64,000 nucleotides of DNA, from positions 11,036,001 through 11,100,000 of the forward strand of contig JBHGNT010000017.1 in NCBI GenBank assembly GCA_043228905.1, read 5' to 3'. The translations under genes and the position numbers were made by a program. The notes beneath the pieces were generated by a model. It did not search any database. It had not been told where the DNA came from and worked only from the letters and a program-made list of their open reading frames with translations. Source of the DNA: Azolla caroliniana (taxonomy: Eukaryota > Plantae > Polypodiophyta). Positions 1 through 64,000 of the stretch are shown piece by piece. The stretch's first letter is position 1. Each line of letters opens with the position of its first letter.

Positions 1-192
1 AACAAAAGCAAGATAAACTACAGAATAACAATTGTGTTGTGCATTTTGGGAGTACAAGATGCACCAATACCTTGTTGGACAAGGCTATTGGAGCTACATC
101 AAAGGAGCGCACGAAGACTGACCCGTCAACACGGCTCCTGGCGTATCTCCGGGAAGGAAGGAATTCGGCGAGAATTCACTTGTTGACATACT

Positions 193-2286
193 TTGCAACA
201 AAACGGAGTAGCCGAGCGCAAAAATCGGCACATCCTCGAAGTAGCGCAGGCCATGATGAACGAGAAGCATATGCCCAAGTCATATTGGGCCGAAGCTGCA
301 AATACGGCCGTCTACCTAATGAACTGGTGCACAACATCCGGCGTGCACGAGGTCAGTTTGCACGAAAAATACTTCGGAAAGAAGCCGGACTTATCGCACA
401 TCCGGATATTCGGCGCGATAGCGTACATGCACATCCCCGACGAGAAGCGTCAAAAGCTTGACCCAAAGTCGGAGAAATGTATCCTCGTAGGATACTCACT
501 CGAACAAAAGGGGTACAAGTGCTACAACCCCTCAACTTGAAAATCTCGAGTAAGTCGAGACGTTGTTTTTGACGAGTCTGCATCCCGGTACGCACCAGAG
601 ACAACTTCGCCTCCGAATCCGCTCGACCTGGAATGTGCCGAACAAGAAATCGTGGATGAAGATCGCCCTACGTGCATGATCAATGAAAGTCCAATCACGA
701 CCCGACTGAGCAAACCACAAGAGCCTTTGAGCGATCAAAGCACATCACGGCCTACCCCGAAGATGGACAAACGCAAGGCAAAAATGGTGGAATACGAAGA
801 CGATCGCTTCGACGATGATGAATCACCTCACTCACTCGACAATGAGTTCAATGGCTTCGATGTACCAATTGGAGCTAAGAAAGCCCTCATCTCTGCAAAT
901 AAAAAGCTCCGCCGATCCACTCGTGAAAAGAACCCCATAAGCCATTTCGGCTACAACGATTATATGGCGTACCATTATGCCTTTATGATGAAGGTATCAA
1001 TAGTGCGGGAGCCAGAAACCTTTTCCCAAGCCGTGAAGGACCCGCGATGGATCGAAGCAATGAACGAGGAGATGTAGGCACTACGGAAGAATGAGATGTG
1101 GGATCTCGTTTCCACCTCACCGCACAAAAAGGTGATCGGATGCAGATGGATCTACAAAGTGAAGTACAACGCCGACGGTTCCGTCAACCGCTACATAGCC
1201 GACTCGTAGCAAAAGGCTACGCACAAATGCATGGAGTTGATTACGAGGAAACCTTTGCCCCGGTGGCAAAGATGACGACGGTACGAACCATAATTGCGCT
1301 TGCCGCGGCGAAAGGGTGGCACCTCCATCAAATGGATGTCAAGAACACCTTTCTACAAGCGAATTAGAAGAGGAGGTGTACATGATCCAACCACCCGGCT
1401 TCAACTCGAGCACCCATCCGAAAGTTGTGTGCCGACTCAAGAAGCCACTCTACGGCCTCAAGCAAGCACCGCGTGCTTGGCATTCGAAGATAATGCAATA
1501 TCTTCATCAAATCGGCTTCCGTATGTCAAAATCGGATAACTCCCTCTACATACGAAGCGATTTTGCAAGTCCGATCATCATCATCTTATATGTGGATGAC
1601 CTAGTCATTGGAGGTGAGCATCTCGTCGAAATCAATAAGGTCAAATCCCTACTTTCCGACAAGTTCGAGATGACAGACATGAAGGAACTCCACTACTTAC
1701 TCGGCATCGAGGTAATTCAGACTCCGGCCGGAATCATGATTTCTCAACGGCACTACATCCTCAACTTGTTATACAAGTTCGGTATGGCTGAGTGCAAATC
1801 CGCGGCAACCCCGCTTGATCGCAATCTCAAACTCGATGCGAACTCCGGCACCAAAGCGTGTGAGCTGACCCAATATCGGCAACTCATCAGGAGTCTCATC
1901 TACCTCACGATCACACGACTCGATCTAGTTATCCGATCGGTCTCCTTTGTCAATTCATGCAAACACCATGTGATACTCACTTGGATTGCGCTAAGTGAGT
2001 TCTACGGTACGTGAGCGGCACAATGGATTGCGGCATCCTCTACAAGACTGCGATGCCAATATGCCTCGAGGGGTACACCAACGCCGTTTGGGCCTGCTAC
2101 AAAGTCGATAGAAGATCAACCTCCGGATTTGTTTTCTCCCTCGGTAGTGGAGCAATATCCTGGAGTAGCAAGAAGCAGCCTACCGTTGCTCTTTTGAGTA
2201 CGGAGGCGGAATACAGGGGCGCAGCCGTAGCTGCGTGTGAAGCCGTATGGCTCAAGAGGATTTTGAAGGATTTGGGTGTACCCATC
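193..2286 (+). pseudogene. pol: copia pol pseudogene, INT-RT-RNase H (5' part)
   Basis: ORF-track fragments 193-540, 652-1077, 1098-1367, 1316-2014 and 2011- carry canonical copia motifs, separated by stops or frameshifts. Confidence 0.92.
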
Positions 2287-2897
2287 TGTTGGGAATCGAT
2301 GCTTCGATTCACCTTCTTCGCCCGGCCACAACCGAGTAATCGCGGATCAATGCAGCAGAAAATAGAAACCAAAAGAGAGAAACACACGAGTACACAGGGA
2401 TTAACGTGGAAAACCCTAGATGGGAAAAACCACGGGAGTACAAGACTCCAAACAACACTATACAAGAGAAGTATACAATGACGAGCTCCAAGGCGACGAC
2501 CTTGAGCTCGCTGTCCTCGCCACAGGCGGCGGAAATACACAGAGGCGTCGTCCTCTTCCTCTCTCGCGCTCTATCTCTCACTCTGTCTCACGGCTGCTCC
2601 CTCTTCACTCCTCTTGAGTGGAAAAACAGAAAAATGATAAGCAACTACAAAACAGTTTGCCCTAAGTCATATTTATACATATATGACTTTGGGGCTATTT
2701 ACAACTATAGCCTCAGGGGCCCATAGCAGACATATTCACGGATATGTCCCTGCATTCGGATCGCTCTCCGGGTACATTCGTCATCCGGCTCCGAAGTCGG
2801 GGTCTTCATCATCCGGTTCCGAAAAACCGAAACCGGGCTTGTCGGCATTCATCTCCGACATCCGACCATCCCATCCGAAGGGACCGTAATCCCAACA
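2287..2897 (-). repeat. 3' LTR of Tork-like copia
   Basis: Direct repeat of 7011-7621, TG...CA ends, adjacent to PPT. Confidence 0.98.
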
Positions 2898-2909
2898 AAC
2901 TCCCCCTTC
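2898..2909 (-). promoter_or_regulatory. Polypurine tract (GAAGGGGGAGTT on - strand)
   Basis: Purine run directly upstream of the 3' LTR, overlapping the ORF stop. Confidence 0.93.
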
Positions 2910-5900
2910 ACTTCGGCATGGGATGTCTTTCCAATCCGATCCTCTTCCGGCATGCTTCCAGCTTGTCGGGTGTGAGCACCTTGGTCAGCATATCCGATCC
3001 GTTCTCGTCCGTGTGGATCTTTGTCAGCACGAACTCCTTGTCTTCTATCCTTTCCCGGATCCAGTGATATCTTCGCTGGATGTGCTTCGTCCGGGAGTGA
3101 TAGGCCGCGTTCTTCGCAAGGTGGATTGCACTCTGACTGTCGCAGTAGAGTCGGTACTCCTCCTGCCGGATACCGAGCTCCCTAATGAAGTCCTTCATCC
3201 ATATTATTTCCTTGCCGGCTTCAACAGCTGCCATGTACTCCGCCTCCGTGGTTGACAACGCAACCGTCTTCTGCAGCCTCGACTGCCACGAAACAGCTCC
3301 CCCTGCATATGTCATCACATACCCTGATGTGGACCGGCTGGTATCTGCATCAGCCGACATATCCGAATCGGTGAAGCCGTCGAGTTCGGGCTTACCGGAG
3401 CCGAATCGGAGGCACACGTTTGCCGTGCCCTTCAGGTATCGGAGTATCCACTTGGCCGCGTTCCAATGCTCTTTGCCGGGATTGCTCATGTACCGGCTCA
3501 CCACTCCGACTGCATATCCTATGTCCGGTCTCGTACACACCATGGCGTACATCAAGCTCCCGACGGCTGAGGCATACGGCACTTTCATCATATCCTCCTT
3601 TTCAGCCTTTGTCTTGGGACTTTGCTTGCTGGACAGCTTGCAGTTTGCCGGGAGGGTCGATCCGACCGGTCTTGCTTCCGACATGTTGAACCGGTGAAGC
3701 ACCTTCGTCACGTACTTCTCCTGTGACAGCCACAACTGCTTCTTGCTCCGGTCCCGGATGATGTGCATCCCTAGTATTTGTCTCGCCGGACCCAGGTCCT
3801 TCATTGAGAAGGTTCGGTGAAGAGCCTTCTTCAGCATCCGGATCTTGACCTGGTCCCGTCCGACGATCAACATGTCGTCCACGTACAGGAGGAGTACTAG
3901 AAAGTCTCCTCCTTCGAACTTCTTCACAAACACGCAGTGGTCGGACTGCGTTTTGAGGTACCCTTCGTCGGTCATGAAGGAGTCGAACTTCCGGTACCAT
4001 TGCCGGGGAGCCTGCTTCAGTCCGTAAAGGCTCTTCTTCAACCGGCATACCAGGTGCTCCTTCCCTTTCTTCTCGAATCCTTCCGGTTGCTGCATGTAGA
4101 TCTCTTCATCGAGGTCACCGTGAAGGAATGCCGTCTTCACGTCCATCTGTTCTACCTCGAGGTCCATGCTTGCCGCTATGTTCAGCACCGTCCGGATGGA
4201 GGTCATCTTCACTACCGGGGCAAATATCTCGTCGAAGTCGACGCCCTTCTTCTGCTGAAACCCCTTCACCACGATCCTGGCTTTGTATCTCGGGGGGTTT
4301 CCGGCATCTCCCGGTTTCAGCTTGAACACCCACTTGTTTCGAAGTGCCCGCTTTCCTTTCGGCAACTCCACAAGTTCATATGTGTGGTTCTCATGCAGGG
4401 AATCCATTTCGTCCTGCATGGCACTCAACCACTTGCGGCTCTGGGTGTCATGTTTTGCTTCTTCAAAGCTCTCCGGCTCCCCCTCGTCGGTTAGCAGCAC
4501 GTGCTCTGGTTCCGGAAATCTCCGGGGGGCCCTTCTCTCTCTTAGAGGATATCTCCGTTCTGGAGCTTCGGTAACCGGTTCTTCCGATTCTTCTTCATCT
4601 GAATCCATTTCGGGATCGGGGCCGGTTCCGGTATCGTTTTCATCTTCTTCGGCCGGTTCTGTTTCTTCACCGTCTTCGGCCGGATCCTCGAGTGCTAACC
4701 GGTCCCTTGCCGGTCGGGACTGCTCCTTGTAGAGTTGATCCTCACCGGTCGACTTGGAGCTATTTACCTTCTTCTCCGACTCCCAGTCGGCGAGTGTCTT
4801 GTCCTCCATGAAGATGATGTCTCGACTCCTGAATATCTTCTTGTCGACCGGGTCCCATACTCGGTAGCCGAACTCGTCATCGCCGTAACCGAGGAATATG
4901 CATGGCCGGGTCTTTGGATCTAGCTTTCCTCTCCGGTCCTTTGCCACATGCACGTATGCGAGACACCCGAACACCTTCAGATGCCGGTAGGACACTTCCT
5001 TACCGGTCCACACTTTCTGCGGCGTGTCTCCGTCCAAAGGTACTGAGGGTGATCTGTTTATCACGTATGTCGCCGTCGACATTGCCTCAGCCCAAAACCC
5101 CTTGGGTAATTTCGCATGCGCCAGCATACTCCGGACCCTCTCCATTATGGTCCGGTTCATCTTCTCGGCCAGCCCGTTCAGTTCCGGCGTCTTCGGCACA
5201 GTAAACTCGAGTCGGATTCCCTTCGAGCGACAGTACTCCTGGAACTGCCCCCGGTATTCCCCTCCGTTATCCGCTCGTATCGCTTTCAGCTCCTTGCCGG
5301 ATTCCCTTTCCACTCTCGCGTGGAGTTCTTTGAAGACGCACAACACTTGGTCCTTTGTCTTCATCGGTGCCGTCCACAGTTTTCGGCTATGATCATCGAT
5401 GAATGTTACGAAGTACTGGGCTCCGCCATGTGACTTCGTTTCTACCTGACACACGTCAGTGTGCACCAACTCCAATGGTGCGCTACGTCTCGTCGGTGGC
5501 TTTGAGTGGAAGGAGGTTCGGTTCTGCTTACCGGCCAGGCAATTGGTGCACTTCTCCAGGTGCACATGCTTCACTGGGATAAGGTTGTCTTCTGCAAGCC
5601 TCTTCATCCCCTTCTCACTCATGTGGCACAGTCTCTTGTGCCACAGCTCACCGGCAGTGTCGGCTGCCACATTCAGCTCTTCCGGACATAACCAGGCATT
5701 CATCAGGTACAGTGTGTTGACTTTCCGGGCCCGAGCCACTATCAGGCTCCCCTTGCTGAACTTCATTACGCCCTTCCGGATGCTACCTGTGTAGCCTTCA
5801 TCGTCTAGCCTCCCGGCCGAAATCAGGTTCAATCGAACCTCCGGAACGTGTCGGACATCCTTCAACAGCATTTTGCATCCGGTCGGGGTTGTCAACCACA

Positions 5901-6981
5901 CGTCTCCTATGCCGGAAATCCGGCACGTACCTTCATTTCCCATCCGAACACAGCCATGCTCACCGGCTGTGTAGGATGAGAAGTATCTTCTCTCCGGGGT
6001 CAGGTGGAACGATGCTCCGGAATCGACCACCCAGGTCGTCTCATCGCCGGCAACATTTAGCTCACCTTCTTCGGTGATGAGCATGATTTCTTCCTCACTT
6101 GCCGCGAGTGCCGTTGTTCCTTTCCGGTCCTGCCCTCGCCGATCCGAACCTCTCCGGTCCGTGGCTCCCCGGTATGCACCGTTTCTCTCCGGTGACTTCT
6201 TCGAATCGGTGTCGTCGGCTCCGTTGTCTTTTCGGTAATGCCGACAATTCTTTCGAAAGTGCCCCGGCTTCCCACAGTGGAAGCATGTGGGCCTTCCTCT
6301 TGACTGCGACCGGGTCCCCGACTTCTCCCGTCTTTGCGGACTCCGGTTCCATTGCCTTCCCCGATCCGATTCGGTAAGCAGCGCCTTCGAGTCGGAGGCC
6401 GGTTCTTTATCTCTCCGACGCGCTTCTTCGTTCAAAATACTTGTCTTTACCGTTTGCAAGGACAAGTTATCTTCTGTGCAGGAGGTGCTGAGAGTCACCA
6501 CCAAGTTCTCCCAGCTTTCCGGCAATGTACACATCAGGATGATGGCTTGCATTGCATCCTCCAACGGGAACTTGATCGCCGCAAGCTGATTCACGAATCC
6601 CATGAACGTGCTTACGTGTTCCACCATACTCTCGCCGTCCCGGTACTTGAGATTCACTATCTTCCTCATCAGGGAGGTCCGGTTCAACGCATTCTTCCTC
6701 TCGTAGAGGCCCGACAGCTTCTTCCACATCTCATATGCGTTGGTGTCGTTTGCCACATGTTGTAGGACGCTTACATCGACATATTGTCGGATCGTCGCTA
6801 CGGCTTTCCGGTTCAGGAGCTTCCACTCCGACTCAAGTACCCCTTTCGGTATTTCCGACCTGTCAATCGGTTCGTACAGGTCCCGAACAATCAGAAGATC
6901 CTCCATCTTGATCTTCCAGTCGGCGTAATTCTGTGCATTCAGCACCATCATCCCCGGCTGCCCGCTGCCGCCGCCTTCCAT
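2908..6981 (-). CDS. gag-pol: Copia Gag-Pol polyprotein (gag, CCHC knuckle, PR, INT, RT, RNase H), 1357 aa
   Basis: First ATG at 6981; CFHCGKPGHFRKNC knuckle, WVVDSGAS protease, WHKRLCH..CTNC zinc finger, HTDVC/DNGGEY/AEKMNRT DDE, LLYVDDML RT, DSDM..TEAEY..CDSQSA..SDMLTK RNase H; no stops. Confidence 0.97.
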   Translation of the reverse strand: MEGGGSGQPGMMVLNAQNYADWKIKMEDLLIVRDLYEPIDRSEIPKGVLESEWKLLNRKAVATIRQYVDVSVLQHVANDTNAYEMWKKLSGLYERKNALNRTSLMRKIVNLKYRDGESMVEHVSTFMGFVNQLAAIKFPLEDAMQAIILMCTLPESWENLVVTLSTSCTEDNLSLQTVKTSILNEEARRRDKEPASDSKALLTESDRGRQWNRSPQRREKSGTRSQSRGRPTCFHCGKPGHFRKNCRHYRKDNGADDTDSKKSPERNGAYRGATDRRGSDRRGQDRKGTTALAASEEEIMLITEEGELNVAGDETTWVVDSGASFHLTPERRYFSSYTAGEHGCVRMGNEGTCRISGIGDVWLTTPTGCKMLLKDVRHVPEVRLNLISAGRLDDEGYTGSIRKGVMKFSKGSLIVARARKVNTLYLMNAWLCPEELNVAADTAGELWHKRLCHMSEKGMKRLAEDNLIPVKHVHLEKCTNCLAGKQNRTSFHSKPPTRRSAPLELVHTDVCQVETKSHGGAQYFVTFIDDHSRKLWTAPMKTKDQVLCVFKELHARVERESGKELKAIRADNGGEYRGQFQEYCRSKGIRLEFTVPKTPELNGLAEKMNRTIMERVRSMLAHAKLPKGFWAEAMSTATYVINRSPSVPLDGDTPQKVWTGKEVSYRHLKVFGCLAYVHVAKDRRGKLDPKTRPCIFLGYGDDEFGYRVWDPVDKKIFRSRDIIFMEDKTLADWESEKKVNSSKSTGEDQLYKEQSRPARDRLALEDPAEDGEETEPAEEDENDTGTGPDPEMDSDEEESEEPVTEAPERRYPLRERRAPRRFPEPEHVLLTDEGEPESFEEAKHDTQSRKWLSAMQDEMDSLHENHTYELVELPKGKRALRNKWVFKLKPGDAGNPPRYKARIVVKGFQQKKGVDFDEIFAPVVKMTSIRTVLNIAASMDLEVEQMDVKTAFLHGDLDEEIYMQQPEGFEKKGKEHLVCRLKKSLYGLKQAPRQWYRKFDSFMTDEGYLKTQSDHCVFVKKFEGGDFLVLLLYVDDMLIVGRDQVKIRMLKKALHRTFSMKDLGPARQILGMHIIRDRSKKQLWLSQEKYVTKVLHRFNMSEARPVGSTLPANCKLSSKQSPKTKAEKEDMMKVPYASAVGSLMYAMVCTRPDIGYAVGVVSRYMSNPGKEHWNAAKWILRYLKGTANVCLRFGSGKPELDGFTDSDMSADADTSRSTSGYVMTYAGGAVSWQSRLQKTVALSTTEAEYMAAVEAGKEIIWMKDFIRELGIRQEEYRLYCDSQSAIHLAKNAAYHSRTKHIQRRYHWIRERIEDKEFVLTKIHTDENGSDMLTKVLTPDKLEACRKRIGLERHPMPK

Positions 6982-6995
6982 TTTCTGCAACAGTC

Positions 6996-7007
6996 GCTCT
7001 GATACCA
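6996..7007 (-). promoter_or_regulatory. Primer binding site for tRNA-iMet (TGGTATCAGAGC)
   Basis: Exact canonical plant iMet PBS, 3 nt inside the 5' LTR. Confidence 0.97.
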
Positions 7008-7010
7008 GTT

Positions 7011-7621
7011 TGTTGGGAATCGATGCTTCGATTCACCTTCTTCGCCCGGCCACAACCGAGTAATCGCGGATCAATGCAGCAGAAAATAGAAACCAAAAGA
7101 GAGAAACACACGAGTACACAGGGATTAACGTGGAAAACCCTAGATGGGAAAAACCACGGGAGTACAAGACTCCAAACAACACTATACAAGAGAAGTATAC
7201 AATGACGAGCTCCAAGGCGACGACCTTGAGCTCGCTGTCCTCGCCACAGGCGGCGGAAATACACAGAGGCGTCGTCCTCTTCCTCTCTCGCGCTCTATCT
7301 CTCACTCTGTCTCACGGCTGCTCCCTCTTCACTCCTCTTGAGTGGAAAAACAGAAAAATGATAAGCAACTACAAAACAGTTTGCCCTAAGTCATATTTAT
7401 ACATATATGACTTTGGGGCTATTTACAACTATAGCCTCAGGGGCCCATAGCAGACATATTCACGGATATGTCCCTGCATTCGGATCGCTCTCCGGGTACA
7501 TTCGTCATCCGGCTCCGAAGTCGGGGTCTTCATCATCCGGTTCCGAAAAACCGAAACCGGGCTTGTCGGCATTCATCTCCGACATCCGACCATCCCATCC
7601 GAAGGGACCGTAATCCCAACA
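7011..7621 (-). repeat. 5' LTR of Tork-like copia
   Basis: Direct repeat of 2287-2897, next to the PBS. Confidence 0.98.
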
Positions 7622-7626
7622 CCATC

Positions 7627-7959
7627 AAGGATCCGATTTCCCTTTACTGCGACAACATGAGCAGTATCTATCTGGTTCGGAACCCGGTGTTCCACGCGCG
7701 AACAAAGCACATCGAAGTGCACTATCACTTCATCCGAGAGCGTGTTCTAGCTTGCGATGTCGACCTACAACACATAAGCACCAATCTTCAAACGACCGAC
7801 ATCTTCACTAAAGCCTTAGGAGCCGACAAGCTATGGCAATTCATGACCAATCTCGGACTGACGATCCCTGACCTGCCAAGCTTGAGGGGGAGTACTAAAG
7901 ACATTACGCAACAACGCGTGGATTCCGCAAACCGCACACACTACGCAATAACGCGTTGA
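7627..7959 (+). pseudogene. pol: copia RNase H C-terminal part (continues from 2286)
   Basis: KDPISLYCDNMSSIYLVRNPVFHARTKHIEVHYHFIRERV...DIFTKAL resumes after the TSD. Confidence 0.92.
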
Positions 7960-8190
7960 TTACGCAACCGCGCAACGAAGCCGCGAAGAGCCTATCTACC
8001 GCGCAAAGCCGCGAAGAAAGATGCAAGTTGAAGCGCAGACTTCGCAACTACACACAACGCAAGCTGGATCACGGATTCCGCAACTCCGCATAAATGTGAG
8101 TCGACGCGAGTTGACACGGACTCTGAAGCGCGAGTCGAAGCGGATTCCGGATACCGTTTGAAACAGACCCGACCTGAGCTTGAGGGGGCG

Positions 8191-8560
8191 TGTTGAGAAT
8201 CAAGCTCAACTTGGTCTACTGTGTGAACTCACCTTGAGAGTGAATAGACACTCCAACGGTCAAGAGTCACCATTAAGTCACCTCTTTGTATTCTAGCATT
8301 TAGTATGAGTCATAGAATCATATTCTATGACACATAACTTATGAGCTTTCACATTCCCCATGCTCCATGAGTCTTGTAGTTAATGAAGAGAGAGGGTGAC
8401 TATATAAGGCACCCTCCTCCCACCTTGCATTGTGTTGAGTCTTTCTCCTTTGTTAATATACTCTTACCTTACGTATTCTTTGTGTCTTATTCCTTGTCTC
8501 TCTCACTCTCTCTCTCTCTCATACACACACATAACTCATATCTCTTCCTTCCGCTTCACA
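8191..8560 (+). repeat. 3' LTR of the old copia element
   Basis: Preceded by PPT TGAGGGGGCG (8181-8190); starts TGTTG; TATA-like CTATATAAG ~8400; CT-rich tract; ends CTTCACA, where - strand transposase coding sequence takes over. Confidence 0.75.
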
Positions 8561-11295
8561 AGAATCCATATCCGATTCTTTATAGTAGCTTAGCACCTTT
8601 ATTATCCAACTGCTCCGATGTAAGAGCACACTTGATCACAGCCCCCGCGCGATTGTGCTCTCCCTTTCCATGTCCAGACCCGAAGTAATTCCATTGCATC
8701 CTAATGTTTGTCAATGAGAAGTATCTAGGTGTTTTGCATGACAGCTAACCAACAAACATAATTAATTGCATGACTTAAACCATAATTATTACTTATACAT
8801 GAGTGAACAATACTAATATTTGAATCAATACAAATGAACAAGAGAGGATAGCACTAAATTATTGATTAGTACTAATGCACGAGAGAGGATAATACTAAGT
8901 TGGAAATTAAAACTAACAAATGAGAGAGGGAAGTGGTAAGTTATTAATTAGTACTGATGCACGAGAAAGGATAGTACTAAGTTGGAAATTAGTACTAACA
9001 AACGAGAGAGGGGAGTGGTAAGTTACTAATCAATACTAATGCATGAGAGAGAACAGCCATAAGTTATAAGTTGGTCGTAATGTACAGAGTTGGAGAGTAC
9101 TAAGTTATTAATTAGTACTAATGCATGACAATGGACAGTCCTAAGTTATAGGTTGGTCTTAATGAACAAAGTTGGACAATACTAAGTTAATGGATAGTAC
9201 TAATGAACATGGTTGGATATTAATAAGTTAATAATTAGTATTAATGAGAGAGAACAATCCTAAGTTATAAATTAGTACTAATGAACAAAGTTGATTATAG
9301 CTAAGTTACTAATTAGTACAAACATTACTGAGAGGGGGCAATCCTAAGTTATAATTTAGTACTTGTACATGTGCACCTTTGGGGACAATACTATGTTGTA
9401 AATTACGGATACATTACAAGGACTCAACCTTAATTAGTACTTGTACATGTAGGATGACAGTAGTAACCTGTAAGTTAAGTTTACTTAACATTGTTATTAC
9501 CATAATCAGTACTAGTGAATCTAGGTGCATGTCATTCAGTATTTTATACAAACATTTCTAAGTACTATGGAGTATTACCAAAATAGACTTCCATTTATAA
9601 GTTCCAAACATATGGATTATTCCTCACCTTGCAATGAAGTAGAAGGATCGGGCCGCCTTAAATTGTGAGGCAGCACCATCAAACCAAACCCAATGCCGAT
9701 TAAAGTTAACATCCAAGACAATAAATCTGCATGGTGAAGCTTAAAACAATGTTGAACAAATAGCGTATTGTGCTTTTTATCATCTGAAATGTAGAATATT
9801 GATTTCTTATGTAACTCGCTGTCTTTTCTCTAGTAGCAAATATGTACAAGTATTGTACATTAGTCATTATACCAATGCATTGATTGAACCTCATTTTGAA
9901 CTTTAAATGTATAGTTCTCTGCAAAGTCAATAACAGATACTATAACATATGGTGGTAAGTTATTTATACATTCCTTGAACTGTGAATTTTGCCAATAACT
10001 CCTACAGTTATGTGGAATGAACTCCTCGAGTTGGTTCTTAAACTCAGAGACAAGGGTAGCAACACATGTCTCCTTATATACTTCCTTGATACGCTTACTA
10101 ACAAGACCCTTACCTATATTTTCTGTCACATACTCTAAATATTTCCATTTCACAATATGACAGTTATCTACATCAAGCTCTTGTCTACAAAATGGTGGTT
10201 GTGGGCAAACTTTACATGTTCTTAGAAGACATGTACGATTATGCCACTCAGATGATGGTTGTTTTTCACAAACAAAAGACCTCCATATCTCAAAAACCGA
10301 TGCGTAAGTCATGTTTCGTGCATTACATCTATTGTCACTCCCATTTGGTCTACATACCTCACAAGTGCAAATACACCCATCCCCGTGTATACCCTTAGAA
10401 TCAGTACGCATACTGTTCAGGCCAAGCCTTAACATGTCCATTTTAATGTGGTACACACAACAACATGTGTTCCTCTCTTTTAACTTTCTAACAAAAAACG
10501 GTTTCAAACCTTGGAACTTGCAAAATCCAAGATTGATGTTAGGATGTTGGTCTTTGAAGTTCATGAACAATTCCGCTTACATCACTCAATAAATAACAAA
10601 TGTTAATAGAATCCTTTAGTACAAAAAAATATATAAAAACAAATAGATAAAAACAAAAGAATTACCTCAGTCATCTCCAAGAAGTGTCTTGGGTGAATTT
10701 GGTACCTACCCCGACTTATACGTTGTCTACATACATCTTTTTTATTCGGTGAGACACGAGTGTTTTTTGTCCAAAAGGAATCCACTTTCTCAACAATCTC
10801 TTGAGACAAGGCGTCACATCATCGTCTACGGCCTAACCCCAACCACTTAAATTGATTTGACTGTATATTTGTCTGATGCTTCGTCAAGTTTCTTCTTTGA
10901 ATACCAAGGGCTAAGACAACTTTAGTATCACTATATTTTTTTTTGGTTGTACCATTTACAACCATGTGAAGGGCTACTCTTTTTGCACCAAGCTTATCTA
11001 TGCTCTCTACCCCTTTCACTAAGTGTAGCGATGACTTCATAGACTCTACAATCTCCTCTGAAACACTTTGGTCCCTAATCTTAATATTTTCCATGCACTC
11101 ATTCAAAAGTTGATGGTGTAACACTCTAAAGATAATATCCCTACGATCTTCCTTGGTAAATCTCTCAATTACTTCTAGTAAATAACGAACTATGTGAAGA
11201 ACCACCCGTCTCTTGCTCCTCTCAGACATAGAATTGCTACATGACAACTCGCTCTCCTTCACATTTACCATTGCCACTCTCATGTATTCCAACAC
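8561..11295 (-). pseudogene. Intron-containing DDE transposase pseudogene (DFAENY / WxDGxxxQFK / GHGKGExD family, Sola2-like)
   Basis: Cys-rich region (RNTCCCVYH, CKVC), IDFAENYTFKVQNEVQSMHW (~9870-9930), FYISDDKKH, WVWFDGAASQFK (~9660-9695), and after an in-frame GT-AG intron (8725-9627) MQWNYFGSGHGKGEHNRAG (~8645-8700). A second short intron is likely at ~10575-10665. Stops and a frameshift present; 3' end cut by the copia LTR. Confidence 0.8.
8725..9627 (-). other. 903-nt GT-AG intron filled with degenerate AGTACT/TACTAA minisatellite (~29-nt halves)
   Basis: Donor AG|GTGAGG at 9627, acceptor CCTAG|ATAC at 8725; splicing restores the frame (..FIAR/YFSLTNIRMQW..); repeated 'tactaagtta..attagtactaatg' units at ~8800-9500. 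Confidence 0.75.
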
Positions 11296-11483
11296 CTAAT
11301 TTCTTGTTATTTCAGTACCTAATTAACCACATCAACCAGTTTTCGAATAAACATGTACGATAATACCACACACATATATTCCTTTAACAAAACAATACAA
11401 TACTAAGAAAGACAACCATACCAACAGGCTAATATAAAAGTCAAGTTTAAGGTGTTATCCACAAGTGCCGAACATTAGTGGCA

Positions 11484-12350
11484 GAAGATTATCATTCTAT
11501 TAAGATCGAGAAATTGACAATAATAATCATGGTGATGATGAAGACATAATATTTTCAACATAAATAAATCTTAAAGTTTCCATTTCAAAGGATAATCAAT
11601 AAATATTAAACCCTTAAAAAAATAGTTCTGAAATAACCAATGCTTAAAAAAAGTTCTGGAAAAAACAGTTCTGAAGCCATACCGAGTGAAGGAGACGACA
11701 TACCGAGGGAAGATTATCATTCTATTAAGATCTAGAACTTGACAATAATAATCATGATGATGATGAAGACATTATCTTTTTAGCATAAATAAATCTTCAA
11801 CTTTCCATTTCAAAGGATAATCAATAAATATTAAACCTTAAAAAACAGTTCTGAAATAACCAATGCTTAAAAAATAGTTTTGAATACATACCGAGGGAAG
11901 ATTATCATTCTATTAAGATCTAGAACTTGACAATAATAATCATGATGATGATGAAGACATTATCTTTTCAGCATAAATAAGTCTTCAAGTTTCCATTTCA
12001 AAGGATAATCAATAAATATTAAACCTTAAAAAACAGTTTTGAAATAACCAATGCTTAAAAAACAGTTCTAAAGACATACCGAGGGAAGGAGACGACATAC
12101 CGAGGGAAGATTATCATTCTATTAAGATCTAGAACTTGACAATAATAATCATGATGATGATGATGACATTATCTTTTTAGCATAAATAACTCTTCAAGTT
12201 TCTATTTCAAAGGATAATCAATAAATATTAAACCTTAAAAATAGTTTTGAAATAACCAATGCTTAAAAAACAGTTCTGAAGACATACCGAGGGAAGGAGA
12301 CGACATGCCAAGGGAAGAAGAAGACATACCGGGGGAAGGAGAAGACATAG
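11484..12350. repeat. Tandem repeat, 4 units of ~190-225 bp with variable 21-bp subrepeat
   Basis: GAAGATTATCATTCTATTAAGATC recurs at 11484, 11709, 11897 and 12106; GACATACCGAGGGAAGGAGAC subunits vary in number. Confidence 0.92.
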
Positions 12351-13099
12351 CGACGAAAGGCGAAGATGGCTCAGATGTGTGACACAAAGAACGCTTAATC
12401 ATTTCCACATAGGTTTGATTCGTAGATAAGGAATGGCAAGAACCCAAATCTTGGGGACATTCGCGTGCTGTGAATACCTGAGATGCAGAGAACGACAAAC
12501 ATAGATGGGCTCGGTTGGAAGGAGGAAGGGGATGCGCCAAAATGGTGAGAAGCGCCAAATTCAATTAATGTGGTGTGCTAAATTAAAAGTGAGGGGAAAA
12601 TAGCCCCCAAATCAATCTTGACTCCTGAATACCTCACAACTGTTTCCCCCCATTAAATGCAATGTGTACTACCCCCACCCCACTCCGTAAAGAGATTATA
12701 AAAAATTTCGGTTTTTTAAAAATATTTTTTATAATTACTTAGTACTAACAGTACTAAAAGTACTCGTGTTTTTGTTGGCCAAAAACAATACTTTTTTGGT
12801 ACACCGTAGCATACTTCGACCCTTTGGTTTTCATTTAGATTGGAATTTCGGGCGGATCATCTTCCACCTGAATCGGCCTCCGACTCTACCTTCCTTGCTG
12901 CCATCTCCTGTCTCTCCGGTCTCACATTAGTTCTCGGACACAACCACCAAAGTCTCTAGAATTACTGGGCAAGAATCCGCAGTATTATCGTCCTCCGTCG
13001 TTTCACCCATAGCCACCTTCTCGGTTATCTCTCCATCGTATGCATCGGCTTTGCCCTTCGTTTTCTCTTAGTGTAAATATAAGTCATATATCACTTATG

Positions 13100-14603
13100 A
13101 TAAGTTATTACAATAGTAAAGTTTGGGTTTATTTACATGGAGGTATAAGGTTCGAATCATGCCCTATGCATGTAACAATGTTTTCTTCTATTTACAAATT
13201 TGTCTCTTCATCCGGTGAGAGACTCTCACCGGCCCTCTTCATCCGGCTCTTGTCGGTTCTGCTTGATCCAATTCTTACCGGGTCTCCTTATCGGGTCTTC
13301 CTTGCCGGTTCCTCCTTCATCCAGTTCTCACCGGTTCTCCTTACCAGGTCCTCCTTACTGGTTCCTCCTTGCCGATTCCTCCTTATCCCATCCGGAGGGA
13401 CCAAAATGCAATTTTCACATAGTGTTCGAATTACACTATGACACTTGCCCCCTCCAAACCCGCACATCCTCTGGATTGTGCCGAAGTTCCCGATGCCTGT
13501 TGTTCATCTTCATCCATAGCACTTTCTCGCAATCGCGAATATGGTTGACTACGAACTGTCGGCATCCCCAATCATCCATAGTCTCATCTTTTTCTTCCAC
13601 CGCGCATCCTTTCATCGAAATGTCATCTAGGAATGGCATCGTTATCTCCGGAATGCAGTCTCGAAGCACCTTGTTCATTGCATTCATCATATGTGTGACC
13701 GAGTTCGTTGCGCCTTGTGGTAGTGTCCACATACGGACTAATCCTATCGATGTTCGCATGGTAGTGATGTCTCGGCTCTCCACGGTTAGTTGGAATTGGT
13801 CATACCCGGAGTATAGGTCTCCGATGGAGTATATCGCGCATCTGGCAAATGCTTCCGCAAATTCGTCCACTATCGGACCAACTCCGGAGTTCCGGATCGT
13901 GACCTTGTTCACTGGTTGCAATTTTTGAATAAACTGGAGTGACCCATTCTTCTTTGGAACCATGAACCATCGATTTGAGTACGGAGCATTTGATGGCTCT
14001 AGAATCCCCATTGCCACCTTCTCCTTAAGCAAGTCGATGACTTTCAGAATATGCACTCGTGGCACCAGAATCGGTTTCAGGTTCCACGACACATGATCAA
14101 TCGTGAAGATCACCATCGGCTCCACTATCTTTGGATCAACGCACCCTATCTCCTTCAATGTGAATGCAAATGCTTTTCCATGTTTTTCCAACATCTCACA
14201 AAACCGTTCTTCTTCTTTTTGTAAGAGGAAACCACCTCCACCGATCCGAAGTTTTTCCCGGGTCTCATCCGTAAAAGCATGTCCGATATCCACGGACTTT
14301 CGAATTGTCGGATCTCCCGAGACTTCTTTCCTCTTTTGTTCGCTATCGGTGGGTAGCGGTCCCGCAGCCAGTTTCACTTTCTTCTCCATGGTCTTGTATT
14401 TCGTACTTACCATTGCTTCTTCTTTGAGGAGCGCATCCGGCCCCATTTTCGCAATGATCTCGTACATCTCGATCGATTCCGCCGGAACTACCCGGTCTCC
14501 TTGGCTATTTTCTTTCGCAAGCCCTTCAAGCCGTTATAGCGTGCTCCCATCGAACACTTCTTCGACTACTCCCACGATTTCTTTTATTATTGATGCCGAC
14601 CAT
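13100..14603 (-). mobile_element. Truncated Phygy-like Ty3/gypsy: RT fragment, PPT and part of the 3' LTR
   Basis: ORF 13436-14467 with KKNGSLQFIQKLQPVNKVTIRN, DLYSGYDQ, LPQGATNS, PFLDDI; deletion to PPT GGAGGGGGCAAG (13444-13455); LTR terminus CACTATGACA at 13443, homologous to the LTRs at 36293-37090 and 57238-58042. Left LTR end not resolved. Confidence 0.82.
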
Positions 14604-15036
14604 TGTCATGATATGGCAAGACTCGAACCCATGACCTTATGTTATATGGGTCGAGCTCTTGACAATTATACTATCTTTTGTAATACGTACGATATTATTT
14701 TCATTTAAGTTTTATTATAGGAAATTAATGTATATTCCAGATTTCTCGAGAACATTCTAGAAGCTTCAGGATTACTCCTGAGAACACTATAAAAGAAGGT
14801 ACTAGGCATTATGTTGAACCAAATTGGTTCAACGCCAGTCTTAAGCCTCTTAGCCACTTTGTACTTATCCTTCACATAATATATTAGCTATTATCATCAT
14901 CTCTCTCTCTCTCTCATCCTCACTATCTCTCTCTCCTCTTCTCTCTTTCTCTCTCGGGAATCTTTCGCAGTCCCGTCCTCTTAGTACTAATAGTACTTCT
15001 CTTCTTTAGTACTAATTCTCTCTCTGCTTTAGTACT

Positions 15037-15407
15037 TGTTGTATGTATGGCTGGACTAGCCGCAACACAGGTGTCTATCCGACACTTCTCCAAAGGGGTG
15101 GTAGGGATAGAATGTTAATACACGCGTATGATAATTACACTTAAGCACAGACGAAGACAAGATTAATCAGCATAAGCAAAACTATATTAATTCTTCGCCC
15201 CTTCATTACAAAACATCGGATCCTTTTATAGGCATCCGGCCAGATTACAATCGGTGCTCGGTAGGCAACCGTTAACCGAAACCGAATCGGTTCGGATCCG
15301 GATCGGTTACAACTACCGGATCCGTCCCTCCTAATAATTCTATTCCTATTTCTATATTTATCCGATCCGACCTTGCTTTCCCATTTGCCTTCTCTGACCG
15401 GCCAACA
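15037..15407 (-). repeat. 3' LTR of element A
   Basis: Direct repeat of 24745-25115; TGTTG...CAACA. Confidence 0.97.
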
Positions 15408-15409
15408 CA

Positions 15410-15450
15410 TGGCACGCCCGTGGGAAAGTGCATTGCACTTCGAACCCACA
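15410..15450 (+). promoter_or_regulatory. Inverted tRNA-Arg PBS-like module at the PPT position (element A)
   Basis: TGGCACGCCCGTGGGAA-AGTGCATTGCACT-TCGAACCCACA, 2 nt from the LTR; no purine tract. Confidence 0.85.
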
Positions 15451-15457
15451 GCCGGCT

Positions 15458-18373
15458 TCAGTCTTCCTCCAAATTATCAGGCAAACTCCGCTCCGAGGTT
15501 TCAAGTGTTGTTTTGCCTGTGCCGTCTCCGACGTCCGATTGGATTGGCTGCCTTTTCGCATCTTGCTGCTCCGACTCTGCTTGTACCGGTGGTACCGATG
15601 TTTCTTCTGTATCCTGTCCGGGTCTGTCCTGCTCCACCTCCGTTCCGTTCCCGGTATCGCTCTCTCCGGTTTCCACTGGTTGTGTCCTTTCCTCCCCGGA
15701 TTCGGTACTTCTCTGTCTCCACTCTGCATCATCCCCGGCATCAACCTGCTCTTGCTCCGGAAGTTCTTCCTCGGGTAATTCTTGTCGGGGTACATTGTTG
15801 GTTGGGTCTTCTTCAGCCGGTCGCTCGCCCTCACTAATGGAGATCGGCGTTGTGTGTCCCTCGGCTTCCTGTCGCAGTCGGTCCTTCTCGTACCCTTCCA
15901 ATTCTAGTTGGGTTTCGAGCTGTCCGTCATCCAACCTCTCTACTAACCCTCGGATTTCCTTGAGATGCTCTTCTGCTAGAGCATAGAAATCCTCCGACAG
16001 TTCTTCCCGGATGTTGACGATACTTTCTTCGTCCATTTTATAGAACCCATCTCCGTTTTTCTTCCGATTTTCTGCATCAGCTCGGAGTATCTGCAGTTCA
16101 GCTGCCTGTTGTGCCCATTCCCTCCAGAGCTTCTCCGTGCTTTCATTTATGCTGGCCTGAGCTCGGGTACTCCAACTTGACATGATGAACTTAATTCGGC
16201 CAACCCCTGCTTTAGCCTGTTCCGAAGCTGCTTGTTTTTCCTTCCTTATCCGTTTGATGATGTCGGCCATTAACTGAGCTTGAGCTTCAGAGTCGACTTT
16301 TTGCTTGTCACAGGTACTCCGCCATTTGTTGATTTCGAAAGTCAACTTCACTTTCTCCTCATTCCTGCTCTTTGTCAGCTCCCCTACTTTCTGCCGAAGT
16401 ACTTCCATCTCCTTTCTTTGTTCCGACGTCAAGGTCTTCTCCGCCGATACTTCCTCCCTTGCTTTGGACAATTCCAAGCGGTTTTCCTTGAGCTGCTCTT
16501 TCAGCTTCTCTATCTGTCGGTCGTACGTTGCTGCCTGATTCTTGATGTCCGACGTGGCCTGTTTATAATCCTTACATAGTCTGTCGAATTCCTCCGTCTT
16601 CTGTTTTAGGCGTCGGTTCGCCTGAGCTCGCAACTGATCATCCCGGTCCTTTTGTTGTCGGAGTTCCTCTCGCAACCGCTCAATTTCCTGCTCCATTCGT
16701 CGGCGCAGCCTATCTTTTTCCTTTTGCAGTGTCCCGTTTTCTTCTTGTAGTCGGTCATTGGTGGCTTTGCTTCGGCGAAGGCCTTCCTCCATTCGCCGTC
16801 TGTCGTCTTCTACCAACTTCCGCTGTTCTCTTTCGTTATCTCTCAATGCCTCCTGAGCCTATAATTCTTCTTTCAAAGTTGCTATTAACTTCTCGGTCTC
16901 AGGGCCGGTTTGCAAGGCCCTCTCCGTTTCTGGTTCGGCTTGCTTTTCTGATGTCCCGACCGGCTCGGTGCCATCTTGTGCTTGTCGGCTGCCTTCTTTT
17001 GCCTGTGCTAGCTCTTCTTGCAGCTCATGTAATTGTGCCCGGAGCATGACCATATCCTTAGTCATCGTCCTAGTCACTTCTTCTCTTTGCTCCTCCTCTT
17101 TCTCCATCTGGTCTGCTACTCCCGACAACTGCCCTGACAACCACCTTAGCCATTGTGCCTTTGTTCTGCCTTCGTTGGTGTCAGCAGGCGTGCCTAGCTC
17201 TGGCTGTTTTTCCGGCTGTTTCTCCGGCCTCTTCTCTTGTTCCGGCGCTTGTTCCTTTCTTTGTTCTTCGAACTCCGCCGCCGTCGGTTCCGGTACTGCC
17301 GTCTCTGGTGCAGACGGACCTTCATCCTGTGTCGCTTCTGTACCGGTTACTGGAGGCGGTTCTTTTGCCCGTTGCTGAGTTCCGTCCGCTGTTGGGGTTA
17401 GTCTTGTCGCTCGTTTCTCCTTTCCTTGCCTGGGTGGTAGTATTAACATCGGTTCGGATGAGTCTTCCTCTGTTTCAGCGTCCTCCGTCGGTGCCACTAT
17501 TGGTTCCTTTACTGGTACCGGTTCCGATTCGAGCGTTACTGGTTCGGTGTCGGTTTGCCTCTTGCTGGTCTTCTTTGCCAGCTTCTCCTTGCCTTTTTCC
17601 GCCTTTTTCTTCTTCGTTGTCGGTTGCTGTTGCTGTTTCTGTGGCTGCCATGATGGGCCTTCCTCCCTTTGCTGTCGGGATGAGTCTTCTTCCCGCGGTT
17701 GTCGAGATGAGCCTTCTTTCCGCGGCTGTCGGGATGATCCTTCTTCCCGCGGCGCTTCTTCTTCCTGTGTCCATCCTGGAGTGTGTTTCTCTAGGATTCG
17801 TCGGCGCTTCATGGTTTGCTTCGGGGTAGTCTCCTGCCGACTTCTTTGCTTGTGCTTGATGGGGGACACCGGTGGGACCAACACTGTTAACCATTGGGAT
17901 ATTCCGGCCCATGGCTTCTTCCCTTCCACTAAGTGCTTGATCGCCTCTTTCAGTCCTTCGGTGATGAAATGGAGCCAGTCCACCTGCAGGCCTTCGAATG
18001 TCGCGATGACGATCGCTGCTCGGTATTTGGCTATGGCTGCCGGACGAGGGTTCACGAACCCGTACTCCATCAGGGCGCGGGCCACCTCTCCGAACAGCAG
18101 GTTCTCTCCGCCCTGTGTGCGATACGCCTTGCTGCTAAGGGAGTATTCGCCGAAATACTCGAAGAATATTTGGCTCGAGGGTAGCTCTATCGTCTGAAGT
18201 CCTCCCTCCAAAATCCCTGTGAGCGCTTGTACCGCTCCTTCAGTGACCTCTGCTAAGTCCACCGCTGTTGCCGCCTGCTCTGGTTCCTTGTGTGGTGGAG
18301 CGTCAGCGACCCGCAGCAGCCCTCCTAATCCGTTCTCCGTCAGCCATTGTCGCGCTCCGTCCGACAGTGCCAT
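15458..18373 (-). CDS. Element A accessory ORF (~971 codons, one in-frame TAG at 16859-16861): globular N-domain, acidic/Pro linker, coiled coil, conserved C-motif
   Basis: ORFs 16859-18625 and 15458-16846 are in frame (EEL*AQEALRD versus DELAAQEALRS in element D). Start inferred from homology (MALSDGARQWL). Confidence 0.85.
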
Positions 18374-18616
18374 CGCTTCTTCTTCGTCTGCTGCTGCCTG
18401 TGGTCTGAGGTCGGGGTGTAGGTGTTCTGCGCGTCGGATCTTGCTGTCTTGGGCCTGCGTTTGCTTGTGGGAAAATTCGTAAAAAGTGAACCCTTCCCCG
18501 GTTCTTCCTTTATATAGTGGCGTTTCCCTCGAGCCGCCTTTTCCTGTTTTTCGCGCATGCGTATCTTCTGCCATAATTAGCATCTCACTTTTTAATTTCG
18601 GCGTCTGCACGTCCTC

Positions 18617-18714
18617 GAATAGCATGTCCTATTTTTGGCGCCTGCGCATGCTCTGTCATGAATAGCATGTCCTATTTTTGGCGCCTGCGCATGCTCTGTC
18701 ATGAATAGCATGTC
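18617..18714. repeat. 43-bp tandem duplication (x2.3) in the pol-accessory ORF spacer
   Basis: GAATAGCATGTCCTATTTTTGGCGCCTGCGCATGCTCTGTCAT at 18617 and 18660. Confidence 0.93.
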
Positions 18715-18971
18715 TGTCCTTTGCTGCCGCGTGTCCTGCTTGCGCTTCTTTGCCGCGTGTGTTGAATCTCCTACGTGTCTGTCATTATGACTCCTTGATT
18801 GCCGCACGTATTAAGTCCTGTACCTCGGCGCCCCCACGTTCTGTGCTTTAAATAGCTCGTGCACCCGTGTGACGGTTGTAACTACTTCCTTCATCATTCC
18901 CATGATTTTCTTGATCGTCTTGTCTTGACTTTTCTTCCCGTAGCTCTCCTCAAGTTATAACATATGCCGCA

Positions 18972-21900
18972 TCATTGTTCGGTTCCCCCCGATGTGTTCG
19001 GGTCGGTGCGCACTGTTGTCGGTTCCTCGTCGTTGTTACGCGTCGGTGTCGGTTCCTCGCCATTCGGGTTTTCCGGGTCTTGCTTGAAGGGGTTAGCTGG
19101 CATGTGCCCCTTATACGGTTTTAGGCGAAACCCATTTGCCCATTTGCCCACAACTTCTCCTGACAACGTCCCGAGCTGGTAAGACCCATTGTACTCCTTT
19201 GTGATCCAGAATGGTCCGGTCCATCGAAATCGCAATTTCCCCGGCATGTTCCCCATCCGTGTCTGGAACAGCAATACTGGTTTCCCGACTTCGAATTCCT
19301 TTTCGTTACCGCGCCGATGTCGGTCTACAAAGGCTTTCCTCCTCCTTTGCTCTAGTTCTAGCTGAAGCAGGCTGGCTATTCGATTCTCTTCCAGTTCCAA
19401 CAGCATCGCCAGCCGGATTCGTTCGGATTCCTTCTCGCTTAACCGCTCCTTAACCTGTATTCTTAAGCTAGGAATTTGGAATTCTACTGGCATGACTGCT
19501 TCCAAGCCGAATGCCAGTCGGAACGGGGTCGTCCGGATGCTAGTCTTGTACGCCGTTCGGTACGCCCACAACACGCTCTGCAACTTCGTGTGCCAGTCGG
19601 TCCGGTTCTCATTGACGATTTTTCTAAGGATGTTCTGTAGCGTTTTATTCGTTGATTCCGCTAATCCGTTGGCTTGAGGGTAGTAGGGAGTGCTTCGTTT
19701 GTGTACTACCGCATAGAATGAGGTCAAACTTTCCACCACCTGCCCGAGGAAATGTCCTCCCTGGTCACTGATCAGCTCAATCGGGCATCCGTACCGACAC
19801 CATATGCATTCATATAAAAATTTGGCCGTGGACGCCGCCGTGTTGTCCCGTAGTGCCTTTGCTTCTACCCATTTGGTGCAGTAGTCGGTAGCCACTATTA
19901 TATACCGATTTCCGGTTCGCATTGCCGGTGGCTTGAAGGGGCCGACAAAGTCTAAGCCCCACTTTTGGAATGGTTCTAATGGCAAGACCGGGTGATGTGG
20001 CATCCGGGCCTGCTCCGTGGGTTGGCCCAGTCGTTGACACAGCTCGCATTCCCTGCTATACTTAACGGCATCTCTCATGGTAGTCGGCCACCATAGTCCG
20101 CTCTGCCATATCTTCCGGGCTGTTGTTTCGCCGGCATAATGCCCGCCTGCAATTCCACAGTGGGCTTCCCTCAGGATCAGATCCTTTTCATCGCTCCGCA
20201 CTGCTCGCCTCCATACGCCATCTGCCCCCTTGTGATAGAGGGTGTCTCCTACCAAGCAGAAATGTCTGCTCCGTACTGCCATCCTCTTCCGTTCGTCTCG
20301 GTCCAGGTTTTCCGGGGGAACTCCGGTGCTCAGGAACTGATGCATTTCGGTTAACCATTTGTCTTCGTCCGCTACTGTGGTCTCCGTTGCCGGTGCCGTC
20401 GTGACCTTAAACAGCTCGGCGTCGGGAAATTCGTCCTGTACGCCGTCCCCTGATTCTCCGGATTCTAGTCTGCTCAGGTAGTCTGCTACCGCATGCTGCA
20501 CCCCGGGTCGGTGGAAAATGTCGAATTCGAATTCCTGTAATAGCAGCGTCCACCGTGCGAGTTTTCCTGTCAGGGCTGCCTTTGAGACCAGGTAGAGTAG
20601 TGCTGAGTGGTCAACGTGGAAAGAGAACTTTCGTCCGAGCAGATAGTGCCTGTACTTTGTGACACTGTACACCATTCCTAATGCCTCTCGTTCCGTTGTA
20701 GAGTAGTTCCGTTCGGCTTTCGAGAGTTTCCTACTTGCGTAGTACACCGGCCGATACCATTTCGGTTCCGTGAGTTGCATCAAAACACTGCCGATTGCTA
20801 CGTCCGACGCGTCGACGAAGACGTGAAAGCTTTTACTCCAGTCCGGCGGCTGCACCACCGGAGCTTGTGACAGCATGACCTTCAACGCTTGGTAGGCTGC
20901 CTCCTCCGTTTCTGTCCATTGGAAAGGTACTCTATGTACAGCAGCGTGCAATGGTGTCGCAAAGTCGGCAAGGTGCCGTAACATCCGACTATGCCACCTT
21001 ATTTGACCAAGGAATCGGCTTAAAGCCTTTGCGCTATTCGGTGCCGGTGCGTCGAGAATTGCTTTTACCTTATCCGGATCTACCGCGATTCCTTCCCGAC
21101 TCACCACGTGGCCTAACAAGTTGCCGCTTGCGACTCCAAAGACGCACTTAGCCGGGTTCAGACTTAATCGGTACTCGCGGCACTTTTCTAAGCATAGTCG
21201 TAGGTGATCGAGATGCTCTCCGTGTCGGCTGTAGACGGCGAAATCGTCTAGGAAGACCTGCATAAAACCGGGAATAAAATCACCGAAGATTTCCATAATT
21301 ATCCTTTGAAATGTTGCAGGGGCTGTCTTTAATCCGAACATCATCACGACGGCGACGAACACTCCCCATTCCGTCACGAACGCTGTTTTCTCTTGGTCGG
21401 CCGGGTTCATTCGGATTTGGTTGTAGCCGCTGAATCCGTCCAGGAAGCTGTAAACTTCGTGGCCGGCCACCGCATCTAGCACTCCGTCCGTGAATGGTAG
21501 TGGAAAAGCGTCGGTCACTGTCGCGGCATTTAGTTTCCTGTAGTCCACACATACCCGGATTTTGCCGTTCTTTTTCGGGACCACCACTATCGGGCTTAGC
21601 CAGGTTGCCTGCTTGACTGGTCGGATAAATCCGACCCGGAGAAGCTTGTCAATTTCCTCCTTCACCTTTGCCGCATAGTTTGGATTCATCCGGTACCGAC
21701 GTTGAGCGATGGGTTTCGCGTCAGTACTTAGATGAATTTGGTGCTGGTAGAGCTGGGGGTCCAACCCTCGCATGTCTTCGTATGACCATGCGAACACGTC
21801 CTTGAAATCCGTTAACAGTGCTACCATTGCCTGTTTTTCCTCCTTCGGCAATTCCTTCGCGACTTTTACCGGTCGGGGTTGTTCTGTTGTGCCGAGGTCC

Positions 21901-24692
21901 ACCTCTTCCAGCTGGGATGCTTTCACCCTTTGGGATATCGTCATTTCTCTTTCTAGGGCTTCCTGTGCTTGGCGTAGTTCCCGGATCGCCACTTTGTCCG
22001 GCTCGTCCGGCATTGTGATGTACGGCTCTACTGCTGCCGTGATATCCACCTCAAAAAGTGGGACGATCTGTGGGTGTTCCTCGAGGTACCGATCAACTTC
22101 CTCATCCGGTAAGCCCTCCAACATGTTGATGCTTTCGGCATATAAAGGGGTTGCCTCCTTGCTAGTGAGCACCCGTGGTTGCGTGGCTACCCGTACCTTT
22201 GTTTTCCCTCGTCGGAACGTGATCATATTCTTTTGCCAGTTTTGCTTGATAAGCGCCGTTCGCAGCCATGGTCGTCCTAACAGTAGGGGATATGCGCCTT
22301 GTACATTCAGCTCTAGTACCACGGCCGATATACGGAATACGTGGCCTCCTATTGTTACTTCCAGGTCCCGGATAAGACCCGTTGGTCGGACTGAGCTTGT
22401 ATCCGCCATGCGTAACCAGAAGGGGCATGGTTCCCACTCCTGGATGCCTGGGTCGTCGCATGTCTGTCGACTAATGACGTTCACCCCGGAGCCTCCGTCA
22501 ATAATTGTTCCTGGAATCTCCTTTCCTTTGACGATTGTCGTGATTGCTGGGCTACTGGTATCAACCACCGCTGGGCCTTCCTCCGGGTTGGAGAAAAATG
22601 CCGGTGCCGGCGTCGGCGTCGGTTTGCTCACGGCGGCTTGTAAGTCTGCTGTAAACCGCGGCACCAACTGTAGTAACCGTGCCAACGGCAGCACGATCTG
22701 ACAATCTTGTAGTGCTTGCCATGTCGGGTTTTCTCCTGGCTATACGATTTCCTCCTCCCTTGGCATATTTTGGTTTCTTACTTCCGCCGCACCTTGTTCG
22801 TTGGCTTCTTTGATCCATTGTGCCGCTTGTTTTCTGATTGCTTCCTGGGCTTCCCATTCGGCGGCCTTCCCTTTCGACCGCGTGGTAACCTGCTGTACTT
22901 CGGCTGTCACCATGTTGACTGCTGGCTGCTTGTCGGCTGTTTTGCTTGGGCATTGATTACTGTAATGCCCTTCTTTTCGGCAGTAATAACAATACACCCT
23001 GTGCGTGTTGCTGGATTCTCCTTTTTCCCATGTTTGGGGGAGGGGCATTCCCCGGCGGTTGTCCTCGGTTTTTTGGTTCTCCGGTGCCGCTACTGGTTTG
23101 TCATTCCTTGTTGCCTCCCGACGCTCCTCTCTACGGAAGAATCCACGCCTTTGGTTCCGTCGGAAATTCCGGTTCCCTGGCCGCCTTTCTTCTCTGCGTC
23201 GCTCGTATTCCGGGGATTCGTCTCGGTCGTACCGGTCCCGGGGGTAGCTATCCCTTCGGTTCTCCTCTCGGTCGTACCGGTCCCGGGGGTAGCTATCCCT
23301 TCGGTTCTCCTCTCGGTCATAGCTGTCGCGTCTTCTATCGGGGTATCTGTCGCCGCGTTCTCGTCGGTAGCGGTCGTCCCTCCGGAATCGATCCTCTTCC
23401 GGGTCCCGATTGCGCGGTTCTATGTGTCGGACCGGTGCCGCTTGTCGAGTTAACAGGTTATACTCGCATTGGTTCGTTGTGTGGGCGCGAGAATTGCATA
23501 TCATGCACTGTGCGCGCAGGGTGCAGTCAACGGTCGAGTGCCCCGAATTTAGGCATGTTGTGCATTGTAGGGCTTGTCGGAACCGGAGGTCCTCCTCCTT
23601 CGGAAGCGCCTGGTGTAACGCCCCCATCGGCAAGAAGGGGCTCGTGTTGTCCATTTCCAGGACCCGATCAATGACTTGGTCCATTGTGCTGGTGCTGAAA
23701 TCGATGATTCCACACATCGCTCGAAGTGGGTCTTTTAACGCAGCCAAAAAGACTGCCTTGGCCTCCTCTTCGGGTGGTGCTCTTGCTAATTGACTGTGCA
23801 AGGTCTGGAAACGAATGATAAATTGTGGGACCGTCTCGTTTTCTCCCTGCCGAGTGGTGTAGAATTGTCCGACCAATTCCCTTTGTTCCACTCGTCTATG
23901 AAACAAGCGTAAAAACTGGGTTTTCAATGCCTCGAACGTGGCGAAGCTGCCTGGTAAGTGCTTGTCGTGCCACCGGGCCGCCGGTCCTTCTAATGTCATG
24001 CCGAATTCGGCGACTTTGGATCGGTCGGCCTCGGGCTCCGTCAGTCTCTGGGACACGTGGTTGGCTTCCCATGTTCGCAGGAATGCATACACATGTGCCT
24101 CTCCGTCGGGCTCATCCCGATACTTTGGGTACGGATACGGCATCGTGTCGTCCCACTGATTCTCCTGCGTTGGTTCCTCCGATGTCGGTCTCCGCTCCTG
24201 CGGTTCCTCCGCAGGTGGTGTTGGTATCCGCTCCTGCGGTTCCTCCGCGGGTGGTGTTGATAACCGCTCCTCCCTCCTCGGCGATTGCCGGTCACCGAAC
24301 TCCAGAGTTAGTTCCTCCTCTGGCTCCGATGTTGCTGAGTGATCCGACTCAAAGGGGTTGTTCTCGTGGCTGCTTCTATAGCGGGATCCCACGCTTTCCC
24401 CGCTATCCGAATCCGCCTCTAATGTTGCAAATGCCGCTGCGTCCCCGTCGCCGCCAGCGAGAGTCTGTAGTAGTGTCTCCGCTTCTTGGAGGCTGGTTAT
24501 GCTACTGCCTTCGTCGGAAGCTTGTAGAACCTGGAACTGCAGTGCGTCTTCTGCGATTTGCCGAAGCGTTTTTGAGAATGACCGATCGCGCCGGATCTCG
24601 TCGACGGCTTGCTGCAGGGCTTCCCGTCGTCGCTGCCGTTCGGCGTGGCGTCTCCCTCTTTCGGTGATGTGGTCGTTATTTTGTCTAGACAT
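18972..24692 (-). CDS. gag-pol: Element A Gag-Pol (three CCHC knuckles, PR, RT, RNase H, INT), one in-frame TAG at 22740-22742
   Basis: IIDGGSGVN protease; RVCVDYRKLN, FLDGFSGYNQI, VFLDDF RT; VDASD/TEREAL/VDH/VADYLSR RNase H; H..H..CELC, GLDFVGP, SDQGGHF, NGLAES, WTGPF integrase. The gag and pol ORFs share one frame; no extra archaeal-type RNase H seen. Confidence 0.95.
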
Positions 24693-24719
24693 CCATCCCC
24701 CGGTTGTCCTCTGCACTCT

Positions 24720-24738
24720 GCAGGAATCGTGGTCGCCA
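24720..24738 (-). promoter_or_regulatory. 5' PBS of element A (TGGCGACCACG, tRNA-Arg type)
   Basis: Starts with TGG 6 nt inside the 5' LTR; the 19-mer is identical in element D (48103-48121). Confidence 0.85.
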
Positions 24739-24744
24739 AAATAG

Positions 24745-25115
24745 TGTTGTATGTATGGCTGGACTAGCCGCAACACAGGTGTCTATCCGACACTTCTCCA
24801 AAGGGGTGGTAGGGATAGAATGTTAATACACGCGTATGATAATTACACTTAAGCACAGACGAAGACAAGATTAATCAGCATAAGCAAAACTATATTAATT
24901 CTTCGCCCCTTCATTACAAAACATCGGATCCTTTTATAGGCATCCGGCCAGATTACAATCGGTGCTCGGTAGGCAACCGTTAACCGAAACCGAATCGGTT
25001 CGGATCCGGATCGGTTACAACTACCGGATCCGTCCCTCCTAATAATTCTATTCCTATTTCTATATTTATCCGATCCGACCTTGCTTTCCCATTTGCCTTC
25101 TCTGACCGGCCAACA
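24745..25115 (-). repeat. 5' LTR of element A
   Basis: Direct repeat of 15037-15407. Confidence 0.97.
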
Positions 25116-25734
25116 GTACTATTCCTGATAGTTTGAACCAGTTTTCCTCCTTTGGCCTACTTGTCGTTCTCCTTCATCCTCCTACCCTTTTCCCTATACT
25201 ATGGCTACTCTTAGCGCCCAAGAATATCAATCCGTTTTCTCCGAGCTACAGTGCCTAAAAGAAAAATTTGTTGCCTTGGAACAAGAAAACCAATTGTTAC
25301 CGATTAGGAACACGGTCTGCAGTCAGTCCTTCGACCTAGACCTACAAGTGATTGTGAAACAACGAATGGTGGCGTCTATGCGTAATACGTAGTGGAATGT
25401 TCCCCGTAACCTAGCAGCGTATAAGGGCGATGGCTACAACCGACTCCTTAGCAATGGTTACACTCACGTTCTTACACTCTCAAGTGTTCCAGACACACAG
25501 TAGATTAGTCGTAGCTATACACAAATATTCAGAGAAGATAGAATTCTATTACGATACACTTCTTTACATTCCCAAAATACACGCCCCTCTAACAGAGGTT
25601 TTCTACCCTTTATATACGCATGGTCTATTTAGCCGTTAACGCTTCCTGCGTGAACCGTTACATGCGTTATGATCTTATATTATTTCTTATTCCTACGCTC
25701 TTGTCCGTCGATTACTATTCCGGCGGACAACACC

Positions 25735-25775
25735 TGGCACGCTTATGGGACAGTGCCCTGGCACGTCGGACCCAT
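25735..25775 (+). promoter_or_regulatory. Inverted tRNA-Arg PBS-like module at the PPT position (element B)
   Basis: TGGCACGCTTATGGGAC-AGTGCCCTGGCACG-TCGGACCCAT, 2 nt from the LTR. Confidence 0.78.
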
Positions 25776-25779
25776 CCTG

Positions 25780-28545
25780 TTAATCTTCTTCCAAAATGAC
25801 CTGGATGTTTGGCTCTGCTACGGTGTCTGCGTCCGGAGGCGACGTAGGGCCCGTAGGTGCATCGTGGTGTGGTTCCCTTGTTTGGTCGGAATGGCTTCTC
25901 CCGGTGTCGCAGTCGTCATGTGTGGGCGGTCCGGGTATGGTGGGCTCTTCTTGAGCTAGGGGGTTGGGCTCCGCCGTCGTCGTGCTTGCGGTCGGCCGCG
26001 ACTCTGTCTCAATCGTTACTTCCTCCGTGGTGTCAGTCGTCGTTGTACGCTCCGGGGAGTGGGGTTGCGATTCCGCCTGGCCCGAAACGTTCTCCATGTG
26101 GTCCGCCGATAGCGTGGGCTCTTGCGGATGGGGCTCCTCTTGGGCAGCGATTTCGCTATTTGGTACTGTGGGGGACTCCGCTCGTCGGTCCGCGCTGTTC
26201 ACCGTTGTTGTAATTTTTGGTGATCTAGCCTAAGGTTCCTCTTCTTCAGTTGTGCCCGGAATTGGCGTCGCACTGGATTCCTCATTTGTTCGCGTGTTGC
26301 CGGCTTGTGTGATCTGGTGAAATAGCTCCTCCTGGCTTTCACCAAAATCATGTAAGAGCTGCGTGAGTTCTTCGGAATGTTGGTTCGCTAGCGCATGATA
26401 GTCTTGTGCTAGGTCCTCGCGTATGGCCGCAATGCTCTCCTCATTTAGTTTATAGAAACCTCGGCCGTCTTTTCGCCGGTTCTCCCAGTCCGCACGATAC
26501 GCGTGCAATTCCGCTGCTTGGGTTGCCCTCACCATCCATCGTTTGTCCAACGCCATTTTCAATTGTGTTGTGAACCTCTCCCGATTTGTATATAGAAAGA
26601 TACGCACGTTGTCTATGATGGACTGGCAACGGTTGCGTGCGTCCTCCACCGACTTCTTGAGGTTTGCAATTTCTTGCTGCCTAACCGCTGCCGCTTCTTC
26701 GTACGTGGTCTTCAGGCCCGCCCACAGCTGGGATTCCTTTGCATGTTGTTCTTCTAATCTCCCCATTTCATTGTTTAGGCGGATTTTGAGTTGATGCCTT
26801 CTTTCCTGTTCGACCACCAGCTCTTCGTCGAACCATACCTTCTTTTTCTCCAATAAGGCCTGGAGTCCCGCAATTGCTGCCTCCGATTTCTTCGCTTCAT
26901 CCTGTAATTGGGCATTTTTGTCTTTTGTCCGGATGTGTTGTACTACCTCTGTAGTGAGTTTCTCTTCAAGGGTTTTTACTGCCATCCGGCCGTTAGACCG
27001 GATCTCCTTTTCTCTGTCTGAGGATTGGCGCAGTTCAGCTCGAAGGTGGTCAATTTCCGATTCCGCTAGTTCCACGGCCCTTTTCGCTTTTGAGGCGATG
27101 ACGGTCTAAGCCTCAATTTCTTCCTTCAAAGCATCGATGGCGTGGCTTGGTGGCGGAGTTGCCTGTTGCGCCGTAGTCGCGTTAGATTCGAACTCCACGA
27201 TGCGTTCGCTGGCTCTTTGCAGCTCAGCTTGGGTCATTTTCACCTTCTTCCAGACATTCTTATTTTTAATGGCCATCTCCTTGGTGCCCGTGCTGACCTT
27301 TGCCAGTCCCCTATGGATTTCGACTAGGGTCGTGTTTAATGGGGGTAGCTCCATCCCCACTCGGCGTACACTGGCATTCCTCTTTCTGCCGACCCTGGCT
27401 AGCCGGTCCCCATCGTCGCTCTCCGCCGTTTGTGTTAGGGCGCACTCTATCATCAGGCGCTCCGCATGCTCATCGGCCATTCGTTGTGAGGCCTTTATCT
27501 GTTGTGTTGCCAGGAATTCCATAAGCTCAAAAGAGGTTCCGAATTGTAAGAGGGCGTTGAACTCATGGGTCATGTCCGGGATATTTGGATATGTCAAAAC
27601 CTCGCTTTCCGTCGTTAATACGGCTTTCCCTCATTGGGACTGGGTCGTAATGATCGGTCGTGGCTCCCGGATGATTTCGAAGGTGGTATTAGGCTCCTTA
27701 GTTGCGGAGCCATCGCCTTCGGTCGTTGTCTCTGCCGCCGTGGGGACGTCTTTGACCAATCCCCGCCCATCTTTCCCGTCCAATCTACGCCGTTTCGGTC
27801 TGGGGCTATCCTGTTGTGTTTCGGCGTCTGGCTCTGGGGCTGCTTCCGCGGAGCGTGCCGGTTGTTCCTCCTGCGTTGTCCATATGTCTAGCTGGGTGGG
27901 AGGTGTTGTCCACGTGTCTGGCTAGGCGGTTTGGGGTTCCTCTTCCCACTCTGGGGCAGCTAACTCCGCTAACCTACGCTTCGCAGATCGGGGCGGAGGC
28001 GTGGGTCGGCTGGGCTGCGGTGTCAGCAGGCCTCGGGGTGGGAATACCATCGTAAGGTACTGTTGGATGATCGGCTTGAGCTTTTTGCCTGCCTGATACG
28101 CATGCAGGCCTTCCCTTAACGCCGGCCTTGTGATGACCCCCCAATCAACCGCACACCCTTTAAAGGTATCGATAATGATACCCGCCTTCTGCTTGGGCAT
28201 CCCATATGCATTAACATGTGTGCAACCGACCTCTAACAGGAACTTGGCAACTTCACGGAAGAAGGGATCCAGGATCTGCTTCGTTCTACAAGCCTTGGAG
28301 GAGGAGAAATATGGCCCGAAATATCTTTGCAGCGCCTCTGCAGGATGGGTTTCGAAATGCTTTTCGCCTAGCAATTACAGGTCCAACTTTTTCTGGATGG
28401 AAGAGTTGGTGACCGTGTCGATGTTAAGCTTTCTGGCAATGTCCATGGCATCCGGGTGTGGGGGTGCCTCTGCGACCCGGATGTACCCATCCAGGCGTTT
28501 CTCCATGAGCCATCGGCATAAGGCAGTAGACATGAAGATCGACAT
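25780..28545 (-). pseudogene. Element B accessory ORF (broken)
   Basis: WLMEKRLDGYIRVAEAPPH, YFGPYFSSSKACRT, AVDWG, AAELHAYRADWENRRKDGRGFYKLNEESI; homologous to A and D. Confidence 0.85.
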
Positions 28546-28699
28546 CGATAGAGTAGGTTCGTGAGAAGGAGACTGGTGGTTGCGGTGGGTTGGAGCTCTG
28601 TGATAGGATGGAGGAGAAGGTGAAGGGGAGGAGCGATGGGAGCGCTGATAGTTAGAAGGTGGGTTTCTGTTTTGTGCAAAAGATTTTCTATTTCCATCT

Positions 28700-31600
28700 T
28701 TTTGTGGCTTAGGGTTCATTGGGCCGTGAGCCATCGTGGTGCCGCGTGTTCTTGATCTAGGAGTCTGTGCCCATGCGGGTTTGGAAAACCAGCACCGCTC
28801 GATCGATGGCGAACTCCTTTTCCCTTGCGTTCCGGTGTCGATCCACAAATGCTTTACACCCTCGTTGTTCTTGCTCCACACAACCATGCTGTGTATGCGT
28901 TGTTCCCCGAGTTCGAGTAGCTGGTGGAGCCGTACCTCCTCCTACTTGGCTTCAGATAGTCGGTCCCGTACCTGAATCCGCAAACTGGGTACCTGAAATT
29001 CTACCGGCATCATAGCCTCCAGCCCAAACACTAGTCGAAACGGTGTTGACTGTATGCTTGTTTAACTGGCCGTATGAACCTCACCTTCAAGAGTTTGTCA
29101 ATTTCTTCTTTTACACCGGTCGCGTAGTTTGGGTTCATGCGGTAGAGGCGCTGCTGGACGGGTTTTGCGTCGGTTGCTAAAGTGATCTTATGTTGATAGA
29201 ACTTGGGATCCAACCCCTTCATGTCCTCGTGAGCCCAAGCGAACACATCTTTATATTTCTTGAGTAGTGTGATCATCGTGTTTCTCTGGTCCGGCCTTAA
29301 TTCCTTTGCGATGGAGAGGAGACGGGGTTCTGACTCCGTCCCCACATTTACTTCGTCCAGGGCGGAGGCGGCGACTCGTCGTGAAATTTCCATTTCCCTT
29401 TCGAATGTTGCCCGTGCTCTGCTGAGTTCCAATATGGACTCTAGGTTTGGTTCGTAAGCCTCATCGTGGAGAATAGTGGCCGTTGCATATTCCGCCGCGG
29501 TTGTGATCACGTCGATTTCGAACAGCGGAATGATCCGAGGATGCTCATCTAGGTATGCCTCTAATTCTACATCCTCCACCCCAACCATCATATTTATATC
29601 TTCTACGTATAATGGTGTTATACCCTTGGGTTGTGGCGTGCTTCCTTCCGTAGGTACGCGAAACTTAGCGTGTGTCCGTGTCGGAAACTGATACACTTGT
29701 GTTGCCAGCTCTGCTTGATATTTGCTGCCCGAAGCCATGGTCTACCCAGAAGCACTAGGTATGCCCCTAGGGCGTCCAAGGCAAGGATGACCGTCGAGAT
29801 GTCGAAGCGATGTCCGCCCACTATAATGCCTATCTTGCGAATTAACCCAATGGTCGTACTGAGCGGGTATCTGCCATTCGGAGCTAGAATGGGCAAGCCT
29901 CCCATTCTGAAATGCCTAACTGCTCGCAAGTTTTCGCGCTAATTACATTGACGCCTGAGCCGCCATCGATTACGCATCCAGGAATTTCTTGTCCGTGTAA
30001 TATTAATGTAATAGCCGGGTTGTGGTGATCCACTACAGGCGGTTCGTCGCTAACATCTGTAAGGTTTGTAGCGACGCTCACCCCGGGTATGCCTGTCACC
30101 CGTTCTTCCATGGTTTGGCGAAAGCGTGGAACTAGCTGCAACAGCTTCTCCATGGTTAACGTTATCTCGTAGCCCGCTAATGCCTGCCAAATGGGGTCCG
30201 GGACCGGTCCTTCGTCCTCCACTCGCTCCCTCGTATTTGCGGACTCCTTCCGCATGCGTGTATTGGTCGCGTTAGCTTTTTCCACCCATGCCTGGGCTTG
30301 TTGTCGTATCTCATCTTGCGCGACCCAATCAGCCATTCTTTTTTGCTAGCGTGTCGTGACTTGCTGCACTTCTGCCATAATTGTATTGACGGCGGGCCCC
30401 TTGCCCTTTCGTGCTAGGCATTGTGTGGCATAATGTCCGGGTTGCTGACAAATAAAACAATGGATGCTTGATTCGCCCTTCTCAGCTCCTGGTGGTGTGT
30501 GCCGATCCCTTGGTGCGACTTGCTCCTCACGGTCCGGCCTTGTTTGTCGGAACGCATGCGGTGGTTCTTGGTGTGGTTCTTGGTGTCACTCATCTCCTGC
30601 AGGAGCTTTCGTTCTAACGCCGGTGATCTCGATTTTGCCGCGGCTTCCCACGATAACCATTGAAGCCGCCACGTTTGTTTGTTGGCCGGTGATTCTCATA
30701 GCGCCGGCCCCCTTTAGCATAACTCGGAGGTCCACGATAATTCTCATCCTCTGGTTCATCTTCCTCGGAATCGTTGTGATTTCGGTGATTCCGGTGCTGC
30801 CGGTCGTCACGTGGGTTGCGATCCACAAACCGTGGTCGGTCTTCTTGCCTCCTTTGTTCAGTACGGCGTGGGGGACGTTGTGTGTCCATGCTGCGTACTG
30901 TGGGAGTGGCTCTGTTCAACATATTGTATTCGCATTGTTCCACTATGTGAGCCTTTGAGTGGCCGATTGGGTAGTGGATTCGCATGTTGCACTCCACTGC
31001 GGAATGCCCCGAGTTCAAGCACATTGTGCACTGGATTGCTTGACGAAACTGGCGTTCCTCGTTTGGGGTAACGCTTGTCGTAAGGAGGACATAGAAAACC
31101 TTTCCTCCTCCTCGTCCAACTCAAGTTGTAACACTCGTTCAATGACCATATCCGTCGTTTCCCCTTTTACGCTATTGTTGTTGAGTGTTGCCCGTATAGG
31201 TCGGCGTAATGCTGCCAGAAATGTCTCTCGAGCCTCGTCCTCCGCGGGGCTCCGTTCTAGTTTTCCGCCGTAAATTTTGGAAACGTAAGCTGAAGTCTGT
31301 GATCGTCTCGGTTGACAGTTGCTTAATCGTGTAGAATTGTCTGAGGATTTCGCGTTGTGGAACCCTCCGATGGAAGAACCGCAAGAAGGCGGACTACATC
31401 TAATCGAAGGTTGTGATTGCTGGTAAATCCATTTGTGAATGCCAAAATGTCGCTCGCCCATCCAATGTTAACCCGAACTCTGTCATTTTTGACTGGTGCG
31501 CTACCGCCTCCGAAAGGCTCTACGCCATGTGGTTCACATTCCAGACATTAAGGAACATGCGAATATGGGTTGCGGCGTCGGTTTCGCTGTTAAAGCGGGG

Positions 31601-31720
31601 ATAGGTCGCTGAGGCGAGGCTTTTGCCGTGTGCATTCCTCTACCTAGTGTGTGACGGACCTTGTGATTGGCCGGTCTTGTCGTGTTGGTTCTCTGGGGCA
31701 TCTGCGACTAAACATCCATT
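28700..31720 (-). pseudogene. gag-pol: Element B gag-PR-(RT/RH/INT deleted) pseudogene
   Basis: Fragments CLNSGHSAVEC, WQALAGYEITL, DVFAWAHEDMKGLDP...IRPVKQA joined to PFRLVFGLEAMMPVEFQVPSL. Confidence 0.88.
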
Positions 31721-31751
31721 CGTCGTTGTTCGTCTGTGAGAAGACACAGAT

Positions 31752-31765
31752 CACCAAGCGTGCCA
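31752..31765 (-). promoter_or_regulatory. 5' PBS of element B (TGGCACGCTTGGTG, decayed tRNA-Arg(UCU)-type)
   Basis: TGG start 4 nt inside the 5' LTR; same family as the PBS at 58171-58183. Confidence 0.8.
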
Positions 31766-32329
31766 AAAGTGTTACCGATTAGGAACACGGTCTACAGTCA
31801 GTCCTTCGACCTAGACCTACAAGTGATTCTGAAACAACGAATGGTGGCGTCTATGCGTAATACGTAGGGAAATGTTCCCCGTAACCTAGCAGCGTATAAG
31901 GGAGACGGCTACAACCGACTCCTTAGTAGTGGTTACACTCACGTTCTTACACTCTCGGGTGTTCCAGACACACAGTAGATTAGCCGTAACTATACACCGA
32001 TTTTCAGAGGAGATAGAATTCTATTACGGTACGCTTCTTTACATTCCCAAAATACACGCCCCCTCTAACAAAGGTTTTCTGCCCTTTATATACGTACGGT
32101 CTATTTAGCCGTTCACGCTTCCTGCGTAAACCGTTACATGCATTATGATCTTATATTATTTCTTATTCCTACGCTCTTGTCCGTCGGTTACTAGTCCGGC
32201 GGACAACACCAACGGCTGATCGGGGATCTGCAACAAATCGCTCTAGAAAAACAACAAACGCAGCAACCGCATGGGGAGTTAGCGTTACGGGTACAACAAC
32301 TCGAAGCAGCATTGCAACACCCAGTACAT

Positions 32330-34948
32330 GTCCTAGCACTTCTAGATTTCGGAGCTAATTCCTGTTTCATGGATTGAAATTTTGCCTAAGCTTCTGAGAT
32401 ATCCTTAAGAAAACTTCCTTGCCCCGCATCTGTAGTAGTCATTGATGGTCGTCCCATTGCTTCCGAGAATATTGTAGAAGAATCAAAACCCATTTATGTT
32501 GTCCTAGGTAGTTTTGTGTGTGTAGTAGCATTTAATATAATTAGTAGTCCAGAGCATCTCATTGTCCTAGGATTACCTTGGTTTGAATTACATAATCCAG
32601 ACATTGATTGGAGAACAAAAGAAGTCTGACATCGACAACCCCAAGAATCTACTCATCGAGTTTCGACCATTTCACTACGTCAATTACGCGAAGACGGACA
32701 CAAGGAGGCAATGTTCCTATTTGCAATATCAGTACATCCTTCCAGCACTATTAAGGAAGAATCCTTAGTACAACTTCCGGCAAAATATCATCCTTATGCC
32801 GATGTTTTTGACAAGCTAAAAGCCGGTACTCTTCCTCATCATCGTCCCTATGATTGTCCCATCGATCTACAACCGGGAGCAGAGCCACCATGGGGACCAA
32901 TTTACAACTTGTCCCCCTTCCAAGTTAGAAGTCCTTCGAGCCTACATAGAGGAGAACTTGGCAAGGGGGTTTATTCGTCATTCGAAATCTCCGGCCGGTG
33001 CACCCATCTTCTTTGTCAAGAAGAAAGATGGCTCACTTCGTCTCATCATTGATTACCACGGCTTAAATAAAGTCACCATCCGGAATAGGTATGCACTTCC
33101 TCTTATATCAAGTCTTTTAGAGCGAGTTAATGGTGCCAAGTTTTTTACAAAAATCGATTTACGAGGAGCGTATAACCTCATGCGGATCCGACCAGGAGAT
33201 GAATGGAAGACCGCCTTTCGCACGCAGTATGGGCATTTCGAATATACTGTTATGCTGTTCGGTCTAACCAATGCACCCACAATTTTCCAACCCATGGCAA
33301 ATGATATATTCAGAGACCTCTTGGATATCTGTTTGATCATCTACCTGGATGATCTATTGATTTATTCGAAGACCCAGGAAGAGCACGATTCTCATGTACT
33401 ATTAGTACTAAAACAACTCTGCGAGAATGGTCTTTATGCCAAGCTAGAAAAATAGAGCTTTGATTGCAAGCAAGTGGAATTTCTAGGCTACGTCATCTCC
33501 TCAAAGGGCATCTCCATGGATCTACCTAAAGTCCAAATTGTGCTAGAGTGGCAAATTCCACGGTCGGTACAAGATGTACAATGTTTTCTAGGTTTTGCTA
33601 ACTTCTACAGCAAGTTTATACAGGATTACACGAAGATTATTTTACCTCTCACACAACTTACGACGAAGGGACAAGCATTTCTTTGGTCCAATGAAGCGAA
33701 CATGGCTTTTTGGCATCTTAAGAAAGCCTTTACATCGGCACCTATCCTAGCTCATGTGGATACAAGCAAACCATTCATCATGGAGGCCGACGCATCAGAT
33801 TTCGCCCTCGGTAGTATCCTTTCTCAACAAGGAGATAAAGAAGAGTTACATTCTCTAGCTTTCCATTCGCGCAAATTGAATGTTGCGGAAATCAACTACG
33901 AAATACATGACAAGGAGTTATTAGCCATCGTGGATTTACTTGTGCAATGGTGGCATTTTTTGGAGGGCTCTCCACATCAGGTCATTGTCTTCAGTGATCA
34001 CAAAAACCTTGCTTATTTCCAGAACGCTCGTGTGCTAAATCGACGGCAAGCTAGGTGGGCTCAATTCCTCACACGTTTTGATTTCAAAATCGCATATCGA
34101 CCGGGGAAGTAGCAAGGAAAGGCAGATGCACTATCACGGCGTTCATATCTTGCACCTTGTCCTGGTGATCCAACGTTCGATAATCAAAAGCAAGTAATCT
34201 TGGGACCAACACGATTGCCCACAACACGGATTTTTCACACCCCAATGCATTCCGAGATTACCGACACCATACGTGCGAACTTGAAGACGAACAATTTTGT
34301 TCAAGACATTCTGGCGCACATTGATACCTCTCGGGCATCCTGTTCCCAGTCTCAAAAACCAAGTATGGACTACCGACAATTCGAATATCATGATGGTTTG
34401 TTATTCTTTAAAAAGCTTCTATATGTCCCCGATTGCTCCTGTTGCCTTCAAATCGTCCAACGTTGTCATGACACCCATATGGCGGGACATTTCGGTAGCA
34501 CTAAGACGTTGGATCTAGTTCAACGATCCTTTTGGTGGCCCCATATGCGACGTTTTGTCGACGACTATGTTCGGACCTGTGATGCTTGCTGCCGAGCAAA
34601 GATGCCACGACACCATCCGTATGGCTTGTTGGAACCCTTACAGATTCCAAGTAAGCCATGGCAGTCTATTTGTCTTGACTTTATCACAGATCTGCCGGTC
34701 TCGAAGGGGTTCGATGCTATCTTAACCATCATCAATCGATATACGAAGACGACACATTTTGTGTCGTGTACTAAGGCCATCACTAGCGAGGAAACCGCCA
34801 CCCTTGTCATGCATGAGGTATTTCGGCATCATGGCCTCCCAGACAGTATCATCAGTGATCGAGGACCGCAATTCGTCTCCAAATTTTGGCAGCATCTCTT
34901 CAAGATGCTCAAGGTCTCTTGCAACCTCTCCTCCGACTACCATCCTCA
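32330..34948 (+). pseudogene. pol: Chromovirus-type pol pseudogene (PR-RT-RH-INT)
   Basis: ORFs 32711-33052, 32850-33455, 33474-34112 and 34200-35012 with Tf1/Tcn1-like motifs. Confidence 0.92.
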
Positions 34949-35365
34949 GCAAGCTCAACCGGATCCGGATCGACTGAATAAGCCTGAGCCGGATCGGTAT
35001 CCAGAAGGATGAGCCGGATCGGTGAGCTAGTGAGCAAGTAAGCCAGTGAGTCGGGGAGCCGGTTGGCCGGATCCAGCAGTATCCGGAAGCCTAGTAGCAG
35101 CCTAGACTGCTAAGTAGTTAATGACTCGTTGTTAGTGTCAGACGCTCGTGTGAGCATTGAAGTACACCGTACTTCTGTTAGTCCTTTAAGGACTTGTATA
35201 AATCGTGATATTGAAGCATGTTGTAAAGAGAGGGAGAACTATTATTGTTTTGAAATAGATTTTCAATGTTCTGCTCATTCTCTGTCTCTCTCGCATACAC
35301 TCTGTGTTTCTATCTCTCTCTCTCTCTCTCTCTGTTGCTACTCGGCGGAGCCAATTTGTCTGACA
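34949..35365 (+). repeat. Probable partial LTR of an unidentified family
   Basis: CCGG-rich segment, TGTATAAAT at ~35195, CT-rich tract, ends TCTGACA exactly where - strand gag coding begins; no partner copy in window. Confidence 0.45.
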
Positions 35366-37090
35366 CTTTCGCACCTTCGTTTTTGCATCGATGGTCCGGC
35401 CACATCATCTGTGCACCATCGCGATTTTAGATTCTCCATCTCCTTTAGCAACTGCTCCACCTTGGTAGCGTCGATTCCCTTCTTGATCGTAGTATCCCGA
35501 GCCCGCGGTTGATGGTCTTCCAATCCGGATCTCGGTTTCGGAATCGGTTCCGAAACCCTCTTTTCTTCGTATCAGCCACATTGGTCATCTTTAATCGATC
35601 ATCCCTAAGTATAAACCATGTTGTTGCCGACGATATTCTCATCTTCCTCTTATCATATCCTCGGCATACTTTTTCAACTTCAGCCCAATTCTCGGTAAGT
35701 CCATTTGCACTGTTATCATCTTCAAGTTTGATCCCGATGTCCATTCTTTCTTTCCGATCGATCGATCTTACGAACATTAGGACTTTATCTACCCCCACCA
35801 ATCTTTGTTCGCGCTCCGAGAGTCGAGCAAAACGATGCTCAAACTCTAGGAATGCTTGCTTCGCGCTTTGGTGGGTCTTCTCCGATGCCATCCACTGGTC
35901 GAACTCGTGCCGAGCTCATCCCTTTGGTCTCTCGTAATCATATGCCTCTCATAAGGCTTCTTCGAAGGACCCCCATGTCGGGTTTTGCTACCGCATCTTA
36001 TGAATTCCCTCTTGTACCTCATGCGTGGCCACCCGACTGAAGGATATCACTTGCAATCCTTCCGGTATCCCACATCACATCATCGCCGCCTTGTAGTCAC
36101 ATAAATAGCGTGACACATCCTTTCCGTTGAATTGCCCGTTTCTTTGCACAAGCCGCTCTACTGCCGATTTGCTCTCCGACAACGCGCGTTGTTCTTGTAG
36201 TATGTGGTTTAACATCATGGTCATCATGGTCATCGCCTCTTGTGTATTTTCCATCTCCTTGCCACCCGACTTCACGTTGGGTTCACCAAATGTATCGTGC
36301 CTTTCGGCGCCAGATCATTTGCGTGAGTCGGGTGGGAACCACTAGGGTTTTGGACTAGGAGAAGGAACAATTTGAGACGAATCTAGTTATGAACAGATTT
36401 TAAGAAAGAGATATAAAAATCTCGTGAATCCCACGAGTATAATGTATTTGATTAGATTAATCATTATTAAGATAAGAATATGAATTTGGATTGAAAGAGA
36501 GAGATATAGAAACCTCGTGAATCCCACGTTTATAGTTTGTTTCGTGAATCCCACAAATATAATTTATTAATTCGTGTTTTTTAGAAATCTATCCAATTTC
36601 CAAAAGATTTCACTCTCATTACATTGTGCTCCACATCCTTTTATAGTGATGAGAGAGTATTAGCAATCCATGATTTTTCTCTTACTATCAACTCCATGCT
36701 TTTTCTATCAATAGATTATATGTGTTCTCTAACATTCTTCTTCAAAAAGTGATCATGCTTTTTCTAACCTCATGCGTTTTTATCGACTATAGTGTTTATG
36801 CACGGTAGATGTGCATGTGTAACTTTTTTCTATCATGCGTTTTTCTTCTAACTAAAGCTTTTCCTAGAAAATATATGTGAACTTACCTTTTTATGTGGGA
36901 TATCTACTTTTTAACACTTATGATGTGTTAGTATAATGATAAGCCTTTACATTATAAACATGGAGGTACAATGTTCGAATCTTGACCTATACATGTAATA
37001 TATATTTTGATATTTCTTTCTTTTTCTTCATATTTATTTAATCGGTTATTTTATACGTTTTTCACGTAGTGTACGAAATACACTACGACA
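35366..37090 (-). mobile_element. 5' part of a Phygy-like gypsy: LTR 36293-37090, tRNA-Trp PBS, degenerate gag
   Basis: PBS TGGTGAACCCAACGTGAA (36271-36288); gag NGQFNGKDVSRYL...DKVLMFVRSID...LEDDNSANGL homologous to 59476-60639; LTR homologous to 57238-58042. Confidence 0.87.
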
Positions 37091-37178
37091 ACGTTTTGTG
37101 TGGGTTGGAAGCGGGAGGAAGCAGAGCGAGCGCGGCGATCTAACCCTTTGCTTAGAGTTGTTGCTCGAGTTCAATCCT

Positions 37179-38519
37179 CTAGGTCTTGGATGCCTTCCAC
37201 AGGTCTGTGGCAGTCTTAGCTTGTTGTCGCGCTAATTTACAGTTGGCGACCAAGTCTTTTGCCACTCGCGTTGTTCTGTCTAGTTCGCGATATGTTTCCA
37301 CAAGTGCTGTGTTAAGATCTGGAAGCTCAATGCGGGTGCGTCGTTTCTTCGTGCCCCATTTACGCCCCACCTTTTGTAATTTTAGTTCATCGTCTGAAGC
37401 CAGCTCGTTATCCAATGCCCTTTCGATTACTTGTTGCTCGGCATGTTCTTGGGCCATGCAACATGCGACAGCGACATGGAGACTAACCAAGAAGTCGATG
37501 AGCTCGTAAGTCGTGCCATGCTGCAAAATAGAACCGAGCTTGTATGCTAGCGTGGTGTCCGGAACTACAATGATGGATTTATCCAGAATGATGACTAGTT
37601 GTATCTCTTTAGCCGTGGATTCCGTTGTTGCCTTGTCATTACTACGGCGGTCGATTTGGTGGCGTTTCGTGGCCGGGCCCTTTGGAGTAGCACGTTCCTC
37701 GCCACTTCTCTTCGTTTGGAGTTTTGTTGCACAAGAAGTCTCTAGAGCAGGTTTGCAGATTTCAGTCTGTTTGGCCGGTCTTGGGCTAGGAGTAGTGCAT
37801 GGCGAAGTGACTTTGGGCACGGGGGTGCTGGGCTTAGCGTGGCCACAGATCGTGATGTTATCGATATTTTCCGTGGTTGTCTCGGCTTGTGTTGGAGTAG
37901 GGGTTGACGTTGGAGTATTGGCGTGCCATTCTTATTGTGGAAACTGCAAGGTTCGTTGTCGCTTGGCCTGAGTGGGGGGAGCGGGAAGCGCCAATATTTG
38001 GCGTTGTGGTGTCGGTGTTTGCGAAGGGTAAATCACGTCTATGTATTGTGCCAATACCGAAAGGAAATGCTTACTTGATTGGAAGGATGCTATCGTGGCG
38101 CGAATTCCTTTCCTAGTGAGTATACCCCAATCGACAACTCCGACTCGATATGTCGTGATGATTAAGCCGGCCCTCTTCTTGGGTATGCTATATGCATTGG
38201 CGGTGATACATCCATACTCCAAAAGAAAATGGGCCAGATTTCCAAAGAATTCATTGGAACCTTCGTGCGTGCGATGGGCCTTTGTGGATAGGGAGTATTC
38301 TCCGAAATATTGCTCCAAAATGTGTTGTGGTGGAGCGTCAACATCGTGTTTGTCCCCGCGCTTCAAACTAAGAGCCCAACAGATTTGATTGTTGGTAATG
38401 GTGTTCGGATGCACCCTCTTGGCTATTGTCTGTGCTTCGGGGTGTGGAGCAGTGTTGAGGACCCAAGCCATGCCTGTTGAGCCAAGTGCGGAGTTCGGTG
38501 GACACTTCGATCGTCATGG
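37179..38519 (-). pseudogene. Element C accessory ORF, N-terminal half
   Basis: VSTELRTWLNRHGL, APHPEA, YFGEYSLS, KKRAGLIITTY...VDWG, and IELPDLNTALVETYR shared with B (MELPPLNTTLVEIHR). Confidence 0.85.
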
Positions 38520-39105
38520 TTGTATCCGAAATGCAGGAAGGCGAGCAAGGATGGGAGTGAGGAGACAAAGATCGTGAGAGTGCTTGGGTGTAAGGGGTTA
38601 GGGTGCAAGAGGGAGTTTGAGTAGAAGATGAGAGAACTTGGGCGTCTTTGCAAAGTTGAGAGCTCTGTCTGTGTGTGCCTCTCTTGTTGTTCTCTGACCG
38701 GACAAGGCCTAACACAAGGTGTCGCGGAGACACTTCACCAAAGGGTGATTACGGCATAGGATTATGACTCAACGATTACACCGACTTACGTAGGTTACAC
38801 GATTAGAGCGCTTTTGTTAATTACACGCGTAAGATATAACAGTAATTACAGAACGGAAATCCACACAGAAGTATAAACACCATACGCTCTATTAATTATC
38901 CGCTGCGATTACAATGGGCTCCGGGCCTTTAAATAGGTTTCCGGTCCATAGTACAAAACGGTGCCTATCGCACCTATTCGGGATCCGTCCGGATCTGGAA
39001 CGGCATACCGTTTCCAGTCCGTCCGTCCATACTATGCTTATTTACAACCATACTTAATTAATTCCTTCACTCCGTATTTTGGACTTCTTGCCGGCCGGTA
39101 ACACA

Positions 39106-39143
39106 TGGCACGCCCGTGGGACAGTACCTTGTAGGTCGAACCC
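39106..39143 (+). promoter_or_regulatory. Inverted tRNA-Arg PBS-like module at the PPT position (element D)
   Basis: TGGCACGCCCGTGGGAC-AGTACCTTGTAGG-TCGAACCC, 2 nt from the LTR. Confidence 0.85.
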
Positions 39144-39155
39144 TTCTCGGCCCCT

Positions 39156-41816
39156 TCATTGTTCACCCAAATTGTCCAAAATACTTTGTTCCAGAGTTTC
39201 CAATTGTTCTTCCGGTTGTGGTTGTTGCGGCTGTGCTTGCTGCTGCTGCTGTGGTTGCGGTTGGGACTGAGACTGCTCTATAGGCGGCTGCTCCGTTTGT
39301 TTCTCTGACTCCGGCATCCCCGTTTGACTGCTTCCGGTCCGGTCTCCTTCCAGTAACGGTTCCTCATCACTGAGGTTGACCGTTACTGGTTCTTGTGCTT
39401 TCTCTTCCCGGATCCAGGACCTCTCGTAGCTTTCAAACTGGATCTGCGCCTCTAGCCTGTCGTCGTCCAGCTGAGCTACAAGTTGCCGGACTTGCCCTAG
39501 TTGGTCCTCTGCCAAGGCTTGAAAGTCTTCGGCCAGCTCATCTCTTATGCCGGTGAAGTCTTCGGAAGTCAGCATATAGCAATCATCTCCCTCCTTCCGC
39601 CGGTTCTCTACGTCGGCCCGGAGCAATTGGAGTTCCGCTGCGTTCGGGGCCCACTTGGTCCACCATTTGACGGAACCGTTGTCAATCAAGCTCTTGGTCT
39701 GGTTCAACCAGGCCCGCATGATATCCTGGATGCGACTTGCTCCCATTTGCGCTCTACTTTCCACAACTTGTCGTTCCTCCTTCAACTGCTTGATGAGATT
39801 AGCCGTATCCTCCGCCTGCTCTCTGTAGCGCGTCAGCTGCCCTTGATATGTTGTCTGCAGCCTCTGCAGTACCTCCGCCGCTCTTTCTCTTTCCGCCTGC
39901 TGTTGCCTGAGGAGCTCTGTCCGAACCTTCTCCGCCTCTTCCAACCGTCTTCTGGTTTCCGCTTGTTCATTAGCGTATGCCGTTGCGGTCCGATCATTTG
40001 CTTGCCGGAGCTCATCCGTCCGTTCCTTGTGCTCCGTTTGCAACCGTTTATACTCCCGGTGCAAGTGCTCAAATTCCTCCGTTTTTTGTTTGAGCTTGCC
40101 GTTGATCTGGCGATGGTTCCGGTCCTCCCGGTCCTTTAGCTGCCGGTGTTCCTCTTTCAGGCGCTCTACTTCTATTTCAGCGTTTCTCCGGAGCCTGTCC
40201 TTCTCTTGCAGCATTTTCTCCTTTTCCTCCTTGAGCCGGTCGTACGCTTGGTGGCCTTTTCGTAAGCTCTCCTCGGCCCGGCGTAGATTCTCAGCAGTCT
40301 TTTTGAGTTCTGCCTCCGCTGCCGTCTTCAACTCTCTTTCGCGGCTCCTCAGCGCTTCTTGGGCAGCTAGCTCATCCTTTAAGTCCGCAAGCTCTTGGGC
40401 TTGTGCCGCATTTCTCTCCGGAACGGTTTCCGTTGCCGGGGTCTGATTGCTATGTACAGGTTGATCTGACGCTTTATTCTGTACATTGCCCGGAGTCACC
40501 GGTGCTTGGACTTGTGTTGTCAAAGCCAATTGAGCCATTTCCCTTGTGACCCTGTCCAAGTCTTGTTCAAGGCTCCGGATTCTGGACCGGGCCGTCTCTA
40601 GATCTACGGTTGTGACGAGCAACCGTTCGTGGTGCACTCTCTCCTCCGCCTCTATGTACTCAACCGCTCCGGCGATCTGCTCGCCTACCCGCCGTAGCCA
40701 CATGCTACTGGTGCCTTGCTGCTGTACTGGTCGGGTCGGCTCGTTCACTGTGGAATTGTCTGGCCTGAGTGCCTGTATCTGCCGTTCTGGTTCTACTCCT
40801 TGGCCGCTGTGTGTGCTGGCTGGGCTCGCCGGCTGTTGAGTTCCGGTTCTCGCCGTCTCCGGAGCCGTTGGAATGACTTCTTGTATAGAAGTCGACAAGG
40901 CCGGTTCTATACGCACCGGTTCCGGTTCCTCCCTTGTGGTTTGCTCAGGTTGAGTTGGGGGCGTTTCTTCCTTTTGCGGGTACGCACGCTCCCCCGCTGT
41001 CCCGGCGGTCCTACTTCTTGACCGTCGTTGGAGGTGCTCTACTGGCTCCTCCGTTTCCTCTTCCTGGGTAACGGCATGTATCTGTGCCGTCAAGGGTTCC
41101 GGTTCCTTCTGTCCCGGTCGCCGTATGGTTATCTTAACGGGTCGGACCGGTGACACCTCCTCCGGTTCTGGGAGCCGTTTCTTCCCTTTCGTTGCCTTCG
41201 ACGCCAGCAGCAGTTGTCGTTTGGACGCGGGTTTCGAGGTGCTTCCTTCCGATAATCTTGGCCGCTTCTTTGGCTGGACGGTGTCGACCGGCGGCGCGAG
41301 CAATGTTATCCACTGAGCTACGGCATGCCACAGCTTCCGGCCCTCCTTGCCGTCCTTTCCTCGTACCGTGTCGATTGCCGCGCACAAACCGTCTGCAATC
41401 AACACCGGCCAATCCACCTTGATCCCTTCATAGGTGGCTATGATCATCCCTGCCCGATTTTTTGGCATGACAGGGGGTCGAGGGTACATGTGGCCGTACT
41501 CATGGAGCACTCGAGCTATCTCCCTGAATAGCGGATCTTCGCCGCCCTGCGTTCGATAGCCTTTGCCGGCTAGAGAGTACTCACCGAAATATCAGATGAG
41601 TTGCTCCGATGTTGGGTTATCGATCTGAAAAATACCTCCCTCCGGAAGGCCTGTTAGGGCACGGATCGCTTCCTCGGTGATGACTTCTGTGTCGAGCTCC
41701 TTGATGACCCGGTCGGCTTCTTTGTGCGGTGGTGCCTCCATGATGGTCAAGAACCCATCCAGTCCGTGTTGCCTGAGCCATTTCCTGGCCGCTTCCGACA
41801 GCGTTTGTGGGTCCAT
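39156..41816 (-). CDS. Element D accessory ORF (~886 codons, one in-frame TGA at 41592-41594)
   Basis: MDPQTLSEAARKWL...SEQLI*YFGEYSLAGKGYRTQGGEDPLFREIARVLHEYG continues in frame into the 784-aa ORF. Confidence 0.87.
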
Positions 41817-42218
41817 GTCTGCTTCGAGGTCGAGGAAAGATGGCGAGGTAGAGTGGTGATGAGAGTGAGAGCGAGAGAGAGAGAGTTCCGAACGTGGGGG
41901 TTCTCTGAGTGCAGGTTCGCGTTTGCTAAGCTTCCACCGCCTTGGTGCTTCTGTGCTTCTTGGCTCGCGAAATGAAAAGGTCTCCATGCGTTCTGCTTTT
42001 TCTCTGTGCGTCTTGGCGCCTTTTTCGAGCATGCGCACGTCGTGTACCAATTTAGTATTAAGTAATGTGGCGGCTCTTAAATGCCCACTACGTACCTTTT
42101 CGCTCCTTGCTTTCACGTCCGTTCATACCTTGATTTTTAATGATTTCTCTTCTTCTTCTTTTTTTTTTTTAATTTATTTTTTATTTATTTATTTATTTAT
42201 AAATGACGGTATGTGATC

Positions 42219-45200
42219 TTACACATCCGTAGGTCCCTTCGGACCCTTACTGTTTTCCTTACGGGTTGCCGTGTCTTCCTTCGCCTCTGCTACGGGTTCC
42301 CTGTCGTCTTTTTCTTCCATCCGTACCGTTCCCGGTATAGTGCCGGTGGGTTGCATAAACGGGTTATTTGGCATCGGTCCTTTATAGGGCTTTAGTCTAA
42401 ATCCGTTGACCCACTTGCCTAGCACTTCACCGGCAAGTGTCCCTAACTGATAGGACCCGTTGTATTCCCGTGTCAGCCAATACGGGCCTGTCCATCTAAA
42501 CCGGAGTTTACCCGGCATCTTGCCCATCCTCGTTTGCAATACTAGCACCGGCTTTCCGATTTCGAACATCTTTTCATTACCTTTCCGGTGACGGTCAACG
42601 AACGCTTTCCGTCGTCGTTGCTCCAGTTCCATGTGTAGGATGCTGGCCAGCCGTTGCTCCTCCAGTTCGCATAGTGCTGCTAGCCGCATTTCCTCCGACT
42701 CCTTTTCATTCAGCCGTTCCCGTAGTTGGATCCGTAAGCTTGGTACCTGAAATTCCACCGGCATGACCGCCTCTAAGCCGAACGCTAACCGGAACGGCGT
42801 TGTCCGGATACTTGTTTTGTATGCCGTTCGGTACGCCCATAGCGCGCTATGGAGCTTTGTATCCCAGTCCGTCCGGTTTTCATTGACGATTTTGCGGAGA
42901 ATGTTCTGGAGCGTTTTATTGGTTGACTCTGCTAACCCGTTTGCTTGTGGGTAGTACGGTGTGCTCCGTTTATGGACCACGGCATAGAACGTTGTTAAGC
43001 TTTCAACTACCTGGCCGAGGAAGTGCCCTCCTTGGTCGCTGATTAATTCAATCGGACATCCATATCGGCACCAAATGTTTTCGTACAGGAATTTTGCTGT
43101 GGATGACGCGGTGTTGTCTCTCAAGGCCTTAGCCTCCACCCATTTAGTGCAATAATCTGTTGCCACGATGACATAAGGATTACCCGTTCTCATTGCCGGT
43201 GGCTTGAACGGTCCGACAAAATCCAACCCCCACTTCTGGAATGGCTCTAGTGGAAGTACCGGTTGGTGTGGCATCCGTGCTTGCTCCGTAGGCTGGCCCA
43301 TTCGTTGGCATAGGTCACATTCCTTAGCATACTTGACGGCGTCTTTTAACGTCGTGGGCCACCATAAGCCGCTCTGCCATACTTTCCTTGCCGTCGCTTC
43401 CCCGGCATAGTGTCCTCCGGCAACCCCACAGTGTGCTTCCCGTAAGATTACTTGTTTCTCGTCACTACGGACTGCCCGTCTCCATATTCCATCTGCTCCC
43501 TTGTGGTAGAGAGTGCCCCGTAACAGAAAGAAATTGCGGCTCTGCACCGCCAGTCGTTTCCTCTCGTCCCGGTTCATTTCCTCCGGTGGCAGGCCCGTGC
43601 TTAGGAACTGGTGCATGTTTGTCAGCCACCTATCTTCTGATGCCACCGTGTCGTCCGCTGCCGTTTCCGGGGTGATACGGAATAACTCTGCGTCCGGGAA
43701 TTCATCCGATACTCCGTCGCCTGATTCTCCGGACTCTAACCGGCTCAGGTAGTCTGCTACGGCATGCTGGATACCGGGCCGGTGGAAGATCTCGAATTCG
43801 AACTCCTGCAACAGCAAGGTCCAACGGGCCAACTTACCGGTCAGGGACGCCTTGGACACTAAGTACAGGAGCACCGAGTGATCCACATGAAAGGAGAACT
43901 TCCTTCCCAATAGGTAATGACGAAACTTTGTGACACTGTAGATCATGCCCAAGGCCTCCCGTTCCGTAGTCGAATAGTTCTTCTCCGCTTGGGACAGCTT
44001 CCGGCTGGCGTAATATACCGGCCGGTACCATTTGGGCTCCGTAAGTTGCATTAAGGCGCTGCCGATAGCGATGTCGGAAGCGTCAACGAACACATGAAAT
44101 TCCTTGCTCCAATCCGGAGGCTGCACGACGGGTGCTTGCGACAAAAGTACCTTCAGGGCATTGTATGCCTTATCCTCCGTATCCGTCCATTGGAACGGTG
44201 TCCGATGTACCGCGGTGTGTAATGGTGTAGCCAAGTCAGCCAAGTGACGGAGCATCCGGCTGTGCCACCGGATCTGTCCTAAGAATCGGCTTAGTGCTTT
44301 GGCCGTTTTCGGCGCCGGTGCCCCTAGTATCGCGTTTACTTTGTCCGGGTCGACCGCAATGCCCTCCTTACTTACAATGTGTCCCAGTAATATTCCACTT
44401 GAAACCCCAAAGATGCATTTTGCTGGGTTTAAGCTTAGCCGGTATAACCTACACTTTTCAAGGCATAACCGTAGGTGCTGCAAATGGTCTTTTTCCCGGC
44501 TATAGACTGCAAAGTCATCCAGGAAAACCTGCATGAAGGCTAGAATGTATTCGCCGAAGATCTCCATGATGATTCGCTGGAAAGTTGCTGGTGCCGTTTT
44601 TAGTCCGAACATCATTACTACGGCCACAAACACCCCCCATTCGGTGACGAACGATGTCTTCTCCTGGTCGTCAGGGTGCATCCGGATTTGATTGTATCCG
44701 CTGAACCCGTCTAAAAAGCTATAAACTTCATGGCCGGCGACGGCATCCAGTACTCCATCCGTGAACGGAAGAGGGAATGCATCCGTAATTGTGGCTGCAT
44801 TTAGTTTCCTGTAATCTACACACACGCGGATTTTACCGTTCTTCTTTGGGACGACGACAATGGGGCTCAGCCACGTCGCTTTCTTTACCGGCCGGATGAA
44901 GCCCACTCTTAGGAGTTTGTCGATTTCCTCCTTCACTTTGGCGGCGTAGTTGGGGTTCATTCGGTAACGTCTTTGCGCCACTGGTTTCGCGTCCTTGCCT
45001 AAGTGGATCTGATGTTGATATAATTGAGGGTCCAGCCCTCGCATGTCTTCATATGACCAGGCGAATACATCGCGAAACTCCGTGAGAAGTTTGATCATCG
45101 CCGCTTTATCTTCCGGCTTCATTTCTTTGGCGATGTGTACCGGCTTTGATTCGTCCTTGCTTCCTAGGTTCACTTCGTCGAGCTGGGATGTTTTTACCCG

Positions 45201-48074
45201 TTGGGAAACGGCCATTTCCCGTTCCAACGCTTCCTGTGCTTGCCGTAATTCCCGAATCGAATCTTTGTCTGGTTCGGCTTCGGTTTCGTCCCGCTACGGC
45301 AAGTATGGCGCTACGGCTTCAGCTACGTCAATCTCGAAGAGTGGTACGATCTTCGGGTGTTCCTCCAAGTACTGGGCTTCTTCGTCGTCTGCCAACCCTT
45401 CAAGCATGTTCACGCATTCCGCATACAACGGTATGCATTCCTTACCGTTGCTCGTCCGTGGTTGTGTCGGTACCCGGACCTTGGCTTTTCCGCGCCGGAA
45501 GGTAATCATATTTTTCCGCCAATTTTGCTTGATGTGTGCTGTTTTCAACCATGGTCTGCCCAGCAACAGTGGGTACGCGCCTTGCGCCTGTAGCTGCAGC
45601 ACTACAGCCGAGATGTGAAATGTGTGACCTCCTATGGTGACCTCCAATTTCCGTATTAAGCCCGTCGGCCGTACAGAGCTCGTATCCGCCATCCGTAGCC
45701 AGAACGGACATGGCTCCCATTCATGTATACCCAAGGCATCACACGTGCGGAGGCTTATTACGTTCACCCCGGAACCTCCATCGATTACTGTGCCGGGAAG
45801 TTCGTGCCCTTTGACAATAGCTGTAATCACCGGACTACTAGTGTCCACCACCGTCGGTCCCTCCACGGGATTCGAGAAGAGGACTGGTGCCGGTGGGGCT
45901 ATACTGTCTGTCATGACCGTTTTTAGTCCTTCCGTAAATCGAGGCACGAGCTGCAAGAGTCTTCCTAATGGCAACGTGATCTGACATTCTTGCAGTGCTT
46001 GCCATGTCTCGTTTTCTGCGTGGCTACCGCCGGCACTCCCTATGGTATTCGCCTTTTGCCGTTCCGCGTCCGCGACGTTCCTTTCATTGGCTTCCTTCAC
46101 CCATTCCGTCGCCTGTTTTCGTATGGCCTCTTGTGTTTCCCACTCTTTGGCCATGCCTTTCGACCGTGTGGTTACTTGTTGTACATCCGCCACTTCCGGA
46201 ACCACCATATTAACTGCTGGTCGTTTATCGTAGCTCTTTGCCGGGCACTGGTTACTGTAGTGGCCTTCCTGCCTGCAGTAGTAGCAGTACTCTTTACGGG
46301 TATTGCTGGATTCAGCATTGCTGGTAGCCGGAGTCGGTCCCGTAGTGAGTGGTGCGTTCTGTGCCGGTTGGTTCCTTGGGGTTCCATGTTCCGGGTCCCT
46401 AGTGTGACCACCTTTCTTATTATTCTTATTTTTATTTCGGTAGTCCTGTCGTGGTGGATCGTAACATCGGCCGTAGTCCTCCTGGTGCCTTCGGTAACCA
46501 GGGGAATGGTCTCTGTCGTATTGCTCGTGTCGTCTGTTGGACTCCCGATAACGGTCCGATCGCTCATACCGGTCGTAGTTATCATGTCGATCCCCGTACC
46601 GGCCATCATTCTCTTGTCTGTCTCCGTACCGGACATCCTGTGCCGGTCGGTACCGGTTCATTCTTTGCCAACGATCTTCATCTTCGTCTCGGCTGCTTCT
46701 TGGCTCGATCCGTCGGACGGGTGGTGCTTGTCGGTTTAACAGGTTATACTCGCACCGGTCCGTTGTATGACTCTTGGATTGACAAATCACACACTGGGTT
46801 CGCATGGTGCACTCCACTGCCGAGTGTCCGGCATTCAAGCAAATTGTGCATTGAATTGCCTGCCGGAACCGAAGATCTTCATCGGTGGGTAACGCCCGTT
46901 GCAGTGCTCCCAGTGTAAGCCATGAGCTTGACTTTTCCATTTCTCTGACTCGGTCAATGACCTGGTCAATGGTGCTTCCTCGAAAGTCGATCACCGTACA
47001 CACCGTGCGTAACGGTTCCCGGAGTGCGTTTAAAAATATCGTCCGTAATTCCTCCTCCGGGGGTGCACGGGCAAGCTGGCTATGCATTCGTTGGAAACGG
47101 ATGACGAATTGGGGAATGCTTTCCCCTGCTTCCTGTCGGATCGTATAAAACAGGCCCACCATTGTCGTCTGGTCGACCTCCTTGTGGAAAAAATGCAAGA
47201 ATTTTGCTTTTAATTCTGCAAAGGTTGTGATGGTCGCCGGGTCCTGCGTCCGCCGCCATCGTGCCGCTGGTCCTTCCAACGTGACCCCGAATTCCGCTAT
47301 CTTCGAGCGTTCTTCTTCCTCCGGTGTCAGTCGCTGGGACGCGTGATTTGCTTCCCATGTCTGCTCGAAGGCATGAACATGCGCTTCCGCGTCCGGATCA
47401 TCGCGATACTTTGAGTATTGGAACGGCATGTCGTCGTCCAGTATTAGGCCGCGGTTTAGTGGCGTTTGTTGATATCTTTCCGGTTTTCTCTCCGGTTCCA
47501 CTTCCGGTTCTTTTGCCGGTGCTTTTTCCGGTTCCTCTTCCGGTTCTTTTTCCGGTTCCTTCACCGGCTCTTCTTCCGGTACCTTCGCCGGCTCTTTCGT
47601 TGGTGTCGGTGGCTTTGCTTCTTCCACTTCCGGTGTTGGTGGGTTGACGGCTTCCGTTTGCGGTTCCGGATAGCCCTGGTCGAACGGTTCCGGTTCTGGA
47701 GTCGGCACGGTATCCGACCCGTCGTCCTCCGGGCCGACGGGGGTATCGTTGCTGCTCCGGTAGTTCGTGTGCACGCTGTATCCCCCTTCGGAATCCGATT
47801 CGTAGGCTGAAAAGGCTTCTGCCTCGTTTTCTCCGCTTGCCAGCGCCTCGAGGAGGCGTTCGGTTTCCCGGAGACTACTTAGACCGCTTCCGTCGTCCTG
47901 GTCGCGAGTTTGCTGTAACCGAAGAGATTCCTCCGCGACTCTCCGGATCTCGTTGGAGAACGAACGATCCGAGCGAATTTCGTGCGCTGCTTGCTGGAAA
48001 GTCTCACGCCGTCTTTGCCATTCGGCGAGGCGTCGAGCTCGGTCTGTAACCAGGTCGTGCGTTGGTCTCGTCAT
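42219..48074 (-). CDS. gag-pol: Element D Gag-Pol, one in-frame TAG at 45294-45296
   Basis: Same domain set as A; the 926-aa and 1002-aa ORFs share a frame (YLP*RDETEAEPDKDSIRELRQ). Confidence 0.95.
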
Positions 48075-48102
48075 CCATTAAGCCATCGTTCGCTGCGAGA
48101 AA

Positions 48103-48121
48103 GCAGGAATCGTGGTCGCCA
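48103..48121 (-). promoter_or_regulatory. 5' PBS of element D (TGGCGACCACG)
   Basis: 6 nt inside the 5' LTR; identical to element A. Confidence 0.85.
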
Positions 48122-48582
48122 AAACTGTGTTGTTCTCTGACCGGACAAGGCCTAACACAAGGTGTCGCGCAGACACTTCACCAAAGGGTGATTACGGCAT
48201 AGGATTATGACTCAACGATTACACCGACTTACGTAGGTTACACGATTAGAGCGCTTTTGTTAATTACACGCGTAAGATATAACAGTAATTACAGAACGGA
48301 AATCAACACAGAAGTATAAACACCATACGCTCTATTAATTATCCGCTGCGATTACAATGGGCTCCGGGCCTTTAAATAGGTTTCCGGTCCATAGTACAAA
48401 ACGGTGCCTATCGCACCTATTCGGGATCCGTCCGGATCTGGAACGGCATACCGTTTCCAGTCCGTCCGTCCATACTATGCTTATTTACAACCATACTTAA
48501 TTAATTCCTTCACTCCGTATTTTGGACTTCTTGCCGGCCGGTAACATCTCTTATATCTATGCCTTGGTTGTTGACTCATGGT

Positions 48583-51500
48583 TGTTATGTACACATAACA
48601 TTGGTGAGGGTAGGTCGCTAATATTTACATTACTGAAGGGTATGTTCACTAATGTTAAAAAGGGGCTAATGTGATTGGATAGAAGGAATGATAGGTGCAT
48701 GCACTATCATGATTTGGGCAACCAATGAATGGAGAGCCTTTTTGAAAGGCACATCTATTTAAGGGGCCTAGGAAAAGGTATAAATATGAGGCTTCGCTAC
48801 CCTCATAAGGAGATGACATCGGAAGGTTGTTGTCTTAGACACCGATGGTGTGGGCTAGGCTTTCGTCTCGACGATCGTGTTTATCTCTTCCAAGGTATTA
48901 GTCGTCCTAATATCTGGTGGTATGGGACGTTGGTGGTAGGTTGGTTATGTCTAGATCATAGCACGGGGGTGGTCGGGTGGAATGGGTTCTTCTATCCAAT
49001 CTATTTCCCTTCTTTTACTTTACTTTGGTCTATTGATTAGTAATAGACTCTTAACAGTAGTATCAGAGCTTTTAATAACAATTTTTTATTTATTTTTTGA
49101 TATTTTTTGCGTGTGAGGGATGGGGATCTAACAAGGCTCGTCATGCTCTTCTCAAGATCAAAACAACACTCTAAACCTGGTATTGTTCTTTCTTGATCTC
49201 TCTTCTTTCTATGATGCGTTCTTGTTGGTCGAATCAAATTTGTATTACGTTCTCTTTTCTTTTCTTTCTTCTTTCTACCACGATACGATTTTAATTATTA
49301 TTGTGCATCGGGCCGAGCGTGTTTGCTCTAATCGCACACACTCAACTCATGGCCCTTTTGTATATTGCGATATATCTCCTATGCTCCCCTCTCTTGAGCC
49401 TTCTCTTACAATATTAATTATTGTTGTGCATTGGGTCGAGCGTGTTTCCCCTAATCTCACACGTTGACCTCATGGCCCTTTTGCATATGATTTTGAGTAT
49501 GCCACTCTTCCCTCTATTGAGCCATCACTTGGCCGAGTCTATGGGATGTTGTGGCCATGACAAGGTATATGTCGCCTACCTATGCCACTCTACTCTCTAT
49601 TGAGCCATCACTTGGCCGATTCTATGGGATGTTGTGGCCTTGACGAGGTATATGTCACTTACTTATGTCACTTTACTCTTTATTGAGCCATCACCTGGCT
49701 GATTCTAGGGAGATGTGGTGGTCTTGAGGAGGTGAGGTGCATGTCGACTACTCTAGGGTTTCCCACCTTAAGGCATGCTTAATGTTCCATACACCTAATT
49801 GCTTATTATTCTAATTAATTTTTAATTCCACAAATTGTCATTTCGCTTATATGATTATCTCGTAATTATTGTTTACTCGCCCACAATTAACTCTCCTTTT
49901 TCCACTTCCTTTTCGTGTATAAAGTATTTACGTGCGTTTACCTATGATGTAACGCTTCCGTGTAGACTGTTTTTTTTGTATGGAGTGGGCATCATGCTGT
50001 TTTTTTTGAACGATTTTTTTCAACTGATCATCTATGTTTAACTCATATTATCGAGCCTTAGAACTCAAGTAAAACCACATGAGTTCGTCTATTGATGTTT
50101 CTCATGGATTTGAGTACCACATCTTTGCGTATCAATTTGTGGCTTATGTCACAATTGTGCAAATTACAACCGTCATATTGGGATGTATATGTGCTATACC
50201 TCACACCATCCATTTATTTGTGACATTTTCTTTTAGTAGGTAACACATGGGTTTTCTACCCTTGTTTTCGTCACTACTTGATTCTTATGGGTAGTGCCTT
50301 ATTTTATCGTTTTTTTCATATAATATTACTTGCGAGTGCACTTGTTTTCTCACGTAATACACTTTCTCCACCATATCAATACATGTTGGGTTGACATTCT
50401 AATATAAGGCTAACTAGGAAACTACATTGATGTTAGAACCATGGTTATTCAAGATAGAGATCCGAGAAAGATAGCTATGTCCATGGTTTTTAAAACACCA
50501 TAGTGTTACCATAGTTATCGGATCTCGAATCACATCTCATATGTCTAGAGGGGTAAAGACGTGAGATGCTTTCTTGGTAAAGTTCTTCCAATCAAAATTT
50601 CAAGCATTCATTTTGCTTGCGTATTTTGTAAACCTCCTTATTTATATTGCATAATCATAGCTTGCATCATGTAACAAGTTTTGAACATTGTTGGAGCAAT
50701 CACTCCCACCAACACCGCTCTACTCCAATCCGCATCTTGCACACAAGCTGAGATCACTATTGAGCAATTGCTCACTACCACCTTGAATCAATTGGCCGAA
50801 ATGAGGCAAGCCAATATGGCATTGGAAATGAAATTCCAAGAATCGACTATTGAGTTCAAGAAAGAAGGTGAGCCTTCTTTCGTAGTAACGCCATCGACTA
50901 TGGCACTTGGCTTGGTCGTTGGGAGTCTCACTTTGAGCTCCACCCCCAGCCCGATGCTATAAAAATTGGTTATGTCCGTCGTGAGTTAGGTGGCCGAGCT
51001 GCTGCTTGGGAAGGTTAAGAAACAGGTTTTGCATCCACCTTCTCAAATTGAACAAGCACAACACTTGCTCACGTTGTCGAGTAAGCATTTACCTCTCTCG
51101 AGGATTATGTGCATCATGCTCAGACCTAGATCCAAAAATCGGGACTTACGGGTGAGAAATGGTTTGTTGCTTGCTTTTTGAGTGGTATTCCTAATGGGGA
51201 TTACCATTGGATTGTCCATGACAAGGACCCCACAACTTTTAAGGAAGTCGTCAACATTGTACTTCAATACCATAGGATTTCCAAGAAAGACCATAATAAG
51301 CCTAAGTTCGCCAAAACTCTGAATGTCAAGTTCATTGGGAAATGTAAGCAATCCACTGACACTCTTGACCGCGACTCCAAGAAATCTAACCTCTTATGTG
51401 CATATTGCAAGAAATGGGGCCACACAAAGCATACCTATCGTCATCTTGAGAGGAAGTCAATGAACACCCCTCCCCTCCTCAAGACAAATCTATGCGTCAC

Positions 51501-53830
51501 ACAGGTGAGTCTTTTGATGTTGTTGAAGTTCATACTAACCACTTAAGTTCATGTGAATGCACTTTTCCTTCACATTTACTTGGACCTAATGAATTACGCC
51601 GAGCAGTCGAGTATATCAATGGAACACAAGCACATTTCTTGTTTGATTCCGGTAGTTCTCACAATTTTCTTAATGATCATTTTGTGGAGCAAATGGAACT
51701 CCACATAAACGCAAGTGATCATATCTATCAAGTTCACATGGCAAATGGAAGCCTTCAATACATCAGTTGCATTGTTTGTCAACTGCCAATTCAAATAGAT
51801 ACCTATTTGGAGAAGCTTGACATTCATGTTATGAAACTACAATCCGCAAATGTCATTTTAGGATACCATTGGTTTTTTAATAAAAACCCTTCTTTGTCCA
51901 TTGATTGGGTTAATCACTCAATCACATTTGAACTTAATAATTGTAAACATTTTATTCAATGTTCCAAACTTCCTTCTCGTTCACTTGTGTCTTCTAAATC
52001 TTTAATTGGGTATTCTAGTTCATTAATTTATTCGTGTGTAATTGATCCTGCGCTTCAATTTTATTATTTTAATATTGACGCCGCACAATTACCACATTAT
52101 GAACAACAATTACTCGACTCTATTTTAGATGATTTTCAAGACGTGTTTCCTAACGAATTGCCGCTTACCTTACCAACTTAGCCGATTAGAAGAGGACGAG
52201 ATCACTACACAAATTAAGGAATACTTGAGTATGGGTCACATTAGGTATAGTACATCACCTTAGGGTGTGCCAGTTCTATTAGTTAAGAAGAAGGAAGGTT
52301 CATGGCGAATGTGTATCAATTATTGCCGTTTGAATAAAATGACAATTAAAAATGCATATTCGCTACCTTGTGCCGATGATTTGATTGATCATTTGCATGG
52401 GGCCCGATATTTTACGAAAATGGACTTACGGACATGTTATTATCATATTCTCATTGCCGAGGATGATATTCCTAAAACCGCTTTTCATATGTGCTATGGC
52501 CATTATGAGTTTTTAGTCATGCCTTTCGGGTTGACTAATGCTCCATCCACATTCCAACAAGCGATGAATGACGTTTTTGGAGATCAACTCGGTGATTTTG
52601 TTGTCTTCTTGGATGATACTTTGATATATAGCCATACCTTGCAAGATCATGTTCAACATGTTCGATTTGATTTGCAAAAGTTGCGTGACAACTCTTTCTA
52701 TGCAAAACATTAAAAATGTGATTTTTTCCAAAAATCTATTGTGTACCTAGGTCATTTAATTACGGAAAATGGTGTTGAAATTGGACCTTCTCGTATTGAA
52801 AAGGTTAAACTTTAGCCCATTCCTCGTAATATTCGTGAATTGCAATCTTTCTTAGGTTTTGTTGGATTTTTACGAAAATCAAAATTTCATAACTATTCCA
52901 AATTGACTACGCCATTAACTGACCTTTTAAAAGGTCATCCACATAAGTTTGTCAAACCCATTGCATGGAATGAACAACTTGACAAATAATTTGAGACACT
53001 CAAAGAACATGTGTGTCAGACTCCCACTCTTCTAAGCCTTTATCAATCGAAACCGATGCTAGTGATTATGCTATTGGTGTCATTCTTTATCAAGGCGGTC
53101 ACCCTATTGCTTTTGAAAGTAAGAAGCTTGATGATGCTCAATCTCGGTATTCGGTTCAAGAGAAAGAGTTGTTTGCGGTAATACATGCACTTAAAACATG
53201 GAGGCACTATCTCTATGGAAATAAATTTGTGGTTACAACATAACATCAATCATTGAAGTATTTTTGTGACCAACCAGATCTTCTTGGTCGTAAAGGCCAT
53301 TGGGCTAACCTTTATGCAAGGATTTGATTTTTCCATACGGTACTATGAACACCGTATGTTATGTACGCATAACGTTGGTGAGGGTAGGTCACTAATATTT
53401 ACATTAGTGAAGGGTATGCTCACTAATGTTAAAAAGGGGCTAATGTGATTGGATAGAAGGAATGATAGGTGCATGCACTATCATGATTTTAGCAATCAAT
53501 GAATGGTGACCCTTTTAGAAAGGTACATCTATTCAAGGGGTCTAGGAAAAGGTATAGATATGAGGCTTAGCTACCTTGATAAGGAGATGATGTCGGAAGG
53601 TTGCTGTCTTAGACACCGGTGGTGCGGACTAGGCTTTCATCTTGAAGATTGTGTTTATCTCTTCCAAGGTATTAGTCATCCTAATATCCGACGGTATGGG
53701 ACGTCGGTGGTAGGTTGGCTATGTCTAGATCATAGCTCGGGGGTGGTCAGGTGGAACAGGTTCTTCTATTCAATCTATTTTCCTTCTTTTACTTTACTTT
53801 GGTCTATCGATTAGTAATAGACTCTTAAAA
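48583..53830 (+). mobile_element. Degenerate chromovirus-type gypsy, integrase deleted
   Basis: 474-bp LTRs at 48583-49056 and 53357-53830; PBS TAGTATCAGAGC (decayed iMet, 49058-49069); knuckle CAYCKKWGH; PR FLFDSGSSHNF; RT PVLLVKKKEGSWRMC..VFLDD; RH ETDASDYAIG; flanks ATGGT/GTGGC compatible with a decayed TSD. Confidence 0.9.
49275..49730. repeat. 5' UTR tandem repeats (~130 bp x2, then ~84 bp x3)
   Basis: ATTATTGT..GCAT.GGG.CGAGCGTGTTT twice; TATTGAGCCATCAC.TGGC.GA.TCTA.GG three times. Confidence 0.85.
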
Positions 53831-53959
53831 GTGGCCCTATGCCATAGATTCAGAATCTTCCTTGCCATACTGGGAGTTAAGGACCATGCGTTGTGTGAAC
53901 CGTTAGTACTTGCTTTTTTCGTATGGCGTGCATGGCCTTAAAATAGTGAGTGGGTCTTT

Positions 53960-54335
53960 TTTTTTCTTCTTTTTTCTTTTTTCATAACTAAGTAGGTAGG
54001 AATTTACCGTGATTGAGACATGTTGCCCTAGATATTCTCAATTTCACCTACCACTGGCTGGTCTTAGCCATGCTCTTGTTTGGCAAAAGGGTTCGGTGGT
54101 GTCAGTCAGCGGTACGGTTTCAATCGAAATCTGTTGACCTGATTCTTTTTTTTTTTTTTTTTTTTTTTCTTTTTTCATAACTAAGTAGGTAGGAATTTAC
54201 CATTATTGAGGCATGTTGCCCTAGATATTCTCAATTTCACCTACCACTGGCTGGTCTTAGCCATGCTCTTGTTTGGCAAAAGGGTTCGGTGGTGTCGGTC
54301 CGCGGTACGATTTCAACCGAAATCTGTTGACCCAA
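53960..54335. repeat. ~190-bp tandem duplication bounded by poly-T
   Basis: TTTTCATAACTAAGTAGGTAGG...AATCTGTTGACC occurs twice. Confidence 0.92.
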
Positions 54336-55035
54336 TTCTTCAATGTCTCCCCGACTAGTGTGCTAAGCTAGAACATGTCGTTGAAAGTGTCAATAATCCA
54401 AAATGGTCCCGTCCACCGGAACTGAAGTTTTCCTAGCATTGCTCCTAGCCATGTTTGGAACACTAGGACTCGTTGGCCAATTTCGAAATATTTTTCACGA
54501 TCACGAAGATGTCGATCCGCGAAAGCTTTCCATCTCTATTGTTCGTGTTCCAATTGGGTGAAAGTGGCGATGCACTCCTCCCCGAGTTCGAGTAGTTGTT
54601 CCAGTGGTTGTCGTTCTGACTCGGATTCAGACAATCGCTCAGTTGTTTGCACCCGAAGACTTGGAACTTAGAACTCGATCGGCATCACAGCTTCCGAGAC
54701 AAAAGCCATTCGAAAGGGCGTGGACCCAATGTTGGTCTTGAATGTAATGCGGTAAGCACACCGTGCATTGTGTAATTAATCCGTCTGATGCTCGTTCACG
54801 ATTTTCTTGAGAATGGTCTGAAGTGTTTTGTTCGTGGACTCAGCCAGCCCGTTGGCTTGAGGATAGTAGGGAGTGCTTTTCTTGTGAACCACCGCGTAAT
54901 GGGATTTAAATTCGCGAATAAGCCAATTGATAAAGTGTCCTCCTTGATCACTCACCAACTCGATTGGGCATCCACAACGATAGAAATAGTCATACACGAA
55001 TTTAGCTATTGACGTGGCCGTGTTGTCATGGAGTG

Positions 55036-55508
55036 TGGTGTACGTTTTAGGGTTAGGGTTAACATTTATGATAATCATGATGATTGATGATAAAGATAGA
55101 CATGGTGGGTGTGATGACGATGGAGAGTATGATGGTGAGAGAGATCATGAAGATGTTGACAAGCATTGAGAAGCATTGCGGGGTGGGGGGTGGTGCCTAG
55201 AATGGCTCCACCCCGCTCCCAAGGGGGTTCAACATTAAGGGGGAGAGAGAGAGAGAGAGAAATGGTTATTGTTGTATTCATTCATTCCCCATAAGGGGTT
55301 AAATAGGTACAAAGGGGTAGATCCACAAGGGTGCAAGCCCCCTTGGCATTCACACCTAGTTACTCACTCACACCTCTTTGTATCTACCACACTCACACTT
55401 ACATTCACACTCATAATCGTATAAAATCACACATACATATCAACACATTACATCTTTCACCCTCACTTATCACACTTATCAATCACCCATACATCTCGTA
55501 CGGTAACA
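55036..55508 (-). mobile_element. Solo LTR (473 bp) inserted in element C integrase
   Basis: TG...CA ends; perfect TSD GAGTG (55031-55035, 55509-55513); removal restores WVEAKALHDNTA. Confidence 0.9.
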
Positions 55509-57237
55509 GAGTGCTTTTGCTTCGACCCATTTTGTGCAATAATCGGTCGCCACGATTATATACTTGTTACATGTACGCATTGCGGGTGGTTTGAATGGGC
55601 CTGCGAAATCAAATTCCCATTTCTAGAAGGGTTCCAAAGGGAGGATTGGTTGGTGTGGCATTCAGTCTTGTTCGCTCGGTTGGCCCATGCGCTGACAAAG
55701 ATCGCATTGTTTACAGAATTCATGGGCGTCTTTTTTCGTGGTAGGCCACCATAGCCCGTTTTGCCAAATTTTCCGAGTTGTGGCATCCCCTGCATAGTGG
55801 CCGCTGACAATGTCGTGGTGGGCTTCGCATAGAACTGCATCTTTCTCGAATTGTTGTACCGCGCATCTCCAAATGCCATCCGAGCCTTTATGATATGAAG
55901 TGCCCATAAACAGGCAAAAATTATGACTTCGGATTGCCAATCGTTTCTTTCTTAGGAAATGTGTCATGTCCATAATCCAAGCATCTTCGTGATCAGCAAG
56001 CAAGGTTATAGTATCAAGGGTGAACAAGTTGGCGTCAAGTAAGTCATCATATTCCTTTTCGGCTGGTTCCCCAGATTCGAGATGGCTAAGGTAAACCGCT
56101 ACCACATGTTGGACCCTTGGTCGATGTTGGATGTCGAAGTCGAATTCTTGAAGAAGGAGCATCCATCGTGCTAATTGATCGGTCAAGGCCTGTTTGTTAA
56201 CCAGGTACAAAAGTGTTAAATGATCTACATGAAAAGTGAACATCCGACAGAGCAGATAATGGCGAAAATTCGTGATACGGTAGATCATGCCAAGGGTTTC
56301 CTGTTCTGTGGTAGAGTAGTTTTTTTTGGCTGTGGAGAGTCATTGGCTAGCGTAGTATACCGAAGGATACCAGTTTGGAGGTGTTTTTGCATTAGTGCGC
56401 TTCCGATGGCGATGTCGGAAGCGTCCACGAACACACGGAAAGGATGCGACCAATTTGGTGGTTGTACAACTGGGGCATGTGAGAGCATCACTTTGAGGGA
56501 ACGATAAGCTTCGTCTTCCCGTTCTGTCCATCGAAGTGGAATCGTGTGCACCGCGGCATGCACAAGCGTTGCGAAATCGGCCAGGATAATAGTGTGGTCG
56601 ATTGTGATAGTATGGTGGCTCCGATTGATAGTGGGGATCCCGGTGATAGCGATCCGGTTCAGGATGGTAGCCATCGTTCCAATGAAGTCGATCATCCTCC
56701 CAAGGTCGTTTAGTGTCTCTATTCCATGGTGGTGTTCGTTCATCCTGTTGTGAATGATCGTGGCGTGGCTCGTTTAATTGTACCAGAACTTAGTTAGTAT
56801 AGTTGAGCATGTTGGACTCACATTTCTCAACCATATGTACTCTAGAATGACAGATGGGGCAGTATGGTCGTAGAGGGGAATCGATAGCCGAGTGACCGGA
56901 GTTGGCACAAGTTGTGCATTGCAGTGCTTGCGTTGAGGCGTTGTGCACAAGTTGAGGCGTTGCGTAGAATGGTTGGCTTGCCACGTGGAGAGAAAACAGT
57001 GGATGTGAGACTCCACGTTAGGACAATCCGTATAGAAGGTATAGGAATGGTATGACGTTGCGTTGAGATCTGGGTCATCCGGTTGGGCCATGAAGGGGTT
57101 GAACTCGGATTGTTAAGAGACTACCGGCAGACTCAAAGGAGTGGCGAGTTCGGGGCCAGTATGTGATTTTGTATCGGGGATGACCTGTGAGGGGTGCGAT
57201 CCCGGGTTTTCTGGTGATGAGTGTTGAGTGATCACGA

Positions 57238-58042
57238 TGTCGTAGTGTAATTCCGCACACTACGTGAAAAATTACATTTTTGGTCTCCGGATAGGGTAAG
57301 GAGACCCGACAAGAGCCGGATGAAGAAGGCCGGTGAGAGTCGGTGAGAAACGGACGAAGAGGACCGATAAGGAGGACCCGGTAAGAACCGGATAAAGAAA
57401 ACCAGCGAGAACCAGATGAAGAGACAAAATTGTAAATAAAAGAAAATATTGTTACATGCATAGGGCAAGATTCGAACCTTGCACCTCCATGTTTATAATG
57501 TGAAACCTTACCATTACACTAACATATCATTAGTGTTAAAAAGTAGACATCCCATATAGAAGCTATAGTTAGATAATAATAATAAACGCATAATCACTTT
57601 TAGAAAAAGCATGTTAAAGAAAGCATGTAGTCTATGGACAGAAAAAGCATGGATTCTATAGTTAGAGAAAAAGCATGGATTGTAAAGACTCTCTCATCAC
57701 TATATAAGGATGAGGAGCACAATGTAATAGGGGGTGTGTGAAATACTTGGAAATTGGATATATTTCCTAAAACACCAACCAATTAATATAATCGTGGGAT
57801 TCATGAAAATAATATACTCTATACTTGTGGGATTCAGAAGTTCTTTTATCTCTTTATTTCAATCTAAATACATATTCTTAACTAAATATTGATTAACAAA
57901 ATACATTATATTTGTGGGATTCACAAGTTTCTAATAATCTATTCATAATTGGAATCGTCTCAAATTCTTCTTCCTCCTAGTCCAAAATCCTACTGGTTCC
58001 CACCCGGCTCACGCAAACGATCCGGCGCCGAAAGGCATGACA
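57238..58042 (+). mobile_element. Solo LTR of the Phygy-like family
   Basis: TGTCGTAGTG...GGCATGACA; homologous to 36293-37090 and 13100-13443; TATA CTATATAAG ~57700; no clean TSD. Confidence 0.85.
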
Positions 58043-58170
58043 ATGGAGTCAGCGGTATCCTCGGTTGGCTCGGTGCGGCTAGATGTGAACCGAGAGTGGG
58101 TAAGACTTTGGGCGCCGTAATGGCGACTGGGGTGTCCACCAACGTTTGTTCGTTGTGATGTAGAGCGTGA

Positions 58171-58183
58171 ACCGAGCGTGCCA
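58171..58183 (-). promoter_or_regulatory. 5' PBS of element C (TGGCACGCTCGGT)
   Basis: TGG start 5 nt from a TGTTA LTR terminus at 58189; upstream of gag remnants. Confidence 0.75.
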
Positions 58184-59416
58184 AATTGTGTTATCCCCTT
58201 CTTTGGGAGCAACACCTTCGATTGTCCTTTCGGAAATCGGATCAAGGGGTCGTGGTACATGGTGGAAAAATAGAAGGTGCACTAGATTGGCTCTGTAATC
58301 AGTGTCGTGTAACGAAATGATCAACGACACTTAGCCGTACGACACAATCTTAATTCAAGAATGAACTTCTTAGCATGACCGTTGTCGTGAAGATTTTTGG
58401 CAATGGTGTGAAAACCACATAAAACGTACAAAATCGAGTATGAATGACATAAAACAATAATAGTGAAGTATCTAAGTACAAAATGATGGAGGTCTTCAAG
58501 ACCTTTCAAATGCACTTTATTACACGAGAAATGGACAACTAAATGTCAAGATATGAGGGTATAAAGTTTATGAAAGGAAAAGAGAAAACTGTGAGATATC
58601 CCACATAGGCACAACAAATACATGTAGACCAAAAGCTATTATCTTTGTGTCTATGTGTTGAGCATAGAGAGTTCAAGGTAACTTGAACTAAGAGTGGAGG
58701 TGACCTAGCCACTCGTAAAGGTTTTGGCCAACCAAAACGGAACTGAATGGTAACCGACGATCGGTGATCCGGCGGTATTGGCATTTGGCGGATCCGGCGG
58801 AACCAGCCTTATCCGGTGACCAAATTAATAAATAAATATATATCACATATATATACACAAGGAGGGCAAGTGAGCATTCAAAGCTTGCACCTCCTAGTTA
58901 AGAGTCAGCAGGCTTACCACTAAGCCATGGCATTTAGTTGAATTTATATTTCTATCATCGTACTTTTACATGGAAATTCTCATACATTGAGAGCTAAAAT
59001 GAGTGACATGGTTATCATGCACCACATGTAATACATGAGTGCCAGATGGCAAACATGCATTTTATGTATGTCTTGTACCCTCAAATGCATCATATGCATG
59101 AGAGCATCTATAAAAGAAGGGATGAAAAAGAAGAAGGGTTAGGCTTTTTTTTGGTTAGGAAATTAAGAAGAAGAGAATTCGTTATCGAATTGATCGTGTA
59201 ACTTGTTTGTTAAAATCTAAAATCAAGAGTTCAATCTTAATCTCTCTCAATCTAAAGTCAAGCGTTCTATTCTATCTCAAGCTCTCTCTCTCTTTGAATC
59301 TAGCTTAAGTACTTTCTCGCTAAAGCTTGCGCCAACTTCTAGTCCTTCCAGTCTAGAACCCCGGTGGTTCCGCCTCACGTCCGCATGTTGTGACGGATCT
59401 TCACGACATAATAAAC

Positions 59417-59434
59417 TGGTGAACCCGACGTGAA
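59417..59434 (+). promoter_or_regulatory. PBS for tRNA-Trp (TGGTGAACCCGACGTGAA)
   Basis: 18-nt complement of the plant tRNA-Trp 3' end as I recall it; 8 nt after the LTR; second copy at 36271-36288. Confidence 0.88.
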
Positions 59435-59475
59435 AGAGGCGGTAGGAAGGATCAAGCCAAGATTAATACTTGGAG

Positions 59476-61674
59476 ATGGCATCCTCAAGTAATCAAGCGG
59501 GAGAGCTCGAAAGGATGATGCTAATCATCGAGCAAATGATGACATCTCGGGACAACGACGCGAGCGTGGAGAAGGTTGTCAATTGTGTCGTAGAGCTCGA
59601 GGGCCAATTCGATAGAAGGAACGTTACGAAGTTCCTTGACACATATAGAAGGGAGATGAATCAGAGGGACGTGTCCGAAGCACGTCAAATCGCAAGCTTC
59701 AAGAGAGTTGTCGCCAACAACATCCAAAGACGCGTCATCGATCTTCAAGAAGGTAAGACAACATGGTCTGAGCTCGAGAAAACGATACTAGCGGAGTTCG
59801 CGACTGAAGACTCAACGAGGATGACTCGACATGCCCTGATGAAGTGGATAGAGCAAAAGAATAAGAAGATGAGTGCCTCGAGGGTGTACAACGAATTCGA
59901 CCAGATGTTTAGTCATCTCCCCAACACAGACCAAGTGTTGCTTGAAGAGGACAAGACTTTGTACTTCTTGAAGGCCGTGGACATGAAGGATAGACGGGAG
60001 TTGGGAACTCTTCTCGAAGATGATACCCAAACGAATGGGCTTGTGGCGGACTGGGTTGCGGTAAAGCGAGCATGCAATAGGCTCGACAAGCGTCGTTAGT
60101 GGGTTGATGACACCGACTTGGTGGGATCGACTATTGTGGAGAAAACAAGACAACCGAAAGTAGTGGAGCCGCCCAAACAAAGCAGTCCAGAAGAAAAGAA
60201 GATTGATGACGACATCATTGAAGAGCTAGCGAAGAAGTTCGAGAAGGTCACGCTAGCCAACATGAATCGTCGGGGGACCAAAGGAAAAGAAACCTTTAGA
60301 TGTGTGTGGTGCGATAGCATGGACCACATGAGACAGGATTGCGCGAGCCTTCGAGAGACGATCCGACAAAATATCGTGTACATAGATGACAACATGATCT
60401 GCTCGAGCGAGACTAGAAGACCCCTACGGGTGAATTTCGGAAGAGGAGGAATGAAGAAAGCTATGGAGGATGCCGATGTGACTCATGTGGATGTGATGCA
60501 CTATGCTGCGTCGGCCGGAATAAGAGTCAGGAAAGACAGAAATGAAGCTGTGAAAGTGGGAGCCAAGTTTTGGTCTTCCGTTCTCGAGTATGAGAAGATG
60601 GGGAAGGTCACTTTGAACGAAGTAGACCTTGCGGATTGAAGTGTACAAAGTATAACAGGATGGTCGGATCCGGTGGAAGACAACACCATACTCACGGAGG
60701 TGATGTGCGACAACCACGAGGTGTTCGTCGAAGAAAAGAGAAAAAGAATAGAAGAGCAACGACCATCAAAAAGACATGAAACAAGGAACGCAAAAAAGAA
60801 GGACGATGCGGAGATGAGTCAACCTTTACAAACGGAGGAACAAGAATCAAGCCGAAAAGGGGAGCCGAGCATACGAGTTGAAGAAACGGTTCGGCCCGTG
60901 AAGGTTAGTGTCGAAGACCCCGCTCAGAGGACAAGGACTATGCCTACCTATAAGCTAAGGTCGGACATAGAGCAGACAACGGACCTAAAGAAGATTCTAG
61001 AAGAACGAGTTCTTGATAGCCACGTGACTTTGTCCTTGAGGGAATTGCTTGGCATTACGAAGAAGAAGTTCCATGACATGATCATGGACCTTGTAAAGAG
61101 AAAAAGACAACAATTGGATGAGGAAGAAGAGAAGCCACAAAAAGCAAAAATGAATGCCATAACAATGGCAAGAGATGAAGTCGATGAAAATATGGTGGAC
61201 AGCCACTATACTCGACCCCATTGGGCACGAGCGACAACGGAGACGCCAATGAAGATCGGGGAGAAGAAAGAGACCGTGGTAGCTTTGATCGACCATGGCT
61301 CAGAGATCAACCTCATGTCAACCGACTTCTACAAAAAAGGAAGATGGCCAATCAATACAAACCATGGATGGAAGATTCGTGCGGCAACAAAGTCTACGGA
61401 GGACTTGTACGGAGCTTGTCCCAATGTCAAAGTCACGATCGGGGATGTGGAGATGGATCAACACTTCTTCGTACAAGAATCGGCGTCGCATCTTGTCATC
61501 CTAGGGCAACCGTATATCACATCATCTCGGATGGAGACCAAAGTGTTCGATAATGGAGCAGCCTCCACACGAATAAAGAGTCTTGACAACCAAAGATCGG
61601 TCCAATTCCTAACGGTGCGAGCCAATCATGAAAAGAATCAAGATAGTCTCGGAGGCGAATCCTCGGATTTTTAG
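59476..61674 (+). pseudogene. gag: Phygy-like gag-protease with two in-frame stops
   Basis: ORFs 59470-60099, 60118-60639 and 60673-61674 share one frame. Confidence 0.88.
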
Positions 61675-64000
61675 ATAGTCCGAGCAATCACAAGACCCCA
61701 CAAGTAAGAAGAGTGCGTGGATTGCGAGGAGAAGCAACATGTGTCACACCTAGTGGCGCATGTAAACTAGTACTACCCGAGAAGAAGGACAAGCATCGGA
61801 TACAAGAATTCGAGAATATGCTGAAAGAAGAAAACATAATAGAAGAAGGAGAGTTCGTGACTCATATTATGGAAGAAGCCTCATTTAACGACACTATCGG
61901 CGAAATCGAGGACGTCGTGGACTTGAGCTATCTTCACGACCAACGTGTGATTTCAGTTAACTACGTCAACCTGTACGCTATCATCGATGAATACCGTCGT
62001 GGCATCTCGATGAAGGAAGTTGACATCAACACGAAATATAAAACGGTGGATAAGAAGATCAAACCAGTTGCAGTTCCGCTACTGGAAGATAGCTGGCAGA
62101 AGATGAAGGAAGTCGCTAACAATCCAAGCTTAAGAGATCCGAAGACGATAGGTCATGTCTTCACCAAAGAGACGAAGGGGAAGCTACGAGTTGGAAAGGA
62201 GGATTTCCTTCTCCTTGAAGAGGAGCGAATGTTTTGCGATATGCTTGAGAGACATGGGAAGGCTTTCGCATTCTTCCCACGAGAAATCGGATGTGCCGAC
62301 CCAAAGGTTATAGAGCCGATGGTGATCTCATGTGCCTCATGTGCCTTGGAATTTGAAACCGATACTGGTTCCGAGAGCACACCATCCGAAGCTGATCAAG
62401 CTCTTAAAGGAGAAGGTGAGTATGGGAATTCTACAACCGTCGAATGCTCCTTATTCCAATAGGTGGTTCACGGTGCCGAAGAAGAATGGATCATTGCGAT
62501 TCATCCAAGATCTTCAACCCGTCAACAAGGTGAAAATTCGAAATGCCGGAATTGGTCCGAGCGTGGACGAATTTGCCGAAGCGTTTGCGGGCCGGTCCAT
62601 CTACTGCATTGGTGATCTCTACTCCGGATATGACCAATTCCAATTGGCGATCGACAGTCGGGACATTACAACCATGAGGACTCCGATCGGGCTTGTGCGG
62701 ATGTGTACCTTACCCCAAGGCGCAACGAACTCGATGGCTCATATGGTGAATGCCATGAATAAAGTCTTGAAGGATTGCATCCTGGACATCACGATGCCAT
62801 TCTTGGATGATATTCCGATAAAAGGATGTTCGGGTGAGGAGAAAGATGAATTGAAAGATAAGGAAGGTTGTAGAAAGTTCATTGTGGATCATATGAAAGA
62901 TTGTGAGAAGGTGCTTCAAAGGCTCGAAGATGCGAATTTGACATTTTCGGGAGAAAAATCCGCATTCGGGCAACCGGAGACCTTGGTGGTAGGTCACTTA
63001 TGTGGGGCATATGGCTGGAAGCCTTTGCCATACAAAGTGAACATGATCCAAGACATAAAAGAAGAATGCGAAAATCAAACGGAGGTTAGAAGGTTCCTTG
63101 GAGCATGCGCATTTTATCATATCTGGATTCCGCACTACGCTCATGTTGCTGAACCGTTATATGGACTACTAAAGAAAAGAATGAAGTTCGAATGGCGAGA
63201 CAAGCACACAAATGCGATGCGAAGATTGAAGAAATTGGTTCTTGAAGCTCCGGCACTAAGGAAGGCCGACTATGCCGAAGGGAAGCCGATTTACGTGAGC
63301 GTAGATACGAGCCCAACTGGAATCGAGTGGGTCATCAATCAAGAAGAAGAAGATAATGCGCAATATGCCGTCCGGTTCAGAGCAAAGATTCTCAGCGAAC
63401 GGAAACAAAGATATGCCCAAGTCAAGCGGGAACTTTGGGGTATTGTGTCAGAAGTGAAGACGAACAAAGATTACATGATCGGGTCGGAAGTGATAATAGA
63501 GACAGATTGTCTCGCAATTCTCGGAATGGTCTCGGGATGTGCGACCCCAGATCTTGCTATGCTAAGGTGGATCACCTACATCAAGTCTTTAAACCCAGAG
63601 ATCCGTCACATTGCAAGGAAGAAGAACGACATGGCTAACATGCTGTCGAGGGCAAGATTTGAAAATGGGAGCAACATGGTTTCGGAAGATGAAGATGTCG
63701 TCCTCGACTTCTTCAAGATGGCTCGATTATCGGCGAAAGACCAGGACACCCAAACCCTCCATGCCTTCAACGAGAATGAGTACGAAGGAAAGTGGTTACT
63801 GATTGGTAGATTCCTAAGAACATTGACGGTAGATGCTTCGTTGACAAAGGAGGAGGCCCTACAAATCTGGAAGAAAGCTTACCGATACTTCTTAAAGGGA
63901 GGATTCCTTTGGCAACATCCAAAAAGAAGGACAGGAATACCACGTCGAGTGGTGGTGAAGAAAGAAGAGCAAGATATGCTGATGACCGACTTCAACGAGA
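61665..64000 (+). pseudogene. pol: Phygy-like pol (linker, RT, RNase H, start of integrase region)
   Basis: TKYKTVDKKIKPVA, HGKAFAF..EIGC, RT and RNase H motifs; frameshifts near 62330 and 63480. Confidence 0.88.

Follow-up and report, generated by a model that had tools for sequence, protein, structure and literature searches.

How does an LTR retrotransposon start its second DNA strand when the sequence that normally primes it is absent? The plus strands of retroviruses and LTR retrotransposons start from a polypurine tract (PPT) (PMC3185511). The question is raised by an LTR retrotransposon, here referred to as element A, in a 64,000-nt stretch of the Azolla caroliniana contig JBHGNT010000017.1 (positions 11,036,001 to 11,100,000; below, this whole stretch is called the window, and all positions in it are counted from its first nucleotide). 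The original prediction, made from the sequence alone, was that element A carries, in place of a PPT, a second and inverted tRNA primer-binding module. Ty3 has been reviewed (PMC5371799), and a large plant survey lists tRNA-Arg among the primer-binding site (PBS) types of non-chromoviruses and is silent on missing PPTs and on ferns (PMC6317226). In the literature accessible to our search, whose coverage was incomplete, there was no account of PPT-less elements, of a second or inverted PBS, or of tRNA-primed plus strands. The second DNA strand of element A is thus probably started in a way for which we found no description.

Element A and the sequence in front of its 3′ LTR

The LTRs of element A (5′ LTR, 24745–25115, minus strand, TGTTGG...ACAACA, 371 nt; 3′ LTR, 15037–15407, minus strand) have TG...CA ends, are identical at 371 of 371 positions and are flanked by a 5-bp target-site duplication, AGTAC, at positions 25116–25120 and 15032–15036, which bears out the predicted young age of the element. 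The gag ORF (22740–24776, minus strand; Retrotrans_gag and zf-CCHC domains) precedes the pol ORF (18972–22694, minus strand; RVT_1, RT_RNaseH, Integrase_H2C2 and rve domains), and in the pol product RVT_1 occupies amino acids 372–530, RT_RNaseH 618–722 and the integrase 834–1006, which is the Ty3/gypsy order. Two extra minus-strand ORFs have no Pfam family: ORF3 (16859–18625, 588 amino acids), with homologous stretches in elements B and C described below, and ORF4 (15458–16846, 462 amino acids), whose stop codon lies 7 nt ahead of the module. We conclude that element A is an intact, young Ty3/gypsy LTR retrotransposon located on the minus strand.

The extra ORFs past the integrase (15458–18625 in A) are represented in element B by one fused 784-amino-acid ORF (39156–41510, minus strand), also without a Pfam family. 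Their products are 28–45% identical among A, B and C, and they are kept in other relatives too.

The original prediction had allowed for antisense transcripts of element A also being reverse-transcribed, in which case the module would simply be their ordinary PBS. Indeed, the plus strand of the window reads LTR-CA-TGG..., the canonical PBS arrangement. However, gag, the RT-RNaseH-integrase ORF, ORF3 and ORF4 alike are carried by the minus strand, gene order included, and an antisense genome would lack a PPT and encode nothing. The predicted minus-strand orientation of the element therefore stands, and the idea of antisense templates, which found no support, appears to us extremely improbable.

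A putative minus-strand PBS of element A, TGGCGACCACGA, is located at 24727–24738 (minus strand) and starts 6 nt past the LTR. It is present, with its conserved flank, also in element B, a TGG-initiated site being kept in A, B and relatives, and is similar to the PBS of a Riccia relative (L007), TGaCGACCATGCTGGGG. When the longer Riccia-type PBS TGaCGACCATGCTGGGGAATCC (L007, 7553–7580) is compared with the corresponding regions of A and B (24727–24745 and 48110–48128), the latter look like the same sequence minus ca. 7 nt (CTGGGGA). After this apparent loss, just 11 nt complementary to the tRNA are left in A and B.

Within the last 20 nt before the 3′ LTR of element A, the longest run of purines is 3 nt, versus 10 nt in both controls, a copia-like element of the same window (2279–7630) and the Riccia relative. 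The lack of a PPT at this place, part of the original prediction, is thus confirmed. A purine-rich run is found 45–60 nt upstream, at the end of ORF4, in most copies, and may be a displaced ancestral PPT.

Other repeats of the window were also inspected. The copia-like LTR element (2279–7630, minus strand) has a tRNA-iMet PBS, TGGTATCAGAGC, and a normal PPT, GAAGTGAAGGGGGAG, followed by tt and the LTR. An older LTR element on the plus strand (48571–53839; LTRs ca. 91% identical; near-iMet PBS TAGTATCAGAGC), in which no purine tract is evident ahead of the 3′ LTR (…GAACACCGTA), has probably decayed. Tandem repeats at 11473–12282 and 53957–54340, with units of ca. 188 nt and ca. 191 nt that are 74–96% identical, lie between transposon copies.

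The sequence that separates ORF4 from the 3′ LTR was confirmed as first read, on the minus strand from 15450 to 15408, and is made up of three parts and a spacer. Part 1, TGTGGGTTCGA (15440–15450, minus strand), is a copy of nt 48–58 of tRNA-Arg(UCU), i.e., the T-stem 5′ strand and the T-loop up to A58. Part 2, AGTGCAATGCACT (15427–15439, minus strand), is a 13-nt palindromic insert with the stem AGTGC/GCACT and is not tRNA-derived. Part 3, TTCCCACGGGCGTGCCA (15410–15426, minus strand), is a copy of nt 59–76 of the same tRNA, including CCA. The dinucleotide TG (15408–15409, minus strand) separates CCA from U3, the LTR starting at 15407.

The match to tRNA-Arg(UCU), part of the original prediction, was tested against real genes. 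Reference tRNAs were collected by a metagenome scan with a T-arm/acceptor pattern, which retrieved 120 loci. The majority of them are 73-nt tRNA-Arg(tct) genes according to ARAGORN, are followed by T runs and do not encode CCA (for example, L012, 6245–6317); these loci are ordinary Pol III genes. Compared with these real genes, part 1 of the module is identical at 11 of 11 positions (nt 48–58), and part 3 at 16 of 18 (nt 59–76), with a G59T change and one C of C65/C66 missing. The 13-nt insert is located exactly between A58 and G59. The predicted tRNA, the position of the hairpin between A58 and position 59 and the 2-nt offset of CCA from U3 were therefore all correct. In tRNAs, CCA is added post-transcriptionally. 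Since the module includes CCA while the genes do not, it was evidently copied from mature tRNA through reverse transcription.

With three or fewer mismatches to the module 17-mer, 0.1 matches are expected per window, while two were observed, each 2 nt before a 3′ LTR. A chance origin of the match is excluded. The module was also considered as a functional tRNA gene and rejected, since it contains the 3′ part alone, is interrupted and has neither a cloverleaf nor an anticodon; ARAGORN revealed no tRNA anywhere in the window, and the module gave no tRNA match when scanned against Rfam by E-value. A match of TGGCGACCA at position 37244 lies inside coding sequence and was discarded as fortuitous. 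The sequence TGGCACGCCC had been cited as a known Tat/Retand PBS; a literature string search for the PBS/module sequence returned chance matches alone.

Further copies, conservation and a second tRNA

Element B (38685–48546, minus strand) is a relative of A with a 3′ LTR at 38685–39103, LTRs identical at 417 of 419 positions and the target-site duplication AGAGA; its proteins are 82% (pol) and 49% (gag) identical to those of A. Its module (39104–39143, minus strand) contains tRNA nt 51–58, a 13-nt insert, nt 59–76 and TG, and matches the tRNA-Arg(UCU) genes at 8 of 8 positions (nt 51–58) and 17 of 18 positions (nt 59–76). Element C (25292–32209, minus strand) is old and has lost an internal segment. 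Its module (25733–25773, minus strand) has decayed by transitions and is followed by GG and the 3′ LTR (25292–25732).

Five diverged relatives (L001–L005) were retrieved from other assemblies. In three of them (L001–L003), homologues of ORF4 with 58–61% identity are followed by a near-identical module, so that the proposed check across family copies shows the module near-invariant where the adjacent ORF has diverged. The other two (L004 and L005; pol 54–56% identical to that of A) have more diverged modules that end in GTGCCA, followed by 2 nt and the LTR. The spacer between CCA and U3 is exactly 2 nt in 10 of the 10 module junctions examined (A, B, C, L001–L005 and two elements, L006 and L130, described below); by contrast, the PBS-to-LTR spacing ranges from 2 to 6 nt. 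Further loci either end short of the 3′ LTR (L008 and L009) or form a tandem array (L131). The 5′ LTRs are without the module, and it thus follows that the U3 border is set directly past it. Viral contigs contained no relatives of ORF4 of A or of the last ORF of B, and the module patterns gave in them either 0 matches or 4 chance matches in coding sequence.

In relatives C and E of the window, the minus-strand primer is tRNA-Arg(UCU), as judged by the type of the PBS, TGGCACGC...; in C, this PBS is located at 31749–31765. Long tRNA-Arg(UCU) copies with CCA are present at a PBS in L011, L050 and L086. Taken together, the PBS type of C and E and these read-through copies indicate that the tRNA is already in use as a primer within the clade.

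Element E itself is truncated (54272–58192, minus strand; pol 61–73% identical to that of A at the amino acid level), its 3′ part being missing from the window. Its PBS, which follows caatt, is TGGCACGCTCGG, of the tRNA-Arg(UCU) type. An E-type junction in which the tRNA copy reaches through the T-arm or to the anticodon loop was seen in L050, L086 and possibly L106, and such long copies at a PBS junction point to read-through of reverse transcriptase (RT) past A58.

Contigs of four other organisms were aligned to positions 15100–15900 at 80% likeness, and unitig depth was summed along this region. In three organisms (X10, X13 and X16), depth peaked over 15397–15450, being ca. 2–10 times that of adjacent LTR bins and 5–18 times that of the bin on the ORF4 side (15451–15477). 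In the fourth organism, contigs of up to 2.9 kb match 15397–15451 alone, and their flanks are unrelated and mutually different. The loop base at 15432 varies among copies, with G in the majority, and there is no other module variant among the better-supported differences listed. Hence, in contigs of these four organisms, no other part of the element is shared nearly as widely as the module.

The same design was found with another tRNA. L130, whose LTRs are 99.95% identical, and L006 encode pol proteins 45–46% identical to that of A and also lack a PPT. In both, the LTR is preceded by the 5′ half of a T-arm, a T-loop insert, the 3′ half of the T-stem, the 3′ strand of the acceptor, CCA and 2 nt, in this order. 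The T-loop insert clearly forms a hairpin in L006 and weakly in L130. The end of this module, (A/G)TGGTCGCCA, is the exact complement of the PBS found in A, B and the Riccia element; the module is thus built from another, putative tRNA, in parallel to PBS switching.

A pol tree was built from 21 rows picked from 494 matches and rooted at the midpoint for drawing alone. The elements with the tRNA-Arg(UCU) module form one clade (SH-aLRT 99), and its sister is the Riccia sorocarpa element, which has an ordinary PPT, AAAAAGGGGA. A separate clade (support of 100) unites the second-tRNA elements with a Marchantia polymorpha protein, P0086 (MARPO_0207s0002), while L133, from a third clade, carries no copy of a tRNA but a weak tract rich in purines. 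The nearest named relatives are liverwort elements. The Riccia sister element argues for an ordinary PPT as the ancestral state. Judging by the tree, the module design would either have arisen twice or have exchanged its tRNA. Either course suggests a function tied to being the 3′ end of a tRNA, much as PBS types switch.

One can ask if the module is merely a neutral scar, left by a past template switch of RT onto a tRNA and persisting only because the lineage that carries it was successful. Fossils of the kind that this explanation needs, i.e., read-through copies of tRNA-Arg(UCU), do occur in the host (L011, L050 and L086). Yet a scar is not expected to be the most widely shared segment across families whose flanks no longer align or to recur with a different tRNA, and young, multiplying elements that are free of a PPT still require a precise plus-strand origin at the very spot where the module is found. 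We therefore regard a neutral scar as very unlikely.

Priming of the plus strand

We infer, from the anatomy of the elements, the identity of the tRNA, the missing PPT, the conservation of the module and its recurrence with a second tRNA, both that the module may be a priming site and that a tRNA supplied in trans may be its primer. Our preferred reading is that the module acts as the plus-strand priming site in place of the PPT and that it is primed, most likely, by a host tRNA in trans; we consider the chances of this reading to be about even. On this model, minus-strand DNA would be copied through U3 and the module, and the RNA would then be cleared by RNase H. The DNA complement of the module would thereby become a PBS-like site facing U3 (CA, then TGGCACGCCC...). 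Co-packaged host tRNA-Arg(UCU), or an 18-nt 3′ fragment of it, would anneal to this site via nt 59–76, and in element A nt 48–58 would anneal too, with the 13-nt insert looped out opposite m1A58. The natural CCA-3′OH of the tRNA would then be extended into U3-R-U5. The first two bases made, TG, would be the pair that is later trimmed by integrase from the other strand. The two bases next to the LTR border are normally removed by integrase. Priming by tRNA would need only activities that the element already has, namely, tRNA packaging, annealing by the chaperone, elongation of an RNA primer along DNA and cleavage of the junction.

The module could have originated from a template switch at the U3/PPT border, in which RT jumped to a packaged tRNA at its 3′ end, faltered at m1A58 and went back to copying the genome. 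A stop of RT at m1A58 is known from plus-strand strong-stop synthesis (PMC1785368). Such a template switch would in one step yield a site able to bind the same tRNA. If the purine-rich run at the end of ORF4 is the displaced ancestral PPT, its location fits an origin by template switch at the PPT/U3 border. The same run could also act as a second, internal primer.

A counterpoint to priming by tRNA comes from the mismatches. One C is missing from the modules of A, B and C, and A has G59T in addition, relative to the tRNA, which means that a fragment of the element's own RNA pairs better with minus-strand DNA than the tRNA does. The primer might therefore be self-derived: RNase H would spare the module copy in genomic RNA, or cut exactly after CCA (or CCAUG), and this fragment would prime the plus strand in cis, as a PPT does, the likeness to tRNA reflecting adaptation of RT/RNase H to hybrids of a tRNA 3′ end with DNA. 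Position and the 2-nt offset fit such a primer equally well, and on minus-strand DNA the genomic RNA would pair at every position, while the tRNA would leave a bulge or mismatch in A and B. Further, the A-type module folds stably (−23 kcal/mol, z = −2.8), the hairpin immediately preceding the 3′ part, which is single-stranded. However, the stability of the hairpin is significant in the A type alone and is not significant in B, C and L004. RNase H would also have to recognize a non-purine sequence in which there is no RNA-DNA junction, and to do so for two unrelated tRNA sequences in two clades, while the exact CCA end at −2 in every lineage would be left without a reason. In addition, non-PPT RNA fragments are poor primers and are suppressed by NC (PMC2665208). 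Taking both sides together, we view a self-derived primer, including its account of the tRNA likeness, as a serious but rather unlikely alternative.

Comparison of A with B bears on the same choice. The tRNA-derived letters, including TTCGA of the T-loop, are kept between the two elements, while the insert is identical at 8 of 13 positions, with one compensatory pair. A model based on an RNA hairpin would leave TTCGA free to change, so its retention fits matching to the tRNA; the pattern of constraint between A and B thus agrees better with a need to match the tRNA than with a need to preserve a hairpin. Covariation in the T-stem and hairpin, a check that had been suggested at the outset, did yield two compensatory pairs, but the signal is only weakly above controls, since 25 of 500 shuffles do as well.

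It may also be that the module has a different job in the RNA, serving, as a mimic of tRNA, in packaging, protein binding, 3′ processing or cyclization, and that the plus strand is primed elsewhere, e.g., from the purine-rich run at the end of ORF4. The presence of this run 45–60 nt upstream in most copies is in line with such a scheme, and so is the module of C, which is complementary to C's own PBS, although 3% of shuffles do as well. In A and B, on the other hand, pairing of the module with the 5′ leader, as calculated by RNAduplex, is no better than that of shuffles, leaving cyclization through module-leader contacts in these two elements unsupported. Priming from an upstream site would place the module in U3 and hence in both LTRs, yet the LTRs do not contain it. 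Processing of the RNase P/Z type is unlikely, since the module lacks an acceptor 5′ strand and a cloverleaf and was recognized by neither ARAGORN nor Rfam. We therefore consider this alternative improbable.

Returning to priming by a host tRNA, the general form of the proposal is that element A and its relatives would use two host tRNAs, one annealed to RNA at the PBS to start the minus strand and another annealed to minus-strand DNA, at a mirror-image counterpart of the PBS, to start the plus strand. These LTR elements of non-seed plants would then have a mode of reverse transcription independent of a PPT, which either arose at least twice or switched its tRNA. We put it forward tentatively, with somewhat less than even confidence. 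If true, a large, recently active plant lineage would add a new way to start second-strand synthesis, whereas PPT priming is treated as universal (PMC3185511). Standard LTR annotation, which relies on a PBS and a PPT, mis-scores such elements, and the proposal would account for this too. The model with a tRNA primer makes a concrete prediction, i.e., tRNA-DNA junctions at the U3 border, and the Marchantia polymorpha relative in the second module-bearing clade means that a test may be possible in a model plant.

Comparison with known systems

Element A shares with canonical Ty3/gypsy elements (Metaviridae) the TG...CA LTRs, the 5-bp duplication, gag followed by RT-RNaseH-integrase, a tRNA-complementary PBS past the 5′ LTR (putative in A) and a primer ending 2 nt from the U3 border. 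Unlike them, it has no PPT at that border, where a sense copy of the 3′ part of a tRNA, ending in CCA, is found instead.

tRNA-related sequences near U3 have precedents. The bipartite PBS of Ty3 and the CYC5/CYC3 elements of Ty1 can pair with the tRNA that primes the minus strand or with the 5′ leader. Like the module, they are tRNA-related cis elements at the 3′ end of the genome near U3. The module differs in being tRNA-sense and, in A and B, in corresponding to a tRNA other than that of the PBS and in pairing with the leader no better than shuffles.

The 3′ tRNA-like structures of plant RNA viruses and of the Mauriceville retroplasmid are located at the very 3′ terminus, are full mimics of the acceptor and T arms and mark the ends of templates. 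What they have in common with the module is a tRNA-like 3′ part with CCA tied to initiation of genome copying, a role that for the module is proposed. In contrast to these structures, the module is internal, upstream of U3-R, and is without the acceptor 5′ strand. Helenus TRIMs are also LTR elements with a tRNA-derived sequence, but theirs lies within the LTR, has been taken as a Pol III promoter and coexists with a PBS and a PPT (PMC10886601), whereas the module is outside both LTRs, consists of the 3′ part with CCA alone and is found where the PPT is missing.

The module can also be compared with an ordinary PBS. Part 3 of the module corresponds to exactly the 18-nt stretch (nt 59–76) that RT copies from a primer tRNA, with the break at A58, and the minus-strand DNA complementary to the module would be a mirror-image PBS. 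Compared with an ordinary PBS, the module is found at the opposite end of the element and on the other strand, and it would serve the other DNA strand.

Follow-up and report, generated by a model that had tools for sequence, protein, structure and literature searches.

A tRNA-like module at the polypurine tract position in a clade of Ty3/gypsy retrotransposons

To our knowledge, priming of plus-strand DNA synthesis at a polypurine tract (PPT) is held to be near-universal in retroviruses and long terminal repeat (LTR) retrotransposons, and the tract is treated as diagnostic in annotation tools. In the Ty3 element, a tRNA bridges the 5′ and 3′ ends of the genome. Gabus et al. 1998 reportedly described a 5′–3′ bipartite primer-binding site (PBS) for Ty3, whose 3′ part is tRNA-complementary on the genomic RNA and serves to start minus-strand synthesis. 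CCA-ended 3′ tRNA-like structures are found in plant RNA viruses and the Mauriceville retroplasmid, where whole tRNA mimics stand at the 3′ end of the template RNA. Self-priming from the element's own RNA, cut by RNase H, is known for the minus strand of Tf1/Sushi and is predicted for the plant Tcn1 and TAR elements (PMC6317226). The same survey of plant elements, which has no analysis of polypurine tracts, describes a mostly tRNA-Asp-type PBS in Athila and a second, archaeal-type RNase H in Tat, Ogre and Retand (PMC6317226). Our search of the open-access literature found no description of PPT-less elements, of a second or inverted PBS, or of a tRNA-like plus-strand primer, and a text search of papers and the PMC6317226 supplements for PBS and tRNA strings returned primers and adapters only.

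Here we analyse a 64,000-nucleotide (nt) stretch of the Azolla caroliniana genome (hereafter the window), in which recently transposed Ty3/gypsy elements carry, where a PPT is expected, a compact module resembling the 3′ half of a tRNA. We describe the module and its conservation, and weigh what it may do.

Element D and its relatives

The window contains nested LTR retrotransposons, all genes of which lie on the minus strand. Element D (38685–48546, minus strand) is a Ty3/gypsy retrotransposon, with Pfam domains in the corresponding order Retrotrans_gag, zf-CCHC, RVT_1, RT_RNaseH and rve, also on the minus strand; the Pfam search did not score a protease domain. Because D is encoded on the minus strand, 38685–39103 is its 3′ LTR, and the module next to it is tRNA-sense in the element RNA. 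The two LTRs, of 419 bp each and with TGTT...AACA ends, differ from each other at 2 positions and are bordered by a perfect 5-bp AGAGA target duplication. The features of D are as follows.

38680–38684, minus strand: target-site duplication AGAGA (element sense), 3′ side of D
38685–39103, minus strand: 3′ LTR, 419 bp, TGTT...AACA, 2 differences from the 5′ LTR
39104–39105, minus strand: 2-nt spacer TG (element sense) separating CCA from the LTR, NG in every family
39106–39122, minus strand: tRNA 3′-end-like 17 nt, GTCCCACGGGCGTGCCA, ending in 11 nt identical to the tRNA end implied by the sister-family 5′ PBS
39123–39135, minus strand: 13-nt spacer forming the inner hairpin, with a private change at 39134 (family majority CGTACAAGGTACT)
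39136–39145, minus strand: AAGGGTTCGA, T-arm-like 5′ strand of the outer helix plus TTCG bulge
39156–41510, minus strand: extra 3′ open reading frame (ORF), 784 residues, no Pfam family, stop codon 10 nt before the module
41592–42116, minus strand: short ORF between pol and the extra ORF, 174 residues, no significant family
42219–45227, minus strand: pol ORF with reverse transcriptase, RNase H and integrase (Pfam)
45294–48074, minus strand: gag ORF with zinc knuckle
48106–48121, minus strand: putative 5′ PBS TGGCGACCACGATTCC of ordinary type, 6 nt past the 5′ LTR, identical in elements A, L208 and L210
48128–48546, minus strand: 5′ LTR
48547–48551, minus strand: target-site duplication AGAGA, 5′ side of D

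The Pfam search of D detected neither a chromodomain nor a second RNase H. The lack of a chromodomain, together with the large extra ORF 3′ of pol, is as in the Athila/OTA non-chromovirus lineage (PMC6317226), and the nearest named relatives of D are plant elements. The PBS of D differs from the tRNA-Asp type (TGGCGCCG...) that dominates in Athila, and no second RNase H like that of Tat, Ogre and Retand was scored in D. The protein encoded by the extra ORF belongs to no Pfam family and has only seven relatives in the database. It ends in a conserved acidic motif (...ILDxLxEE/EQ), followed by the stop codon 9–15 nt before the module (39156–39230 in the window; also A, C, L016 and L208–L210), and in D a glutamine- and proline-rich stretch lies ahead of this motif.

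The sequence-only reading had treated D as a family independent of element A, a view that our comparison refutes: the two are sisters, with 84% identical pol sequences, identical 5′ PBSs and placement in one clade with 100% support, and the module in both is thus inherited. The LTRs of A and D, between which that reading saw little similarity, have diverged but are still homologous, with 57% identity as compared with 44–48% for shuffled sequences, and have their termini and U5 blocks in common. In a quick pol tree with a midpoint root, A and D are sisters within a 100%-supported clade that also contains P0001, L032, L016 and L067; L001, L002 and P0005 form the sister group of this clade, and the elements with a tRNA-Asp PBS and a PPT fall outside it. 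The outgroups L003, L017, L085 and L087 have a tRNA-Asp PBS. Mapping the trait on the pol tree, as had been suggested, places all carriers of the full module in one clade.

Several other repeats lie in the window. A truncated relative, F (53957–58700, minus strand), retains a 5′ LTR end, a PBS TGGCACGCTCGGT at 58183 and pol remnants at 54603–56743, terminates in an A-rich tandem duplication (53957–54340), and has no extra ORF, module or 3′ LTR. The LTR pair E (48583–53832; 476 bp, 91% identical) adjoins the 5′ LTR of D and encloses a 4.3-kb interior with no long ORF and with local repeats of 83 and 82 nt (49284–49663); E is probably a non-autonomous element. The copia element B (2287–7621, minus strand) has identical 611-bp LTRs and a tRNA-iMet PBS, TGGTATCAGAGC, and is very recent. 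Tandem arrays with periods of 41 nt and about 188 nt occupy 8809–9324 and 11473–12282, inside the AT-rich sequence that separates the elements.

The module ahead of the 3′ LTR

Read in the element sense, D continues through GGGTTCGA, a 13-nt spacer, GTCCCACGGGCGTGCCA and TG into its 3′ LTR. The plus strand of the window confirms the earlier description of a tRNA-like module with a 13-nt spacer lying 2 nt (CA) from this LTR: the LTR end ...GGTAACA is followed by CA (39104–39105), TGGCACGCCCGTGGGAC (39106–39122), AGTACCTTGTAGG (39123–39135) and TCGAACCC (39136–39143). The final 55 nt of D before the LTR, in the element sense, consist of the stop codon of the extra ORF, AGGGGCCGAG, AAGGGTTCGA, CCTACAAGGTACT, GTCCCACGGGCGTGCCA and TG, after which the LTR begins with TGTTACC. 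There is no purine run adjoining the 3′ LTR of D, and a polypurine tract is absent there, as it is before the 3′ LTR of the eight other module copies. By comparison, the copia element B, which served as a control within the same window, has a normal tract, GAAGTGAAGGGGGAG-TT-TGTT, and at the equivalent position G-rich tracts are present in L003 (Riccia), L017 and L085, relatives primed by tRNA-Asp.

Two exact matches to the 15-mer CCCACGGGCGTGCCA are present in the window, both 2 nt ahead of a 3′ LTR (in A and D), as compared with a chance expectation of about 1e-4 per 128 kb, and a version with 3 mismatches stands at the equivalent place in the older element C. The corresponding features of A and C are as follows.

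15408–15449, minus strand: module in sister element A, GTGGGTTCGA-AGTGCAATGCACT-TTCCCACGGGCGTGCCA-TG
25733–25775, minus strand: module in older element C, ATGGGTCCGA-CGTGCCAGGGCACT-GTCCCATAAGCGTGCCA-GG
Around 31765: C's own 5′ PBS, TGGCACGCTTGGTG

The LTRs of A (15037–15407 and 24745–25115) are identical. Given this identity, the 2 LTR differences in D and the perfect target duplications of both elements, the earlier claim that elements without a PPT have transposed recently is borne out. The older element C (25292–32208) has LTRs that are 93% identical; its 5′ PBS TGGCACGCTTGG and its module tail AAGCGTGCCA share two transitions by which they differ from A and D, so that PBS and module tail co-vary within one element.

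Six further module copies were found in related contigs, retrieved via pol and via the extra ORF (L016, L067, L032, L208, L209 and L210); the contigs L009, L010, L084 and L086 end before any 3′ junction. The module thus occupies the same offset in nine copies from at least six families. Its 5′ part reads (G/A)(T/A)GGG-TNCGA and is followed by a 13-nt spacer (14 nt in C), with one extra A after GGG in L208; its 3′ part reads (G/T)TCCCA(C/T), then RRGCGTGCCA (RGACGTGCCA in L210), NG and TGTT. The older elements L001 and L002, with pol 55–60% identical, have kept only ...GGTGTGCCA-RG-TGTT, and the arrangement CCA-NG-TGTT is common to all nine module copies and these two degenerate ones. L001 also has a perfect 8-bp hairpin, CATTTGTC-TC-GACAAATG, directly before CTCCACCAGGTGTGCCA-AG-TGTT (11722–11778); this hairpin differs in kind from that of the window families and occupies an equal relative position.

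Two other interpretations of the junction were considered and rejected. A misplaced LTR border, with the module inside the LTR, is at odds with the 5′ end of the element, where the target duplication, not the module, precedes the 5′ LTR; and a PPT in the purine-rich terminal stretch of the extra ORF would stand about 50 nt upstream of where one is expected. An automatic search that combined a PBS with terminal inverted repeats to locate 3′ junctions in single-LTR contigs gave far too much noise and was dropped. A pattern scan of IMG/VR gave 120 matches, none with module features, all of which we took as chance.

Logan contigs of four plant runs (four organisms) were aligned to 38685–39700, with only matches of at least 80% likeness considered; none of the RNA runs contains element D. 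In every run, the summed depth peaked in the bin 39093–39126, at 2 to 6 times the neighbouring bins. Many contigs align over 39097–39143 and then diverge, towards the LTR at 39097 or 39100 and towards the element interior at 39143, with heterogeneous continuations past these edges (agreement about 0.5). The depth peak and the heterogeneous divergence at its edges together indicate that the module is common to many otherwise unlike families. The sole variant within the module among those listed is 39134 G>C, present in nearly all contigs. Comparison of module and flank, which had been set beforehand as the refuting test, found the module far better conserved in the contigs of the four runs. No other stretch is as well conserved as the module. 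Between families, LTRs and extra ORFs have diverged past alignability, whereas the module is nearly invariant and its offset fixed.

A tRNA-like tail and an upstream hairpin

The sister families C, F (58183), L032 and L067 have a true 5′ PBS that starts with TGGCACGC(C/T)(C/T)GGT; positions 9–10 of the PBS are TT, TC, CC and CT, respectively. These sites imply a host primer RNA ending in ...ACCGGGCGTGCCA, and from them we infer the sequence and identity of the primer tRNA. Yeast tRNA-Arg(UCU), which we take to end likewise in ...GUGCCA with U72-G73, offers a lead only for this identity. The last 11 nt of the module are identical to the implied tRNA end, being the complement of the sister-family PBS, and the module tail would correspond to the 3′ terminus of an actual host primer RNA. 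Among the module copies, the substitutions within the tail are G-to-A (L016, L067, L210 and C). Elements A, D, L208 and L210 share a different 5′ PBS, TGGCGACCACGATTCC, a putative tRNA site that pairs with the module over at most 4–5 nt.

The likeness to a tRNA weakens upstream of the tail. Just before the 11 nt, the module is one C shorter than the PBS-implied tRNA end, and in the GGGTNCGA...CCCAC part the equivalent of T-loop position 55 varies (T, C or A). The module amounts to a tRNA 3′ half with an encoded CCA, with no full cloverleaf and no A and B boxes. ARAGORN found no tRNA genes in the window or in the 33 retrieved loci, and an Rfam search with the module gave no tRNA match, the only hit being to tmRNA at E = 0.73. 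The sequence-only reading had explained the module by selection on tRNA pairing rather than a one-off accident; the module is indeed under selection, but a tRNA constraint fits its CCA-proximal 11 nt only.

A further element of that reading was the hairpin ACCT-TGT-AGGT in the spacer of D. The spacer can fold, but this particular hairpin hangs on a base private to the D copy, since 39134 is C in nearly all contigs of the four runs and in the D-like L210, which gives CGTACAAGGTACT. This form, the contig majority and also that of L210 and L208, pairs GTAC with GTAC in the same register as in other families. In a six-row alignment (A3), two helices, formed by columns 1–5 with 27–31 and by columns 12–14 and 16 with 20–23, are 94% paired, as compared with 33–54% when the partners are slid, and RNAalifold adds the pairs 10–26 and 11–25. 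Compensatory changes occur at pair 1–31 (G-C to A-U in C) and pair 11–25 (C-G to A-U in A); pair 13–22 takes three pair types and pair 14–21 two. The second base of the TNCG bulge is variable (T, C or A). Covariation evidence for the hairpin, from about five independent families, is moderate. There are no G-U pairs among the 54 helix cells, a small sample, so the covariation is compatible with folding of either the RNA or the DNA strand and does not assign one. Folding of single sequences gave z = −2.1 for A and no significant value for the others, with D and L032 favouring other folds; as these energies are unremarkable, the structure is argued from covariation. Judged by the compensatory changes, the variable position-55 equivalent and the one C fewer than in the tRNA end, the upstream part of the module is maintained for its cis hairpin and not for complementarity to the tRNA.

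Probable plus-strand priming and related systems

The module is very probably a plus-strand priming site, because its fixed CCA-NG-TGTT geometry equals that of a PPT and because young elements offer no other candidate. As our main reading, with a probability of about 0.45, we infer that it is the plus-strand priming site of a PPT-less Ty3/gypsy clade and that a tRNA acts there as the primer in trans. The module would then consist of two parts. One is the 11-nt tail CGGGCGTGCCA, which stops exactly 2 nt before U3 and matches in full the CCA end of the host tRNA that presumably primes the minus strand of the sister families; the other is the upstream hairpin, which would have descended from the T arm of that tRNA. 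Once minus-strand DNA had been made and its template removed by RNase H, the tail complement TGGCACGCCCG on the minus-strand DNA would become a primer-binding site. A packaged tRNA would open its acceptor stem only, anneal beside the folded hairpin and be extended into U3-R-U5, and the 2 extra bases would be trimmed later by integrase. A and D have kept the tail although their own 5′ PBS differs, which points to an outside reference, the tRNA, rather than to drift of the tail together with the element; moreover, the G-to-A changes in the tail, opposite a G of the tRNA, would leave a G-T wobble and count for tRNA pairing. Against a tRNA in trans, the contiguous match is only 11 nt long, the T-arm-like part is kept as a cis helix, which is equally expected of a self-made RNA primer, and A and D would have to package two different tRNAs. 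The fuller proposal, that these are dual-tRNA-primed retrotransposons in which a host tRNA at an inverted PBS on the minus-strand DNA primes the plus strand and the T-arm part has evolved into a cis hairpin, is one that we put forward tentatively, at somewhat less than even odds.

The same hairpin could instead belong to a primer made in cis, a reading that we regard as a serious possibility but not the expected outcome. RNase H would cut the genomic RNA after CCA and spare the 11-nt tail, so that a tRNA-shaped piece of the genome would prime the plus strand; the RNA upstream would refold as the hairpin and leave the hybrid, as the plus-strand counterpart of Tf1-type self-priming. Such a primer has a precedent in the minus-strand self-priming of Tf1/Sushi (PMC6317226). 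It would account for the four compensatory pairs (1–31, 11–25, 13–22 and 14–21) that maintain an intramolecular helix, for the freedom of the position-55 equivalent to vary and for the one C by which the module falls short of the PBS-implied tRNA end, and it would spare A and D a second tRNA. However, the protected stretch would be a mixed GC-rich sequence, and we know of no RNase H resistance in sequences of this kind. The cis primer also leaves unexplained why the tail equals a tRNA end, including CCA, in families with a changed PBS, and a helix devoid of G-U pairs among 54 cells is unusual for an RNA-only structure, albeit in a small sample.

Two readings dispense with priming at the module. 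A role of the RNA itself is improbable: the genome would be circularised by pairing with the 5′ PBS, or a mimic of the tRNA 3′ half would bind a protein of the host or the element, and the plus strand would start at a cryptic site. The module tail and the element's own 5′ PBS are indeed complementary over about 10–11 nt in C, L032 and L067, but the PBS of A, D, L208 and L210 pairs with the module no further than 4–5 nt. Nor would such a role give a reason for the fixed 2-nt distance to U3, and no other candidate primer adjoins the LTR, the nearest purine-rich stretch lying about 50 nt upstream. Far less credible still is a neutral relic left by capture of a tRNA or a tRNA-derived SINE fragment and passed down in close families. 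The restriction of full-module carriers to one clade and the failure of Rfam to score the module as a tRNA are what such a relic would predict, but a relic accords poorly with a module that stays nearly invariant at a fixed offset between LTRs and extra ORFs that cannot be aligned, with the compensatory changes, and with young elements that possess no other plus-strand primer.

If dual-tRNA priming is true, both cDNA strands would start from tRNAs, neither a PPT nor an RNase H-resistant RNA would be needed, and, with the cis hairpin in place, unwinding of the tRNA would be limited to its acceptor-stem strand. An abundant and recently active plant clade without a PPT would mean that the plus-strand start can be re-invented, here from a tRNA end, and the module offers a testable case of tRNA priming on a DNA template or of a tRNA-shaped self-primer. 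The hairpin variant in the window separates a constraint on tRNA sequence (11 nt plus CCA) from a structural constraint. LTR-finding pipelines that score polypurine tracts will under-rate elements that bear the module.

The module shares with the PPT of retroviruses and LTR retrotransposons its position, 0–2 nt before U3 of the 3′ LTR, and its presumed job of fixing the 5′ end of plus-strand DNA and thereby the left end of the cDNA. Unlike a PPT, it is not purine-rich, being instead a tRNA 3′ end with CCA behind a conserved hairpin, and, if a tRNA primes, its primer originates outside the genome RNA. The strand complementary to the module RNA resembles a canonical 5′ tRNA PBS (LTR end, CA, TGGCAC...), with 2-nt spacing as in L001 and L002, and it shares its first 11 nt with the genuine 5′ PBS of the sister families; in contrast to a canonical PBS, the module lies at the opposite end of the element and on the opposite strand, and could bind a tRNA only in minus-strand DNA. 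Like the bipartite PBS of Ty3, the module places tRNA-related sequence near the 3′ end of a Ty3/gypsy genome, but it has the same sense as the tRNA, whereas the Ty3 site is tRNA-complementary. Tf1/Sushi self-priming parallels the cis primer in that a piece of the element's own RNA, set by an RNase H cut and a fold, is the primer, and differs in that it starts the minus strand by means of the transcript's 5′ end, with no tRNA mimicry (PMC6317226). As in the 3′ tRNA-like structures of plant RNA viruses and the retroplasmid, a CCA-ended, tRNA-derived fold would mark the point at which a polymerase starts; unlike those structures, the module is internal and represents the 3′ half of a tRNA only.
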